Part shown: positions 1 through 64,000 of the stretch, piece after piece | Layout: each line of letters opens with the position of its first letter | Numbering within the stretch: the stretch's first letter is position 1 | From: Methylotenera oryzisoli | Lineage (GTDB): Bacteria > Pseudomonadota > Gammaproteobacteria > Burkholderiales > Methylophilaceae | DNA length: 64,000 bases | Reading direction: 5' to 3' | NCBI GenBank assembly: GCA_945907735.1 | Contig: CAMDTL010000001.1 | Coordinates: forward strand, 183,481 to 247,480 | Notes under the pieces: generated by a model | Seen by the model: only the letters and a program-made list of their open reading frames with translations | The model's database searches: none | What the model was told of the DNA's origin: nothing | Translations under genes and position numbers: made by a program

Positions 1-367
1 TGGCGCCATTACTTACGATTTGGTCTCGTTGCTGAAAGATGCCTATATTCAGTGGGACGAAGAGCAAGTCATCGATTGGGCAGTGCGCTATTGGCAGCCC
101 GCCAAAAAAGCGGGCTTGCCCGTGCCAGCCGATTTTAGCGAGTTTTATCGCGATTTTGAATGGATGGGCGCGCAGCGGCATATCAAAGTTTTAGGTATTT
201 TTGCGCGACTTTATCATCGCGACGGTAAAGATGGCTACTTACAAGACATGCCGCTGGTGTTGCATTATCTGCGCAAAGTGTGCGAGCGTTATGTCGAGCT
301 GCGACCGATGCTACGTTTGTTAGATGCGTTGGAAGGGCGTGTGCCGCGACCGAAATATGTGGTTTAG
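1..367 (+). CDS. amgK: Aminoglycoside-phosphotransferase-family MurNAc/GlcNAc kinase (AmgK), 5'-truncated by the window edge
   Basis: C-terminal motif FEWMGAQRHIKVLGIFARLYHRDGKDGY; lies directly upstream of murU. Confidence 0.85.
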   Translation, partial: GAITYDLVSLLKDAYIQWDEEQVIDWAVRYWQPAKKAGLPVPADFSEFYRDFEWMGAQRHIKVLGIFARLYHRDGKDGYLQDMPLVLHYLRKVCERYVELRPMLRLLDALEGRVPRPKYVV

Positions 368-388
368 ATTACATGCTAATTTCACGGG

Positions 389-504
389 AACTATTTTTAT
401 GGGCGAGGCGCGAGGCGCCGCGGAGCGAATGACGAAGACATATGATGTTTATAGGCAAGGAGTGAGCGAGCACGCAACGCAGCGGACCGCCCATAAAAAT
501 AGTT
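389..504. repeat. MITE-like palindromic element with perfect 17-bp terminal inverted repeats
   Basis: aactatttttatgggcg (389-405) / cgcccataaaaatagtt (488-504); core resembles the elements at 15370 and 25250 in opposite orientation. Confidence 0.75.
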
Positions 505-505
505 T

Positions 506-1183
506 ATGAAGGCAATGATATTAGCGGCTGGGCGTGGGGAGCGTATGCGGCCTTTAACCGACCATACGCCAAAACCGTTACTCAAAGTTGGCGGCAAGCC
601 GCTCATTGCTTGGCATTTAGAAAGATTGGCCAAAGCAGGTTTTACAGAAATCGTCATTAACTATGCGCATTTAGGTGCGCAAATTGAAGCCACTTTGGGG
701 AACGGCGCGGCGTGGGGAGTGGCCATTCAATACTCACCTGAGAAAGTCGCGCTGGAAACCGCAGGCGGTATTGCCAACGCGTTAGACTGGTTGGGCGAAG
801 AGCCGTTTTTGGTGGTCAACGGGGATATTTATACCGATTTCGACTTCAAAGGCATCAGCCTGCAGACAAGTATTCATGCGCCTGCTAGCCTTGCTCATTT
901 AGTGCTAATCGACAATCCGCCACAACATCTGGATGGCGATTTTGCAATACAAGATGGAAACTTAACGCACACAGGCAAGCAGATGCTCACATTTTCAGGT
1001 GTTGGTGTGTATCACCCAAGTCTATTTGCGCATATTATCAAAGGAGAAACCGCAAAATTAGCGCCATTATTGCGTAAAGCCATTGACAATCACTACGCTA
1101 CCGCCCAGTATTATCAAGGTATTTGGCACGATATTGGTACACCAGAGCGATTGAATGATTTAGATAAATTACTTAAAAAATAA
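506..1183 (+). CDS. murU: N-acetylmuramate alpha-1-phosphate uridylyltransferase
   Basis: MKAMILAAGRGERMRPLTDHTPKPLL nucleotidyltransferase N-terminus; amgK neighbour. Confidence 0.9.
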   Translation: MKAMILAAGRGERMRPLTDHTPKPLLKVGGKPLIAWHLERLAKAGFTEIVINYAHLGAQIEATLGNGAAWGVAIQYSPEKVALETAGGIANALDWLGEEPFLVVNGDIYTDFDFKGISLQTSIHAPASLAHLVLIDNPPQHLDGDFAIQDGNLTHTGKQMLTFSGVGVYHPSLFAHIIKGETAKLAPLLRKAIDNHYATAQYYQGIWHDIGTPERLNDLDKLLKK

Positions 1184-1184
1184 C

Positions 1185-2492
1185 ATGCTTAACTTAAAAG
1201 AGTCTCAGCAACGTCGCAGCCAGCTTTTAAAAAAGATGGGCGAGGGCGTTGCTATTATCCCAACTTCACCTGAATTGATCCGCAATCGCGATTCGCATTA
1301 TTCATACCGTTTCGACAGCTATTTTTATTATTTAACTGGCTTTAAAGAACCAGAGTCTGTGCTGATGTTAATTGCAGGTGAGCATCCAAAATCCATTCTT
1401 TTTTGTCGTGATAAAGACATGGAGCGCGAAATTTGGGACGGCTTTCGTTACGGGCCAGATGGCGCAAAAGAGCAGTTTGGTTTTGATGAAGCCTATAGTA
1501 TCAATCAGCTAGACGAGCTTGTGCCTAACTTTTTGGGTAATCAAGCACATTTGTTTTATAGCTTGGGGGCGGATAGCCATTGGGATGCGCGCGTAACTGG
1601 CTGGCTGAATAAAGTGAAAGATTTAGTCCGCACAGGAGTTTCTGCGCCAGCATCTATTCAAGATATACGCCAATTAATTGATATGCAACGCTTGGTGAAA
1701 TCGCTTTATGAGCAAGATTTAATGCGCCGATCGGCCAATATTGCGGCGCGTGCGCATAATCGTGCTATGCAGTTTACCAGGCCGAATATGCACGAATATG
1801 AGGTTGAGGCAGAGTTTTTACACGAATTTTATCGTAGTGGTGCGCAGTCGCCCGCCTACACCAGCATCGTCGCAGGTGGTGCCAATGCTTGCACATTGCA
1901 TTACAACGCCAATAATTGTAGTTTGCATGATGGTGACTTGTTGTTAATCGACGCGGGTTGCGAGTTAGATGGTTATGCGTCGGATATCACGCGCACTTTT
2001 CCTGTGAATGGAAAATTTAGTGCGCCGCAGGTCGATTTATACGAGCTGGTGTTGACTGCGCAATTGGCGGCAATTCATGCGGCTAAGCCAGGCAATCATT
2101 GGAACGCACCGCACGAAGCTGCGCTGGATGTGCTGGCGCAAGGCTTTATCGATTTTAAATTGTGCAAAGGCAGCAAAGATAAAGTGCTGGATAATGGCGA
2201 TTATCGCCAGTTTTACATGCATCGCACTGGCCATTGGCTGGGCTTGGATGTACATGATGCTGGCGACTATAAAAATAAAGCGGGCAATTGGGCGACATTG
2301 GAAGCGGGCAATACGCTGACCGTTGAGCCAGGCTGCTACGTGCGCCCAGCCGATAATGTGCCAGAATATTTTTGGAATATTGGCATCCGCATAGAGGATG
2401 ACGTGCTGATCACCAACACGGGCAATGAAGTGCTCACCAAAAACGCGCTGAAAAGCGTGGCGGATATTGAAGCCTTAATGAAAAATGCGTGA
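1185..2492 (+). CDS. pepP: Xaa-Pro aminopeptidase
   Basis: M24 motifs DAGCELDGYASDITRT, HRTGHWLGLDVHD, GIRIEDD. Confidence 0.95.
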   Translation: MLNLKESQQRRSQLLKKMGEGVAIIPTSPELIRNRDSHYSYRFDSYFYYLTGFKEPESVLMLIAGEHPKSILFCRDKDMEREIWDGFRYGPDGAKEQFGFDEAYSINQLDELVPNFLGNQAHLFYSLGADSHWDARVTGWLNKVKDLVRTGVSAPASIQDIRQLIDMQRLVKSLYEQDLMRRSANIAARAHNRAMQFTRPNMHEYEVEAEFLHEFYRSGAQSPAYTSIVAGGANACTLHYNANNCSLHDGDLLLIDAGCELDGYASDITRTFPVNGKFSAPQVDLYELVLTAQLAAIHAAKPGNHWNAPHEAALDVLAQGFIDFKLCKGSKDKVLDNGDYRQFYMHRTGHWLGLDVHDAGDYKNKAGNWATLEAGNTLTVEPGCYVRPADNVPEYFWNIGIRIEDDVLITNTGNEVLTKNALKSVADIEALMKNA

Positions 2493-3648
2493 GCTAATTG
2501 TTGTCGTGGGTGGCGGGCCTGTGGGCTCGGTGTTGGCTTTGGCATTGCAGCAACAGAATGTCGCTTTCACCATGCTGGAAGCACGCGCAAAAAGCGCTTC
2601 GCACCAAGATACGCGCGCGCTGGCGCTTTCATACGGCAGCAGATTAATCCTCGAAAAACTTGGTGTTTGGGATGCGGTGCAAGCAAAAGCCACCGCGATT
2701 AACACCATTCATATTTCGCAACGCGGCGGGCTTGGTCGCACCAAACTCAAAGCTTCTGAACATAATCAACCCGCGCTAGGTTATGTGCTGCCATATGGCG
2801 CGCTGACTGAGGCGCTAGATAATGCACTAGAGCTAAATAATATTCGCTATGCAGCAGAAGCCACAGAAATCAAGTCTGGTGAGGTTTTTGCGCAAGTGGC
2901 TTTCAATCAATTTGGCGAATCAAAAACGCTTACAAGCGCGTTAATGGTAGTTGCCGATGGCGGCAAAAATTTGGGCGAAATAGCAGGTATTCAGCGTGAA
3001 ACCAAGGAATACGGCCACGACGCGCTGGTGAGTAAAGTGCGTGCCGAGTTGCCACACAATAATATTGCCTACGAGCGCTTTACACCGCAAGGGCCAATGG
3101 CGCTGTTGCCGAATGGGCAAGATAAAAATTCGCATGACTTCTCCCTTGTATGGACTGGCTTGCAAGCCAATATCCATAAGGTTGCTGGCATGGATGATTT
3201 TGGTTTTTTATCGCAGTTACACGAAGCGTTTGGCGATCGTGTGGGCAAGTTTTTGAGTGTTGAAAAGCGCCTGTGTTTTCCGCTTAAATTAAGTACACTT
3301 AAGCCTTCTACTGCGCCACATCTTGCAGTGATTGGTAATGCTGCACAAACCATGCACCCAGTCGCTGGGCAAGGCTTTAATGTGGGGCTGCGTGACGCTT
3401 GCACCTTGGCGGATATCATTATAAACACGCCAATTTCTGCCATGGGAGCCGCACCAATGCTAGAGAGATATAGTATGCAGCGACAACGCGATACCCGTGG
3501 CGGCATCTTATTTACCGATTTATTGGTGAATACTTTTTCTAATGATTTGATTGGTTTGCAAACCATAAGAGGTGCTGGTCTTGGGGCCTTGGAGCTATTC
3601 AAGCCAGCTAAAAGTTTTTTGGTAAACAAAATGAGTTTTGGTAAATGA
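2485..3648 (+). CDS. ubiH: UbiH-family FAD-dependent ubiquinone hydroxylase
   Basis: GGGPVG FAD motif; GNAAQTMHPVAGQGFNVGLRD; follows pepP. Confidence 0.85.
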   Translation: MRELIVVVGGGPVGSVLALALQQQNVAFTMLEARAKSASHQDTRALALSYGSRLILEKLGVWDAVQAKATAINTIHISQRGGLGRTKLKASEHNQPALGYVLPYGALTEALDNALELNNIRYAAEATEIKSGEVFAQVAFNQFGESKTLTSALMVVADGGKNLGEIAGIQRETKEYGHDALVSKVRAELPHNNIAYERFTPQGPMALLPNGQDKNSHDFSLVWTGLQANIHKVAGMDDFGFLSQLHEAFGDRVGKFLSVEKRLCFPLKLSTLKPSTAPHLAVIGNAAQTMHPVAGQGFNVGLRDACTLADIIINTPISAMGAAPMLERYSMQRQRDTRGGILFTDLLVNTFSNDLIGLQTIRGAGLGALELFKPAKSFLVNKMSFGK

Positions 3649-4850
3649 CGCACGACGCTAGTCAAAAAATAAATCAAAAGCTTGATGCCGATATTATTGT
3701 GGTAGGCGCTGGTTTGGTGGGGCTTGCGGCGGCGATTGCGTTTGCAAAACAGGGCAAAACAGCAGTGTTGGTGGATTCCAATCCTGCGAAAATAGCATTG
3801 CCAGCTCTCAAAAAATCAGCAGCCTGGGATGCGCGCATTTATGCACTCACGACTGCTACAGAAGATTGGCTGAAAGCGCTAGAAGCGTGGCCTGGCGTGG
3901 ATACAGGCCGTGTGAATGCTATAGACGCGATGCGTTTGTGGAATGAAAATGACCAAAAACTGGAATTGAATTGCAAAGATGCCAACTTGCCAAAATTGGG
4001 TGTGATTATTGAGAATCAAAACTTGATGGCCGCTCTTTGGCAGCAAATAATTGCGTTGGGTGTGACGGTTATCACTGATGCAAAATGTAAGCTTTTAGAG
4101 CATACGCAGCATGACATTACGTTAAGTTTGGAAGGCGCAACAAAAGTTTCCGCAAAATTAATTGTGGCTGCAGATGGCGTCAATTCTTGGGTTAGAGGCC
4201 AAGCGAATATTGCGGTTAAGAAAAAATATTTTCAGCAGACAGCAATCGTTGTAAATTTTTTTGCGGAAAAAAATCATCAAAATATCGCAAGACAATGGTT
4301 TGCGCCACATGCAACTTTGGCGCTACTGCCTTTGCCAAATAAACATGTATCGATGGTGTGGTCGCTATCAACTGAAAAGGCGGATGAATTGTTAAGGTTA
4401 TCAGGCGAGGAATTGGCGGCAAAAGTAGCATTACAATCTAAGCACGAGCTTGGTACTTTGCAGGCAATTGGCAAAACATTATCGTTTACATTGAATCAAC
4501 AAACAGCGAATGCTTTAATCGCGGCGCGTGTAGTGTTGGTGGGCGATGCGGCGCATCAAATCCACCCAATGGCGGGGCAAGGGGTGAATTTGGGCTTTAG
4601 GGATGTTATGCAATTGACATCATTAGCGACTAAGTTGCGCACAATGCAAGATATTGGCGAATATTCCTTTTTGCGACAATTTGAGCGTGCAAGAAAAGCG
4701 GATATTGCTAGCATGAATACCTTAACAACAGGGCTAGATTATTTGTTCGCAAGTGATAGCACGATGATTAAAAAAGTAACAAATTGGAGCTTGCGGCAAC
4801 TTAATAGTCAAGCGGCAATCAAAAAAATATTAATACAACAAGCAGCTTAA
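3645..4850 (+). CDS. UbiH/UbiF/UbiI-family FAD-dependent hydroxylase
   Basis: GAGLVG FAD motif; GDAAHQIHPMAGQGVNLGFRD. Confidence 0.85.
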   Translation: MTHDASQKINQKLDADIIVVGAGLVGLAAAIAFAKQGKTAVLVDSNPAKIALPALKKSAAWDARIYALTTATEDWLKALEAWPGVDTGRVNAIDAMRLWNENDQKLELNCKDANLPKLGVIIENQNLMAALWQQIIALGVTVITDAKCKLLEHTQHDITLSLEGATKVSAKLIVAADGVNSWVRGQANIAVKKKYFQQTAIVVNFFAEKNHQNIARQWFAPHATLALLPLPNKHVSMVWSLSTEKADELLRLSGEELAAKVALQSKHELGTLQAIGKTLSFTLNQQTANALIAARVVLVGDAAHQIHPMAGQGVNLGFRDVMQLTSLATKLRTMQDIGEYSFLRQFERARKADIASMNTLTTGLDYLFASDSTMIKKVTNWSLRQLNSQAAIKKILIQQAA

Positions 4851-4876
4851 GTTAAGCTGCTGAATAGAAAGAGAAA

Positions 4877-5602
4877 ATGAACACAATTTTAAAAAAATTA
4901 GCTGTGATTTATTTATTGATGATGAGCCAGTTTGCGCTCGCAGATGAAGCCAGCCTTAAAAAAGCGATTGAAGCGGTGTACCCAAAATTTAAAGTTGAAA
5001 GCGTCGTTAAAACGCCATTTGCAGGCCTGTACGAGGTTTTTATGGGCGGGCAGATTATTTATACCGATGAAAAGCTCACTTTTTTAATCGCAGATGGTAA
5101 TTTGGTCGATCCTAAAACCAAAAAAGACATCACAGGTGAACGTTTAGAAGAATTAACGAAAATTGACTTTAATAGTTTACCGCTAGACCAAGCCATTAAA
5201 GTGGTAAAGGGCAACGGCAGTCGAAAATTGGTCGTGTTCTCAGATGTGGATTGCCCATTTTGCAAGCGTTTGGAGCAGAATGAATTGTCGAATATTGACA
5301 ATGTAACTGTCTATACGTTTTTGTATCCTATTGAACAGTTGCACCCAGATGCGGCGAATAAATCGAAATCTATTTGGTGCGCGAGCAATCGCGTGAAAGC
5401 TTGGAATGACTGGATATTTAGTAATAAACTGCCAAGCACAACTGGTAATTGCGAAGTGCCGCTAGAGCGCGTGGCTGATTTGGCTAGGAAAATTGGTGTG
5501 ACTAGTACGCCAACGCTATTTTTTGCTGATGGCAAGCGCATGCTCGGCGCGCAACCACATAAAGAAATTGAAAAGTATTTGATAGCTGCGGCAAAAAAGT
5601 GA
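4877..5602 (+). CDS. dsbC: DsbC-family thiol:disulfide isomerase
   Basis: Signal peptide; FSDVDCPFCK CxxC motif; TPT motif. Confidence 0.9.
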   Translation: MNTILKKLAVIYLLMMSQFALADEASLKKAIEAVYPKFKVESVVKTPFAGLYEVFMGGQIIYTDEKLTFLIADGNLVDPKTKKDITGERLEELTKIDFNSLPLDQAIKVVKGNGSRKLVVFSDVDCPFCKRLEQNELSNIDNVTVYTFLYPIEQLHPDAANKSKSIWCASNRVKAWNDWIFSNKLPSTTGNCEVPLERVADLARKIGVTSTPTLFFADGKRMLGAQPHKEIEKYLIAAAKK

Positions 5603-5603
5603 T

Positions 5604-5720
5604 TTAGTTGCAAGCAAACAGGGTGGAAGTTCTACCCTCTAGCACAACGCTCCAATACTCAGATTCAAACCGACTATAGTTCAGACTCATTTCTGCATTG
5701 GAATATACTGGCTGTATACT
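5604..5720 (-). pseudogene. Possible decayed remnant of a PuuR-like cupin regulator
   Basis: Minus-strand peptide AEMSLNYSRFESEYWSVVLEGR has the spacing of the PuuR cupin motif (A-D-x8-E-G-E-x3-I-V-L-E-G-R, recalled from memory); divergent from puuD. Confidence 0.35.
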
Positions 5721-5819
5721 TGTAACTGAATTGTTGTAACCCTCAGTCGATGGCAAAAAATAGCATGGTAGTATCACGGTGCGTGCGTAGGTCATGAATA
5801 GGGTTGTTGAAATCAAGCA

Positions 5820-6593
5820 ATGAAAACCAGCAAACGAAAACCAATCGTCATACTGCCATCTGATGTTAAACACATTGGAGAGCAGCCTTTTCATGTGGTT
5901 GGGCAAAAGTATATCTTGGCGGTAGTGCAGGCGGCAGAAGCTATGCCATTGCTAGTACCCGCTATTGGCGATGAGATTGAGATTGATGATTTGCTGTCCG
6001 CCGCTGATGGAATTTTGCTTACCGGATCGCCTTCCAATATACATCCATCCCATTTTGGACAAGCCATACATAATCCTGCGTTGCCATTAGATACTGCGCG
6101 CGATGGCTTAACATTAAAATTAGTTCGCGCGGCAGTTGATGCAGGTGTGCCCTTGTTGGCGATTTGTCGTGGTTTTCAAGAGTTAAATGTGGCGTTTGGT
6201 GGTAGCTTGCATCAGGCGGTGCAAGAGCAAGTAGGCAAGCGCGATCATCGTGAGCCCAAAGATTTACCCCTAGCTGCGCAATACGCGGTGAGTCATGCAG
6301 TCAACTTGGTAGAAAATGGCCAGCTTGCGCGCATTGTCGGCCATGAGCAGATGCTGGTAAATTCGCTGCATGGTCAAGGTATAGATAGGCTGGGAGCGGG
6401 TTTGAGCGTAGAGGCGCATGCGCCTGATGGCTTGGTGGAGGCCGTGCATGTTGATGGCGCCAAGGCTTTTGCACTAGGCGTACAATGGCATCCAGAGTGG
6501 AAAGTGATGGAAAATCCACAGTATTTGGCGATTTTTAAGGCATTTGGTGCGGCTTGCAAAGCTAGAATGCTGAGGCGAATTCCACCCGATTAG
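5820..6593 (+). CDS. puuD: Gamma-glutamyl-gamma-aminobutyrate hydrolase (peptidase C26)
   Basis: LLAICRGFQELNV, VNSLHGQG and GVQWHPE class I amidotransferase motifs. Confidence 0.9.
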   Translation: MKTSKRKPIVILPSDVKHIGEQPFHVVGQKYILAVVQAAEAMPLLVPAIGDEIEIDDLLSAADGILLTGSPSNIHPSHFGQAIHNPALPLDTARDGLTLKLVRAAVDAGVPLLAICRGFQELNVAFGGSLHQAVQEQVGKRDHREPKDLPLAAQYAVSHAVNLVENGQLARIVGHEQMLVNSLHGQGIDRLGAGLSVEAHAPDGLVEAVHVDGAKAFALGVQWHPEWKVMENPQYLAIFKAFGAACKARMLRRIPPD

Positions 6594-6681
6594 TACATGC
6601 GTTTTAATTGAACAAAAAAGCTTATCACAGAGCAATAAAATTTAAACAAAATACCACTACAAGCATGCTGGAGAAAGCAGA

Positions 6682-8067
6682 ATGACAGAGCCTAGAAGCG
6701 TTAACCTTGAAAACTTTGAACTTGCTGACATGGATCGTTGGTTAACCGAGAATAACGTGACCGAAATTGAGTGTTTAGTGCCCGATTTAACTGGGGTAGC
6801 CCGTGGCAAAATTTTACCGCGTGAAAAATTTAGCACTGAACGCGCCATGCGCTTGCCAGAGGCGGTGCTGGGCGTAACGGTTACTGGTGAATCGCCAGAG
6901 GGTCATGCGGGCTATGATAGGGTGATGGGTTTTACCGATAAAGATATGGTGTTGCTGCCCGATCCAACCACCCTTAGGTTAGTGCCTTGGGCGACGGATC
7001 CTACCGCGCAAGTGATTATGGATTGTATGAATCATGATGGCTCACCGATTGATTTTGCGCCGCGTAATGTGTTGCGTGGAGTGACTAATCTTTACAAAAA
7101 CTTGGGTTGGACACCGATTGTGGCACCGGAACTGGAGTTTTATTTGCTGGCACGTAACACTGACCCAGATTTGCCGCTAACGCCGCCAATCGGCCGCAGT
7201 GGCCGCAGAGAAACCAGTCGCCAGTTGTATAGCATAGACGCGGTGAACGAGTTTGATCCGCTATTTGAAGAGATTTACGATTATTGCGAAAGCATGGGCT
7301 TAGAGCTGGATACGCTGATTCACGAATTTGGCGCTGGGCAAATGGAGATCAACTTTTTGCACGGCGAGCCAATGATTTTAGCCGATAAATCCTTCTTTTT
7401 TAAACGTGTGTTGCGCGAAGCTGCCATGCGCCACGACATGTATGCCACATTTATGGCTAAACCAATGCAGCATGAGCCTGGATCGGCCATGCATATTCAT
7501 CAAAGCGTGCTTGACAGCAAAACTGGCCAGAATATTTTCAGCCTGCCAGACGGGTCTGCCTCGCCATTGTTTTTTCACTATATTGCAGGGCTGCAAAAAT
7601 ATTTACCAGCAGCCATGGCGCTGCTAGCGCCTTATGTCAATTCGTATCGTCGCATCGTGCGCGATGGCGCGGCGCCGATTAACATTGAATGGGGTTACGA
7701 TAATCGCACGGTGGGTATCCGTGTGCCTATCTCTGGCTCGGCCGATCGTCGTATTGAAAATCGCGTGGCGGGTGCGGATGCAAACCCATATTTAGCCATG
7801 GCGGCGACATTGGCTTGCGGCTATTTGGGCATTAAAGAAAAACTAACGCCAACAGAAGTGACCACGGGCAGCGCCTACGCGCATGATTACCAATTGCCGC
7901 GCGGATTATCTGAAGCTTTGCGCGCGTTGGAAGAGGCCAAAGCTTTGCATGAAGTATTAGGCAAAAACTTTGTGGATGTATATTTGGCGGTAAAAGAAAC
8001 CGAGCATGATGAATTTATGCGCGTGATTAGCCCGTGGGAACGCGAACATCTTTTAATGCACGTATGA
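6682..8067 (+). CDS. puuA: Gamma-glutamylputrescine synthetase (glutamine synthetase family, PuuA/PauA-like)
   Basis: PDLTGVARGKILP, HEFGAGQMEINF, MAKPMQHEPGSAMHIHQS, ENRVAGADANPY; polyamine operon context. Confidence 0.8.
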   Translation: MTEPRSVNLENFELADMDRWLTENNVTEIECLVPDLTGVARGKILPREKFSTERAMRLPEAVLGVTVTGESPEGHAGYDRVMGFTDKDMVLLPDPTTLRLVPWATDPTAQVIMDCMNHDGSPIDFAPRNVLRGVTNLYKNLGWTPIVAPELEFYLLARNTDPDLPLTPPIGRSGRRETSRQLYSIDAVNEFDPLFEEIYDYCESMGLELDTLIHEFGAGQMEINFLHGEPMILADKSFFFKRVLREAAMRHDMYATFMAKPMQHEPGSAMHIHQSVLDSKTGQNIFSLPDGSASPLFFHYIAGLQKYLPAAMALLAPYVNSYRRIVRDGAAPINIEWGYDNRTVGIRVPISGSADRRIENRVAGADANPYLAMAATLACGYLGIKEKLTPTEVTTGSAYAHDYQLPRGLSEALRALEEAKALHEVLGKNFVDVYLAVKETEHDEFMRVISPWEREHLLMHV

Positions 8068-8123
8068 AAACACTCGCTGATACATGTGTGAAATGCCAAA
8101 GAAATTAAAGAATTGAGAACACC

Positions 8124-9500
8124 TTGACCGACTTGAACAGCAGCAATATACAAGCCATCGATTCCGCGCACTATATGCACCCATTTACCGACCATAAGGG
8201 ATTGGCGGAAAAGGGCGCGCGCATTATCACCAAAGCGGATGCTATCTATATTTGGGATTCTGAAGGCAATAAAATATTAGATGCTATGTCTGGTTTATGG
8301 TGCGTGAATGTGGGCTATGGTCGCAAAGCATTAGTGGACGCGGCTTCCAAGCAAATGCAAACATTGCCTTATTACAATAGTTTTTTTCAAACCACCAATG
8401 TGCCTGCGGTTAAGCTGGCAGAGCGCATGGTAAAACTGGCGGGTGAACATTACAGCCATGTGTTTTTTAGCAGTTCAGGTTCAGAGTCTAACGACACCAA
8501 TATCAAAATGGTACGCCATTATTGGGCAACATTAGGCCAGCCAGAGCGCAAAGTGATTATTTCGCGCAATAATGCTTATCATGGCTCTACCCTGGCGGGA
8601 GGATCTTTAGGCGGCATGGCTGGCATGCATGCGCAAGGCGGCGTGATTCCTGATATTGTGCACATTGAGCAACCCTATCACTATGGTTTGGCGCCTAATG
8701 AAGATAGAGACGCGTTTGGCTTGCGCGCCGCATCATGGTTAGAAACTAAAATTTTAGAAGTCGGTGCAGATAAAGTCGCCGCCTTTATTGGTGAGCCTGT
8801 GCAAGGTGCGGGCGGTGTGATTATTCCACCTAAAACCTATTGGCCTGAGATTCAACGTATCTGCGATAAGTATGGTATTTTGCTGATTTGTGACGAAGTT
8901 ATTTGTGGTTTTGGCCGCGTCGGCAAATGGTTTGGCTCGCAATTAATGGGTGCGAAGCCAGATTTAATGACTTTCGCCAAAGGCGTGACATCAGGCTACT
9001 TGCCCTTAGGCGGCGTGGTAATAGGTAGGCGGATTGCAGAGGTGTTGATAGAAAAAGGCGGTGAATTTAATCATGGCTATACTTACTCAGGGCATCCAGT
9101 GGCCTGTGCCGTGGCGTTGGCAAATATTGATATTTTAGAAAAAGAAGGATTGGTTGACCGTGTGTTCAACGAGACGGGACCCTATTTGGCACAAAAATAT
9201 GCCGAATTAGCGCACCATTCATTGGTGGGTGGGGCTGAGAGCCTTGGCTTAATGGCCGGTTTTGTGTTGATGAAAGATAAAGCAAAACACATTAATTTTG
9301 ACGAAGCGGCAGGCGTAGGCATGATTTGCCGCGGGCACTGTTTTGCCAACGGCTTGATTATGCGCGCCGTGGGCGACCGCATGATTATCGCGCCGCCCTT
9401 GGTATCAACAAAAGCGCAAATTGATGAGATGATGGCGTTAATACACCTGTGTTTAGATGAGACTTTAATCGATTTACAAAAACTAGGCTTAATGGATTAA
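8124..9500 (+). CDS. spuC: Class III PLP omega-aminotransferase (SpuC-like polyamine:pyruvate transaminase), TTG start
   Basis: DAMSGLWCVNVGYGR, DEVICGFGR, FAKGVTSGYLPLG, HGYTYSGHP. Confidence 0.8.
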   Translation: MTDLNSSNIQAIDSAHYMHPFTDHKGLAEKGARIITKADAIYIWDSEGNKILDAMSGLWCVNVGYGRKALVDAASKQMQTLPYYNSFFQTTNVPAVKLAERMVKLAGEHYSHVFFSSSGSESNDTNIKMVRHYWATLGQPERKVIISRNNAYHGSTLAGGSLGGMAGMHAQGGVIPDIVHIEQPYHYGLAPNEDRDAFGLRAASWLETKILEVGADKVAAFIGEPVQGAGGVIIPPKTYWPEIQRICDKYGILLICDEVICGFGRVGKWFGSQLMGAKPDLMTFAKGVTSGYLPLGGVVIGRRIAEVLIEKGGEFNHGYTYSGHPVACAVALANIDILEKEGLVDRVFNETGPYLAQKYAELAHHSLVGGAESLGLMAGFVLMKDKAKHINFDEAAGVGMICRGHCFANGLIMRAVGDRMIIAPPLVSTKAQIDEMMALIHLCLDETLIDLQKLGLMD

Positions 9501-9684
9501 ATTTGTAACATATAGCAAGCTAGTGGTAACAAATGTTATGGCGATTGCTGATGACATGATGTAAGATTGTGTGCAAAGTATAGCTAGATTATGGGTGTTT
9601 TATAGCATTGCTGTGATGCGCAGTGACGCTAAATCGTAAAATTTTGTCATTGTTTTATTAACATTTTTTTAGGAGTAACAAAAT

Positions 9685-10851
9685 ATGAATTTACCTTATA
9701 AAAATATCATGCTTGGTATGCTGCTGGGCATTGCTGGGCTAGGCTTAGTCGCTTGCGGTGATAAGACTGCAGAAACTACAACTTCAGCCGAAACGGCAGT
9801 TGCAGCGCCAGCGGGCGACGAAGAAAAAGTGCTCAACATCTACAACTGGTCAGATTATTTGGCCGAAGACACCATTCCAAATTTTGAAAAAGAAACAGGT
9901 ATTAAAGTGCGTTATGACGTATTTGATAGCAATGAAATTTTGCATGCGAAATTGATGGCTAAAAATACCGGTTACGACATCGTGGTGCCATCTTCAAATT
10001 GGGCGAGATTGCAAATAGATGGCGGCTTATTGCAAAAATTAGATAAATCTAAATTGACCAACTATGGTAATTTAGATCCCGATATTTTGGCGCAAATGGC
10101 AAACTTAGATCCAGACAACGCATACATGGTGGATTGGTTGTGGAGCTACACCACAGTGGGTATTAATGTGGATAAGGTAAAAGCGGCGCTGGGCGATATG
10201 CCCATGCCAGAAAACGCCTGGGATTTAGTGTTTAATCCTAAATACACGTCGAAATTAAAATCATGTGGCATTACGTTTTTAGATGCACCAACAGAAGTAT
10301 TTCCGATTGCGCTTAAATACGTAGGCAAGCCTGCGCACAGCAACAATGCAGATGACTACAAAGTAGCGTATGAAATGCTGGCAAAAGTGCGTCCTGACAT
10401 TCAAAAATTCTCTTCTGGCGGCCAAATTGATGATTTGGCGGGTGGCAATGTTTGCGTGGCATTAGGCTGGGCGGGCGACTTTAACTTAGCGCGCAATCGT
10501 TCCATCGAAAATAAATCCCCACAAAATATTGAAGCCTTAATTACTAGCATGGGCGGCTATATGTTTATGGATACCATGGTGATCCCAGCTGACGCAAAAC
10601 ATGTAGATAATGCACACAAATTTATTAACTACATTTTACGTCCAGAAGTACATGCTGGCCTAACTAATGCAGTGACTTATGCTAATCCAAACAAGGCGGC
10701 AACGCAGTTCGTAGATGAAGAAGTGCGTAATAATAAAACCATTTTCTTACCGGCAGAAGATGTTAAAAAATTGATTCCGCCAGGCAATGTAGATAATGCA
10801 ACACGTCGTGTGATGACGCGTTACTTTACCCAATTCAAAACAGGCGCATAG
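9685..10851 (+). CDS. potF: Polyamine ABC transporter substrate-binding lipoprotein
   Basis: Lipobox LVAC; LNIYNWSDY, DVFDSNE, GYDIVVPS. Confidence 0.9.
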   Translation: MNLPYKNIMLGMLLGIAGLGLVACGDKTAETTTSAETAVAAPAGDEEKVLNIYNWSDYLAEDTIPNFEKETGIKVRYDVFDSNEILHAKLMAKNTGYDIVVPSSNWARLQIDGGLLQKLDKSKLTNYGNLDPDILAQMANLDPDNAYMVDWLWSYTTVGINVDKVKAALGDMPMPENAWDLVFNPKYTSKLKSCGITFLDAPTEVFPIALKYVGKPAHSNNADDYKVAYEMLAKVRPDIQKFSSGGQIDDLAGGNVCVALGWAGDFNLARNRSIENKSPQNIEALITSMGGYMFMDTMVIPADAKHVDNAHKFINYILRPEVHAGLTNAVTYANPNKAATQFVDEEVRNNKTIFLPAEDVKKLIPPGNVDNATRRVMTRYFTQFKTGA

Positions 10852-10861
10852 TTTAAAAATA

Positions 10862-10892
10862 ATTGCGCATGCTACCTAGTGGCATGCGCAAT
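10862..10892 (+). terminator. Stem-loop after potF (mRNA stabiliser or partial terminator)
   Basis: attgcgcatgc-tacctagtg-gcatgcgcaat inverted repeat with no U-tract. Confidence 0.5.
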
Positions 10893-10961
10893 ATATCAAT
10901 ACGCATCTTAAGATTGTTGTAATCAATCAAATGTAATCTGTAGGTAAAAGTCGGGGATAGT

Positions 10962-12092
10962 ATGGCGACAGCATCAAAACCACAAACTGGTATGAAATCG
11001 GCTGAAAAAGAAGAGTTGCTTCGGATTGAAGGTATAAGCAAAATTTACGATGGTACTGTTAAAGCCGTAGATGATGTTTCATTAACAGTTTATAAAGGTG
11101 AAATTTTTGGTTTGCTGGGTGGCTCGGGTTGTGGAAAATCAACGCTACTGCGTATGTTGGCAGGGTTCGAAGCGCCAACCAAGGGTAAAATTTACTTAGC
11201 TGAGCAAGATATTACCAATTTACCCGCCTATCAACGTCCTATCAATATGATGTTTCAATCCTATGCCTTGTTTCCGCACTTAAGCGTATGGGAGAACATT
11301 GCATTTGGTTTAAAGCGTGATGGTATGCCAAAGGACCAAATTGCAGAACGTGTTGAGAAGATGCTTGGTCTGGTGCAATTAACTAAATTTGCACCGCGTA
11401 AACCACATCAACTTTCTGGTGGACAACAACAACGTGTGGCATTGGCACGTAGTTTAGCCAAGCGGCCACAGTTGCTTTTGCTTGATGAGCCACTCGGTGC
11501 ATTGGATAAAAAACTGCGTGAGACCACGCAGTTAGAGTTGGTCAATATTATTGAGCAAGTGGGCGTAACTTGTGTATTGGTGACGCATGACCAAGAAGAA
11601 GCCATGACCATGGCTAGCCGTATTGCGGTGATGAGTGAGGGTTATTTTTTACAAGTGGGTGATCCTGACACCGTATATGAAATGCCAAACAGTCGCAAAG
11701 TCGCTGATTTTATTGGCAATGTGAACATGTTTGAAGGTGTGATTGAAGAAGATGAGCCAGACCATGTTACGGTGCGTAGTTTAGAGTGTATACATTATGT
11801 AGGGCATGGTATTAGCGGGCATGCTGGTATGCAGGTGGGGGTGGCATTGCGCCCAGAAAAAGTCATGCTATCCAAAAGAAAACCAAAAGGTGACTACAAT
11901 TGGGCTGAAGGTGAAGTAATCGAGATTGTGTATTTTGGCGCACATACAACTTACCACCTTAAGCTTGCTAGTGGCATGGTACTTAAAGCACAAGAGATCA
12001 ACAGTACGCGCGATTTAAGCTGTGGACTGACTTGGGGCGATAAGGCTTATGCGCACTGGAGCAATGAGGCCATGGTAGTGTTAACTCAATAA
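10962..12092 (+). CDS. potG: Polyamine ABC transporter ATPase
   Basis: GGSGCGKS Walker A, LSGGQQQR signature, LLLLDE; TOBE-like C-terminus. Confidence 0.9.
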   Translation: MATASKPQTGMKSAEKEELLRIEGISKIYDGTVKAVDDVSLTVYKGEIFGLLGGSGCGKSTLLRMLAGFEAPTKGKIYLAEQDITNLPAYQRPINMMFQSYALFPHLSVWENIAFGLKRDGMPKDQIAERVEKMLGLVQLTKFAPRKPHQLSGGQQQRVALARSLAKRPQLLLLDEPLGALDKKLRETTQLELVNIIEQVGVTCVLVTHDQEEAMTMASRIAVMSEGYFLQVGDPDTVYEMPNSRKVADFIGNVNMFEGVIEEDEPDHVTVRSLECIHYVGHGISGHAGMQVGVALRPEKVMLSKRKPKGDYNWAEGEVIEIVYFGAHTTYHLKLASGMVLKAQEINSTRDLSCGLTWGDKAYAHWSNEAMVVLTQ

Positions 12093-12102
12093 GAGGTGTG
12101 CA

Positions 12103-13014
12103 ATGGCTCAATCTAAAAACACATTTCTTAACTTTTTCAGCGGGCGCAAGCTCATTATTGGCGTGCCATATGTTTGGTTTATCTCACTGGCCGCTATTCC
12201 GTTGCTTATCGTGCTCAAAATCAGCCTTTCTACTATGGAGACAGCTTCAGTCTCTAACATGGTAGATTGGAGCAAGGGCTGGCCATCGCTCACGCTTAAT
12301 TTTAGTAGCTATCAATTTATTGCCAGCGATGCGCTATATGTTAAAACCTATCTCTCATCCATAAAATATGCGCTGATTACCACCATCATTTGTTTGGCGA
12401 TTGGCTACCCATTTGCTTACTTTATGGCAAGGGCACCCAAGCATATTCAACCTACCTTATTAATGTTAATTATGCTGCCATTTTGGACATCATTCTTATT
12501 GCGAATTTATGCATGGAAAACATTGCTGGTAAATAATGGCATTATTAATAACGCGCTAATCAGTTTAGGCGTGATGAGTGAACCTATTGCCATGATGAAT
12601 ACGCCGTTTTCGTTGACCATAGGCATGGTATATTCGTACTTGCCCTTTATGATTTTGCCTTTGTATGCCAATTTATCTAAGCTGGATATTCGTTACTTAG
12701 AAGCGGCGGCTGACTTAGGTACCAGCCCACTAAAAACTTTTTGGTTGGTGACGGTGCCACTCTCTAAGGCGGGCATTATTGCAGGTTCAATGTTGGTGTT
12801 TATTCCTTCCATTGGCGAATACGTTATTCCTGAATTATTGGGTGGGTCAAATACGCTCATGATAGGTCGTGTGCTGTGGGATGAATTCTTTAGCAATAAT
12901 GATTGGCCGATGGCTTCTGCCGTGGCTATCGTGATGATACTGCTGATACTGGTGCCGATGGCTTTACTCAATAAATATCAATCAGACCAGGCATCAGATA
13001 AAGCGGGAGCCTAG
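12103..13014 (+). CDS. potH: Polyamine ABC transporter permease
   Basis: LPFWTSFLLRIYAW; EAAADLG EAA loop. Confidence 0.9.
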   Translation: MAQSKNTFLNFFSGRKLIIGVPYVWFISLAAIPLLIVLKISLSTMETASVSNMVDWSKGWPSLTLNFSSYQFIASDALYVKTYLSSIKYALITTIICLAIGYPFAYFMARAPKHIQPTLLMLIMLPFWTSFLLRIYAWKTLLVNNGIINNALISLGVMSEPIAMMNTPFSLTIGMVYSYLPFMILPLYANLSKLDIRYLEAAADLGTSPLKTFWLVTVPLSKAGIIAGSMLVFIPSIGEYVIPELLGGSNTLMIGRVLWDEFFSNNDWPMASAVAIVMILLILVPMALLNKYQSDQASDKAGA

Positions 13015-13016
13015 CC

Positions 13017-13862
13017 ATGAGCCATGGATTAAACAAATATTTTGGCAAGGCATGGATGCTGGCAGTCTATATGTTTTTATACTTGCCAATCGTCACACTG
13101 GTGATCTATTCATTTAACGATTCTAAGTTGGTAACGGTATGGAGCCACGCTAGTTTGCGCTGGTATAGCGCCTTGGCAGCAGATGCCGATTTAATTTCTG
13201 CAGTTTGGTTGTCATTGAAAATTGCCTTTGTTTCGGCGCTTATGTCAGTGTTTTTTGGTACGTTTGTGGCGTTTGCGCTTAATCGCTATAAGCGGTTTGT
13301 CGGTCGCACGTTTTTGTCATCGATGGCCAACATGCCATTGGTGATGCCAGAGGTGATCGTCGGCTTGGCCCTGTTGCTAATGTTGGTTTCTGTGCAGCAT
13401 TGGCTGGGATTCCCCGAGCGTGGTTTATTTACCATTTTGTTGGGCCATGCGTTGCTAGGCACGGCTTATGCGGCGGTAGTGGTGACATCGCGCTTAAAGG
13501 AGATGGATGGGCGCTTAGATGAAGCGGCCATGGATTTGGGCAGCAAGCCATGGCAAGTGTTTACGCTAGTCACTTTCCCCTTGCTTGTCCCTGCACTGGT
13601 TTCAGCTTTTTTGCTTACCTTCACCTTGTCGTTTGACGACGTAGTGTTGTCAGCTTTCTTATCTGGCCCAGGTTATAACACCATGCCGATGGTGATATTC
13701 TCACGCGCGCGGCTGGGTTTAAACCCTACCATTAATGCAGTAGCCACTGTCACCATTACGGTAGTGACGATTGCAGTGATCGCTTCCAGTTTTTACACCT
13801 CGCACGTGGAGCGCAAACGCAAACGTGAAATGGCCTTGGCTTACAGCGATGCCATCAGGTAA
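13017..13862 (+). CDS. potI: Polyamine ABC transporter permease
   Basis: FLYLPI..YSFN; DEAAMDLG; FTLSFDD. Confidence 0.9.
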   Translation: MSHGLNKYFGKAWMLAVYMFLYLPIVTLVIYSFNDSKLVTVWSHASLRWYSALAADADLISAVWLSLKIAFVSALMSVFFGTFVAFALNRYKRFVGRTFLSSMANMPLVMPEVIVGLALLLMLVSVQHWLGFPERGLFTILLGHALLGTAYAAVVVTSRLKEMDGRLDEAAMDLGSKPWQVFTLVTFPLLVPALVSAFLLTFTLSFDDVVLSAFLSGPGYNTMPMVIFSRARLGLNPTINAVATVTITVVTIAVIASSFYTSHVERKRKREMALAYSDAIR

Positions 13863-13901
13863 CATAAAACAAATAATGGGAAATATTAGTAGAATCATTG
13901 A

Positions 13902-15374
13902 ATGACATCACAAACTATAGCGTTAAAGCATTCTGCCTTACTAAAACCTAGCCAAACCCTATTGGCGGGAGCTTGGTTAGGTGCCGACTCTGGTGAAATA
14001 ATACAGGTCACTAATCCTGCCAATGGCTTGGTAGTGGGTGCAGTGCCACGTATGGGCAAAGCTGAAACCGAGCGTGCCATTCAATCGGCAGAAGCTGCGC
14101 AGAAATTGTGGAAAAATCTCACAGCAGCGGCGCGCGCGGCGATTCTTAAGCGCTGGTTTGATTTAGTCAAATTACACGCTGAAGATTTAGCACAAATTCT
14201 CACGGCCGAACAAGGCAAGCCCTTAGCTGAAGCGCGTGGCGAAGTGAGTTATGGCGCTAGTTTTATCGAATGGTTCGCTGAGGAAGCTAAACGTGTGTAC
14301 GGCGAGACGATTCCAAGTCCTGCTAACGACCGCCGCTTGCTAGTGATTAAGCAGCCGATTGGGGTCACTGTCGCTATTACGCCGTGGAATTTCCCCATGG
14401 CTATGATTACACGAAAAGCCGCGCCAGCATTGGCTGCTGGCTGTACGATGATTATCAAACCCGCCGAACAAACGCCGTTATCTGCGATAGCGCTGGCGGT
14501 GTTGGCAGAAGAAGCTGGCGTGCCAGCTGGCGTGCTACAAGTGATTACGGGTAAAGCGCGTGAAATAGGCGCGGTGCTGACTGCAAGCCCGATTGTGAGT
14601 AAACTTTCATTCACAGGCTCTACCGAAGTGGGTCGCATTTTAATGCGCCAGTGCGCCGATAGCATTAAAAAATTGTCGCTGGAATTGGGCGGTAACGCGC
14701 CATTTATTGTGTTTGATGATGCTGATTTGGACGCCGCTGTGGAAGGCGCGATGATTAGCAAATTCCGCAATGCTGGTCAGACTTGCGTGTGTGCAAATCG
14801 TTTATTTGTACAAGATGGCGTATTTGACACATTTGCCGCAAAACTAGCCGCAAAAGTGTCCGCATTAAAAGTGGGTGATGGCACTACAGAGGGCGTGACA
14901 CAAGGACCGCTGATAGATGCGGTAGCGATTGAAAAAATTGAAGGTCACGTGGCTGATGCTGTTAAAAAAGGTGCAAAACTCATGCAAGGCGGCAGGCGTC
15001 ATGCCCTAGGCGGTACTTATTTTGAGCCAACTGTGCTGGCTGATGTGACGGCTGATTCGCTTATATTTAGCGAAGAAACGTTTGGCCCTGTGGCGCCATT
15101 GTTCCGCTTTAAAACAGATGATGAAGTGATAGAGTTGGCAAATCGTACCGAGTTCGGCTTGGCCTCTTATTTCTACAGTCGCGATATTGGTCGCATTTGG
15201 CGCGTGGCAGAAGCGCTTGAATACGGCATGGTGGGTGTGAATACAGGCATGATTTCCAACGAAGTAGCACCGTTTGGTGGCGTTAAACAATCAGGGCTGG
15301 GGCGTGAAGGTTCGCACCATGGCATCGATGAGTATTTAGAAATTAAGTACATCGCCATGGCAGGGCTTGCATAA
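13902..15374 (+). CDS. gabD: NAD(P)-dependent succinate-semialdehyde dehydrogenase
   Basis: LELGGNAPF, KFRNAGQTCVCAN, PFGGVKQSGLGREGS. Confidence 0.9.
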   Translation: MTSQTIALKHSALLKPSQTLLAGAWLGADSGEIIQVTNPANGLVVGAVPRMGKAETERAIQSAEAAQKLWKNLTAAARAAILKRWFDLVKLHAEDLAQILTAEQGKPLAEARGEVSYGASFIEWFAEEAKRVYGETIPSPANDRRLLVIKQPIGVTVAITPWNFPMAMITRKAAPALAAGCTMIIKPAEQTPLSAIALAVLAEEAGVPAGVLQVITGKAREIGAVLTASPIVSKLSFTGSTEVGRILMRQCADSIKKLSLELGGNAPFIVFDDADLDAAVEGAMISKFRNAGQTCVCANRLFVQDGVFDTFAAKLAAKVSALKVGDGTTEGVTQGPLIDAVAIEKIEGHVADAVKKGAKLMQGGRRHALGGTYFEPTVLADVTADSLIFSEETFGPVAPLFRFKTDDEVIELANRTEFGLASYFYSRDIGRIWRVAEALEYGMVGVNTGMISNEVAPFGGVKQSGLGREGSHHGIDEYLEIKYIAMAGLA

Positions 15375-15493
15375 GTGGCTACAATGGCACATTTCTGTGT
15401 TACGCGGTACTCGCTTGCTCGCCGTACAGCCCTGCACTGTCTCGGAATCTGTGCTCCGTGTGCCTTGAACTGCATCCATCTCACCCACTTATG
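15370..15493. repeat. MITE-like element (same family as 389 and 25250)
   Basis: cataagtgg / ccacttatg terminal inverted repeats; core gttacgcggtactcgc...gtac...tctcgg...ctccgtgtgcctt shared with the 25250 copy. Confidence 0.7.
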
Positions 15494-15510
15494 TTACATG
15501 GAAAATTGCA

Positions 15511-17007
15511 ATGGATAGTAAGGTTGACATTGATTGGCACGCACGTGCTAAAACACTGAAAATTGACGGCCGCGCCTTTATTAACGGCAAGCGTGTCAAT
15601 GCGGCTGGTGGCGCGACATTTGAATGCTTTTCACCGATTGATAGTCGCAAACTCACCGATGTCGCCAGTTGCAAATCCGCCGATGTTGATTTGGCTGTTG
15701 TTGCTGCACGCGCGGCGTTTAATGATAGGCGTTGGGCAGGTTTAAGTCCGCGCGAACGCAAGCAAACCATGGTTAAGTTTGCTGATTTAATTCTCACCAA
15801 CCGTGAAGAATTGGCGCTGTTAGAAACCTTGGACATGGGCAAACCAATTACCGCCAGCCTAAATGTGGACGTTGCTTCCGCCGCCAATACCATACGCTGG
15901 TTTGCTGAGGCGATAGACAAAGTGTACGATGAAATCGCACCAACGGCAGAGCATACCTTAGCGATGATTACGCGTGAACCCATGGGCGTGGTGGGAGCAA
16001 TTGTGCCGTGGAATTATCCTATTGCGATGGCCGCGTGGAAAATCGCGCCAGCGTTGGCGGCAGGCAATAGTGTGGTGTTAAAACCATCGGAAAAATCACC
16101 ACTCACTGCGCTTAAATTAGGCGATTTGGCGCTACAAGCAGGCGTACCTGCTGGCGTGCTGAACGTGATTCCAGGATTCGGTACCGAAGCTGGTTCGCCG
16201 CTGGCGCTGCACATGGATGTGGATTGCATCGCGTTTACCGGCTCGACTGGCGTGGGTAAAAAAATTCAAGTGATGGCTGGGCAAAGCAATTTGAAGCGCG
16301 CTTGGTGCGAGCTGGGCGGCAAGTCGCCCAACATCGTGTTTGCCGATTGCCAAGACATGGATAAAGCGGCAGCAGCTTCCGCCGCTTCGATTTTTTACAA
16401 TCAGGGTGAAAGCTGCAACGCGCCTTCGCGTTTGCTGGTTGAGCGTTCGATTAAAGACGTGTTCGTTAAAAAAATACTGGCTGAACTTAAAAACTATCAG
16501 CCTGGTGACCCGCTGGATGCGGACACCAGCATGGGCGCGCTGGTGGATTGCGGGCAGATGGAAACCGTGTTGAGATATATTGCAATAGGCAGGCTGGAAG
16601 GCGCGAGTCTACTGGCTGGTGGCGCTAGGGTAAGAAGTGAAACAGGCGGTTTTTATATCACCCCGACCGTATTTGATGACGTCAACAATAGCATGAAAAT
16701 TGCCGCTGAAGAGATTTTCGGCCCTGTACTCTCTATTATTGCTTTCGACACAGAAAAAGAGGCGATAAAAATTGCCAATGATACACAATATGGTTTAGCA
16801 GCAGCAGTGTGGACGCGCGATATTTCGCGTGCGCACTTGGTGGCACGTGCTTTGCGCGTGGGCACTGTGCATGTGAACAGTTACGATGAAGATGATATTA
16901 CCGTGCCATTTGGTGGTTTTAAACAAAGCGGCAATGGGCGTGATAAATCGTTGCACGCGCTAGAGAAATACACGGAGCTAAAAACGACTTGGATTCGCCT
17001 TAATTAA
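15511..17007 (+). CDS. puuC: Gamma-glutamyl-gamma-aminobutyraldehyde dehydrogenase
   Basis: AEAIDKVYDEIAPT, AGQSNLKRAWCELGGKSPNIV, GRDKSLHALEKY. Confidence 0.9.
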   Translation: MDSKVDIDWHARAKTLKIDGRAFINGKRVNAAGGATFECFSPIDSRKLTDVASCKSADVDLAVVAARAAFNDRRWAGLSPRERKQTMVKFADLILTNREELALLETLDMGKPITASLNVDVASAANTIRWFAEAIDKVYDEIAPTAEHTLAMITREPMGVVGAIVPWNYPIAMAAWKIAPALAAGNSVVLKPSEKSPLTALKLGDLALQAGVPAGVLNVIPGFGTEAGSPLALHMDVDCIAFTGSTGVGKKIQVMAGQSNLKRAWCELGGKSPNIVFADCQDMDKAAAASAASIFYNQGESCNAPSRLLVERSIKDVFVKKILAELKNYQPGDPLDADTSMGALVDCGQMETVLRYIAIGRLEGASLLAGGARVRSETGGFYITPTVFDDVNNSMKIAAEEIFGPVLSIIAFDTEKEAIKIANDTQYGLAAAVWTRDISRAHLVARALRVGTVHVNSYDEDDITVPFGGFKQSGNGRDKSLHALEKYTELKTTWIRLN

Positions 17008-17016
17008 GGATATATC

Positions 17017-17154
17017 ATGAACAAATTAACCGACCCAATGTTGACTAATCGAGACCTGCACAATCGCCGCTTGGCCGCCACTCCACTCACCATTCAAGAC
17101 CATGTGTTTGATGAAGCGCTGGATATACTAGGCCGCGCATTAACGAAAGTTTAG
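17017..17154 (+). pseudogene. puuE: 4-aminobutyrate aminotransferase (puuE/gabT) collapsed by internal deletion to a 45-aa N+C fusion
   Basis: AAGGA RBS then MNKLTDPMLTNRDLHNRRLAATP|LTIQDHVFDEALDILGRALTKV*; the halves match the PuuE start (..HQRRLSATP) and end (PLTIPDAQFD..). Confidence 0.85.
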
Positions 17155-17157
17155 CCA

Positions 17158-18513
17158 ATGGATGATGCTACAAAACAAATTAGCGCGATAGAAGCCACTA
17201 AAACAAAGCTGGCGGCGGCTGGCGTGCACACTGTCATCGCGCAGTTTGTCGATATTCACGGCGCAGCCAAAGGTAAATATATTCCGATCGCACATTTAGA
17301 GGACATTCTCGGCGCTGGCGCGGGTTTTGCTGGCCCCTCCATTTGGGGCACGGGCTTGCCGCGTACGGGTGCGCGCGCTGAGTTTTATGGTCAGGGTGAT
17401 TTAAGTACTTTGCAAGCACTGCCTTGGATGCCAGGCTATGCGCGGATTGTTTGCAATGGTGTCGTTGATGGGAAACCGTTTGATGGTTGCTCGCGCCGTG
17501 TTTTGCTCAAACAAATTGCGCGGCTCAATAAACTAGGGCTTACGTTGAATGTGGGTATCGAGCCAGAGTTTTTTCTGTTCAATACAGACGAGAATGGCCG
17601 ACCAGTTGTTTGCGCTAAAGATCACCAAGACAAACCTTCTTACGACTTGCAAGCATTGGCGCGAGTGCGCGACGTGCTACGTTGCATGGAGACTGGCTTA
17701 ACAGCGTGTGGTTTTGATGTATTTCAAATCGATCACGAAGACGCTAGCGGCCAATATGAGCTGAATTATCACTACAGCGATGCGTTAAAGGCCGCTGACC
17801 GCTTTATTTTGTTCAAAATGGCGGCTAGTCATATTGCGGAAGAAGCAGGATTGCTTTTTTCTCTAATGCCAAAACCCTTTGCAGATCGCCCTGGTAGTGG
17901 CTTGCATCTACATTTGTCGCTTACCGATGCCAGTGGCAATGCGGTGATGGCGGACAAAGCTGACTCGCACGGACTGTCCAAAATCGGTCGTGAATGCATT
18001 GCGGGTTTGTTGGCGCACAGCCCAGCATTGGCAGCTTTTCACGCGCCATCGGTTAATTCTTACAAACGTTTGGTCATCGGTCGCTCACTTTCTGGTACCA
18101 CCTGGGCGCCCGCACACATTGGCTGGGGCTATAACAATCGCACTACAGTTTTACGCGCAGTGGCGGGGCGCATGGAGTTTCGCCTAACCGATGGTAGCAG
18201 CAATATCTATGCGGCGCTGGCCTCCACCATCGCCGCTATGTTAGATGGTGTGGAGCAAAATATGGCGCCGCCCGTGCCGATAGATGAAGATATTTACGAG
18301 TGGGAAGATGCACAATTTAAACGCCATCGCGTCAAAACTTTGCCGCAAACTTTGGGTGAAGCGCTCGTAGCTTTAGGCGAAGATTCCGCGTTGGCTAAGG
18401 CGCTGGGCGAAGATTATGTGGCAGAATATCTCGCCACCAAAACGCCAGAATGGATAGATTATTGCCGCTCAGTTAGCGATTGGGAATACAAACGTTATTT
18501 AACTTGGCCTTAA
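17158..18513 (+). CDS. glnT: Type III glutamate-ammonia ligase family protein (GlnT / gamma-glutamylmethylamide synthetase-like paralogue)
   Basis: AQFVDIHGAAK, GAGFAGPSIWGTG, QIDHEDASGQYE, MPKPFADRPGSG, NSYKRLVIGRSLSGTTWAP, VSDWE. Confidence 0.8.
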   Translation: MDDATKQISAIEATKTKLAAAGVHTVIAQFVDIHGAAKGKYIPIAHLEDILGAGAGFAGPSIWGTGLPRTGARAEFYGQGDLSTLQALPWMPGYARIVCNGVVDGKPFDGCSRRVLLKQIARLNKLGLTLNVGIEPEFFLFNTDENGRPVVCAKDHQDKPSYDLQALARVRDVLRCMETGLTACGFDVFQIDHEDASGQYELNYHYSDALKAADRFILFKMAASHIAEEAGLLFSLMPKPFADRPGSGLHLHLSLTDASGNAVMADKADSHGLSKIGRECIAGLLAHSPALAAFHAPSVNSYKRLVIGRSLSGTTWAPAHIGWGYNNRTTVLRAVAGRMEFRLTDGSSNIYAALASTIAAMLDGVEQNMAPPVPIDEDIYEWEDAQFKRHRVKTLPQTLGEALVALGEDSALAKALGEDYVAEYLATKTPEWIDYCRSVSDWEYKRYLTWP

Positions 18514-18520
18514 CGCTTAA

Positions 18521-18649
18521 GACGATGCCTCTGTAACGCTTATGGATATTGACGTGCAAGGCTTTTTGTGCGAGGCCTATGCTACACATGATGCTAATGA
18601 TGTAAGCCACCTAGGTGGCTGGCGTAATCATTTGAAACAAATTGCATAA
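18521..18649 (+). pseudogene. C-terminal remnant of allophanate hydrolase (AtzF-like)
   Basis: VQGFLCEAYATHDANDVSHLGGWRNHL* matches the AtzF C-terminal pattern V-x-GF-[LI]-CE...DI-[ST]-x-[FY]-GGWR-x-YL. Confidence 0.7.
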
Positions 18650-18675
18650 AGTAGAAGGGGGCGAGCCAAAGTAAA

Positions 18676-18766
18676 TGATATTTTCGCCTGCGAGCCTAGA
18701 CCGACCTTATATTTTCACTTGCGAGCCTAGCTTGGCTTATATCCTTACTTGAGAACCTAGTTCTAC
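18676..18766 (-). repeat. Degenerate ~30-bp tandem triplication of the kup 3' end
   Basis: ttatatccttacttgagaacctagttctac (18737-66), ttatattttcacttgcgagcctagcttggc (18707-36), tgatattttcgcctgcgagcctagaccgacc (18676-706). Confidence 0.7.
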
Positions 18767-20620
18767 TACGCGATTCGGTGGTAATTTGAATTGATTGGTA
18801 ATGGTTTCTGCGCTGCGGAATAAGCCGATAAAGATTTTTTTACGCCAATAGGCCATGCCCGATTTTTCGCTGGCGATTAAAATTTCTTTGCCAATAAAAA
18901 ACGAGGTATTCATCGCGTCAAAAATCAAGCCATATTTATTGCACAACTCTAAGTCACGTGGTAAATCAGGCTCGTCTTTGAACCCGTAGTTAATGATCAC
19001 ACGATAAAACTCATACGGTAAAGCCTCTACGCTGATACGTTCGGCTAAGTTGGTATGTGGGTAATCTGAAAAGCGCACGGTTAAAATGACTACTTTTTCG
19101 TGCAACACTTTGTTATGTTTTAAATTATGTAACATGGCATGCGGCACGCCTTCCTGATTAGGCGTCATAAACAGTGCCGTACCAGGCACGCGTGTAGGCG
19201 GGTGCGCGCTGATAGAGTGGATAAAAGGCGTGAGTTCCATCGCCTCAGATTTTAATCGCTTGTAGAGTAAATACCTGCCATTTTTCCAGGTAAGCATGAG
19301 CACAAAAATGATAGCGCCAATGAGTAATGGCACCCAGCCACCATCAGGTATTTTCAATACGTTAGCGCTAAAAAACGCTAAATCGACCACTAAAAATAGC
19401 GCTATCAGCAAGCCCGTTTTAAGTTTGTTCCAACCCCAAATTTCGCGAAATACTACTGCGGCTAGCAAGGTGGTAATGACCATATCGCCAGTTACAGCAA
19501 TGCCATAGGCTGCTGCCAAATTGCCAGAGCTACCAAAACCAATCACCAGCGCCATCACCCCCAGCATTAAACCCCAATTAACGCGTGGCATATATACTTG
19601 GCCTTGCTCGCTTTCTGAAGTGTGTTGTATGTGCATGCGTGGTAAATAGCCCAATTGCAGCGCTTGGCGTGACACTGAGAACGCGCCAGTAATCACCGCT
19701 TGTGAGGCAATGACAGTGGCCAATGTGGCTAGCCCAATCAGTGGGAACAGCGCCCATTCTGGAGCAAGTAGGTAAAATGGATTTTTAACTGCGCTGACAT
19801 CGCGCAAAATAAGGCTACCTTGACCGAAGTAGTTTAATAATAAGGCTGGAAATACAAAGCCAAACCAAGCCAAGCGAATAGGAAAACGGCCAAAATGACC
19901 CATATCTGCATATAAGGCTTCTGCACCAGTTACCGCCAGTACTACTGCACCCAAAGCCACAAATGCGATTTTTGGTTGCTGCATAAAAAAATCAAGCGCA
20001 TAAAAAGGGTTAAGTGCTTTGAGTATGCTGGCATCGTGTGCAATATTGATGGCGCCCAGCACGCCCAAGGCACCAAACCACAGTAGCATGACAGGACCAA
20101 AAAATTTTCCTACGATGGCGGTACCCTTGCTTTGCGCCAAAAATAGGCAAAACAACACCAATAAAGTAATGGGTACAATAAAGTGGTGCAGGTGTGGCGC
20201 GGCGATTTCTAAGCCTTCTACCGCTGATAATACTGAGATTGCCGGTGTAATCATGCCATCGGCATAAAACATACAGGCGCCCAAAATACCTAAAAACATA
20301 ATGTTGCGCTGTTTTATTTTATTGCCTTCGACATTGCGGCTGGCGAGCGCAAGCAAGGCCATAATGCCACCTTCGCCGCGATTGTCGGCGCGCATAATAA
20401 ACGCTACGTATTTAACCGAAACGATGAGAATTAATGCCCAAGTGATGAGGGACAAAATGCCGTAAACATTGCCTGTATTGAGTGCTAAAGGGTGATGCCC
20501 GACAGAAAAAACTTCTTTCATGGTGTATAAAGGGCTGGTACCAATATCGCCGAACACAACGCCCAGCGCGGCCAGTGCCATGGTATGCAGTGCGGTTTTT
20601 TGAGGGGTGTTATTATTCAT
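18737..20620 (-). CDS. kup: KUP/HAK/KT potassium uptake transporter
   Basis: ALGVVFGDIGTSPLY, DNRGEGG, GAEALYADMGHFG. Confidence 0.95.
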   Translation of the reverse strand: MNNNTPQKTALHTMALAALGVVFGDIGTSPLYTMKEVFSVGHHPLALNTGNVYGILSLITWALILIVSVKYVAFIMRADNRGEGGIMALLALASRNVEGNKIKQRNIMFLGILGACMFYADGMITPAISVLSAVEGLEIAAPHLHHFIVPITLLVLFCLFLAQSKGTAIVGKFFGPVMLLWFGALGVLGAINIAHDASILKALNPFYALDFFMQQPKIAFVALGAVVLAVTGAEALYADMGHFGRFPIRLAWFGFVFPALLLNYFGQGSLILRDVSAVKNPFYLLAPEWALFPLIGLATLATVIASQAVITGAFSVSRQALQLGYLPRMHIQHTSESEQGQVYMPRVNWGLMLGVMALVIGFGSSGNLAAAYGIAVTGDMVITTLLAAVVFREIWGWNKLKTGLLIALFLVVDLAFFSANVLKIPDGGWVPLLIGAIIFVLMLTWKNGRYLLYKRLKSEAMELTPFIHSISAHPPTRVPGTALFMTPNQEGVPHAMLHNLKHNKVLHEKVVILTVRFSDYPHTNLAERISVEALPYEFYRVIINYGFKDEPDLPRDLELCNKYGLIFDAMNTSFFIGKEILIASEKSGMAYWRKKIFIGLFRSAETITNQFKLPPNRVVELGSQVRI

Positions 20621-20691
20621 GGGTAAAGGCGTTTTATGCAGTTAGGCATTATCAATCAATTAAACTAGCAAGCCAATAGTTTTTTATTGAA

Positions 20692-21906
20692 TTATTCGGA
20701 TTTAATACTGGAAATGGTTGCCTCTGCACTACCATGCTCAAAAGTAATGTGCACAACTTGTTTTATTTTAAGCTGCTTAACATTGCTTACAATCTGACCA
20801 GTAGCATCTTGCACCATGGCATAACCTCTCGCTAAAACAGCCTGCGGATTGAGCTGTTCAATGCTGCTTTGTAGTCGTAACAGGTGTTGATGTTGTATTT
20901 GCAAGTGTCGCTGCCAGGCAAACTCCACACGGTGTTTTAGCTGATTGATTTGATTGGTTTTAACTTCAATTTGTTGCAAAGGCGAAATCAATCTGCGTGC
21001 AAGAAAGTCTAGTTTTTGAGCATGCGCCTGCAGTTTAGTATCCATGCGCCTTCTAAGCCTGTTCCAAATATTACTTAATTGTGTTCTTAGTGTATCTACG
21101 TCTTGGCTGACCAGTTCCGCCGCCGCCGTGGGCGTGGCGGCGCGCATATCGGCCACAAAATCACAAATGGTAAAATCGGTCTCGTGGCCAACGCCGCTGA
21201 TGGTTGGAATCTTACATTCATCAATCGCGCGGGCGACGACTTCCTCGTTAAATTGCCACAAATCCTCCATGCTTCCGCCACCACGGCAAATAATCAGCGT
21301 ATCAACTTCTTGTCGAGCGTTGGCGGTGTGGATGGCCTTGGCAATCTGTGCTGCAGCACCTTTGCCTTGCACAGGTGTGGGGTAAACAATGACATTGATA
21401 TTGGGATTGCGGCGTTTTAAGGTGGTTAAAACATCTCTTAATGCCGCTGCGTCGGGCGAGGTCACCATGCCTATGGTTTTGGGAAATTTCGGGATGGCTT
21501 GCTTGTATGCCGCGTCAAATAAGCCTTCGTGTGTGAGTTTTATTTTTAACTTTTCAAACGCCTCAAATAACGCACCCAAGCCGGCTTTTTGTACAAACTC
21601 TACCGTGAGTTGAAAATCGCCGCGCGCCTCATATAGCGTCACGGTGCAACGTGCTTCAATTTTATCGCCTTCGCGTGGTGTAAAATCCACATAACTATTG
21701 CGACCTTTAAACATCACGCATTTGACCTGTGCGCTTGCATCTTTAAGCGAAAAATACCAATGGCCACTGGTGGCGCGGGTAAAGTTGGAAACCTCGCCCG
21801 ATACCCAAAATAGCGGAAAACTTTGCTCCAACACTTCGCGCGCTAAACGATTTAATTCGCTGACTGTCAGAATTTGTTGCAAGGGCTGGCTGATTTGTGT
21901 GCTCAT
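20692..21906 (-). CDS. xseA: Exodeoxyribonuclease VII large subunit
   Basis: WVSGEVSN..SGHWYFSLKD; RGGGSMEDLW; GVGHETDFT; TPTAAAE. Confidence 0.95.
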   Translation of the reverse strand: MSTQISQPLQQILTVSELNRLAREVLEQSFPLFWVSGEVSNFTRATSGHWYFSLKDASAQVKCVMFKGRNSYVDFTPREGDKIEARCTVTLYEARGDFQLTVEFVQKAGLGALFEAFEKLKIKLTHEGLFDAAYKQAIPKFPKTIGMVTSPDAAALRDVLTTLKRRNPNINVIVYPTPVQGKGAAAQIAKAIHTANARQEVDTLIICRGGGSMEDLWQFNEEVVARAIDECKIPTISGVGHETDFTICDFVADMRAATPTAAAELVSQDVDTLRTQLSNIWNRLRRRMDTKLQAHAQKLDFLARRLISPLQQIEVKTNQINQLKHRVEFAWQRHLQIQHQHLLRLQSSIEQLNPQAVLARGYAMVQDATGQIVSNVKQLKIKQVVHITFEHGSAEATISSIKSE

Positions 21907-21936
21907 GTCCTATTATCCATTACAATTACTCATCTT

Positions 21937-22047
21937 GTCATTCCGTGCTTGACACGGAATCCAGCGACTTTGGATTAAGCCACTGGATCCAGCTTTGCGA
22001 GCACCCGTTTTGCGGCTTGCCTGCTAAAACCACTACGTCGGTATGAC
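21937..22047. repeat. GTCATT...ATGAC (CGTC-type) palindromic repeat
   Basis: gtcattccgtgcttgacacggaatcc ... cggtatgac. Confidence 0.7.
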
Positions 22048-22071
22048 GATTAAGAAGAGAGAAAGCAAACG

Positions 22072-22566
22072 ATGCAAAAATTATTCACTGGTAAAACTGG
22101 TTGTCTGCTTGGCTTTGCAGCCTGCTTTGGCATCGTCGCGTTGGCGCTGGTGATACAAACCACTTATAAGCTAGAACCTTGCCCGCTGTGCATTACGCAG
22201 CGCATGTTTTTTATGGGCTTGGGCGTATTATTTTTAATTGCTGCGTTTATAAAACCTGCTAGCTTGTTGCAGAAAATGTTCACTGGTTTACAAGTGCTTG
22301 CTGCACTGGGTGGTGCGGGTTGGGCCATGCGGCATTGGTATTTGCAGGCCAACAAAGAGAGCATGATTGCTGATTGTGGCGTGGGATTCGATTATATGTT
22401 CGAGAATTTTCCACTTAACAAAATGTTGACTTTAATTTTTCGCGGCACTGGTGATTGCGCTGCCATTGATTGGACATTTTTGGGCTTAACATTACCGCAA
22501 TTAGGATTAATGAGTTTCGTTGGACTGGGTGTTTATGCAGTGTGGCTAGGATTAAAGAAAGATTGA
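22072..22566 (+). CDS. dsbB: Disulfide bond formation protein B
   Basis: LEPCPLCITQR; second Cys pair; four TM segments. Confidence 0.9.
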   Translation: MQKLFTGKTGCLLGFAACFGIVALALVIQTTYKLEPCPLCITQRMFFMGLGVLFLIAAFIKPASLLQKMFTGLQVLAALGGAGWAMRHWYLQANKESMIADCGVGFDYMFENFPLNKMLTLIFRGTGDCAAIDWTFLGLTLPQLGLMSFVGLGVYAVWLGLKKD

Positions 22567-22567
22567 A

Positions 22568-23455
22568 ATGTACAAAACACTTGATGACTTTGTAGGTAAC
22601 ACGCCACTCGTTAAATTGCAGCGTATGAACCCGAATAGAAGCAACACGATTTTACTGAAACTAGAAGGCAACAATCCTGCGGGGTCAGTAAAAGATAGGC
22701 CTGCCTATTCAATGATTGCCAGAGCAGAAGCGCGTGGCGATATTCAACCTGGCGACACGCTGATTGAAGCGACATCAGGCAATACAGGCATTGCGTTGGC
22801 GATGGTAGCGGCCATGCGCGGCTACAAAATGGTGTTGGTAATGCCAGAGAATCAATCGATAGAACGCCGCCAAAGCTTGCAGGCTTATGGCGCAGAGCTG
22901 GTATTAACGCCACAAGACGGTAGCATGGAGCTGGCGCGTGATGTAGCGATGAAGATGCAAGCCGAGGGTGAAGGCATTGTGCTGGATCAATTTGCTAATC
23001 AGGACAATCCATTGGCGCATTATGAAGGCACTGGGCCTGAAATTTGGCGCGATACCGCTGGTAAAATCACACATTTTGTTTCTAGCATGGGTACCACTGG
23101 CACCATTATGGGCGTTTCGCGCTTTTTAAAAGAAAAAAATGCGGCTATACGCATTATCGGCGTGCAGCCAGAAGAGGGCAGCCAAATCCCAGGCATACGC
23201 AAATGGCCGGTTGAATATATGCCAACGATTTTTGAGGCAAAACGTGTGGATGAATTACGCTACGTGAACCAGAAAAATGCCGAAAATATGACCAGAAAAC
23301 TGGCGACAGAAGAAGGAATTTTTTCGGGTATCTCCAGCGGCGGAGCGCTTTACACAGCGTTAGAACTGTCAAAGCAGGTAGAAAATTCAGTGATTGTTTC
23401 TATCGTTTGCGACCGGGGTGATCGATACCTTTCTACAGGCGTATTTCCAAGCTAA
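22568..23455 (+). CDS. cysM: Cysteine synthase B
   Basis: KLEGNNPAGSVKDR; SMGTTGT; IPGIRKWP. Confidence 0.95.
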   Translation: MYKTLDDFVGNTPLVKLQRMNPNRSNTILLKLEGNNPAGSVKDRPAYSMIARAEARGDIQPGDTLIEATSGNTGIALAMVAAMRGYKMVLVMPENQSIERRQSLQAYGAELVLTPQDGSMELARDVAMKMQAEGEGIVLDQFANQDNPLAHYEGTGPEIWRDTAGKITHFVSSMGTTGTIMGVSRFLKEKNAAIRIIGVQPEEGSQIPGIRKWPVEYMPTIFEAKRVDELRYVNQKNAENMTRKLATEEGIFSGISSGGALYTALELSKQVENSVIVSIVCDRGDRYLSTGVFPS

Positions 23456-23457
23456 AA

Positions 23458-25251
23458 ATGCTTTTTTCGTTACGATGCTTGGTGGCATTTGCAGTATTAC
23501 AGCTGTTTACAGTGCCTAGTTTTGCCGTCAGCCAAATCAACATTGAAATTGGCGCTTTAAGTAACGATTCGATTGAAGCCCGCAATGCTGATATTCAGCT
23601 TAATTTAAAAGCCACACCCACCATTGCATTTAAAACAGCGCTGAAACAGCCTGCCGATAAGGCTTGGTCGCAAGCGCAGTTGCGTTGCCAAGTGCCAGCG
23701 TTATGGTTGCAAGAGACCTGGAGTTGTAGCGATGGCAAGTTTACTGCGGCGCGCATGAGCTTGCCTTTTGTGCTTGATATTACGCCGCAACCCAAAGGAT
23801 TCGTTGCCAATTTAAACTTGCAAGGTGCTAGTTTTAGCGATGAGGCGGGCTTGCACGCGGCAGAAAAACTCAAAGGCTATCTCACCATCGCCGTGCGACA
23901 AGATGGCGACACTTTGCATTTTAACAGCGCACTTAATTGGCAAAGTGGCGAAATGTTCTGGCAACCTTTATACATTGCCAATGGCGGGCATGAGTTGCAG
24001 GCAAACGGCAACTTGCGCAGCGACATTTTGACGCTGGATACCGCGACACTGAAGCTGGACAAAGTGGGCGATTTGCACTTTAACGGCCAAGTAGATACTA
24101 AAACGCTCAAGATTCAAAAATTAAGCGCAGACTTACCCAATCTTAATTTAGCCGAAGCTTACCCTTTGTTATTTAAGCCTTTTTTAGGTAAAACCCTGTT
24201 GAATAACGCAGAGCTTAACGGCAAAGCGGCTCTGAATGTAAGCATGGTAGATGCTCAAGTGAAGGCGTTTAAAGTCAATTTAAAAGATGTGAATGTTGAT
24301 GATAAAAATCACAAATTCGCGTTTTACGATGTCAATGCAGATATGCCGTGGGGCTATGACGATGAGACTAAAGTGCATATTTCTTACCAACATGGACAAT
24401 TATTAAACATGCCGCTAGGCCGTGCCAGCATTAGTGCACAGGTCAATCGTTATTCACTTGTTGCGCCCGAAATTACGCTACCGATTTTAGATGGTGCGTT
24501 GAAATTAAGCGATATTTCTGCGGCGCGTATTAACGATAGTTGGCATTGGCATTTACGCGCAGCACTCACGCCCGTATCCATGCCAGATGCTACGCGCGCC
24601 TTTAAGTTGCCTATTATGCAAGGTAAAGCAGCGGCTGAAATTCCGCTGGTTACTTACAGTGGAGGTATTTTAACTACCGATGGCGCAATGGCGTTGAACG
24701 TGTTTGAAGGCCAAGTAAAAGTAACTCAGCTGACGATGATTAACCCATTAGGCAAAACGCCAAAATTAAGTGCTGATCTCACGCTGCGTAACTTAGATTT
24801 AGGCAGTTTAACGCGTACCTTTAGTTTTGGCGCCATCGAGGGCAAGCTGGATGGCGACGTGCAAGACTTGGAGATGGTGAACTGGCTGCCTGTGAAAATG
24901 GACGCGAGCTTACACAGCAGTCCTGGAAAATACACCAAAAAAATCTCACAACGTGCTGTAGAAAATATTACCGCATTAGGTGGGGCAGGCGCCGCAGCGG
25001 CAGTTCAGCGCAGTTTTTTACGTTTTTTTGAGCAATTTAATTATGCAAAAATGGGCTTAAGCTGCAAATTACGCAACGATGTATGCGAAATGAATGGCAT
25101 TGAGTCAAAGCAAAGGGGGTATGTGATCGTTAAAGGCAGTGGCATACCTGCAATTACCGTGATGGGGTACAATCAAAACGTGAGTTGGGGCGAGTTAATA
25201 GGCCGTATTAAACGGGTGATTGATGGCAACACCAAAGCAATAGTTAAGTAA
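23458..25251 (+). CDS. YdbH/AsmA-like intermembrane lipid-bridge protein
   Basis: Signal or anchor sequence; beta-rich repeats; followed by YnbE- and YdbL-like genes. Confidence 0.6.
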   Translation: MLFSLRCLVAFAVLQLFTVPSFAVSQINIEIGALSNDSIEARNADIQLNLKATPTIAFKTALKQPADKAWSQAQLRCQVPALWLQETWSCSDGKFTAARMSLPFVLDITPQPKGFVANLNLQGASFSDEAGLHAAEKLKGYLTIAVRQDGDTLHFNSALNWQSGEMFWQPLYIANGGHELQANGNLRSDILTLDTATLKLDKVGDLHFNGQVDTKTLKIQKLSADLPNLNLAEAYPLLFKPFLGKTLLNNAELNGKAALNVSMVDAQVKAFKVNLKDVNVDDKNHKFAFYDVNADMPWGYDDETKVHISYQHGQLLNMPLGRASISAQVNRYSLVAPEITLPILDGALKLSDISAARINDSWHWHLRAALTPVSMPDATRAFKLPIMQGKAAAEIPLVTYSGGILTTDGAMALNVFEGQVKVTQLTMINPLGKTPKLSADLTLRNLDLGSLTRTFSFGAIEGKLDGDVQDLEMVNWLPVKMDASLHSSPGKYTKKISQRAVENITALGGAGAAAAVQRSFLRFFEQFNYAKMGLSCKLRNDVCEMNGIESKQRGYVIVKGSGIPAITVMGYNQNVSWGELIGRIKRVIDGNTKAIVK

Positions 25252-25371
25252 ACTTAATTTTATGAGCGCATTGCTAGGTTGCGCGGTACTCGCAACTTAG
25301 CTGTACAACCGCGTACTATCTCGGTTTCTGCGTTCCGTGCGCCTGGCGCTGCATCGCATAAAATTTAGTTT
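25250..25371. repeat. MITE-like element (same family as 15370)
   Basis: aaacttaattttatg / cataaaatttagttt terminal inverted repeats (1 mismatch); core gttgcgcggtactcgc...gtac...tctcgg...ttccgtgcgcct. Confidence 0.7.
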
Positions 25372-25392
25372 TACAATTGATGAGGACAAGCA

Positions 25393-25593
25393 ATGAAAAA
25401 CTGGAAGATTATTTTACTACTAGCGGCAATTTTTCCTGCCTGCGTCACCATTAATATTTACTTTCCTGCGGCGGCGGCAGAAAAAGCGGCCGATAAAATT
25501 ATTGAAGAAGTATGGCAACTAAAAGATGGCCAAGATAGCTCGAAAGAACCAGTAGCGCCTACTGAGACTCCTGCCGAAACACCTGCCAAATAA
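25393..25593 (+). CDS. YnbE-like small lipoprotein
   Basis: Lipobox-like FPAC then VTINIYFPAAAAEKAADKIIEEVW. Confidence 0.75.
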   Translation: MKNWKIILLLAAIFPACVTINIYFPAAAAEKAADKIIEEVWQLKDGQDSSKEPVAPTETPAETPAK

Positions 25594-25606
25594 AGGAAAA
25601 ACCATC

Positions 25607-26050
25607 ATGAAAAAATTATTATCAGGGTTTGTGATGATAGTGAGTATGTTTGTGGCAAATTGGGTGGCTGCTGCGGCAGATTTAGAGGTGAATACACCAG
25701 CGATTGCAGCACTTAAAGCCAGCATGCAAGTGCGTCATGGCCAATTAAGCACGTTTTATAACAGCGGCGCAGTTGGCCTGACTAAAGATGCGTTTATCGC
25801 GGTAAAAGACGCGACGGCTGTGCCGCTAAAAGATCGTGGCGGCTTGAATAGTTTGGTTTCGGCCGAAAACGCAGACCGCGCCAACTTATATAAAGAAATC
25901 GCCACCGCCAATGGTCATCCAGAATGGCAAGCTGACATACAAAGTACGTTTGCCAGTCGCTGGATAGATAAGGCACAAGCTGGGTGGTTTTACCAAAGTG
26001 GCGGTGGTTGGGTGAAGAAATGGGGATTACCTCAAAATGGGGGGCAGTAA
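25607..26050 (+). CDS. YdbL-family (DUF1318) protein with an apparently foreign C-terminal tail
   Basis: AENADRANLYKEIA..N; W...A..GWFYQ..GGWVKK, then 9 extra residues from the AT-rich insert. Confidence 0.8.
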   Translation: MKKLLSGFVMIVSMFVANWVAAAADLEVNTPAIAALKASMQVRHGQLSTFYNSGAVGLTKDAFIAVKDATAVPLKDRGGLNSLVSAENADRANLYKEIATANGHPEWQADIQSTFASRWIDKAQAGWFYQSGGGWVKKWGLPQNGGQ

Positions 26051-26127
26051 TTGGGACGATTCATATTTCTATTTGAACGGTTTCAAATCATTAGTGTTAA
26101 GATGCCTGACTGAATTATTTACGCTAG

Positions 26128-26793
26128 GTGCATTTGATTTTAGGCAGCATCATGCTGCAATTTTTGCACTTCAACCTTGAGACTGTTATGCTTACTTTTT
26201 TCTTAAAAGTTAATAAACTCAAAAGAAGATTTCTACCCCCCCCCCTTTTTGATGGAAACGATGAACTATTCAAACGTTTGCTAGTTTCATCCAGCAAATA
26301 TGCTGAATATGGTTGTGGACAAAGTACTATTTGGGTCGCCGAAAATACCAAAGCGTCTATACATAGTGTCGACTCCAATAATGATTGGATTAATTTTTGC
26401 CAAAAAGAATTAGGTAAGAGAAAAGCAACCCTTCAATGGGTGGATTGTGGAGTATTGGGAAACTGGGGAAGGCCGCTAAACTATGAGAAGCGAAACAATT
26501 TTTCTACTTATGCCCAATCAATCTGGAATGATGACACCCCACCAGATGTTGTACTTATTGACGGAAGATTTAGAGTTTTATGTTTTTTGATATCTTTAAA
26601 ATATGCTACTGAAGGTACAAGAATTATTTTTGACGACTATATAAATCGCCCTAATTATCACATTGTAGAAGAATTTATTTCTCGCTTCGAAATCTGCGGA
26701 AGACAATGTTTATTTATAGCTCCCGCGAAAGATAGTATTGACATTGAATTGCTTGATAAAATGATCAGTAAGTTTGAATACGTCATGGAATAA
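26128..26793 (+). CDS. AT-rich class I SAM-methyltransferase-like protein (probable start 26188) with a C10 tract
   Basis: EYGCGQST motif I; SVDS; DVVLIDGRFR; IIFDDY; AT-rich codons. Confidence 0.6.
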   Translation: MHLILGSIMLQFLHFNLETVMLTFFLKVNKLKRRFLPPPLFDGNDELFKRLLVSSSKYAEYGCGQSTIWVAENTKASIHSVDSNNDWINFCQKELGKRKATLQWVDCGVLGNWGRPLNYEKRNNFSTYAQSIWNDDTPPDVVLIDGRFRVLCFLISLKYATEGTRIIFDDYINRPNYHIVEEFISRFEICGRQCLFIAPAKDSIDIELLDKMISKFEYVME

Positions 26794-26896
26794 AGTCACT
26801 TGCCAATTCAGCCAGCACCTTGTCTCCCTTGAGAGTGAGGACAAGGTAACACTTCTAACATACGAAAGTATTACACGCTACTTATTAAATAATTAA

Positions 26897-27220
26897 CTAA
26901 ATCTTATCAATGCAACTCTTTTCTGGTGGGGGGGGGTTGCCGGTGCGCATGGCGGCGATGCTTTTAAGTTGGAGTTTGTCGGCAATTTTTTGCGAGATGG
27001 CAACGCCTGTCGCGCCCGTGTCCACAATACATACTTGTTGATTATTAATCAGCGCTTCTGCGCGATAGTGAACATCTAAGCCACGTTTGAGCGTAACAGC
27101 ATTCGCATTATCACCTAATCGCCAAGCTTTATTGGGGTTTTGAATGTTATTGACTAAAACGTAAATACCAAAAGCCAAAGTGAGCCAAACGATGGTGAAC
27201 ATAATATTGTTGCGTGACAT
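26897..27220 (-). pseudogene. Truncated membrane-anchored clan AA (retropepsin-like) aspartic protease
   Basis: N-terminal TM; IVDTGATGVAIS catalytic motif; breaks at the flap (RTGN) into a C9 tract; no C-terminal LLGM motif. Confidence 0.75.
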
Positions 27221-27244
27221 AATTTTTTCTTAAAGGGGCGAAGC

Positions 27245-28639
27245 CTAAAAAGGTAAAGCTAGGCTCGGCGTAGCGTTCCAAATTACATCGCGAAACTGTG
27301 CTTGAATACGCTTGAGCGCAGCTTCATTATTGGCCTCAAAGCGTAGCACCATGACTGGCGAGGTGTTGGAAGCACGCATCAAACCAAAACCATCTGCATA
27401 CTCCACACGCAGGCCATCGATGGTGATAACTTCAGTCGCATCGGCAAATTGAGCGGTTTTCTGCAGTTGTGAAATGAGCGCATGTGGCTCGCCTTCCTGC
27501 ATTTGAATGTGCTGTTCAGGCGTGCTCACGCTGTCGGGCAGCGCGTTTAAGATTTCCGACGGACTAGCAAAATTGCTTAAAATTTCTAGCAGCCGCGCGC
27601 CAGCATATAAACCATCATCAAAGCCATACCAGCGCTTGTTTCCAGCCAAATCATTATCGTTAAAAAACACATGACCGCTCATTTCGCCCGCCAGTGCGGC
27701 ATTGGTTTCTTTAATTTTGGCTTTGATTAATGAGTGGCCAGTTTTCCACATCATCGGCTTGCCGCCCAGCGCCTTTATCCACGGGTTTAGGTTGCGCGTC
27801 GACTTTACATCGAAAATGATATTAGCACCTGCGTTGCGGCTTAGTACATCTTGCGCAAAAAGTAGCAATTGGCGGTCTGGATAAATAATGTTGCCTTCTT
27901 CGGTGACCACGCCTAGTCTATCGCCATCGCCGTCAAAGGCCAGACCAATTTCGGAGCGCGTGGTTTTAAGCGCTTCGATTAAATCGCGCAAATTTTCGGG
28001 CACAGAAGGGTCAGGATGGTGGTTGGGGAAATTGCCATCCACCTCGCAAAACAGCTCTTCTACGCGGCAGCCAATGGCATTGTAAAGTTGTTTGGCAAAA
28101 GCGCCAGCCACACCATTACCGCAATCCACGGTAATTTGCAGCGGCCGCGCCAAGTGAATGTCGGCCTTAATTTTGGCGATGTAATGGGGTGCAATATCGT
28201 AGCTACGCTCGAGGCCATCACCATAAGTATACCGATTGGATTCGATGCGGTGACGTAAACTTTGTATGCTCTCATTGGATAAAGTCTCGCCTGCCAGTAC
28301 CATTTTTAGGCCGTTGTAATCAGGCGGATTATGGCTACCTGTCACCATTACGCCGCAATTATTGCCTAGATGATGCGCTGCAAAATACACCATCGGCGTA
28401 GCGACCATGCCCAAATTCACCACGTTGCAGCCGGCTTTGCGTATGCCTGTTGATAGTGCATCCGCAAGTTCTGGGCCCGATAAGCGGCCATCATAGCCAA
28501 TGCAAATTTCTTTTTGCGCACGTTGTTTGGCCTCACTGCCCAGCGCATGGCCAATCGCTTCAACAATCGCAGGTGTTAAGGTTTTGCCGACAATACCGCG
28601 AATGTCGTAGGCTTTGAAAATTTCTTTAGCTGCTTGCAT
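27245..28639 (-). CDS. Phosphomannomutase/phosphoglucomutase (AlgC-like)
   Basis: IFKAYDIRG, TGSHNP, DGDGDR, GEMSGH; start set to MQAAKE. Confidence 0.92.
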   Translation of the reverse strand: MQAAKEIFKAYDIRGIVGKTLTPAIVEAIGHALGSEAKQRAQKEICIGYDGRLSGPELADALSTGIRKAGCNVVNLGMVATPMVYFAAHHLGNNCGVMVTGSHNPPDYNGLKMVLAGETLSNESIQSLRHRIESNRYTYGDGLERSYDIAPHYIAKIKADIHLARPLQITVDCGNGVAGAFAKQLYNAIGCRVEELFCEVDGNFPNHHPDPSVPENLRDLIEALKTTRSEIGLAFDGDGDRLGVVTEEGNIIYPDRQLLLFAQDVLSRNAGANIIFDVKSTRNLNPWIKALGGKPMMWKTGHSLIKAKIKETNAALAGEMSGHVFFNDNDLAGNKRWYGFDDGLYAGARLLEILSNFASPSEILNALPDSVSTPEQHIQMQEGEPHALISQLQKTAQFADATEVITIDGLRVEYADGFGLMRASNTSPVMVLRFEANNEAALKRIQAQFRDVIWNATPSLALPF

Positions 28640-28775
28640 ACAGATTAAAAGCAAAATAAACCATGACGAAATAAGTGATGTGATGCAGTGGGTTGGCCTG
28701 CAGCTGGAAATCGCAAATATTATGCTTAATAAAGAGTAAAAACAGCGTCTCAAACATACTTAGCTAACTTTCGTC

Positions 28776-28970
28776 TCAGTTGGCTTCTTCAATCCAAACG
28801 AGTTGAATCGCCTCTAATATTTTCTCGCCGCAGTGTCTGGGGTCATCGTCAAAATCTTCAAGCGCCATCACCCATTCCATTAAATCAATAAAGCGTATGG
28901 TTTTTGGGTCTATTTCTGGATATTTGTCGAACAGTTCTTCGGCAATTCTTTGGCTGTCAGTCCATTTCAT
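28776..28970 (-). CDS. iscX: Fe-S cluster assembly protein IscX
   Basis: [45 protein letters not shown]. Confidence 0.92.
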
Positions 28971-29042
28971 AAAATACCGCTTATTCACATTTAAAGCACA
29001 ATTATAACGCGAGCCCAATGATAGTAGAACGACATATGAAAA

Positions 29043-29175
29043 ATTGCTAAAAACCCCAGTGCAAGGCTAGGCGGTGAGGGGTCTGACTTTGGAGAAATAC
29101 GATGATTAAATACTAGCAATGCTTGCGCCAGATATTTTAATATTTAAAAACAATAAGTTAATGGTTTTTGGCAAT
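29043..29175. repeat. Degenerate MITE-like element upstream of glyA
   Basis: attgctaaaaacc / ggtttttggcaat terminal inverted repeats (1 mismatch), ~130 bp apart. Confidence 0.5.
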
Positions 29176-29343
29176 CTGCAAAATTTATTTTATGCATGGT
29201 TGTTGTGTAAATCGCACAAAGTTGGCGTGATATTTTTGGTGCAGTATTTGGGTTTAAGTAATGCAACGCGCGTGATAAAATGCGACATAATTTTATAAAC
29301 ATCAACTATAAACATTAAAATTTACTTGGGAAAAACCATCACC

Positions 29344-30591
29344 ATGTTTAGCACATCAAACACACTCAATAAAGCCGACCCAGCGCTGGATGCTATGATT
29401 AAAGCCGAAGTCGTGCGTCAGCACGAGCATATCGAGCTGATCGCCTCAGAAAACCACACCAGCCCTGCGGTAATGGAGGCGCAAGGCTCGCAGCTGACCA
29501 ATAAATATGCCGAAGGTTACCCTGGCAAGCGTTTTTATGGTGGTTGTGAATATGTGGATCAAGTAGAACAGTTAGCAATCGATAGGCTGAAAGCCTTATA
29601 CGGCGCGGAGTACGCCAACGTACAGCCGCATTCTGGCTCTCAGGCCAACCAAGCAGTGTATTTCAGCATTTTAAAACCTGGCGATACGGTGATGGGCATG
29701 AACCTTGGCCATGGCGGGCATTTAACGCACGGTTCACCAGCTAATCTATCGGGCAAGTTGTTTAACATCGTCGCTTATGGTCTCAACTCAAGTGAAGAAA
29801 TCGATTACGATGAAATGGAAAAAATCGCCATTGTAGCGAAGCCGAAACTGTTAATCGGCGGGGCGAGTGCTTATGCGTTGCGTTTTGATTGGGTGCGCAT
29901 GTCTGAAATTGCCAAAAAAGTGGGCGCTTATTTCATGGTAGATATGGCACATTATTCTGGCTTAATCGCCGCTGGCGTGTATCCAAACCCAGTGCCGCAT
30001 GCCGATTTTGTGACTTCTACCACGCACAAAACGCTGCGCGGCCCCCGTGGCGGCATTATTTTGGCCAAGGCTGAATTTGAAAAATCGCTGAATTCCACCG
30101 TATTTCCAGCGTTGCAAGGTGGGCCGCTGATGCACGTGATTGCGGGTAAGGCTACGGCGTTTTTAGAAGCGTCGCAACCTGAGTTTAAAATGTATCAAAC
30201 CCAAGTGCTTAAGAATGCCGTGGTATTGGCGGAAACGCTTACTACACGAGGTTTGCGCATTATTTCCGGCCGTACTGAATCACACATGTTCATGGTCGAT
30301 TTACGTCCAAAAGGCTTAACGGGCAAAGCTGCTGATGCTGCGCTTGGATTGGCGCACATTACGGTGAATAAAAACGCCATTCCCAATGATCCTGAAAGTC
30401 CGTTTGTCACGTCTGGCATCCGCATTGGTTCGCCAGCCATCACCACGCGCGGCTTTAAAGAAACGGAAGCTAGGCAAGTCGCCAATTTAATCGCCGATGT
30501 GCTGGATAATCCGACTTCTGAGACCGTGATTGCAGTCACTAAAGAAAAAGTGCATGCGTTGACTGCGCGCTTTCCTGTGTATGGTGCTTAA
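29344..30591 (+). CDS. glyA: Serine hydroxymethyltransferase
   Basis: [31 protein letters not shown]. Confidence 0.97.
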
Positions 30592-30596
30592 CTAAA

Positions 30597-31040
30597 GTGA
30601 AATGTCCTTTCTGCGGCGACGCCGATACCCAAGTCATTGATTCTAGAGTGAATGACGAAGGCGATTCGATTCGCCGTCGGCGTAAATGTGGCAAGTGCGA
30701 TAAACGCTTTACTACTTACGAAACGGCGGATTTACACTTACCACAAGTAGTTAAAACCAACGGTACACGTGAGGAATTCAGTTGCGAAAAACTAAGATTG
30801 TCGTTCACCCGTGCATTGCACAAACGCCCAGTGCCGACTGAGTACGTTGACCGCGCGCTCGATCACATTGTGCAAAAAATGCTGAGTCTTGGTGAGCGCG
30901 AAATCCCTGCGCGTGCGCTGGGCGAAAGCGTGATGGCGGAATTAAAAATTATGGATAAAGTCGCTTATATCCGCTTTGCCTCGGTCTATCGCAGCTTTTC
31001 CGATGTCGATGATTTTCACGAAGTCATTCGCGATTTATAA
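30597..31040 (+). CDS. nrdR: Transcriptional repressor NrdR
   Basis: MKCPFC..VIDSR..IRRRRKC..RFTTYE zinc ribbon; ATP cone; [11 protein letters not shown]. Confidence 0.97.
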
Positions 31041-31046
31041 AATCTA

Positions 31047-32186
31047 ATGGCATTTAGCGCCAACGACCATTTGTTTATGACACGCGCTTTGCAGCTGGCA
31101 GAACAAGGTTTATATACTACGATGCCTAATCCGCGTGTGGGTTGCGTGATTGTGAAAGACGGTAAAATAATAGGCGAAGGTGCGCACTTAAAAGCGGGCG
31201 AGCCGCATGCTGAAGTGCTTGCCTTGCAGCAAGCAGGCGCGCAAGCCAAAGGCGCAACGGCTTATGTGACGCTCGAACCATGCAATCACACAGGTCGAAC
31301 TTCCGCATGCAGTCATGCCTTGCTCCAGGCGGGCATTGCAAAAGTCATCGCCGCCATGCAAGACCCGAATCCGCTTGTGGCTGGCGGTGGCTTGGCACAT
31401 TTACAAAGGTATGGCATAGACGTTGTCAGTGGCTTGATGCAAGCGCAGGCGGAGGCGCTAAACCCAGGATTTATCTCACGCATGACTAAAAATTCTCCAT
31501 TCGTGCGCAGCAAAATCGCCGCCAGTTTGGATGGTAAAACCGCGCTCAAAAACGGCACCAGTCAATGGATTAGCAGCGAATCATCAAGGTTGGATGTGCA
31601 ACATTGGCGCGCACGTTCGTGCGCCATGCTCACGGGCGCTGGCACGGTATTGGTGGATAATCCGAGTATGTCTGTGCGCATTGCCGCGAATACCCCCTAT
31701 CCCTCGACGGGAGAGGGCTGGGGAGAGGGTGCGAATATTCGGCAGCCATTGAAAATTATTATCGATAGCGCGTTAAAAACGCCACTCAACGCAAAAATAC
31801 TGGCGGGTGGTAATGTGTTGATTGCCTTTGCGCATGACGCTGAAAATAAATCCGCAGCACTATTAGCGACAGACGCAGAGTTACTTTGCATTCCGAATGC
31901 TGAAGGAAAGGTGTGCCTAAAAACGCTGTTAAGCCACCTTGCCAGTCGCGAAATCAACGAGGTGCTAGTCGAGGGCGGCGAAGGTTTAAACGGCGCGCTG
32001 ATGGCGCAAAACCTGATTGACGAGTTATTGATTTATTACGCACCCAAACTCATGGGAGGCGCGGCAAAAAGTATGTTTGACATGCCCGCATTTACCAATA
32101 TGCAGCAAGCGATTGCGCTGGAAATTATCGAGTTGCGTCAAATTGGTGCGGATATTCGTCTGCGCGCGAAGCCAAGATTAAGTTAA
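31047..32186 (+). CDS. ribD: Riboflavin biosynthesis deaminase/reductase
   Basis: PNPRVGC, HAE, TLEPCNH..C, SLDGK, EGG. Confidence 0.95.
   Translation: MAFSANDHLFMTRALQLAEQGLYTTMPNPRVGCVIVKDGKIIGEGAHLKAGEPHAEVLALQQAGAQAKGATAYVTLEPCNHTGRTSACSHALLQAGIAKVIAAMQDPNPLVAGGGLAHLQRYGIDVVSGLMQAQAEALNPGFISRMTKNSPFVRSKIAASLDGKTALKNGTSQWISSESSRLDVQHWRARSCAMLTGAGTVLVDNPSMSVRIAANTPYPSTGEGWGEGANIRQPLKIIIDSALKTPLNAKILAGGNVLIAFAHDAENKSAALLATDAELLCIPNAEGKVCLKTLLSHLASREINEVLVEGGEGLNGALMAQNLIDELLIYYAPKLMGGAAKSMFDMPAFTNMQQAIALEIIELRQIGADIRLRAKPRLS
31693..31731 (+). repeat. CCCTCTCCC/GGGAGAGGG-type palindromic repeat inserted in frame in ribD
   Basis: ccccctatccctcgacgggagagggctggggagagggtg, read as TPYPSTGEGWGEG. 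Confidence 0.75.
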
Positions 32187-32188
32187 GC

Positions 32189-32998
32189 ATGTTAATTGAC
32201 ACGCACTGCCACTTGGATGCCGCAGAATTTGATGTGGATAGGGCGAGTGTGGCAAAAAATGCCAGTTTAGCGGGTGTTGGCGCGATCGTTATTCCCGCCG
32301 TTGCACGCGAAAACTTTCAGCAAGTGATTGATTTATCTGATGAATATTCGTATTGTAGATTTGCACTTGGCATTCACCCTATGTATGTGGATAACGCGCA
32401 TCCGAGTGATTTAAGCTTGCTTAAAAAACTTATCGCCGAGCACCAAGCAAGTCAAAAACTGGTCGCGGTGGGCGAAATTGGCTTAGATTTTTTTGTCACC
32501 CAACAAAACCGCGAAACGCAAGAATACTTTTTTTCCGAGCAGCTTAAAATTGCGCAAGAATTCAATTTGCCAGTGATTTTGCATGTGCGTCGCGCAGTAG
32601 ATGATGTGTTGAAATATTTGCGTAGGCATCAAGTGGTTGGTGGCATTGCGCACGCGTTTAATGGCAGCGCGCAGCAGGCAGAGGCGTTTATTCAACTTGG
32701 CTTTAAATTGGGCTTTGGTGGCGCGATGACGTACCCGCGCGCGCTAAAAATTCGTGAGTTAGCCCAAACTTTGCCGCTGGAAAGCATTGTTTTAGAGACG
32801 GATGCGCCCGATATTCCACCTGCTTGGCTGGGCACTAAAGGCAGAAATAGCCCAGCGGAACTCATGAAAATCGCCCAAATTTTAGCTGATTTAAGAGCAG
32901 TGGAAGTGGCGCAAATCATTGAAATTACAGGAAAAAATGCGCTTAGTATTTTTACAAATTTAAGCAGTTTATACACACCACCTGAAGCTTTACATTAA
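32189..32998 (+). CDS. TatD-family hydrolase/nuclease
   Basis: LIDTHCHLD, VGEIGLD, LETDAP. Confidence 0.92.
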   Translation: MLIDTHCHLDAAEFDVDRASVAKNASLAGVGAIVIPAVARENFQQVIDLSDEYSYCRFALGIHPMYVDNAHPSDLSLLKKLIAEHQASQKLVAVGEIGLDFFVTQQNRETQEYFFSEQLKIAQEFNLPVILHVRRAVDDVLKYLRRHQVVGGIAHAFNGSAQQAEAFIQLGFKLGFGGAMTYPRALKIRELAQTLPLESIVLETDAPDIPPAWLGTKGRNSPAELMKIAQILADLRAVEVAQIIEITGKNALSIFTNLSSLYTPPEALH

Positions 32999-33170
32999 TA
33001 AGTGTAAAAAAACCCATGAAACCAATGACATGACTATAAGTCATTGATTTTTATATATAAAAAATTAGATTATAAAATGAGCTTTTCGAAAAAAGCTTTA
33101 TAAATAATCATCTTACGGTTTGAAGTCACAGTAATCCACAAAGTTATCCACAGATTTTGTGGATGGAAAA
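32969..33170. promoter_or_regulatory. DnaA-box cluster with an IHF consensus site in an AT-rich spacer
   Basis: TTATACACA 32969, TAATCCACA 33132, TTATCCACA 33144, TGTGGATGG 33158; the reverse complement of 33037-33049 is AATCAATGACTTA (WATCAANNNNTTR). Confidence 0.6.
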
Positions 33171-33297
33171 ACGTAAAAAACAACACCTGAAAGAATGCAA
33201 GCGTTTTAATTAAAATTATTGATACTGTTTTTAAATTTTTGGCATGAAAATTGTATTTAAACCATATAAACATCTGGCAAAATAAATCGCAAAAAAT

Positions 33298-34386
33298 ATG
33301 AAAATCGCCCAACAACACAATCGCATCACTTGGCGCACTATTTGGCCGGATGCGCGCTGTAAGTTTGTGCGGATTATCGATCAAACCAAGTTGCCGTTTG
33401 CGTTTGAAATTGTGCGTGTGCAATCGCTAGCACAAATGGTGCATGCAATTTCAGCCATGCAGGTGCGTGGCGCGCCTTTAATTGGCGTTGCGGCAGCGTA
33501 TGGTATGGCGCTGGCGATGTTAGAAGATGAGTCGGATGCTTATTTGCTACAAGCGGCTGAAATGCTAAAAAACAGTCGCCCCACTGCGGTTAATTTAGCA
33601 TGGGCTGTGAACCGCATGGTTGCTGCGTTGCAGGCAATGCCACATGCGAGAAGAAATTTCACCGCGTGGCACGAAGCCGCCAATATTGCCGAGCAAGATG
33701 TGGCGCAGAATCAGGCGATTGGCCAGCACGGGTTTGAGCTCATCAAAAATGCATACCAAAGCCGTTTAATAAAAAACAAGCCTTTTAATATTCTCACCCA
33801 TTGCAACGCTGGCTGGCTGGCCACTGTGGATTTTGGCACTGCACTGGCGCCGATTTATGCAGCACACGATGCCGGTATGAATGTGCACGTTTGGGTGGAC
33901 GAAACGCGTCCGCGCAACCAAGGCGCATTATTAACAGCTTGGGAGCTGGCGCAGCACGGCGTGCCACATACGGTTGTTACTGACAACGCAGGTGGACACT
34001 TAATGCAACAAGGCTTGATCGATATGGTCATCGTCGGTGCGGATCGCGTTACCAGTAAGGGCGACGTGTGCAACAAAATCGGCACCTATTTAAAAGCGCT
34101 GGCGGCGCATGATAACCACATTCCTTTTTACGCCGCTGTGCCTAGCCCGACGATTGATTGGGATATTTCAAATCACAAGGACATTGAAATTGAAGAGCGT
34201 CACGGCGATGAAGTGTCGTATCTACAAGGTTTAAGCGCGGATGGCAGCGTGCAAACTGTGCGTGTCATTCCAGCGGAAAGCAACGCCGCTAACCCAGCGT
34301 TTGACGTCACCCCCGCAAGATTAGTGACGGGAATTATTACAGAAAAAGGTGTATTTGCGCCACAAAATTTACATGCGTGTAAATAG
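33298..34386 (+). CDS. mtnA: S-methyl-5-thioribose-1-phosphate isomerase
   Basis: VRGAPLIG, SRPTAVNL, THCNAGWLAT, DETRPRNQG, NPAFDVTP. Confidence 0.95.
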   Translation: MKIAQQHNRITWRTIWPDARCKFVRIIDQTKLPFAFEIVRVQSLAQMVHAISAMQVRGAPLIGVAAAYGMALAMLEDESDAYLLQAAEMLKNSRPTAVNLAWAVNRMVAALQAMPHARRNFTAWHEAANIAEQDVAQNQAIGQHGFELIKNAYQSRLIKNKPFNILTHCNAGWLATVDFGTALAPIYAAHDAGMNVHVWVDETRPRNQGALLTAWELAQHGVPHTVVTDNAGGHLMQQGLIDMVIVGADRVTSKGDVCNKIGTYLKALAAHDNHIPFYAAVPSPTIDWDISNHKDIEIEERHGDEVSYLQGLSADGSVQTVRVIPAESNAANPAFDVTPARLVTGIITEKGVFAPQNLHACK

Positions 34387-34470
34387 CATGCCTGTAGTCC
34401 GTATGAATATTGGGCTGCATGGCATGTGTTGAGGTTGAAAAAATAGAAAACTAATAATGAAAACTTAACT

Positions 34471-34503
34471 TCCGTCATTCTGAGCGTAGCGAAGCATGAC
34501 GGA
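34471..34503. repeat. Short CGTC-type palindromic repeat
   Basis: tccgtcattctgagcgtagcgaagcatgacgga. Confidence 0.65.
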
Positions 34504-34529
34504 TGGGAAAAAGTGACGTAAAATAAATC

Positions 34530-35168
34530 ATGCAAAATCAACGCGAAAATTTACTAAAAACCACCCAAAAACTAACCGAGCTTGGTCTCAATACAGGCAC
34601 AGCAGGCAATTGCAGCGTGCGTTCTGAGGGCGATTTTTTAATTACGCCTAGCGGCATGGGGGTGGAAGAAATGACGCCTGCGAGCATGGTGAAAATGCAA
34701 TGTGATGGCAGTTATGAGCAAGACAAAATCCCCTCAAGCGAATGGCGTTTTCATCGTGATATTTTAGCCAGCCGCCCAGAAATCAACGCGGTTGTGCACA
34801 CTCATAGCATGTTCGCTACCACCTTGGCTTGCTTGCACCAAGATATCCCGCCGTTTCACTATATGATAGCCGTTGTTGGTGGTGACAGTATTCGCTGCGC
34901 GCCATATGCCTTGTTTGGCTCGCAAACCTTATCTGATAATGCCTTGCAGGCCTTAATTGAACGCAAAGCCTGCTTATTGGCGAATCACGGCATGATCGCA
35001 CTGGGGCGCGATCTGGATGATGCGTTGGCTGTGACGGTAGAAGTAGAAACCCTGTGTGAGCAATATTGGCGTATTTTGCAATTAGACCCTAACCCACCAT
35101 TACTCAGTGAAGCTGAAATGCGCGAAGTGTTTAAGCAGTTTAAGGGTTACGGGCAGTGGGCGAAGTAG
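34530..35168 (+). CDS. Class II aldolase (FucA/Ald2-like)
   Basis: GNCS, ITPSG, PSSEWRFH, VHTHS, NHG; adjacent to mtnA. Confidence 0.85.
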   Translation: MQNQRENLLKTTQKLTELGLNTGTAGNCSVRSEGDFLITPSGMGVEEMTPASMVKMQCDGSYEQDKIPSSEWRFHRDILASRPEINAVVHTHSMFATTLACLHQDIPPFHYMIAVVGGDSIRCAPYALFGSQTLSDNALQALIERKACLLANHGMIALGRDLDDALAVTVEVETLCEQYWRILQLDPNPPLLSEAEMREVFKQFKGYGQWAK

Positions 35169-35240
35169 CCCGTCACTTCGTGCCGGACTTTGCGCGCGCC
35201 CACTTAAAAAGAAAGTAAGCAAAGAAAACTGAAGCCGCGC
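35165..35240 (+). repeat. GTAG-type REP-like hairpin overlapping the aldolase stop codon, plus a repeat remnant
   Basis: gtagcccgtcacttcgtgccgga followed by aaaagaaagtaagcaaagaaaa. Confidence 0.4.
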
Positions 35241-35410
35241 AACAGAGCGCCAATGAGCCATCGTTAATTAATGACAAAAGGTGATTAGCATGACAAACTA
35301 AGCTTCAGATACTGAAGCAATTGAATACTTGTAATTAATACCATCAAAATTGGGCCTATATGCATCGCCGCACCAAAGCTTACAATAAAGTCAGCACAAG
35401 AAAGTAATTC

Positions 35411-36610
35411 ATGGATGACCTAAAACAGCGCGCGCTGGATTATCACCAATTTCCGATTCCTGGTAAATTGAGTGTAGCGTCGTCCAAACCCTGTGCAACA
35501 CAAGATGACTTATCGCTGGCCTACACGCCAGGTGTGGCGGAGCCTGTGCGTGAGATTCATGCAGATCCTGCCAATGCCTATAAATATACCAACAAAGGTA
35601 ATTTGGTTGCAGTGATTACCGACGGCACGGCGGTGTTAGGCTTAGGCAATATGGGCGCGCTCGCCAGTAAGCCTGTGATGGAAGGTAAGGCGATATTATT
35701 TAAGCACTTTGCTGGCATTGATGTGTTTGATATTGAAATTAACGCCGCAACACCTGACGAATTTATTCAAACTGTGGTGAATATTGCGCCTACTTTTGGC
35801 GGCATTAATTTAGAAGATATTGCCGCGCCGCATTGTTTTTATATCGAAAATGAATTGAAAAAATGCCTTGATATTCCTGTTTTTCATGACGACCAACATG
35901 GCACGGCAGTCATTGTGGCAGCTGCCTTATTAAACGCGCTGAAGTTACAAGGCAAAACCTTACCCACTGCAAAAATAGTGTTTTTAGGCGCAGGAGCAGC
36001 GGGTTGCTCGTGCGCAAAATTGCTTAAACTCATGGGGGCAACCAACATTACCATGGTGGATAGAACGGGCGTCATTGATACGAATCGCAAGGATTTGCAT
36101 GACAACAACCGCGAGCTTGCTATTAAGCCAAGTAAGGTGAAAACACTAGCTGATGCTATGCCTAGAAGTGATGTATTTATTGGTGTTTCAGCCAAAAATG
36201 CACTCGATGCAAGCTTGATAAAAAGCATGGCCAAGAACCCCATCATTTTTGCCTTAGCGAATCCAGATCCAGAAGTGCTGCCGAGCGTGGCGCATGCGAT
36301 TCGTGATGATATTTTAATGGCGACTGGTCGCAGTGATTTCCCGAATCAGGTGAATAATGCTTTGTGTTTTCCATATTTATTCCGCGGCGCGCTGGATGCA
36401 AAGGCCACCAAAATTACCGAGAAAATGAAGGTTGCTGCGGCATATGCTCTCAGTGAACTTGCCCGCGAGCCAGTGCCTGCAGATGTGCTACAAGCGTATA
36501 ACTTGGAGTCACTTGAATTTGGGCGCGATTATATTATTCCAAAACCATTCGATAAGCGCTTATTAGCAATGGTTTCAGGCGCGGTAGCCAAAGCGGCTAA
36601 AGAAAACTAA
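35411..36610 (+). CDS. NAD(P)-dependent malic enzyme (short form, no PTA domain)
   Basis: [44 protein letters not shown]. Confidence 0.9.
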
Positions 36611-36632
36611 AGAAGAAAAGTCATTAGTCATT

Positions 36633-37025
36633 ATGCAAAAAAACAGCCAAAAAAATAAAAACAGACCTAAAAACCTGAATTTATTCACGATTCGTCTACC
36701 GATTAATGCGCTGGTGTCTATCTTGCATCGTGCTTCTGGCATGGCGCTATTTGCCATGTTGCCATTGATATTGTTGGCGTTTCAATATTCGGCAAGGTCA
36801 CAACAAAGCTACACAAAGCTGGTAGCGTTATTTGATACCTGGTTTATAAAGCTCATGCTTGTTGGGTTGGCATGGGCTTTTTCCCATCACTTTTTTGCAG
36901 GCTTGCGGCATTTATTGCAAGACAGCCATTGGATGGCCAGCCTGCAAAAAACACGGCTTTCTAGTCGTGTGGTGCTGTGGTTGGTGGGGATTTCAGTTGC
37001 GATTTTTTCCTTTGTGGTTTGGTAG
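36633..37025 (+). CDS. sdhC: Succinate dehydrogenase cytochrome b556 subunit
   Basis: RPKNLNL..IRLP..SILHRASG; HHFFAGLRHL. Confidence 0.92.
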   Translation: MQKNSQKNKNRPKNLNLFTIRLPINALVSILHRASGMALFAMLPLILLAFQYSARSQQSYTKLVALFDTWFIKLMLVGLAWAFSHHFFAGLRHLLQDSHWMASLQKTRLSSRVVLWLVGISVAIFSFVVW

Positions 37026-37044
37026 CTTTGCTAGGTAATTTGGC

Positions 37045-37392
37045 GTGTTAATTCAACTTCTTACTAATAAATATCCTGGCATGCGCTTGTGGCTATCGCA
37101 AAGGCTAAGCGCCATCGTCATGGCAATTTATATCGTGTTAGTGGTCATGTTACTGATAATTTTTCGGCCTGCAAATTTTAACGCTTGGCATGCTTTGATG
37201 TCGCCAATCTGGTTTAGGCTGGTGACTTTTGTATTTTTTGTCAGCTTATTCATACATGCTTGGCTAGGTGTGAAGGATGTATTTGAAGACTATATTTTCA
37301 ATCTGAAATTAAGAGCTTACTTACAAATTATCGTGGATGTTTTGCTGGTGGTTTATTTAATTTGGTCAAGTTTTATTTTGTGGAATATATGA
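37045..37392 (+). CDS. sdhD: Succinate dehydrogenase membrane anchor
   Basis: WLSQRLSA; [13 protein letters not shown]. Confidence 0.9.
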
Positions 37393-39137
37393 GTTTAGAG
37401 ACACATCAATTTGATGCGGTAATTATTGGTGGTGGCGGTGCTGGTTTGCGCGCATCGCTACAGTTGGCGCAGGCGGGCGTTAAGGTCGCGGTGTTATCCA
37501 AAGTGTTCCCAACTCGCTCTCACACAGTAGCGGCACAGGGTGGCATTGCGGCGGCATTAGGCAATGTAGCAGAAGATAATTGGCTGTGGCACATGTACGA
37601 CACCATTAAGGGTTCGGACTTTTTGGGTGATCAGGACGCGATTGAGTTTATGTGCAAAAACGCAGCAAAAGCCATTATCGAGCTGGAACATTTTGGCATG
37701 CCTTTCGACCGCTTAGATAATGGAAAAATCTTTCAACGTCCGTTTGGGGGCATGACGAAAAATTTTGGCGAAACGCCCATTTCGCGCACTTGTGCGGTGG
37801 CAGATCGCACCGGTCACGCCATGTTGCATACACTTTATCAGCGCAATATTCAGGCCAATACGCAGTTTTTTGTGGAATGGTTTGCGCTGGATTTAATGCG
37901 CGATGCTGAGGGCGATGTGCTGGGTGTGATTGCGCTGGAAATTGAAACGGGTGAAATTCATATTTTCCAGGCAAAAACCACAATGCTGGCTACCGGTGGA
38001 GCTGGGCGTATCTTTCAAGCCAGCACTAATGCATTTATCAACACGGGCGATGGCTTGGGTATGGCAGCAAGGGCTGGGTTACCTTTGCAAGATATGGAAT
38101 TTTGGCAATTTCACCCAACAGGCGTTTTACATGCTGGGGTATTGATAACCGAAGGTGTGCGCGGCGAAGGCGGCTATTTGGTGAATAGCGAAGGCGAACG
38201 CTTTATGGAGCGCTATGCGCCGCATGCTAAAGACTTAGCCAGTCGTGATGTGATTGCGCGCGCATCGGCTACTGAGATTAAAGCAGGCAGGGGCGTTGGC
38301 AAGAATAAAGACGCGGTGTATTTAAAACTAGACCATCTTGGCGAAGCACTTATTAATAAGCGTTTGCCAGGTATACGTGAAATTGCCAAAACCTTTGCCA
38401 ATGTTGATCCGATTCACGATCCGATTCCCGTGGTGCCAACCGCACACTACATGATGGGCGGCATACCGACCAATTTAGATGGGCAAGTCGTGCTAGAAGG
38501 CGAAAAGCCGGTGCATGGCTTGTATGCTGTCGGTGAGTGCGCTTGCGTTTCGGTGCATGGCGCCAATCGTTTAGGCTCAAACTCATTGTTGGATTTAGTG
38601 GTATTCGGCAAAGCGGCGGGCGATAAAATGGTGGCAGAAATTGCACAAAACAAAGTGCATAAACCATTGCCTATCGATGTCGCAGATGCGACGCTAGCAC
38701 GCGTGAGTCGCTTAGAGAAGGTACAAGGCGAGAGCGTGGTTGAAGTGGGCGATGCAATGCGTAGGGCGATGCAAACGCATTGCGGTGTGTTCCGCTTCCC
38801 GAATTTATTAAGTGCTGGCGTTGACGAAATTGACGCAGTCGTAGCACGCGCACAGCACATAGTCATTAAAGACAAAAGCCAGGTATTTAATACTGCAAGA
38901 GTAGAAGCGTTGGAGCTTGATAATTTGATTGAAGTGGCTGTAGCCACCATGCATGCGGCCAATAACCGCACTGAAAGCCGCGGTGCTCACGCGCGTGAGG
39001 ATTATAGTGAGCGGGATGATGAAAACTGGCTCACGCATTCACTGTTTTATAAACAAAACAATCGCTTGGCTTATAAACCGGTGCGCTTAAAACCGCTAAC
39101 AGTAGAGTCGTTTGAACCGAAAAAACGGGTGTATTAA
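37389..39137 (+). CDS. sdhA: Succinate dehydrogenase flavoprotein
   Basis: [13 protein letters not shown]-His motif; QFHPTG; HGANRLG. Confidence 0.97.
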
Positions 39138-39138
39138 C

Positions 39139-39888
39139 ATGGTAAATCAAATCAAATTTTCTATTTATCGTTATAACCCCGACACCGACAAAAAACCCTA
39201 CATGCAAGATTACGCTATCAGCTTGCGTGATGAAGACCACATGCTGTTGGATGCGCTGATTCGCATTAAAGAGCACGATGAAACCTTAAGTATGCGCAAA
39301 TCGTGTCGCGAAGGTGTGTGCGGCAGTGATGCAATGAATATCAATGGTAAAAATGGCTTGGCGTGCATTACAAAACTGAGTGATTTAGAGCAACCAATTG
39401 TGCTGCGCCCTATGCCTGGTCTGCCTGTCATTCGCGATTTGGTTGTGGATATGACACAGTTTTTCGAGAATTATAACTCGGTAAAACCATATTTAATTAA
39501 CAACGATCCGCCGCCAGAAACCGAGCGCCTACAAAGCCCGGCAGATCGCGCCAAATTGGATGGTTTATACGAGTGCATTTTGTGTGGTGCGTGTACCACA
39601 GCGTGCCCAAGCTTTTGGTGGCATCCTGATAAATTCGTCGGTCCAGCAGGCTTGTTGCAAGCCAATCGCTTCATCATGGATAGCCGCGACCAAGCGACCG
39701 AAGAACGTCTAGAAAACTTGGAAGATCCTTATCGACTTTATCGCTGCCACAACATTATGAATTGCGTGGAGGTGTGTCCGAAAAAGCTTAACCCAAACGC
39801 GGCGATTGCCAATATTAAGGATGTAAAAATTGCGCGGGCGCGCGAAACTAAAATCGCCAAAAAATCCATACCAATTAAAAGTTTATAA
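39139..39888 (+). CDS. sdhB: Succinate dehydrogenase iron-sulfur subunit
   Basis: SCREGVCGSD; CILCGACTTACP; CHNIMNCVEVCP. Confidence 0.97.
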   Translation: MVNQIKFSIYRYNPDTDKKPYMQDYAISLRDEDHMLLDALIRIKEHDETLSMRKSCREGVCGSDAMNINGKNGLACITKLSDLEQPIVLRPMPGLPVIRDLVVDMTQFFENYNSVKPYLINNDPPPETERLQSPADRAKLDGLYECILCGACTTACPSFWWHPDKFVGPAGLLQANRFIMDSRDQATEERLENLEDPYRLYRCHNIMNCVEVCPKKLNPNAAIANIKDVKIARARETKIAKKSIPIKSL

Positions 39889-40149
39889 ATGTTAAATGCC
39901 GAAAATATAAAAGACGCAGAGCAACGAAGGCTGACTTGGCGTTGCCGACGGGGCATGCTAGAGCTAGATATTGTGTTGCAGCGTTTTATTGCGCAGCATT
40001 TTAATCACCTCACTTTGCTAGAGTTGCAGGTGTTTGATGAAATGTTGGAGCTGCCAGATAACGATCTTTGGGATGTGTTGCAGATGAACAATCTACATTT
40101 GAAATCTCAAGCACAGCAATCTATTATGGATAAATTACACGGTCTGTAA
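39889..40149 (+). CDS. sdhE: FAD assembly factor SdhE
   Basis: WRCRRGMLELD. Confidence 0.92.
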   Translation: MLNAENIKDAEQRRLTWRCRRGMLELDIVLQRFIAQHFNHLTLLELQVFDEMLELPDNDLWDVLQMNNLHLKSQAQQSIMDKLHGL

Positions 40150-40173
40150 GCCGCGTAGATATTTCCTTACCTA

Positions 40174-40344
40174 TTAGTCGTGATTGATGTGATTTTAAAA
40201 CCAGAGGCCAAATCAACACCCGATGATTTATTGGCTTTTGGTAAACAACATTTAGCTGCTTACAAAAGCCCAAAAATTGTATAGTTAGCGGATGATTTTC
40301 CAAGCACCAAAAATGGTAAAATTTTGCGTAAAGACATGAGCTAG
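40174..40344 (+). pseudogene. C-terminal remnant of an AMP-dependent (acyl-CoA) ligase
   Basis: VILKPEAKSTPDDLLAFGKQHLAAYKSPKIV*LADDFPSTKNGKILRKDMS*; A10 motif; in-frame TAG at 40282. Confidence 0.75.
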
Positions 40345-40370
40345 AAAATCGCGACTGCAAAATCATCAAG

Positions 40371-41924
40371 ATGACAATCATTAAACAATCCGACTTCATT
40401 CAAAGTATCGCAGATGCTTTGCAGTACATTTCGTACTATCACCCTGCAGATTACATTCAGGCGTTGGGTGCGGCGTATAAGTTAGAGCAATCAGCCGCTG
40501 CCAAAGATGCTATCGCGCAGATTCTCACCAATTCGCGTATGTGTGCCGAAGGCAAGCGTCCGATTTGCCAAGATACGGGTATTGTGGTCGCATTTGTTAA
40601 AGTGGGTATGCATGCGCGGTTTGAAGGCCAAGAAGGAAGTGAAGGGCTGAGCTTGGAGGAAATGGTGAATGAGGGCGTGCGCCGCGCTTATTTACTGCCA
40701 GAGAATACGCTGAGAGCCTCAATTGTGAATGACCCAGCTGGCTTGCGCAAAAATACCAAAGATAACACGCCAGCCGTGACGCATGTGGAGTTAGTGCAAG
40801 GTGAAAAGGTGGAGGTGAGTATTGCGGCAAAAGGTGGCGGTAGCGAGAATAAAGCCAAATTCGTGATGCTTAACCCGAATGACAGCATAGTCGATTGGGT
40901 GCTGGAGACGGTACCGACCATGGGCGCAGGCTGGTGTCCGCCTGGCATGTTGGGGATTGGTATTGGTGGTGATGCTGAAAAAGCCATGATTTTAGCCAAA
41001 GCATCATTGATGCAACCGATTAACATGCATGAACTTAAAGCAAAAGGCCAGCGTAATGAAAGTCTTAATAGACTGGAAGGATTGCGCCTAGAAATTTACG
41101 AGAAAGTGAATAATTTAGGCATAGGCGCGCAAGGTTTGGGTGGCTTGACCACAGTTTTAGATGTCAAGATTCTCGATTATCCAACCCATGCTGCCAGCCT
41201 ACCCGTCGCGATTATCCCCAATTGTGCGGCGACGCGGCATGTGCATTTTGTGTTGGATGGTAGCGGTGCGGCTGAATTTACACCGCCCGATTTTGGCATA
41301 TACCCAGATGTACATTGGGCACCTAGCGCACAAGCTAGGCAAGTGAATTTAGAAACCGTGACCAAGGCTGAAACCGCCACTTGGCAGGCGGGTGAGACCT
41401 TATTGCTCACGGGAAAGCTCTACACCGGGCGCGATGCTGCGCATAAACGCATTGCGGCTATGCAAGCAAAAGGTGAAAAATTGCCCGTGGATTTTACCAA
41501 TAGATTTATTTATTACGTTGGCCCCGTAGATGCAGTGCGCGATGAAGTGGTTGGCCCAGCAGGGCCTACCACTGCAACCCGTATGGATTCTTACTCCCAA
41601 GGCATGTTAGATACAGGTTTATTAGGCTCAATTGGCAAGGCAGAACGCGGCGATGCAGCGCTTGCCGTGATGGCGAAAAATCAAGCAGTGTATCTCATGG
41701 CGGTGGGTGGCGCGGCGTATTTGGTGAGCAAAGCCATTAAAAAATCTCGTGTGGTTGCCTTTGCTGATTTAGGCATGGAAGCGATATGCGAATTTGACGT
41801 GGTGGATATGCCAGTGACAGTCGCGGTGAGCGCGACGGGCGATGCGGTGCATAAAACTGGCCCTGCGCTTTGGAAAGACAAGATTGCACAGCACGAAGTG
41901 ATTGATATACAACGTGTGGATTAA
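40371..41924 (+). CDS. Class I (Fe-S) fumarate hydratase
   Basis: RPICQDTG, KGGGSEN, GWCPP, GRDAAHKR, GPTTATRM. Confidence 0.93.
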   Translation: MTIIKQSDFIQSIADALQYISYYHPADYIQALGAAYKLEQSAAAKDAIAQILTNSRMCAEGKRPICQDTGIVVAFVKVGMHARFEGQEGSEGLSLEEMVNEGVRRAYLLPENTLRASIVNDPAGLRKNTKDNTPAVTHVELVQGEKVEVSIAAKGGGSENKAKFVMLNPNDSIVDWVLETVPTMGAGWCPPGMLGIGIGGDAEKAMILAKASLMQPINMHELKAKGQRNESLNRLEGLRLEIYEKVNNLGIGAQGLGGLTTVLDVKILDYPTHAASLPVAIIPNCAATRHVHFVLDGSGAAEFTPPDFGIYPDVHWAPSAQARQVNLETVTKAETATWQAGETLLLTGKLYTGRDAAHKRIAAMQAKGEKLPVDFTNRFIYYVGPVDAVRDEVVGPAGPTTATRMDSYSQGMLDTGLLGSIGKAERGDAALAVMAKNQAVYLMAVGGAAYLVSKAIKKSRVVAFADLGMEAICEFDVVDMPVTVAVSATGDAVHKTGPALWKDKIAQHEVIDIQRVD

Positions 41925-41962
41925 ATAGCACCTTTTACTTCATTTTCAGTCATAATTGTTGA

Positions 41963-42274
41963 ATGAAAAGTTTAAAAATATTTGCCTTAATTTTCTTTGC
42001 GTTTAGCAGTCCATCTGCAAGCGCAGAAAGCTTGTTGGGTTATCTTACCGATAGCGCTGGCAAGTATATTGGGCCTAGTGTTAAAGACAATATCGTGATT
42101 ATGGACACCGACAAAAATGGCTTTGCCGATGTAACCGAAGTGCGTGCGTTTTTGGCGCAAAAACATGGCAAAGATTATCAAAAATCCGTGCTGGATAGAT
42201 GGGAGGTGCAATCGCTAGGCGGAGGTTGTCCCATCCCGCTTGCCAAAGAGTTTTATTCCGAAAGCAGTCAATAG
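41963..42274 (+). CDS. Small secreted protein with a single EF-hand-like loop
   Basis: Signal peptide ending ASA; DTDKNGFADVTE loop. Confidence 0.6.
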   Translation: MKSLKIFALIFFAFSSPSASAESLLGYLTDSAGKYIGPSVKDNIVIMDTDKNGFADVTEVRAFLAQKHGKDYQKSVLDRWEVQSLGGGCPIPLAKEFYSESSQ

Positions 42275-42293
42275 TTAATTTTAAAGAGAGAAG

Positions 42294-44885
42294 ATGTTAA
42301 AAGCTTATCAAACCCACGTGCAAGAGCGTGCAACCCAACAATTACCCCCATTACCATTGAATGCTGAACAAGTGGCATCGCTGGTCGAATTATTAAAAAA
42401 CCCAGCAAAAGCTGAAGAGGGTTTGCTTTTGGATTTGCTCGAAAATCGTACCCCAGCGGGTGTAGATCAAGCCGCTTATGTAAAAGCAGCATTTTTGGCC
42501 GATGTGGCTAACGGCAACGCAAAATCGCCTGCAATTTCACCCGAAAAAGCCGTGCAATCACTCGGTACTATGTTGGGTGGTTACAACGTGCAAGCTTTGG
42601 TAAAACTGCTTGAGACACCAATGGCGGCGCACGCAGTCGCGGCATTGAGCGCCACTATTCTCATGTTCGATGCCTTTCACGATGTGGATGTGTTGATGAA
42701 AGCGGGCAACGCGCACGCGAAAAAACTCATGGAAAGTTGGGCGAATGCCGAGTGGTTTACTGCTAAACTAGCCTTGCCTGATGCAATCAAAATGCTGGTG
42801 TTTAAGGTCAATGGCGAAACCAATACCGATGACCTAAGCCCCGCGCAAGAGGCCTGGAGCCGCCCAGATATTCCCTTGCACGCCAAGGCGATGTTAGTAA
42901 ACAAAATGCCTGATGGGCTAAGTTTAATCGAAACACTCAAAGCCAAAGGCTTGCCGCTGGCGTATGTTGGCGATATTGTCGGCACTGGCTCATCGCGTAA
43001 ATCAGCCATTAACTCGGTGCAATGGTTGATGGGCAATGATATTGCAAATATCCCCAACAAGCGCACGGGCGGTGTGATTTTGGGTGGCAAAATCGCACCT
43101 ATTTTCTTTAATACGGCGGAAGATTCTGGTGCCTTGCCGATTCAGTGCGATGTGTCCAAAATGCACACGGGCGACGTGATTACCATCCAACCGACTGCAG
43201 GAAAAGTACTGAATGAGGCGGGCGAAACGCTTGCAACTTTCACTTTAAACCCTGTCACCATGCCCGATGAAGTGCGCGCGGGTGGCCGTATTCCACTGAT
43301 TATTGGCCGTGGCTTAACCGCCAATGCGCGCAAAGCATTAAATTTACCCGAAACCGATATTTTCATTAAAGCTACGCCAGAAATTGTGTCCACTAAAGGC
43401 TTTACGCTGGCGCAGAAAATGGTCGGCCGCGCCTGTGGCTTGCCAGAAGGCGTTGGCGTTCGCCCTGGCACATATTGCGAGCCAAAAGCGACGACAGTGG
43501 GAAGCCAAGACACCACGGGCGGCATGACGCGCGATGAGCTGAAAGAGCTGGCTTGCTTGGGTTTTAGCTCGGATTTAGTTATGCAAAGTTTTTGTCATAC
43601 AGCTGCTTACCCAAAACCTGTAGATATTAAGTTGCAGCACGAATTACCAGAGTTTATGAGTAGCCGTGGTGGCGTGACTTTGCGCCCAGGAGACGGCATT
43701 ATTCATTCGTGGTTGAACCGATTAATATTACCCGATACCGTAGGCACGGGCGGCGATTCACACACACGCTTCCCGATAGGTATTTCGTTCCCAGCGGGCT
43801 CTGGTTTGGTAGCGTTTGCTGCTGCCACGGGTGCGATGCCGCTGGATATGCCAGAATCAGTATTGGTGCGCTTTAAAGGTAAAATGCAAGCTGGCGTTAC
43901 GCTACGCGATTTGGTGAATGCGATTCCCTACGCGGCGATACAAGCAGGCAGTTTAACCGTTGGTAAAACGGGCAAAAGGAACGTATTTAACGGCCGTATT
44001 TTAGAGATAGAAGGTTTGCCTGATTTAAAAGTAGAGCAGGCGTTTGAATTTGCCGATGCCTCTGCTGAGCGCTCTGCCAATGGCTGTACGGTGTTACTGG
44101 ATAACGCGCCAGTGATTGAATTTTTAAACTCCAATATCGTGCTGATGCAAAGCATGATAGAAAATGGTTACGCGGATGCGCGCACCCTGCAACGCCGAAT
44201 TTCCAATATGCAAGCGTGGTTGGCGAAACCTGAGTTGCTGCAACCCGATGCAGATGCAGAATACGCACATACTATTGAAATTAATTTGAATGAAATCACG
44301 GAACCGCTGGTGGCTTGTCCGAACGACCCCGATGACATTAAGCCGCTGTCGGCGGTGGTGGGTGACAAAATTGACGAAGTATTTATCGGCAGCTGCATGA
44401 CCAATATCGGCCATTATCGCGCTGCGGCGAAAGTGTTAGAAGGCGCGGGCAATATTCCAACCCGTTTATGGATTGCGCCGCCGACGCGCATGGATGAAGC
44501 GCAGTTGCGCGATGAAGGCGTGTACTCGGTATTTGGCATTGCTGGCGCACGTACCGAAGTGCCAGGTTGCAGTTTGTGCATGGGCAACCAAGCGCGCGTG
44601 GCGGATAAAGCGACAGTATTCTCAACTTCGACACGTAACTTTGATAATCGTATGGGCCGAGATGCCCGTGTGTATTTGGGTTCAGCCGAGTTGGCGGCGG
44701 TGTGCGCCAAACTTGGCCGTATGCCTAGCCATAGCGAATATATGGAAACAGTGGGCAATAAACTGGCCAATACTGCCGAAATTTATAAATATTTAAATTT
44801 TGACCAAATGGCAGAGTATAAAACGGCCTTAGATACGTTGAGTGCTGGCAAAAAAGTCATTCCGATTGCTGAAGTTGCCATTTAA
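42294..44885 (+). CDS. acnB: Aconitate hydratase B / 2-methylisocitrate dehydratase
   Basis: [50 protein letters not shown]. Confidence 0.97.
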
Positions 44886-44983
44886 ACCGCATTAAATTTG
44901 TTCGTCAGGACTAAACAAGCCTCAAAAATGGCTGGGCTTTACAATCGCACGCAAGTTTTACGGTGAATAATTTCAGTGTTAAA

Positions 44984-45002
44984 GAGGGGCTAGCCGCCCC
45001 TC
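44984..45002. terminator. Hairpin between the convergent acnB and YqhA-like genes
   Basis: gaggggc-tagcc-gcccctc. Confidence 0.5.
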
Positions 45003-45030
45003 ATCAAATCATGCGGTTGTTAAGCCCAGA

Positions 45031-45564
45031 TTAATGTTTTGCGTCGTTATGCGACATGAGCTTATCAATGTAGGCGATAGCAACGGCGGAGAACACAAAC
45101 GTCATATGTATCACTGTTTGCCACAACAGCACTTTATCGGTTAAGTTTTCGGCATTGATAAACGTTTTAAGCAGATGAATCGATGAAATACCGATAATCG
45201 CAGTGGCCAGTTTTACCTTGAGCAGATTGGCATTTACATGCGATAGCCAATCTGGTTCATCAGGGTGCCCGCTTAAATTGAGGCGCGAAACAAAGGTTTC
45301 ATAACCCCCCACAATCACCATAATCAACAGATTAGAAATCATCACTACGTCAATTAAACCCAGCACAATCAACATGATGTCGGCTTCTTTTAGGGAGGGT
45401 ACTTTTTCTACTAAGTGGGTTAGCTCTACCCCAAAGTGAAACACATACACCGCTTGTGCGACAATTAAACCCAAATACAGGGGTAATTGTAGCCAGCGGC
45501 TGCCAAATAAAATATTGGTCATGACACTATTTTGGTGATACTCGTTTTTGCTAGGTTTTTGCAT
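45031..45564 (-). CDS. YqhA / UPF0114 family membrane protein
   Basis: SRWLQLPLYLGL; MVIVGGYETFVSRL; LKVKLA..IIGISSIHLL. Confidence 0.88.
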   Translation of the reverse strand: MQKPSKNEYHQNSVMTNILFGSRWLQLPLYLGLIVAQAVYVFHFGVELTHLVEKVPSLKEADIMLIVLGLIDVVMISNLLIMVIVGGYETFVSRLNLSGHPDEPDWLSHVNANLLKVKLATAIIGISSIHLLKTFINAENLTDKVLLWQTVIHMTFVFSAVAIAYIDKLMSHNDAKH

Positions 45565-45595
45565 GGTGCTCTCTTAATATTTTGAGTGCGCCATA

Positions 45596-46441
45596 TTAAC
45601 TGATATTGTGTGACAGCGTAAAGTTAGCGTTGTTATCTATTGCCAGCGTGTCGCACAAAACAGGCATTGTTTCAGCTAATATTTTTGGCAAAGTCCATGG
45701 CGGGTTCACAATAAACATGCCGCTACCAAACATGCCAAAGCCATCCGCATTCGGTGCTTGAATGCTTAGGCTTACCTCTAGCCAGTTATTGGGCCGCAGT
45801 TTTTTAAGCGCCTCTAGCATGGCTAGCGGCTCAGGGCGCGGCAACAGTGGATACCAAATTAAATAGCTCCCCGTGGCAAAGCGGCTGAGGCTATCTTTGA
45901 TACAATCCACCACACGCTGGTAGTCGTCTTTCAGCTCGTAAGGCGGGTCTATTAGCACTAAGCCCCGCTTCGTTGGCGGCGGCAGGCAGGCCTTAATACC
46001 AACAAATCCATCTTGCATTTCAATTTTGGTTTGGCGGCCACGACCCGAAAAATTTTCAATCAATAATTTGCAATCGTTGGGGTGCAGCTCAAACAAACGC
46101 AATTTGTCGTCACCTCGTAACAATGCTTCTGCAATTTTAGGCGAGCCAGGATAAAAAGCTAGACTATTGTTTTTATTAAATTTATTAATGATGTTTACAA
46201 ATTTTTCTAGCGATGCTGGTACATTCTTCGCCGCACATAGTCTTGCGATACCTGTTTCAAACTCCGCATTTTTCTGCGCAAATTCACTTTTAAGCGCATA
46301 CAAGCCTGCGCCCGCGTGCGTATCAATCACCCAATAAGCTTTATCCTTTTGATTAAAATATTCCAGCACAATGCTAAAGATAGTGTGTTTCAACACATCG
46401 GCATGGTTGCCTGCGTGGAAAGCGTGGCGGTAACTTAACAT
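45596..46441 (-). CDS. rlmJ: 23S rRNA m6A2030 methyltransferase
   Basis: MLSYRHAFHAGNHADVLKH; DTHAGAG; IDPPYE. Confidence 0.95.
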   Translation of the reverse strand: MLSYRHAFHAGNHADVLKHTIFSIVLEYFNQKDKAYWVIDTHAGAGLYALKSEFAQKNAEFETGIARLCAAKNVPASLEKFVNIINKFNKNNSLAFYPGSPKIAEALLRGDDKLRLFELHPNDCKLLIENFSGRGRQTKIEMQDGFVGIKACLPPPTKRGLVLIDPPYELKDDYQRVVDCIKDSLSRFATGSYLIWYPLLPRPEPLAMLEALKKLRPNNWLEVSLSIQAPNADGFGMFGSGMFIVNPPWTLPKILAETMPVLCDTLAIDNNANFTLSHNIS

Positions 46442-46527
46442 AGCGCCTATTATAGCGGTTAGTCGCTGTGCTTATAAGGCATAGTGGCTTCCGTTTTAAA
46501 CGTTTCAATCACAAAAAGGATGAGCGC

Positions 46528-46775
46528 ATGTTGAAAAACTGGTCGTGTTAGCCGCCGCATGTTTGCTCATGCAGACACCTTTTGCCAGCGCCGAAGATAA
46601 AATGAAGCTGGATGCTGATGGCCGAGTGAGCTATGAAGAATATCGCGCATCGAAAGAAAAAGTCCACGAGCGCCAATTTAAAAAGATGGACACCGATGGC
46701 GATGGCTATATTGATGCCGCCGAAAAGCAAGCGCAGAAAGACAAAATGCGTACCATGCGCGAAAAACGTGAGTAA
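46528..46775 (+). CDS. Secreted EF-hand protein, apparently frameshifted in an A5 run just after the start
   Basis: AAGGA RBS; atgttgaaaaactggtcgtgtta gives MLKKLVVLAAACLL if one A is added; loops DADGRVSYEE and DTDGDGYIDAAE. Confidence 0.65.
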
Positions 46776-46800
46776 AAAGCGCAATAACTTGTTCGGTTTT

Positions 46801-46827
46801 AAAAAGCACTCGCAAGAGTGCTTTTTT
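46801..46827. terminator. Bidirectional intrinsic terminator
   Basis: aaaaagcactc-gcaa-gagtgctttttt. Confidence 0.8.
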
Positions 46828-46858
46828 ATTGTCTTTATGCGTGCTAATCGCTAGCATC

Positions 46859-47497
46859 ATGGCTATGAGCAATACACACCAACATCAGCACGAATCACAT
46901 CAGGTCAGCCCGTTCGCGATGCCATTTTTTCTGATACTTATTTTCTCCATCATCGAGCTGGTTGGAGGCATTTGGACGCATTCTCTCGCGCTGCTAAGTG
47001 ACGCTTGGCACATGTTTTCTGACGTGTTTGCGCTGGGTCTGGCTTGGTTTGCAGTGCATCATTCTGCTAAGAGTAAAAAGCACGCCAGCGGGCAAAGTCA
47101 CATTGAAATCATGGCTTCCGTGATTAACGCAATGTTGATGATTATTGTAGTGGTTTATATTATTGTCGAAGCGATTGAGCGCCTTAAAAATCCGCACGAG
47201 GTGACGGGCGGCTACGTCATGCTAATTGCGTTTGCGGGCTTAATCGTGAATATTATCGTGGCAAAATTGCTGCATAGCAACGACGAAAGCCCTAAAAACG
47301 ACCATAACCGCCGTGCCGCATTTTTGCATGTACTGAGCGATTTGCTCGGCTCGGTCGCCGCGCTACTGGCGGGTGCGGTGATTTACTTCACAGGCTGGTT
47401 GCCAGCTGATTCGCTACTTTCCATCCTTATTTCACTGCTTATTCTGGTGGTTACGTTAAAGCTAATAAAAGATATTTGGAGTAGTTTGCATGGTTAA
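46859..47497 (+). CDS. Cation diffusion facilitator (ZitB/CzcD-like) lacking the cytoplasmic C-terminal domain
   Basis: His-rich N-terminus; SLALLSDAWHMFSD; RAAFLHVLSDLLGS; ends soon after TM6. Confidence 0.85.
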   Translation: MAMSNTHQHQHESHQVSPFAMPFFLILIFSIIELVGGIWTHSLALLSDAWHMFSDVFALGLAWFAVHHSAKSKKHASGQSHIEIMASVINAMLMIIVVVYIIVEAIERLKNPHEVTGGYVMLIAFAGLIVNIIVAKLLHSNDESPKNDHNRRAAFLHVLSDLLGSVAALLAGAVIYFTGWLPADSLLSILISLLILVVTLKLIKDIWSSLHG

Positions 47498-47572
47498 ATT
47501 AAGCATGCCTGCAACCCGCAGACCAAACGTTTGAAAACGTGTTTTCGGAGATTAAGCAGCAACTAATCTAAT

Positions 47573-47637
47573 GCTGTCATGCTAAACTTGATTTAGCATC
47601 TTGCAGCGAGATTGCGGATAAAATCCGCAATGACAGC
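47573..47637. repeat. CGTC-type palindromic repeat (double hairpin)
   Basis: gctgtcatgctaaacttgatttagcatc...gattgcggataaaatccgcaatgacagc. Confidence 0.7.
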
Positions 47638-47660
47638 GCAATTTTTAAAAGGAGAAAATC

Positions 47661-47840
47661 ATGCCATATGTCAATGTAAAACTCGCTGGCAGTATCAGCA
47701 AAGAACAGAAAAAAGAGATCGCCAAGGAAATTACAGAAACCCTGCAAAAGCACGCGCACAAACCGCCCAGCTACACTTACATTGTGTTTGAAGAGGTGAA
47801 AATGGAAGATTGGGCGATAGGCGGAAGTTTGCTGGGGTGA
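47661..47840 (+). CDS. 4-oxalocrotonate tautomerase family protein (59 aa, not in the ORF track)
   Basis: AGGAG RBS; MPYVNVKLAGSISKEQKKEIAKEITETL...IVFEEVKMEDWAIGGSLLG with catalytic Pro1. Confidence 0.9.
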   Translation: MPYVNVKLAGSISKEQKKEIAKEITETLQKHAHKPPSYTYIVFEEVKMEDWAIGGSLLG

Positions 47841-47857
47841 TGTGCAATTCCTCTCAT

Positions 47858-47926
47858 CCGTCATTCTGAACGCAGCGAAGAATCCATGCTTTAAGTCTGG
47901 ACCTTCGCTACGCGTCAGAATGACGG
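47858..47926. repeat. CGTC-type palindromic repeat
   Basis: ccgtcattctgaacgcagcgaagaatcc...ggaccttcgctacgcgtcagaatgacgg. Confidence 0.75.
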
Positions 47927-47947
47927 TGGTGGTGTTAAAATGTTGCC

Positions 47948-49747
47948 ATGTTCGACCCCAAGCCCATCTTAAAAAACCTCCCCAATCTGCCGGGCGTGTA
48001 TCGCATGATCAATGCAGAAGAGGCGGTGATTTATGTGGGTAAAGCCAAAGATTTAAAAAAGCGCGTTGCATCGTATTTCAACAAAAACTTAGCTAGTCCG
48101 CGCACACGCATAATGGTGAGTAATATCGCCAAAATCGAGACTACCGTTACCCACAACGAGGCCGAGGCTTTGTTGCTGGAAAACAACCTGATTAAAGGCT
48201 TGCTGCCGCGTTACAACGTGCTGTTTCGCGATGATAAATCATATCCCTACATTACGTTGACCAACGATGAGTTTCCGCGCTTGGCGTTTCACCGTGGTGT
48301 GCAAAAGAAGCAGCATCAGTATTTTGGGCCTTTCCCCAATACAACAGCAGTGCGCGAGAGTATTCAGCTATTGCAAAAAGTATTCAAGCTGCGTACTTGT
48401 GAAAACACCGTATTTGCTAACCGCTCACGGCCTTGTTTGCAGTATCAAATTCAACGCTGCACCGCACCGTGTGTGGATTTTATCAATACTGAAGATTATG
48501 CGCACGATGTGCATCATGCGGCGATGTTTTTGCAGGGCAAAACCAACGAGGTGCTGGATGCCTTGGGCGACAAAATGAACACAGCGGCGGCGAATCAGGA
48601 ATATGAAATGGCGGCGGTGTTTCGCGATCGGATACAGGCATTGCGCCAAGTGCAGGCTAAACAGTTTGTCAGTGATTTTAGTGTGAACGATGCCGATGTA
48701 ATTGCCGTGGCGACCAATAACAACGGGCATTGCATCAATTTGGTGATGATACGTGGTGGGCGGCATTTGGGCGATAAAAGCTACTTCCCAAAAAACAGCC
48801 AAGATGCCGAGTTGGTGGAAACCATAGAGGCATTTATTTCGCAGCATTACGTGAACCAAAATACGCCGCCGTTAATTGTGTGCGGTGTGGAGTTTGATGC
48901 CAAAGATTTTGAGCAAGCGCTGAGCGAACAAGCGAATAGAAAAGTGCGTATTCAAACCAATACTATCGGCGATAAAAAAGTTTGGCTAAAAATGGCGCAA
49001 ACCAATGCCGAGCTGGCATTAACGCAGCAACAGCAGACATCGAGCAATCAAGCTGCGCGGCTATTGGCGTTACGTGAGGCGCTGCATTTGCCCGAAAGTA
49101 TTGAGCGCTTTGAATGCTTTGACATTAGCCATACCATGGGTGAGGCGACGGTGGCGAGCTGCGTGGTGTTTGACAAAGGCGATTTGCAAAATGGTGAATA
49201 TAGACGCTATAACATCACGGGCATAACACCTGGCGATGATTATGCCGCGATGCGGGATGTGCTAACCCGGCGCTATAAAAAAGTGGCGGCGGGTGAGGGT
49301 AAAAGACCTGATTTGGTATTTATTGACGGCGGTAAGGGTCAATTGGGTGTGGCGATTGAGGTGATGCAAGAAGTGGGTTTGGAGGATATATTGCTCATCG
49401 GCATTGCCAAAGGCGAAGACCGAAAACCAGGCTTAGAAACCATGATTTTCGGCGATACGGGTGAAATGCGGAATTTGCCGACTGATAATATGGGCTTGCA
49501 CTTGCTACAACAAATACGCGATGAAGCACACCGCTTTGCCATCACAGGGCATCGTGCTAAGCGCGCAAAAGCACGCATTACCTCGAGTTTAGAAGATATT
49601 GCAGGAATCGGGGCAAAACGCCGTAAAGCGCTGCTAACGCGCTTTGGTGGATTAGATGGGGTGAAAAATGCTAGTATGGGTGAGCTTGCGCAAGTGGCAG
49701 GCGTGAGCAAAAGTTTGGCCGAAAAAATATACGAACAACTACATTAA
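47948..49747 (+). CDS. uvrC: Excinuclease ABC subunit C
   Basis: PGVYRM..IYVGKAK GIY-YIG; ECFDISH; IDGGKGQL; IRDEAHRFA; HhH. Confidence 0.97.
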   Translation: MFDPKPILKNLPNLPGVYRMINAEEAVIYVGKAKDLKKRVASYFNKNLASPRTRIMVSNIAKIETTVTHNEAEALLLENNLIKGLLPRYNVLFRDDKSYPYITLTNDEFPRLAFHRGVQKKQHQYFGPFPNTTAVRESIQLLQKVFKLRTCENTVFANRSRPCLQYQIQRCTAPCVDFINTEDYAHDVHHAAMFLQGKTNEVLDALGDKMNTAAANQEYEMAAVFRDRIQALRQVQAKQFVSDFSVNDADVIAVATNNNGHCINLVMIRGGRHLGDKSYFPKNSQDAELVETIEAFISQHYVNQNTPPLIVCGVEFDAKDFEQALSEQANRKVRIQTNTIGDKKVWLKMAQTNAELALTQQQQTSSNQAARLLALREALHLPESIERFECFDISHTMGEATVASCVVFDKGDLQNGEYRRYNITGITPGDDYAAMRDVLTRRYKKVAAGEGKRPDLVFIDGGKGQLGVAIEVMQEVGLEDILLIGIAKGEDRKPGLETMIFGDTGEMRNLPTDNMGLHLLQQIRDEAHRFAITGHRAKRAKARITSSLEDIAGIGAKRRKALLTRFGGLDGVKNASMGELAQVAGVSKSLAEKIYEQLH

Positions 49748-49759
49748 AAAAATAAACGC

Positions 49760-50347
49760 ATGATCTGGAACGTACCTAATATTTTAACCGTGCTGCGCAT
49801 CGCACTCATTCCTGTGTTCGTGGGCATTTTTTATTTGCCGAACGACAAAGCGAGCCTCGCGACGATTCCTGCGCATTGGGTGAATGTTACTGTAGCTGCT
49901 GTGTTTGCGCTGGCGGCGTTTACCGATTGGTTAGATGGTTTTTTGGCGCGCAAATTTAATCAAACCAGTAATTTTGGTGCGTTTTTAGACCCTGTAGCCG
50001 ATAAATTGATGGTGGCAGCCGCGCTGATTGTTTTGGTCGAATTTGAACGTGTCGGCGCAGTGATTGCGCTGATTATTATTGGTCGAGAAATTGCCATTAG
50101 CGCCCTGCGCGAATGGATGGCAGGCTTGGGCGAGGCTGGCAGCGTGGCGGTGGCGCAAATTGGAAAAATTAAAACGGTGGTGCAAATGCTGGCGATTGAA
50201 TTGCTTTTGTACTGGGATAACATTGGCGGGTTTAATACCAAGTTAGTGGGGCGCATTTTAATTATTTTAGCGGCGTTTTTAACTTTGCTATCAATGGCTT
50301 ATTATTTAAAAGCGGCGTGGCCAGCAATTAAAAAATCCACCCATTAA
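49760..50347 (+). CDS. pgsA: CDP-diacylglycerol--glycerol-3-phosphate 3-phosphatidyltransferase
   Basis: PNILT; DWLDGFLARK..GAFLDPVADK; uvrC-pgsA-tRNA synteny. Confidence 0.95.
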   Translation: MIWNVPNILTVLRIALIPVFVGIFYLPNDKASLATIPAHWVNVTVAAVFALAAFTDWLDGFLARKFNQTSNFGAFLDPVADKLMVAAALIVLVEFERVGAVIALIIIGREIAISALREWMAGLGEAGSVAVAQIGKIKTVVQMLAIELLLYWDNIGGFNTKLVGRILIILAAFLTLLSMAYYLKAAWPAIKKSTH

Positions 50348-50401
50348 ATTTTGGATAAAAATAGTTGGCAATAATATTATTTGAAATAAGAGGTTTCTAC
50401 C

Positions 50402-50429
50402 TTGACACCCGCCCAAAAATCGCTAAAAT
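50402..50429 (+). promoter_or_regulatory. Sigma70 promoter of the tRNA operon
   Basis: TTGACA-16 nt-TAAAAT. Confidence 0.75.
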
Positions 50430-50443
50430 GCTCGCTTCTTAAC

Positions 50444-50519
50444 GCGGGAATAGCTCAGCTGGTAGAGCGCAACCTTGCCAAGGTTGAGGTCGCGAGTTCG
50501 AGCCTCGTTTCCCGCTCCA
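50444..50519 (+). tRNA. tRNA-Gly (GCC)
   Basis: gcgggaatagctcagctggtagagcgcaaccttGCCaaggttg...gttcgagcctcgtttcccgctcca; 76 nt with CCA. Confidence 0.97.
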
Positions 50520-50609
50520 TAAAATTTATTGTAAAATAAATTTCGTTAGGTAACACTGTAACGGCGATTGCAATCATGCTTTCGCCGTTTTAGTTTTAGC
50601 CTTAACAAA

Positions 50610-50683
50610 GGCGCGATAGCAAAGCGGTTATGCCGCGGCCTGCAAAGCCGTTTAGACCAGTTCGACTCTGGTTCGCGCCTCCA
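50610..50683 (+). tRNA. tRNA-Cys (GCA)
   Basis: ggcgcgatagcaaagcggttatgccgcggcctGCAaagccg...gttcgactctggttcgcgcctcca; 74 nt. Confidence 0.95.
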
Positions 50684-50830
50684 CAACCCCTAAAATCGAC
50701 AAAATCTGTTGTTTTACGCTTATTACATTTCGCGCATTGAAATTGTTCGGTGGCTGATTCTACTTATAAATGCAATCTTTTGGTAGGGAGTTACCTACTC
50801 ACCTCATACTGTATCGTGTATGCTTAAGGC

Positions 50831-51607
50831 ATGACACCGACCCTCGTTTTTGACATCGAAACTATCCCCGATACCGCTGGCTTGCGCGCCTTGCTGGATG
50901 TTCCTGCTGGAGCATTGGATGAAGATATTGCCAACATCGCTTTTCATCAGCGCCGTCAGCACAACGGCAGTGATTTTCTGCCTTTGCAGCAGCATCGCGT
51001 GTGCGCTATTAGCTGTGCGCTACGTGAAGGCAATTACTTTAAAGTATGGAGTTTGGGTGAAAAAGACGCGTCTGAGAAAGAAATTATCCAGCGCTTTTTT
51101 GACGGTATTGAGAAATATACACCGCAAATCATCTCGTGGAACGGTGGCGGATTCGACCTGCCCGTGCTGCATTATCGCGCCATGATTAACAAAGTACAAG
51201 CGCCCCGCTATTGGGATTTAGGCGAGGACGACAAGGACTTTAAATGGAACAGTTACATCAGTCGCTACCATACGCGGCATTTGGATTTAATGGATTTGCT
51301 GGCACTGTATAACGCGCGTGCTAATGCACCACTGGATGATTTGGCCAAGTTGTGCGGCTTTCCAGGTAAATTGGGCATGGACGGCAGCAAGGTATGGGAT
51401 GCCTATAAGGCGGGAAAAATTGAAGAAATCCGCAATTATTGTGAAACCGATGTGACCAACACGCATTTGGTGTATTTGCGCTTTCAACTCATGCGTGGAC
51501 ATCTCACCCAAACTGCCTATGACGCTGAAATTGAGCTGGTGCGCGAGACTTTAAGCACTTATCCAGCCACACACTGGCACGAATTTTTAGCGGCTTGGAA
51601 GGCTTAA
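50831..51607 (+). CDS. PolB-like 3'-5' exonuclease
   Basis: VFDIETIPD; SWNGGGFDLP; YCETD (DEDDy). Confidence 0.9.
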   Translation: MTPTLVFDIETIPDTAGLRALLDVPAGALDEDIANIAFHQRRQHNGSDFLPLQQHRVCAISCALREGNYFKVWSLGEKDASEKEIIQRFFDGIEKYTPQIISWNGGGFDLPVLHYRAMINKVQAPRYWDLGEDDKDFKWNSYISRYHTRHLDLMDLLALYNARANAPLDDLAKLCGFPGKLGMDGSKVWDAYKAGKIEEIRNYCETDVTNTHLVYLRFQLMRGHLTQTAYDAEIELVRETLSTYPATHWHEFLAAWKA

Positions 51608-51706
51608 CTTAGCCACTAAAATTTACTGGGCAGAAGTTGTTCTGCTGGCTTAGGCTTGCCTTCAATAATGCATGACATCCTAAAATGCTTGATTCTAGAG
51701 AAAGCG

Positions 51707-52666
51707 TTATTGTTTGCTTTCATTTGTCGTTGTTTTTTGTTCATAATCTTCATACGCGTTAATAATCTTTTGCACCAACGGATGCCGCACCACATCGGCC
51801 GATAAAAATTGTGTAAATGCCAATCCTTTTACATTTTTTAAGATTTTTTGCGCTTCTACCAAGCCGCTTTTTTGATGTTTTTGCAAGTCAATCTGCGTTA
51901 CATCACCCGTAATCACAGCTTTGGTGCCAAATCCAATGCGGGTTAAAAACATTTTCATTTGCTCAGGCGTGGTGTTTTGCGCCTCATCCAAAATAATAAA
52001 GCTTTGGTTGAGCGTACGTCCGCGCATGTAAGCCAGTGGAGCGACCTCTATCGCGCCGCGCTCAAACATTTTGTTCACCGCGTCATAGCCCGCCAAATCA
52101 TACAGCGCGTCATACAGCGGCCGCAAATACGGATCCACTTTTTGGTTTAAATCACCAGGCAAAAAGCCCAACCGCTCGCCCGCCTCAACCGCGGGGCGCA
52201 CTAGCACAATTTTTTTAATGCGGTCACGCGTCATCGCATCCACCGCGCTGGCCACCGCTAAATACGTCTTGCCCGTGCCAGCAGGGCCAATGCCGAAAGT
52301 GACATCATGCTCTTGAATTTGCTGCAAATACTCAACCTGCCTAGGCGTGCGGCCATGTAAATCGCCACGTCTCGTCATTAAAATTGGCATCGCAGAACTG
52401 ACATCTTCAGGCTTCAGTTTATCGATTTCCACCAAGCCTAATTGCACATCTTCTAGCGCGAACGGCTTTCTAGCACGCACGTAAAAATTCTCGATCAGCT
52501 GGGCTGCAAGCCGCATATTATCTATTGTTCCGCTGATATTAAACGTGCTGCCGCGACGGTTAATATTCACCTCAAGTGCGGTTTCAATTTGCTTGATATT
52601 TTCATCCAGCGCGCCACACAAATTGGCAAGGCGGACGTTGTCTTCGGGCTGTAGGGTAATTTCCAT
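51707..52666 (-). CDS. PhoH-family ATPase (YbeZ-like)
   Basis: GPAGTGKT; RPAVEAGE; YMRGRTL; DEAQN. Confidence 0.93.
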   Translation of the reverse strand: MEITLQPEDNVRLANLCGALDENIKQIETALEVNINRRGSTFNISGTIDNMRLAAQLIENFYVRARKPFALEDVQLGLVEIDKLKPEDVSSAMPILMTRRGDLHGRTPRQVEYLQQIQEHDVTFGIGPAGTGKTYLAVASAVDAMTRDRIKKIVLVRPAVEAGERLGFLPGDLNQKVDPYLRPLYDALYDLAGYDAVNKMFERGAIEVAPLAYMRGRTLNQSFIILDEAQNTTPEQMKMFLTRIGFGTKAVITGDVTQIDLQKHQKSGLVEAQKILKNVKGLAFTQFLSADVVRHPLVQKIINAYEDYEQKTTTNESKQ

Positions 52667-53997
52667 CAGTGAATTATCTTGCCTGTTAAGCGTTTCGGGT
52701 TGCTCACGTCGGTGATTTTGACGTTGACAAATTGGTGGATTAAATTCGCTTCGCCCGACATATCAACAACTCTATTATTATCAGTTTTGCCAGCAAGTAA
52801 AGTTGCGTTTTTCCATGATGCGCCCTCAATTAACACACGCTGTATTGTGCCAAGCATGGCTTGTGAGATGGCTTTGGCTTGCGCCTCATTGATACTTTGA
52901 AGTTTAGCGAGACGCGTTAATTTAGTGGCTTGTGGTGTATCGTCTTTAATAAAAGCAGCGGGCGTACCAGGGCGTGGGCTATACAAAAAGCTAAAGCTGG
53001 CATCAAACCCCACGTCTTGCATCAGCTTAACCGTGGCCTCAAAATCAGCTTCTGTTTCACCTGGAAAGCCAATAATAAAATCCGAAGTGAAGGTTAAATT
53101 TGGGTTGGCGGCTTTTAGTTTGCGAATAATGGATTTGTATTGCAGCGCGGTGTAATTGCGCTTCATTGCCATTAAAATGCGGTCAGAACCCGCTTGCACA
53201 GGCAGATGTAGCTGAAGCGCTAATTTCGACACACTCGCAAAACAAGCAATTAATCGCTCGTTCATCTCGTTCGGGTGGCTGGTGGTAAAGCGAATACGCT
53301 CAATCTGCGGAATTTCGGCAATCGTCTCAATGAGCATCGCCAAATCGGCTTCCACGCCTTCAAATTCTGCTCTGTAAGCATTCACGTTTTGCCCTAAAAG
53401 GGTGATTTCCTTTACGCCAGCATCAGCTAATTGTGCGGCTTCCAGCAATATATCTGCAAATGGGCGCGACACTTCTTCACCACGTGTATAAGGCACTACG
53501 CAAAAGCTACAATATTTGCTGCAACCTTCCATAATGCTTAAAAAGGCGCTCGCACCTTCCACGCGCGGCGGTGGCAAATGATCAAATTTTTCAATTTCTG
53601 GAAAAGAAATATCCACTTGAGACTTACCAGAGGTTTGGCTATTTTTAATCATCTCGGGCAAGTGGTGTAAGGTTTGCGGGCCAAACACCACATCCACATA
53701 CGGTGCGCGTTTGATGATGTTATTGCCTTCTTGACTCGCGACGCAACCGCCTACACCAATGATTAACTTAGGATTTTTTAGTTTGAGCGGGATAAAGCGC
53801 CCAAGGTGGCTAAACACTTTTTCTTCGGCTTTTTCGCGCACCGAGCAGGTGTTGAGCAAAATTACATCGGCATCCTCAGGCGTTTGTGTTTCTATCATGC
53901 CGTCATGCGCATACAACAAATCCGCCATGCGCGACGAATCGTATTCGTTCATTTGGCAGCCGAAGGTTTTAATAAAGACTTTTTTAGTTGGATTCAA
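52666..53997 (-). CDS. miaB: tRNA methylthiotransferase
   Basis: [11 protein letters not shown]; NTCSVREKA; CSKYCSFC; TRAM domain. Confidence 0.97.
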
Positions 53998-54084
53998 AGT
54001 TAACGCACTAATTTTTAAAGCGTAATTTTAGCGTATTTGGGTTGTAGCGGGTAAAATAGACTAAACCTTAAAACAGAATATGCC

Positions 54085-55467
54085 ATGCAAGCACTCCCCA
54101 TTTTTTTTAGTATCAAAAATCGTCACTGCGTGGTGATTGGCGGCGGCGATGTTGCGACGCGTAAAGTGACCATGTTGCTAAAAGCGTATGCGGCGATTAC
54201 CTTGTATTCGCCCGAAATTTGCCATGAGCTGCAAGATTTAGTTGATGCAAAAAAACTAAAATACGTAAAAGCTAACTTTGTAGAAAATCAGCTACAAGAC
54301 GCATGCTTAGTGATTGCGGCGACAGATGATGAGGCGGTGAATATTGCGGTTTCAGTGGCGGCTAAGGCGAAAAATATTCCTGTGAATGTGGTGGATGCGC
54401 CTGATTTATGCACGTTCACCATGGGATCGATTATCGACCGCAGTCCTGTGGTAATTGCGATTTCATCTGAGGGCAATGCACCCGTGTTGGCGCGCTATAT
54501 TCGTACCAAAATTGAAACGATGTTGCCTGCAGGCTACGGACGTATCGCCGCGATTGCAGGAGAGTTTCGTGAGCAAGTGAAAGAAAAATTTGCGACTACT
54601 CAATTGCGACGTCGTTTTTGGGAAAATGTGTTGCAAGGCCCAATGGTAGAGCGGGTGCTGGCAGGCCAAGAACAAACCGCGCGCGAGCTATTAAGTAATT
54701 TAATTCATGATGCTGACAGCACTAAAAACCAAGGGGAAGTTTTTTTAGTAGGTGGTGGCCCAGGAGATCCAGATTTATTAACTTTCAGAGCATTGCGTTT
54801 AATGCAAATGTGTGATGTTTGTGTGTATGATAAATTGGTGAGCTCTGAGGTAGTGGCACTGGTGCGGCGCGATGCGGAGTTAATTTTTGTAGGAAAATCG
54901 CGCGATCAGCACACCATGCCGCAAGAGGAAATTAATGCATTACTGGCTAAATTGGCGCTCCAAGGCAAGCGAGTATTGCGTCTTAAGGGCGGCGATCCGT
55001 TTATTTTTGGGCGTGGTGGCGAAGAAATTGAAACCTTAATGCAGCATGGCATTCCGTTTCAAGTAGTGCCTGGCATTACGGCTGCCAATGGCGTTTCTAG
55101 CTACGCAGGTATTCCATTAACACATAGAGATTATGCGCAAGCTTGTTTGTTTATTACTGGGCATCTCAAAGATGGCACGCTCGATTTAGATTGGGTCGCC
55201 ATGAGCCGCCCACGCCAGACGGTAGTGATTTACATGGGCTTGGTTGGTCTGAAGGATATTTGCGAAAAATTGATTGCGCATGGCGTATCTGCTAGTATGA
55301 CTGCGGCTGTTGTACAACAAGGCACGACGCAGCGGCAAAAAGTGGTGACGGCCACTTTGGCAGATTTGGCTGAAAAAGTCGCCGTAGCGGAATTGAAGCC
55401 ACCATGTTTGACGATTATTGGCGAGGTGGTGAAATTGCGTGCAACTTTAAACTGGTTTAACCCATAA
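54085..55467 (+). CDS. cysG: Siroheme synthase
   Basis: GGGDVA.RK dehydrogenase domain; VGGGPGDPDLLT; LKGGDPFIFGRGGEE. Confidence 0.95.
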   Translation: MQALPIFFSIKNRHCVVIGGGDVATRKVTMLLKAYAAITLYSPEICHELQDLVDAKKLKYVKANFVENQLQDACLVIAATDDEAVNIAVSVAAKAKNIPVNVVDAPDLCTFTMGSIIDRSPVVIAISSEGNAPVLARYIRTKIETMLPAGYGRIAAIAGEFREQVKEKFATTQLRRRFWENVLQGPMVERVLAGQEQTARELLSNLIHDADSTKNQGEVFLVGGGPGDPDLLTFRALRLMQMCDVCVYDKLVSSEVVALVRRDAELIFVGKSRDQHTMPQEEINALLAKLALQGKRVLRLKGGDPFIFGRGGEEIETLMQHGIPFQVVPGITAANGVSSYAGIPLTHRDYAQACLFITGHLKDGTLDLDWVAMSRPRQTVVIYMGLVGLKDICEKLIAHGVSASMTAAVVQQGTTQRQKVVTATLADLAEKVAVAELKPPCLTIIGEVVKLRATLNWFNP

Positions 55468-55498
55468 GAAACTGGTTTTATGTAGCCTAAACTTGGCT
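55449..55498 (+). repeat. 20-bp-period degenerate echo of the cysG 3' end
   Basis: aaactggttt (55449), aaactggttt (55469), aaacttggct (55489). Confidence 0.5.
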
Positions 55499-55531
55499 GA
55501 AATTATCCTGCTTGGGGATGGAAATATCAAG

Positions 55532-56836
55532 CTATATTGGCAAGGTTAATCGCGCTTCCAAACCGCCTTCTGGGCGGTTAATTAACGCTAGGCTACCACG
55601 GTGTAATTTGGCAATGCGGTTGCAAATCGCTAAGCCTAAGCCGCTACCGCCTTCATTCTTGTTGCGTGCGCTATCCAAGCGTTCAAACGGACGCAGCAGT
55701 CGTTCAGCGTGTTCTGGCGGTATTCCTGGGCCATTATCCAACACGCTGATCACAATATTTTCAGCCGTAATTTTACTTACCACCTCTACTTTTCCCTTAG
55801 CGTAGGCATACGCATTGCCGACCAAATTATCCAGCAGGCGCTGCATGGCAAGCGGGCGCAATGCAATACAATAAGTGTTGCTAAGCGTTAATTTAAGGTC
55901 ACGTCCAGCACGCGTTTGGCGCTCTGCCAGCGCTTGCAAAAGCGAGTTGATGTCCATCATTTTGGTTGGTTCACCTTCTACGCCGCGCACAAAATCTAAA
56001 AATTGATGAATGATATTGTCCATGTCGGCAATGTCTTCCACCATGCCGGATTTTAAGTTTTCGCAACTTTCATCTGGCAACAATTCAACCGCAATGCGCA
56101 GTCTTGCCAGTGGCGTGCGAATATCGTGCGACACGCCTGCCAGCAGCAAAGTGCGCTCGCTATCAAGCCGCACCAGCGCTTCGGCCATTTCGTTAAATGT
56201 TTTACTCACTTGTTGTAGCTCGTCCATGCTGTCTTCTGGCAGTCGTGGCGCGGGTTCGCCGCGGCGTAATCTATCTGCTGCGTACACCAGCAAACTCAGC
56301 GGTCGATTGATGCGTGAGGCAATTAAATAAGCACCAAGTAATGATAACAAACCGATTAGTGCACCCCACCATAGCCAGTGCCAGGGGAATGGTCTATCCA
56401 CTTGGATTTTTGGGATAACCACCCAAAAATCGTCTTGCTCTACGTTAAAGCTAATCCAAAGGCCGGGAATGCCGTAATGATTCACGGTGATGATAGTTTC
56501 TACGCCCAATCGCTCGCGGATTTTATCGGCGATTAAGTTGATGAATGGATCGTTCGGAAGCGGTTCGATATCCTCTAGGAAATCGGCTACATAAACACGT
56601 ACGCCTTCGCGCCCAGAAAGCTCTGTAAGCAAGGCCAGGCGACGACTTTCGTGAGACGCGATAAGTGATGCGCGCGTGTAATTGACGATGGTAACGGCTT
56701 GCAGCGCAGCCGTGGTGGCGCGTGGTTCGCGATCGAAATAATCGAAAATTTTAAGCGATGCGTAAATACTTATCGCCAACAATAAGGCAATAAGTAGCAT
56801 CAAACGAGAGATTAGAGAGCGTGGTAAGTACTTCAA
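55532..56836 (-). CDS. EnvZ/RisS-like sensor histidine kinase (start uncertain)
   Basis: Two TMs; HAMP; GVSHDIRTPL H-box; NLVGNA; DNGPG; GSGLGL. Confidence 0.9.
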   Translation of the reverse strand: MKYLPRSLISRLMLLIALLLAISIYASLKIFDYFDREPRATTAALQAVTIVNYTRASLIASHESRRLALLTELSGREGVRVYVADFLEDIEPLPNDPFINLIADKIRERLGVETIITVNHYGIPGLWISFNVEQDDFWVVIPKIQVDRPFPWHWLWWGALIGLLSLLGAYLIASRINRPLSLLVYAADRLRRGEPAPRLPEDSMDELQQVSKTFNEMAEALVRLDSERTLLLAGVSHDIRTPLARLRIAVELLPDESCENLKSGMVEDIADMDNIIHQFLDFVRGVEGEPTKMMDINSLLQALAERQTRAGRDLKLTLSNTYCIALRPLAMQRLLDNLVGNAYAYAKGKVEVVSKITAENIVISVLDNGPGIPPEHAERLLRPFERLDSARNKNEGGSGLGLAICNRIAKLHRGSLALINRPEGGLEARLTLPI

Positions 56837-56853
56837 TGGGTGCTTATTTGATT

Positions 56854-57579
56854 TTAGTGCGCAGTTTCGCCATCGGGAATGAACACGTAGCCAAACCCCC
56901 ACATGGTTTGCAAATAACGTGGATGCGCAGGATCGGGTTCGATAATGCGACGCAAGCGCGAGACTTGTACATCGATGCTGCGATCAAACACATCCAGTTC
57001 GCGGCCGCGCGCGAGCTGCATGAGCCTATCGCGCGAGAGCGGTTGCCGCGGACGCTCGGTAAATACTTTAAGTAGCGCGAACTCGCCACTAGTGATGGCA
57101 ATCTGCATGCCATTTTTACTTAAACTACGCGTAGCAGGATCGAACACGAACTCACCAAAATTAAAGGCATCCGATGTGCCCGTATTTTCTTCCGCTGGAC
57201 TATGCTCGTGGCGGCGCATTACCGCATTAATGCGCGCCAACAGCTCGCGCGGGTTAAAGGGCTTGGGCAAATAATCATCTGCGCCCATTTCTAGGCCGAT
57301 AATTCTATCGACTTCGTCCCCGCGTGCGGTGAGCATAATAATGGGTGTGCTCACATTATTGCCACGTAAGCGGCGGCAAATGGTTAAGCCATCTTCACCC
57401 GGTAGCATTAAATCTAACACCAACAAATCATAACTATCGGCACTCAGTGCGGCATCCATTTCTTTAGCATCTGCGACAGTTTTAATGTTAAAACCTTGCT
57501 CCGTAAGATAGCGCTGCAACAGCTCACGCATGCGCACATCATCATCCACCATAAGTATTTTTTTGCTGGTTTCAGCCAT
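56854..57579 (-). CDS. ompR: OmpR-family response regulator
   Basis: LDLMLPGEDG; GADDYLPKPF; FDRSIDVQVSRLR. Confidence 0.88.
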   Translation of the reverse strand: MAETSKKILMVDDDVRMRELLQRYLTEQGFNIKTVADAKEMDAALSADSYDLLVLDLMLPGEDGLTICRRLRGNNVSTPIIMLTARGDEVDRIIGLEMGADDYLPKPFNPRELLARINAVMRRHEHSPAEENTGTSDAFNFGEFVFDPATRSLSKNGMQIAITSGEFALLKVFTERPRQPLSRDRLMQLARGRELDVFDRSIDVQVSRLRRIIEPDPAHPRYLQTMWGFGYVFIPDGETAH

Positions 57580-57720
57580 CGCCTAAACTTTCATATGCTT
57601 AAGTAGTAATATTGAATTAATGATTATTTAGAGTAGTATATGTTTTAAGAATTAATAAATCTAGAAAACAAAAGACTTTTATGCGTCCAATTGCATCTAA
57701 AAAGCAAAATAAGCAACCAA

Positions 57721-57768
57721 TTACAATTTGTTACAATTAACCAGCGTTATGAAACATTACATTTACAA
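57721..57768 (+). promoter_or_regulatory. OmpR-like tandem binding boxes
   Basis: ttacaat direct repeat with 10-bp period (57721, 57731); gaaacat-tacat-ttacaa; in the ompR/EF-hand divergent spacer. Confidence 0.5.
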
Positions 57769-57825
57769 CCATGACTCAAGATAACCAGCTCTGTTTAACA
57801 TGAGAATTAGCGGCTAAGCTAACAG

Positions 57826-58404
57826 ATGTATCTACAAAATCCATTTACTGCTACAAAAATTGCCTCATTTTTTTTATTATGGCTAGTCGTTGCCATGCCA
57901 GTACTCGCGGGTGGTAAAAACACTTTGGTGGACGATGGAGATACCAAAGATTTGGCAGTAGACAATAATGAAATAGGCTTTGAACAAACCATTGAACATA
58001 ATTTCAGCCCTGATGACCGTGCCCGTTTACGCAAAGCGCTGGCGGATTATGCAAAATCGACCGACCCAGAGCATGAGCAAATCGAGCTTAGACGCAAAGC
58101 GATGAAAGACAGCGTAGAAGCACGATTTAATGGTTGCGATAAAGATGCAGATGATTCAATTGACCGTGAAGAAGCCACCCAGTGTTTACCCCAAATTGCG
58201 CGACGTTTTGGTGCGGTAGATATTGATGAAGACGGATTCATTACCTTAGATGAGCTTGAGTTGGCGCAGGCAAAAACGATAGAACGTCAAAAAGCGGCAG
58301 AAGCCAAAATGGAAGCACAAAAAATTCAAGCGGCTGAAGCGGCCATTAAAAGTAAAACCAAAATTAACAAGCAAGCCGCTAACACCCGCAAACGTCCTAG
58401 CTAG
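57826..58404 (+). CDS. Secreted two-EF-hand protein with a charged helical tail
   Basis: Signal peptide ending VLA; loops DKDADDSIDREE and DIDEDGFITLDE. Confidence 0.75.
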   Translation: MYLQNPFTATKIASFFLLWLVVAMPVLAGGKNTLVDDGDTKDLAVDNNEIGFEQTIEHNFSPDDRARLRKALADYAKSTDPEHEQIELRRKAMKDSVEARFNGCDKDADDSIDREEATQCLPQIARRFGAVDIDEDGFITLDELELAQAKTIERQKAAEAKMEAQKIQAAEAAIKSKTKINKQAANTRKRPS

Positions 58405-58467
58405 TTTTTCAGCAAGCCTTTCTTTATACATCTTGATTTTTTGAGCGCATAAGCTCAAAGTGTTTTT

Positions 58468-59613
58468 ATGTTGCCAGTAGCATATTCCGTAGAGATTATC
58501 ACCAGTTTTAATGATGTGCTTGCTACAGATTGGGACGCGCTCACAGATGGCACGCCATTGTTAAGCCACGCATTTTTAAGCGCGCTCGAAAATACGCACT
58601 GCGTGGGCACCGGCACCGGGTGGAGTCCGCATCCAATCATCGTGAAGCAAGGCGAAAAATTGCTTGGTGCCATGCCGCTTTATTTAAAGAGCCATTCGTA
58701 TGGCGAATATGTATTCGATTGGGCTTGGGCAGATGCCTATCAACGTGGCGGCTTAGATTATTATCCTAAATTATTGGCGGCGATTCCATTTTCTCCCATC
58801 ACCAGCGCGCGCTTATTAAGTAAAAGGGTGGAGACGCAATTGCTGATGATAGAAGCCTTAGAAAATGCGCTCCACAGCAACCAGCTTTCTAGCGCGCACG
58901 TATTATTTCCTGATGAAGCGAGCGCTCAACATTTTGAAGCGGCGGGTTGGCTAAAAAGACATGGCGTGCAATTTAGATGGCAGAATAAAAATTACGCAAA
59001 TTTTGAAGAATTTTTAGCGACTTTAAGTCACAATAAACGTAAAAAAATTCACCAGGAACGTAAAAAAATACAAAATGTGGGCGTGACGTGCAAGTGGATT
59101 AAAGGCGATGAAATCACAGAAAGTGCTTGGGATTTTTTCTATCAATGTTATAGCAACACCTATCGTGAGCATCACGCTACGCCGTATTTAACGCGCGCAT
59201 TTTTTAGCGAAATTGGGAAAAATATGCCACAACATATTTTGCTCATGGTGGCGGAAATTGACGGCAAAGCGATTGCCAGCACGCTAAATATTGTTAGTCA
59301 AAGCACGCTGTATGGCCGCTATTGGGGCGCCACGCAATTTGTATCAGGCTTGCATTTTGAGCTTTGTTATTATCAAGCGCAAATGTTTTGTATTGCAGAA
59401 AAAATTACCTATTTTGAGGGTGGCGCGCAAGGCGAGCACAAGCTTGCGCGTGGCTTTGAACCACGCCCTACATGCTCTTACCATAAAATTGCGCACCCTG
59501 ATTTTGAAGTTGCGATTAAGAAATTTTTGATGCGCGAGACGGATGGCATTGCTGCTTACACCAGCGAGTTGGAAGATCGCGTGCCATTTAAATCAAAGGT
59601 CTTAGGAAGTTAA
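58468..59613 (+). CDS. FemAB-like GNAT protein (DUF482)
   Basis: KSHSYGEYVFDWAWA; YYPKL..PFSP; LYGRYWG; EGGAQGEHKLARG. Confidence 0.88.
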   Translation: MLPVAYSVEIITSFNDVLATDWDALTDGTPLLSHAFLSALENTHCVGTGTGWSPHPIIVKQGEKLLGAMPLYLKSHSYGEYVFDWAWADAYQRGGLDYYPKLLAAIPFSPITSARLLSKRVETQLLMIEALENALHSNQLSSAHVLFPDEASAQHFEAAGWLKRHGVQFRWQNKNYANFEEFLATLSHNKRKKIHQERKKIQNVGVTCKWIKGDEITESAWDFFYQCYSNTYREHHATPYLTRAFFSEIGKNMPQHILLMVAEIDGKAIASTLNIVSQSTLYGRYWGATQFVSGLHFELCYYQAQMFCIAEKITYFEGGAQGEHKLARGFEPRPTCSYHKIAHPDFEVAIKKFLMRETDGIAAYTSELEDRVPFKSKVLGS

Positions 59614-59743
59614 GCAGCATTGACATGGTCTGTTAATAAGCCACTTTTACGGTTGAGCAAGTTGACAGTAAAGATAGGCACCATCAGCTAATCGGTAACG
59701 TCGATATTCCATAGCGGCAAGGACAGCTCCTCTTAGCTACGGC

Positions 59744-60862
<1,119 letters not shown>

Positions 60863-60952
60863 TTAAGCTGATGTTTATCCATAAGATTTTACCATAGGCC
60901 TTTGCTATGCTCAGCGTTTTACGATACATTAGCCCTTTAATCAATTAATTAA

Positions 60953-61756
60953 TTGCACAAAATTATGGTAAAGCCTAAACAACGTCTAGTACCTAGTGCC
61001 GCAGATGATGTGGGCTTGCGCGCGCGCGGCATTTATTTGTTGCCCAATTTATTTACTTCTGCGGCATTGTTTGCGGGCTTTTACGCCATTGTGCAGGCAA
61101 TGAATTTGCATTTTGAGCAATCTGCCATTGCGATTTTTATCGCCATGGTGATGGATGGCTTGGATGGTCGCGTGGCGCGCATGACCAATACCACCAGCGC
61201 GTTTGGGGCAGAGTACGATAGTTTATCCGACATGGTGTCTTTTGGCGTAGCACCCGCGTTGATTATGTATGTGTGGGCGTTAAAGCCGATGGGAAAATTG
61301 GGCTGGATTGCGGCCTTTATTTATTGTGCTTGTGCAGCATTGCGCTTGGCGCGCTTCAATACCAAACTGGATGATGAGCATCAAGATAAACGCTACTTTC
61401 AAGGCTTGCCCAGCCCAGCATCGGCGGCGCTGCTGGCGGGGTTTGTGTGGGTGGCTTACGAATATAATGTAGATGACCGTGAGATATTTTTTGGTGCAAT
61501 TCAAATGAAGTGGATGGCTTGGGGGTTGACGGTTTTTGCAGCGGGTAGCATGGTTTCTGATTTAAAATTTTATAGCGGCAAAGATATTAACCTGAAAGAG
61601 AGCGTACCCTTTGTGGCGATTTTGGCCATCGTGCTCATGTTTGTGCTGGTTTCATATAGCCCGCCAGAAGTATTGTTTACTGTGGTGCTGGTGTATGCAT
61701 TATCTGGCTATTATTTGTGGGCAAAAGCGCGCATGCACAAAAAAGTGGTGAGGTAA
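60953..61756 (+). CDS. pssA: CDP-diacylglycerol--serine O-phosphatidyltransferase
   Basis: LLPNLFT; DGLDGRVAR..GAEYDSLSD; LRLARFN; FQGLP. Confidence 0.93.
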   Translation: MHKIMVKPKQRLVPSAADDVGLRARGIYLLPNLFTSAALFAGFYAIVQAMNLHFEQSAIAIFIAMVMDGLDGRVARMTNTTSAFGAEYDSLSDMVSFGVAPALIMYVWALKPMGKLGWIAAFIYCACAALRLARFNTKLDDEHQDKRYFQGLPSPASAALLAGFVWVAYEYNVDDREIFFGAIQMKWMAWGLTVFAAGSMVSDLKFYSGKDINLKESVPFVAILAIVLMFVLVSYSPPEVLFTVVLVYALSGYYLWAKARMHKKVVR

Positions 61757-61770
61757 TTCCCACTTTTGCC

Positions 61771-61799
61771 TTGAAAAGCTGATTAAATGCCTCTATACT
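61771..61799 (+). promoter_or_regulatory. Sigma70 promoter of the leuA leader
   Basis: TTGAAA-17 nt-TATACT. Confidence 0.7.
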
Positions 61800-61805
61800 A
61801 AAGCC

Positions 61806-61904
61806 ATGTTGAGTTCATTCACATTTCAGTTTTTGGCAGGCTTATTGTTAAGCCTAGCTTTGTTACGTGCATTAGCACTTCGTCTGCGCGTGCGCGCAGA
61901 CTAA
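61806..61904 (+). CDS. Leu-rich leader peptide of leuA (32 aa, 11 Leu)
   Basis: MLSSFTFQFLAGLLLSLALLRALALRLRVRAD*, mostly TTA/TTG codons; followed by hairpins. Confidence 0.75.
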   Translation: MLSSFTFQFLAGLLLSLALLRALALRLRVRAD

Positions 61905-61925
61905 TCCCTCTCCAGATTAAGTATT

Positions 61926-61960
61926 TTTACGCTCGCTGAAAACTGCTTCAGCGGGTAAAA
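61926..61960 (+). promoter_or_regulatory. Attenuator-like hairpin upstream of leuA
   Basis: ttttacgctcgctgaa-aactgc-ttcagcgggtaaaa. Confidence 0.5.
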
Positions 61961-62001
61961 TTAGCCTATTGATTTAAAATATTTGCACTAGGACAGCACA
62001 A

Positions 62002-63567
62002 ATGAACCAGCCAACAGCGTTAGACAGTATTATTATTTTTGACACCACCTTGCGTGATGGCGAACAAAGCCCAGGCGCAGCCATGACCAAAGAAGAAAAA
62101 ATACGCATTGCGCGCCAACTTGAAAAATTAGGTGTCAATGTGATTGAAGCTGGTTTCGCCGCCGCCAGCCCTGGTGATTTTAATGCCATTCACACCATCG
62201 CGGGTTTGATTCACAACTCCACCGTGTGCTCACTGGCGCGCGCCAGTGAGAATGATGTGCGTCGTGCTGGTGAGGCGATTACACCTGCCATGCAACATGC
62301 CGAAAAAAATGGCCGCATCCACACCTTTATTGCCACCAGCAAAATCCATATGGAAAACAAGTTGCGCATGACTGAAGACCAAGTGGTCGAGCGCGCAGTA
62401 CAAGCAGTGAAGTGGGCTTTGGAATATACACCAGATGTGGAGTTTTCGGCTGAAGATGCCGTGCGCTCAGATATTGACTTTTTAGTACGCGTGTTTGACG
62501 CAGTGATTGAAGCGGGCGCTACTACGATTAACGTGCCAGATACAGTCGGCTATTCTATCCCCGCGCTGTGGGGCGAGCGCATGGCCACCTTAATTAAGCG
62601 CGTAAAAAATAGTGACAAAGTGGTGTGGTCAACCCATTGCCACAACGATTTAGGCATGGCGGTAGCGAATTCATTAGCGGCAGTGATGGGTGGTGCACGC
62701 CAAGTAGAATGCACCATTAACGGTTTGGGTGAGCGCGCAGGCAATGCCAGCTTAGAAGAAGTGGTGATGGCGATTAAAACCCGCAGTGACATTTTTAATT
62801 TGACCACGCGCATCGACACCACGCAAATCGTGTCAACCTCAAAATTGGTTTCGACGATTACGGGTTATCCCGTGCAGCCCAATAAGGCCATCGTTGGCGC
62901 CAATGCCTTTGCACACGAAAGTGGTATTCACCAAGATGGTGTGTTAAAACACCGCGAAACTTACGAGATTATGCGTGCAGAAGATGTGGGTTGGAATGCC
63001 AATAAATTAACCTTGGGTAAATTGTCAGGTCGCAATGCGTTTAGAACACGCTTAAAAGAGTTAGGCATTGAGTTGGAAAGTGAAGATGCTTTAAACGCTG
63101 CGTTTGCGCGTTTTAAAGATTTGGCGGATAAAAAATCAGAGATTTTTGACGAAGATTTACATGCCTTGGTAAGTGGTGAGTTTGTGCATAAAGCCAGCGA
63201 AAACTACAAATTAGTTTACTTGCAAGTGGCGTCACAAACAGGTGAAATTCCGCATGCGGTACTTACTTTGTCAGATAACGGCATAGAAAAACGTGCCGAA
63301 GCCAATGGCGGCGGCCCAGTTGATGCGAGTTTTAAAGCCATTGAAAGCATCGTCAATAGCGGCGCAGAGTTGCAATTGTATTCGGTGAATAACATCACCA
63401 GCGGCACCGATGCGCAAGGTGAGGTGACGGTGCGGCTTGCTAAAGGCGGCCGCATTGTGAACGGCCAAGGCGCGGATACCGATATTGTGATTGCCTCAGC
63501 TAAAGCGTATTTGAACGGCTTGAACAAACTTCATAGTAAATTAGAGAAGATGAGTCCGCAAGTTTAA
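62002..63567 (+). CDS. leuA: 2-isopropylmalate synthase
   Basis: [13 protein letters not shown]; HCHNDLG; GERAGN; HESGIHQDG; regulatory domain. Confidence 0.97.
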
Positions 63568-63568
63568 C

Positions 63569-64000
63569 GTGGGCAACAAAAAACAAACTTTTCTGATAGC
63601 GCTGGCGTTATTTTGCACCTATTTTATTTGGGGTTCGTCTTACCTAGCCGCGCGGTTTGCCATTGAGAGCTTCTCACCATTTATGATGGCGGGTGTGCGT
63701 GCCATGGTCGCTGGCGCTTTACTATATCTTATTTTATGGTTGCGCGGTCACTCGCATCCCAAGCCGCCAGAATGGCTGGGCGCGGGTATGGTGGGGTTCT
63801 TGCTGCTTACAATTGGCAGCGGCACTGTTACTTATGTACAGCAAACCGTTTCGTCCAGCGTGGCTGCACTGGCTATTGCAACAGTGCCGATTTGGATTGC
63901 GATCTTCTCTAGCTTTTGGGGACATCATCCCAATAAGCGCGAATGGCTAGGCATTATGATAGGTTGTGTGGGTATAGTGCTATTGAATTTTGGCGGCAGT
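63569..64000 (+). CDS. EamA/DMT transporter (YedA-like), 3'-truncated by the window edge
   Basis: GTG start; FLIALALFCTYFIWGSSYLAARFAIESFSPFMMAGVR... Confidence 0.85.
   Translation, partial: MGNKKQTFLIALALFCTYFIWGSSYLAARFAIESFSPFMMAGVRAMVAGALLYLILWLRGHSHPKPPEWLGAGMVGFLLLTIGSGTVTYVQQTVSSSVAALAIATVPIWIAIFSSFWGHHPNKREWLGIMIGCVGIVLLNFGGS

Follow-up and report, generated by a model that had tools for sequence, protein, structure and literature searches.

The closest known system to the locus described here is the spuABCDEFGH/pau system of Pseudomonas. In Pseudomonas aeruginosa, multiplicity of GS-like ligases is the rule, with seven PauA paralogues, and the oxidase PauB is encoded outside the operon; both features recur in our locus. 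The P. aeruginosa spuABCDEFGH genes form one operon, and SpuC deaminates putrescine and gamma-glutamylputrescine alike (PMC10606097). The second relevant system is puu of Escherichia coli (puuP-puuA/puuDRCBE), with which the chemistry should match, from glutamylation through to GABA.

We analysed a window of 64,000 nucleotides from Methylotenera oryzisoli, in which an initial annotation had recognized a polyamine gene island with two scars, regarding it as a candidate for an undescribed system. Gene order and identities were checked by NCBIfam and Pfam profile searches, and the functions of all cluster genes were assigned by homology. Together with alignment to relatives, these searches confirmed the order and the scars almost to the base (Table 1). 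We conclude that the region is probably a Methylotenera spu/pau- and puu-type putrescine uptake and catabolism cluster, situated in a reduced genome where deletion is eroding the gene content.

A probable spu/pau- and puu-type cluster in Methylotenera

The cluster comprises 11 intact genes (puuD/spuA-like, GS1, spuC, potFGHI, gabD, puuC and GS2) on the plus strand at 5820-18513. The one-strand core order, a glutamine-amidotransferase-like hydrolase (SpuA), a GS-like ligase (SpuB/PauA2), SpuC and a PotF-type ABC importer, is that of P. aeruginosa spuABCDEFGH (PMC10606097). However, our locus encodes a single binding protein where P. aeruginosa has SpuD and SpuE, and gabD, pauC/puuC, gabT and a second ligase, of the GmaS and not the PauA lineage, are appended in the same direction. 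A further difference is the MocR-type regulator of relatives, which, like gabT, is deleted in this genome. Compared with E. coli puu, an ABC importer takes the place of the PuuP symporter, SpuC is added, PuuE/GabT is reduced to 45 codons, and PuuB and a PuuR-like gene lie on another contig (C2). Since the arrangement is the Pseudomonas spuABC-transporter type plus gabD, puuC, gabT and GS2, and putrescine uptake and degradation have already been noted for Methylotenera versatilis 301 (PMC6794327), we do not retain the proposal of an undescribed system.

Table 1. Features of the polyamine cluster and its borders, in window coordinates
Feature	Position	Strand	Basis
Intergenic region upstream of puuD	5603-5819		Retains 30-bp block 5714-5743 with TTGTAAC direct repeat
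PuuD/SpuA-like gamma-glutamyl-GABA hydrolase (peptidase C26)	5820-6593	+	PF07722, 232 bits
GS1, PuuA/SpuB(PauA)-like gamma-glutamyl-polyamine ligase	6682-8067	+	Gln-synt_C, 357 bits
SpuC-type polyamine:pyruvate aminotransferase	8124-9500	+	NF005682, 769 bits (cut-off 510)
PotF-PotG-PotH-PotI putrescine-type ABC importer	9685-13862	+	NCBIfam PotF/G/H/I are best matches
potF	9685-10851	+	
potG	10962-12092	+	
potH	12103-13014	+	
potI	13017-13862	+	
GabD succinate-semialdehyde dehydrogenase, intact	13902-15374	+	TIGR01780, 734 bits (cut-off 646)
Dispersed repeat, 124 bp, 18-nt terminal inverted repeats, between gabD and puuC	15370-15493		Inverted-repeat search
PuuC/PauC-like gamma-glutamyl-aminobutyraldehyde dehydrogenase	15511-17007	+	NF007352, 677 bits (below cut-off 850)
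gabT remnant, 45-codon in-frame fusion	17017-17154	+	Translation: ~22 codons from each end of relatives' gabT
GS2, GmaS-family (type III) gamma-glutamyl ligase paralogue	17158-18513	+	TIGR03105, 489.5 bits (cut-off 469.6)
Allophanate hydrolase C-terminal remnant, last ~35-42 codons and stop	18521-18649	+	PF21986 (AH_C), 31.8 bits (cut-off 27)
Three ~30-nt tandem copies echoing the kup 3' end	18678-18760		Repeat search, family D1
kup	18737-20620	-	

Identity to the E. coli proteins was 43% for PuuD, 37% for PuuA (GS1, over 440 amino acids) and 55% for PuuC. The puuD product scored 192.6 bits on NF008471, below the cut-off of 266, and GS1 fell below the cut-off of every NCBIfam equivalog model, with 91-94% identity to its counterparts in relatives. 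Against solved structures, SpuC matched the putrescine aminotransferase 6gwi (621 bits) and the polyamine:pyruvate transaminase 9j4z (581 bits). The binding protein ranked E. coli PotF first (364 bits), ahead of SpuD (333), SpuE (299) and three PotD-type entries (188-192). GabD is full length and 82-91% identical to that of relatives. The 11 retained genes, about 12 kb in all, are full length with no frameshifts or stops; pairwise dN/dS was 0.03-0.11 across them and 0.03-0.05 for gabD, although saturation of dS makes these ratios insensitive to any relaxation of selection, on gabD or elsewhere in the cluster. The repeat between gabD and puuC recurs at four other places in the genome as diverged copies (71-74%) and is missing from the loci of 16 relatives, and it folds no better than shuffled sequences (z = -1.2).

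An in-frame deletion has removed gabT

At the position of the remnant, relatives encode a GabT of 426-445 amino acids (TIGR00700, 599-613 bits). Measured against the closest relative (L041), the deletion spans 1155 bp (385 codons) in frame, with a 2-nt CC microhomology at the junction; the initiation and termination codons survive, as does the spacing of 3 nt before the GS2 ATG. This gene order, but with a complete gabT separating puuC from GS2, was found in all 17 GS2-carrying Methylophilaceae loci and in one locus from another family (the comparison covered 8 genome loci and 17 named Methylophilaceae loci). The polyamine cluster is an accessory unit in roughly half of the genus, and gabT occurs as a single copy in 27 of 46 congeners, only ever within this cluster, and is present in all 13 GS2-positive congeners sampled; the deleted state is confined to one of 14 GS2-bearing genomes. 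Searches of the assembled 88% of this genome recovered no other gabT, which means, as the initial annotation had it, that the canonical GABA step is severed.

It is very improbable that this deletion, or the allophanate hydrolase junction described below, arose in assembly or binning or represents only a minority variant of the sampled population. The draft genome consists of 18 contigs and is 88% complete, and the junctions are read from the assembly. However, the gabT junction is clean and in frame on a 258-kb contig, on both sides it continues into sequence that matches the orthologous positions of a relative at 87-92% identity, and a repeat-free internal deletion of this size, with microhomology of only 2 nt, would be abnormal for assemblers. 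The independent losses of MocR, a transaminase, the carboxylase cluster and pgm also agree in direction.

The deletions could instead be adaptive. Selection would then have favoured a streamlined unit that draws on diamines and small alkylamines for nitrogen, in which carbon no longer flows to succinate and GABA is either left as the end product or rerouted through SpuC. The retained start, stop and GS2 spacing mean that downstream translation is undisturbed, the remaining genes are intact, gabT was not found elsewhere in the assembly, and the genome is small (1.42 Mb at 88% completeness, versus 1.7-2.6 Mb in congeners) in a family in which streamlining, including loss of nitrogen-acquisition genes, is known (PMC6794327). 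Yet chance alone places one-third of deletions in frame, and a cell without GabT gives up the second nitrogen of putrescine, which this enzyme would pass on as glutamate; the effect is the opposite of better harvest. The retention of gabD would make no sense if the succinate branch were counter-selected; the regulator and unrelated genes (pgm and the urea carboxylase cluster) have gone as well, which a general deletion bias explains better; and the single occurrence among GS2-bearing genomes shows no recurrence suggesting selection. We consider an adaptive origin unlikely.

GS2 is the conserved last gene of the cluster

The initial annotation had placed GS2 among the remains of a second nitrogen-scavenging cluster, fused to the polyamine genes by deletion. 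Because every GS2-carrying locus of the relatives compared has the same order, with an intact gabT before GS2 (17 of 17 in the Methylophilaceae, and the one in another family), GS2 is the conserved last gene of the cluster and not debris of a second one. GS2 orthologues in relatives are 79-92% identical and invariably directly follow gabT.

Nor is GS2 the GmaS of this organism, since the genuine enzyme is encoded in the N-methylglutamate cluster on contig C3 and scores 859 bits against the solved GmaS 9qur, versus 460 bits for GS2. GS2 could still be a second, redundant GmaS acting on methylamine, with no part in polyamine catabolism. It shares the NCBIfam family of GmaS (9qur, 7cql), passing the TIGR03105 cut-off, and is 52% identical to the genuine GmaS of the genome. 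It also retains all reported amine-pocket and catalytic residues of RhGmaS (Tyr147, Gln175, Asp177, Glu179, Glu186, Asn188, Lys30', Arg312 and Trp300) and lacks the Asp50' and Glu-flap residues of GS (PMC7948447). In contrast, it scores 138 bits below the true GmaS on the same model, carries a 2-residue insertion and altered residues in the loop matching the GS Asp50' loop, and is never found beside mgs/mgd. In three lineages an AptA-type beta-alanine/omega-aminotransferase module lies downstream of GS2. We judge redundancy with GmaS to be unlikely. GS2, a GmaS-derived ligase of the polyamine cluster, most likely has some other small primary amine or diamine as its glutamylation substrate.

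Loss of the regulator and relocation of the upstream genes

Relatives carry a divergent MocR-type gene upstream of puuD, in the order DadA-DadX-RidA-transaminase-agmatinase-PuuB-MocR-puuD. The arrangement recalls, in context only, Bacillus subtilis GabR, a PLP-dependent MocR-family regulator of gabTD, in that the MocR-family gene of relatives adjoins a gabT/gabD operon; unlike GabR, the relatives' protein is best matched by the MocR and PdxR models (318 bits on the GabR model, cut-off 600), and it is missing from this genome. The MocR-type protein of relative G022 gave no tblastn match anywhere in the assembly, consistent with the annotated lack of an intact regulator; at 88% completeness, MocR and a second gabT count as not found and not as proven absent. 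The 30-bp block retained upstream of puuD is common to the MocR-puuD intergenic region of relatives (blastn, 90% identity over 30 nt).

Like MocR, the upstream transaminase of relatives has no orthologous match in this genome. The agmatinase-PuuB-DadAX module, which adjoins the cluster in relatives, is on contig C2 here, with orthologues of DadA, DadX, RidA, agmatinase and PuuB at 76-90% identity. The annotated absence of a PuuB oxidase thus holds for the island but not for the genome, C2 encoding a full-length PuuB homologue (40% identity to the E. coli protein over 430 amino acids). A PuuR-like cupin-HTH protein, 31% identical to E. coli PuuR, is also encoded on C2.

The whole cluster might already be silent and decaying, with gabT the first structural gene lost, provided that the missing MocR-type protein activated the operon in the way GabR activates gabTD; induction would then have ceased. 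The missing regulator with its intergenic target block left behind, the deletion of gabT, the dispersed repeat peculiar to this genome and the loss of other nearby genes would all fit such a state. However, 11 full-length genes free of frameshifts and stops are unlikely in long-silent DNA under strong deletion bias, the PuuR-like repressor on C2 could regulate the cluster, and a promoter-like site persists at 5680-5709, in a region where sites of this kind are no commoner than chance predicts. Silence of the entire cluster therefore seems rather improbable to us.

A remnant of an allophanate hydrolase cluster follows GS2

The sequence following GS2, with its profile match at 18521-18646, is 82-84% identical in nucleotides to the 3' ends of allophanate hydrolase genes of relatives, covering profile positions 88-122 of 123 in PF21986 and 528-562 in TIGR02713. 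A 9-bp direct repeat, TAACGCTTA, with copies at 18511 and 18534, flanks this sequence. The remnant is the end of the hydrolase C-terminal domain from a urea (guanidine) carboxylase-allophanate hydrolase cluster with UAAP1/UAAP2. That cluster is complete in relatives (ABC transporter-GS3-UAAP1-UAAP2-urea carboxylase-hydrolase), at a separate locus away from GS2 and kup, and in no relative examined does it adjoin either gene. Here only about 105 bp of it survive, where a rearrangement has joined GS2 to a kup-xseA block; urea carboxylase, both UAAPs and GS3 were absent from the searched assembly. The annotated deletions are real: both gabT and a nitrogen-scavenging cluster have gone, the latter leaving the tail of its allophanate hydrolase.

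In relatives, kup and xseA are syntenic at another place, and GS2 is followed by a two-partner secretion pair and/or pgm, the latter absent from this genome. The tandem copies echoing kup lie at spacings of 31 and 30 nt, match the reference copy at 91% and 68%, and mark the edge of the rearranged block.

Predicted putrescine catabolism without GabT

On the basis of these assignments, putrescine would be imported by PotFGHI and could then follow two routes. In one, SpuC would transaminate putrescine with pyruvate, and an aminobutyraldehyde dehydrogenase encoded on C2 would yield GABA. In the other, GS1 would gamma-glutamylate putrescine, PuuB (C2) or SpuC would deaminate the product, PuuC would oxidize it, and PuuD would free GABA and glutamate. 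In relatives, GabT and GabD would convert GABA to succinate. In this genome the dedicated GabT step would be dead, and GABA may accumulate, or a promiscuous omega-aminotransferase that uses pyruvate (SpuC or an AptA-like enzyme on C2) may convert it to succinate semialdehyde. Such a bypass would account for the intact gabD. The island probably represents gene decay in a known pathway and not a new system, in a small-genome lineage that has deleted the GABA transaminase gene, the regulator and the neighbouring urea/guanidine cluster.

Gene content of the polyamine island

The window covers positions 183481-247480 of contig C1 in the Methylotenera oryzisoli genome (1.42 Mb, 18 contigs, 88% completeness, 45.6% G+C) and contains an island of eleven plus-strand ORFs, all intact in the ORF map, with intergenic gaps of 2-184 nt. 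The array includes, contiguous and co-directional, a C26 hydrolase, a glutamine synthetase (GS)-like ligase (GS1), a polyamine:pyruvate transaminase and a putrescine-type ABC importer, as in the Pseudomonas-type system. Compared with solved structures, SpuC matched putrescine aminotransferase at 621 bits, and the binding protein was nearest to E. coli PotF and P. aeruginosa SpuD, with PotD farther away. The functions of all island genes are assigned by homology, and the assembly is incomplete.

Searches by tblastn with E. coli proteins gave full-length matches for PuuA (37% identity), PuuB (40% over 430 residues, on contig C2), PuuC (55%) and PuuD (43%), so that putative counterparts of all four gamma-glutamylation members of the E. 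coli Puu pathway are present in the genome. These Puu-type matches fall below the NCBIfam equivalog cut-offs and therefore indicate homology at the family level, with orthology unproven. The initial annotation had recorded a lack of the oxidase PuuB; this is correct for the island but not for the genome, because E. coli PuuB matches the C2 gene. DadA on C2 was also considered as the missing oxidase and was rejected because it scores as a D-amino acid dehydrogenase (676 bits); the DAO-family gene that comes next, adjacent to agmatinase, is the PuuB homologue.

Features of the island, its flanks and related loci (window positions unless a contig is named)
Feature	Position	Strand	Basis
Island, eleven ORFs	5820-18513	+	ORF map
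PuuD/SpuA-like hydrolase, peptidase C26	first island gene	+	NCBIfam, Pfam
GS1, glutamine-synthetase-like ligase	island	+	NCBIfam, Pfam
SpuC-type aminotransferase	island	+	NF005682, 769 bits
PotF, PotG, PotH, PotI importer genes	island	+	NCBIfam, Pfam
GabD	island	+	TIGR01780, 734 bits
PuuC-like aldehyde dehydrogenase	island	+	NCBIfam, Pfam
45-codon ORF between puuC and GS2	17017-17154		
GS2, second GS-like ligase	island, ends 18513	+	TIGR03105, 489.5 bits (cut-off 469.6)
30-bp block	5714-5743		
124-bp element	15370-15493		
9-bp direct repeat	18511-18542 (copies at 18511 and 18534)		
Allophanate hydrolase remnant	18521-18646		Pfam, 31.8 bits (cut-off 27)
Tandem kup-echo copies	18678-18760		
PuuB homologue	C2:61209-62498		tblastn
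Second amine-catabolism locus (L001 and L125)	C2:48000-66000		
N-methylglutamate pathway locus (L002, C3:22000-41999)	3386-12763 of L002		
GmaS on C3	8434-9768 of L002		TIGR03105, 628 bits

Pairwise dN/dS was 0.03-0.11 across all island genes, with dS mostly above 1 or undefined. Scanning positions 5400-19000 for promoters and terminators gave counts at the shuffled level (27 versus 23.2 and 18 versus 17.6). The nearest relative differed from gene to gene: GS1 was 94% identical to locus L016, PotG, PotH and PotI were 95-96% identical to L047 (dS 0.4-0.8), and PuuC was 93% identical to L041 (dS 0.30). This pattern across positions 6682-18513 suggests homologous recombination among Methylotenera species within the cluster. 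Between gabD and puuC lies an element of 124 bp bounded by 18-nt terminal inverted repeats; four diverged copies of this element (71-74% identity) occur elsewhere in the genome, at C1:208746 and on contigs C5, C6 and C12. No copy was found at the gabD-puuC position in the loci of 16 relatives, and it folds no better than shuffled sequences (z = -1.2), so that nothing points to a terminator or a structured RNA. In appearance it resembles the small dispersed repeats of the MITE or REP type.

GS2 is the regular last gene of a conserved cluster

The island had been proposed to be a mosaic, new amine-scavenging system, in which GS2 was debris of a second cluster fused to a polyamine operon by deletion. 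We found the order puuD-GS1-spuC-potFGHI-gabD-puuC-gabT-GS2 in every GS2-bearing Methylophilaceae locus examined and, outside the family, in one genome from elsewhere in the order whose GS2 is 58% identical. It follows that GS2 regularly closes the polyamine cluster, and the proposal gives way to a conserved accessory Methylotenera polyamine cluster under reductive evolution.

In relatives, the region upstream of puuD encodes Lrp, DadA, DadX, RidA, a PRK07046-type transaminase, agmatinase and a PuuB-like oxidase, together with a divergently oriented regulator of the MocR family. In M. oryzisoli, orthologues of DadA, DadX, RidA, agmatinase and PuuB (76-90% identity) are on C2, next to an AptA-like omega-aminotransferase, methylmalonate-semialdehyde dehydrogenase, a PuuR-like protein and aminobutyraldehyde dehydrogenase. 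This part of C2 constitutes a second amine-catabolism locus, in which the PuuR-like protein is a cupin-HTH regulator; portions of it border the polyamine cluster on both sides in relatives. The MocR regulator and the transaminase had no orthologous match in the 88%-complete assembly, in agreement with the earlier observation that the island has no intact regulator, and no MocR remnant was detected in the window or genome at E <= 1e-3. A 30-bp block survives upstream of puuD that is 88-90% identical to the relatives' MocR-puuD intergenic region and holds a TTGTAAC...TTGTAAC direct repeat; it could represent an operator or promoter element now orphaned.

An in-frame deletion removed gabT

The slot between puuC and GS2, occupied in M. 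oryzisoli by a 45-codon ORF, holds in relatives a gene of 426-445 aa (eight genome loci and seventeen named Methylophilaceae loci) that is GabT by TIGR00700 (599-613 bits; cut-off 507). Alignment with L041, the closest relative, matched positions 16953-17084 to the end of puuC and the first gabT codons (92%) and positions 17083-17200 to the last gabT codons and the start of GS2 (87%). Relative to L041, the draft assembly thus lacks 1155 bp (385 codons); the deletion keeps the reading frame, and its junction shows microhomology of two bases (CC). The 45-aa product had no Pfam match and lacks the full PLP-dependent class-III aminotransferase domain (~420 aa); its sole match to GabT models covers the C-terminal 23 residues (E = 0.001-0.05). 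The feature first described as a puuE scar is therefore the remnant of a gene that relatives carry intact.

An intact gabT elsewhere in the genome would have supplied the step. No dedicated GABA aminotransferase (PuuE/GabT) was found by TIGR00700 at E <= 1e-100 in the 88%-complete assembly, and the best match to E. coli PuuE was ArgD (35%). Within the genus gabT is single copy and confined to the polyamine cluster; it is carried by 27 of 46 congeners, including all 13 GS2-positive congeners of the first sample, and is absent from the M. oryzisoli assembly. The gabD gene is intact, with a dN/dS of 0.03-0.05 that resembles its neighbours, at saturated synonymous sites that are blind to recent relaxation of selection.

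By homology with E. coli puu and Pseudomonas spu/pau (PMC10606097), PotFGHI would import putrescine, which could be converted to GABA either by SpuC and the aminobutyraldehyde dehydrogenase on C2 or by GS1, then PuuB or SpuC, then PuuC and finally PuuD. Relatives would complete the pathway with GabT and GabD. Without the GabT step, the second nitrogen of putrescine would not be recovered as glutamate and its carbon would stop short of succinate, except where a pyruvate-dependent omega-transaminase accepts GABA. The SpuC class includes entries named 4-aminobutyrate transaminase and plant gamma-aminobutyrate transaminase POP2 (330-379 bits).

GS2 belongs to the GmaS family and is a paralogue of the genome's own GmaS

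A genuine GmaS is encoded on C3 amid sarcosine-oxidase-like (mgd) and glutamate-synthase-like (mgs) genes, and it matches the solved glutamate-methylamine ligase 9qur at 859 bits. Its surroundings form a complete-looking N-methylglutamate pathway locus that also encodes dehydrogenase subunits of the soxB-like and soxA-like types, along with subunits resembling amidotransferase and glutamate synthase. GS2 shares 52% identity with this GmaS and matches 9qur at 460 bits. It scores above the TIGR03105 cut-off and conserves the catalytic residues and the amine pocket; the residues reported for the methylamine pocket of RhGmaS (Tyr147, Gln175, Asp177, Glu179, Glu186, Asn188 and Lys30'; PMC7948447) are all retained, plus Arg312 and Trp300. 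It departs in the loop equivalent to that of GS Asp50', which has a two-residue insertion and other changes. An association with mgsABC/mgdABCD was not found for GS2, which is preceded by gabT in every locus examined. A wide protein search with GS2 returned, among the top 120 matches, only uncharacterised Methylophilaceae-type orthologues of at least 74% identity, annotated as "glutamine synthetase" or "type III glutamate--ammonia ligase."

From its sequence, GS2 is predicted to act like a GmaS-type small-amine ligase, and its fixed position in the polyamine cluster argues for a physiological substrate different from that of the methylamine GmaS. We consider rather improbable a two-part scenario in which Methylophilaceae recruited this GmaS-lineage ligase into polyamine catabolism, where it would glutamylate a polyamine-derived amine (1,3-diaminopropane, for example, or some other short diamine or alkylamine) and supply the AptA/beta-alanine branch. 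In the second part, loss of GabT and MocR in this lineage would have left only half a pathway, expressed constitutively, from which GABA either leaves the cell or reaches the retained GabD through a promiscuous omega-transaminase that depends on pyruvate.

A rearrangement or deletion junction follows GS2

The allophanate hydrolase scar reported after GS2 was confirmed. Of the allophanate hydrolase profiles, the segment covers only the final 35 positions of the Pfam C-terminal domain and positions 528-562 of 563 of TIGR02713, and its DNA is 82-84% identical to the 3' ends of the relatives' allophanate hydrolase genes. It contains neither the amidase-signature domain nor a complete C-terminal domain and is a remnant, not a gene. 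In relatives the hydrolase closes a cluster of an ABC transporter, GS3 (a third type III GS-like ligase), UAAP1, UAAP2 and urea carboxylase, and this cluster adjoins neither GS2 nor kup (none among 25 GS2, 7 hydrolase and 4 kup loci). Urea carboxylase, both UAAPs and GS3 are absent from the M. oryzisoli assembly. Relatives have, 3' of GS2, a two-partner secretion pair and/or pgm, or an AptA module instead in three lineages; in M. oryzisoli the remnant is followed by a kup-xseA block whose syntenic counterpart in the relative G042 lies at another place. The hydrolase tail marks a rearrangement or deletion junction.

Several further features were observed here. The 9-bp sequence TAACGCTTA forms an exact direct repeat, with one copy overlapping the GS2 stop codon and the other just before the hydrolase remnant. 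As a deletion mechanism it was rejected as a simple explanation, because direct-repeat recombination would leave one copy and both are retained. At the hydrolase-tail junction, three tandem copies of ~30 nt echo the last kup codons; the two outside the gene are 91% alike, and either is 68% identical to the live gene end. For pgm, the phosphoglucomutase gene that relatives carry after GS2 or the secretion pair, the M. oryzisoli assembly contains no orthologue (best match 26% identical), and the genes past it in relatives (a 158-aa ORF and phosphomannomutase) are at window positions ~26942-28639. In most Methylotenera genomes, allophanate hydrolase itself occurs as two overlapping ORFs in different frames (L039 8581-10318 and most hydrolase matches), with an amidase domain of ~445 aa, a C-terminal domain of ~138 aa and a 17-nt overlap; in three genomes both parts are one match (~582-585 aa) with one internal stop. 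Candidate explanations of this arrangement are a natural split, a site of recoding and a frameshift shared among the genomes.

The in-frame removal of gabT, with its preserved coupling to GS2, is compatible with selection, but an in-frame outcome is also expected one time in three by chance. Loss of GabT would, in addition, waste nitrogen instead of saving it. The disappearance of the regulator, the unrelated losses of pgm and the urea carboxylase cluster, and the small genome compared with congeners (1.7-2.6 Mb) fit general reductive evolution better, as does published work on Methylophilaceae that describes streamlining accompanied by the loss of genes for nitrogen acquisition (PMC6794327). 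General reductive evolution thus accounts for the losses better than a purpose-built nitrogen harvester.

Relation to known systems and significance

Among known systems, the P. aeruginosa spuABCDEFGH operon, taken with the pau genes, comes closest, and E. coli puu ranks second. Whereas Pseudomonas has two binding proteins, the Methylotenera cluster has one, adds gabD-puuC-gabT and takes its second ligase from the GmaS lineage; the M. oryzisoli copy has also lost gabT and the regulator. Genes for taking up and degrading putrescine were described earlier in Methylotenera versatilis 301 (PMC6794327). On these sequence comparisons, the M. oryzisoli island is best described as a lineage-specific decay state of a known type of polyamine cluster.

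The locus shows Methylophilaceae streamlining in a clean and datable form, combining precise in-frame loss of an enzyme, loss of a regulator and a rearranged neighbourhood. GS2 represents a GmaS paralogue that is widespread in environmental Methylophilaceae and always ends the polyamine cluster, and its substrate is a biochemical question of some value. As a natural gabT knockout that retains gabD, M. oryzisoli could be used to probe nitrogen-only polyamine use by these methylotrophs.
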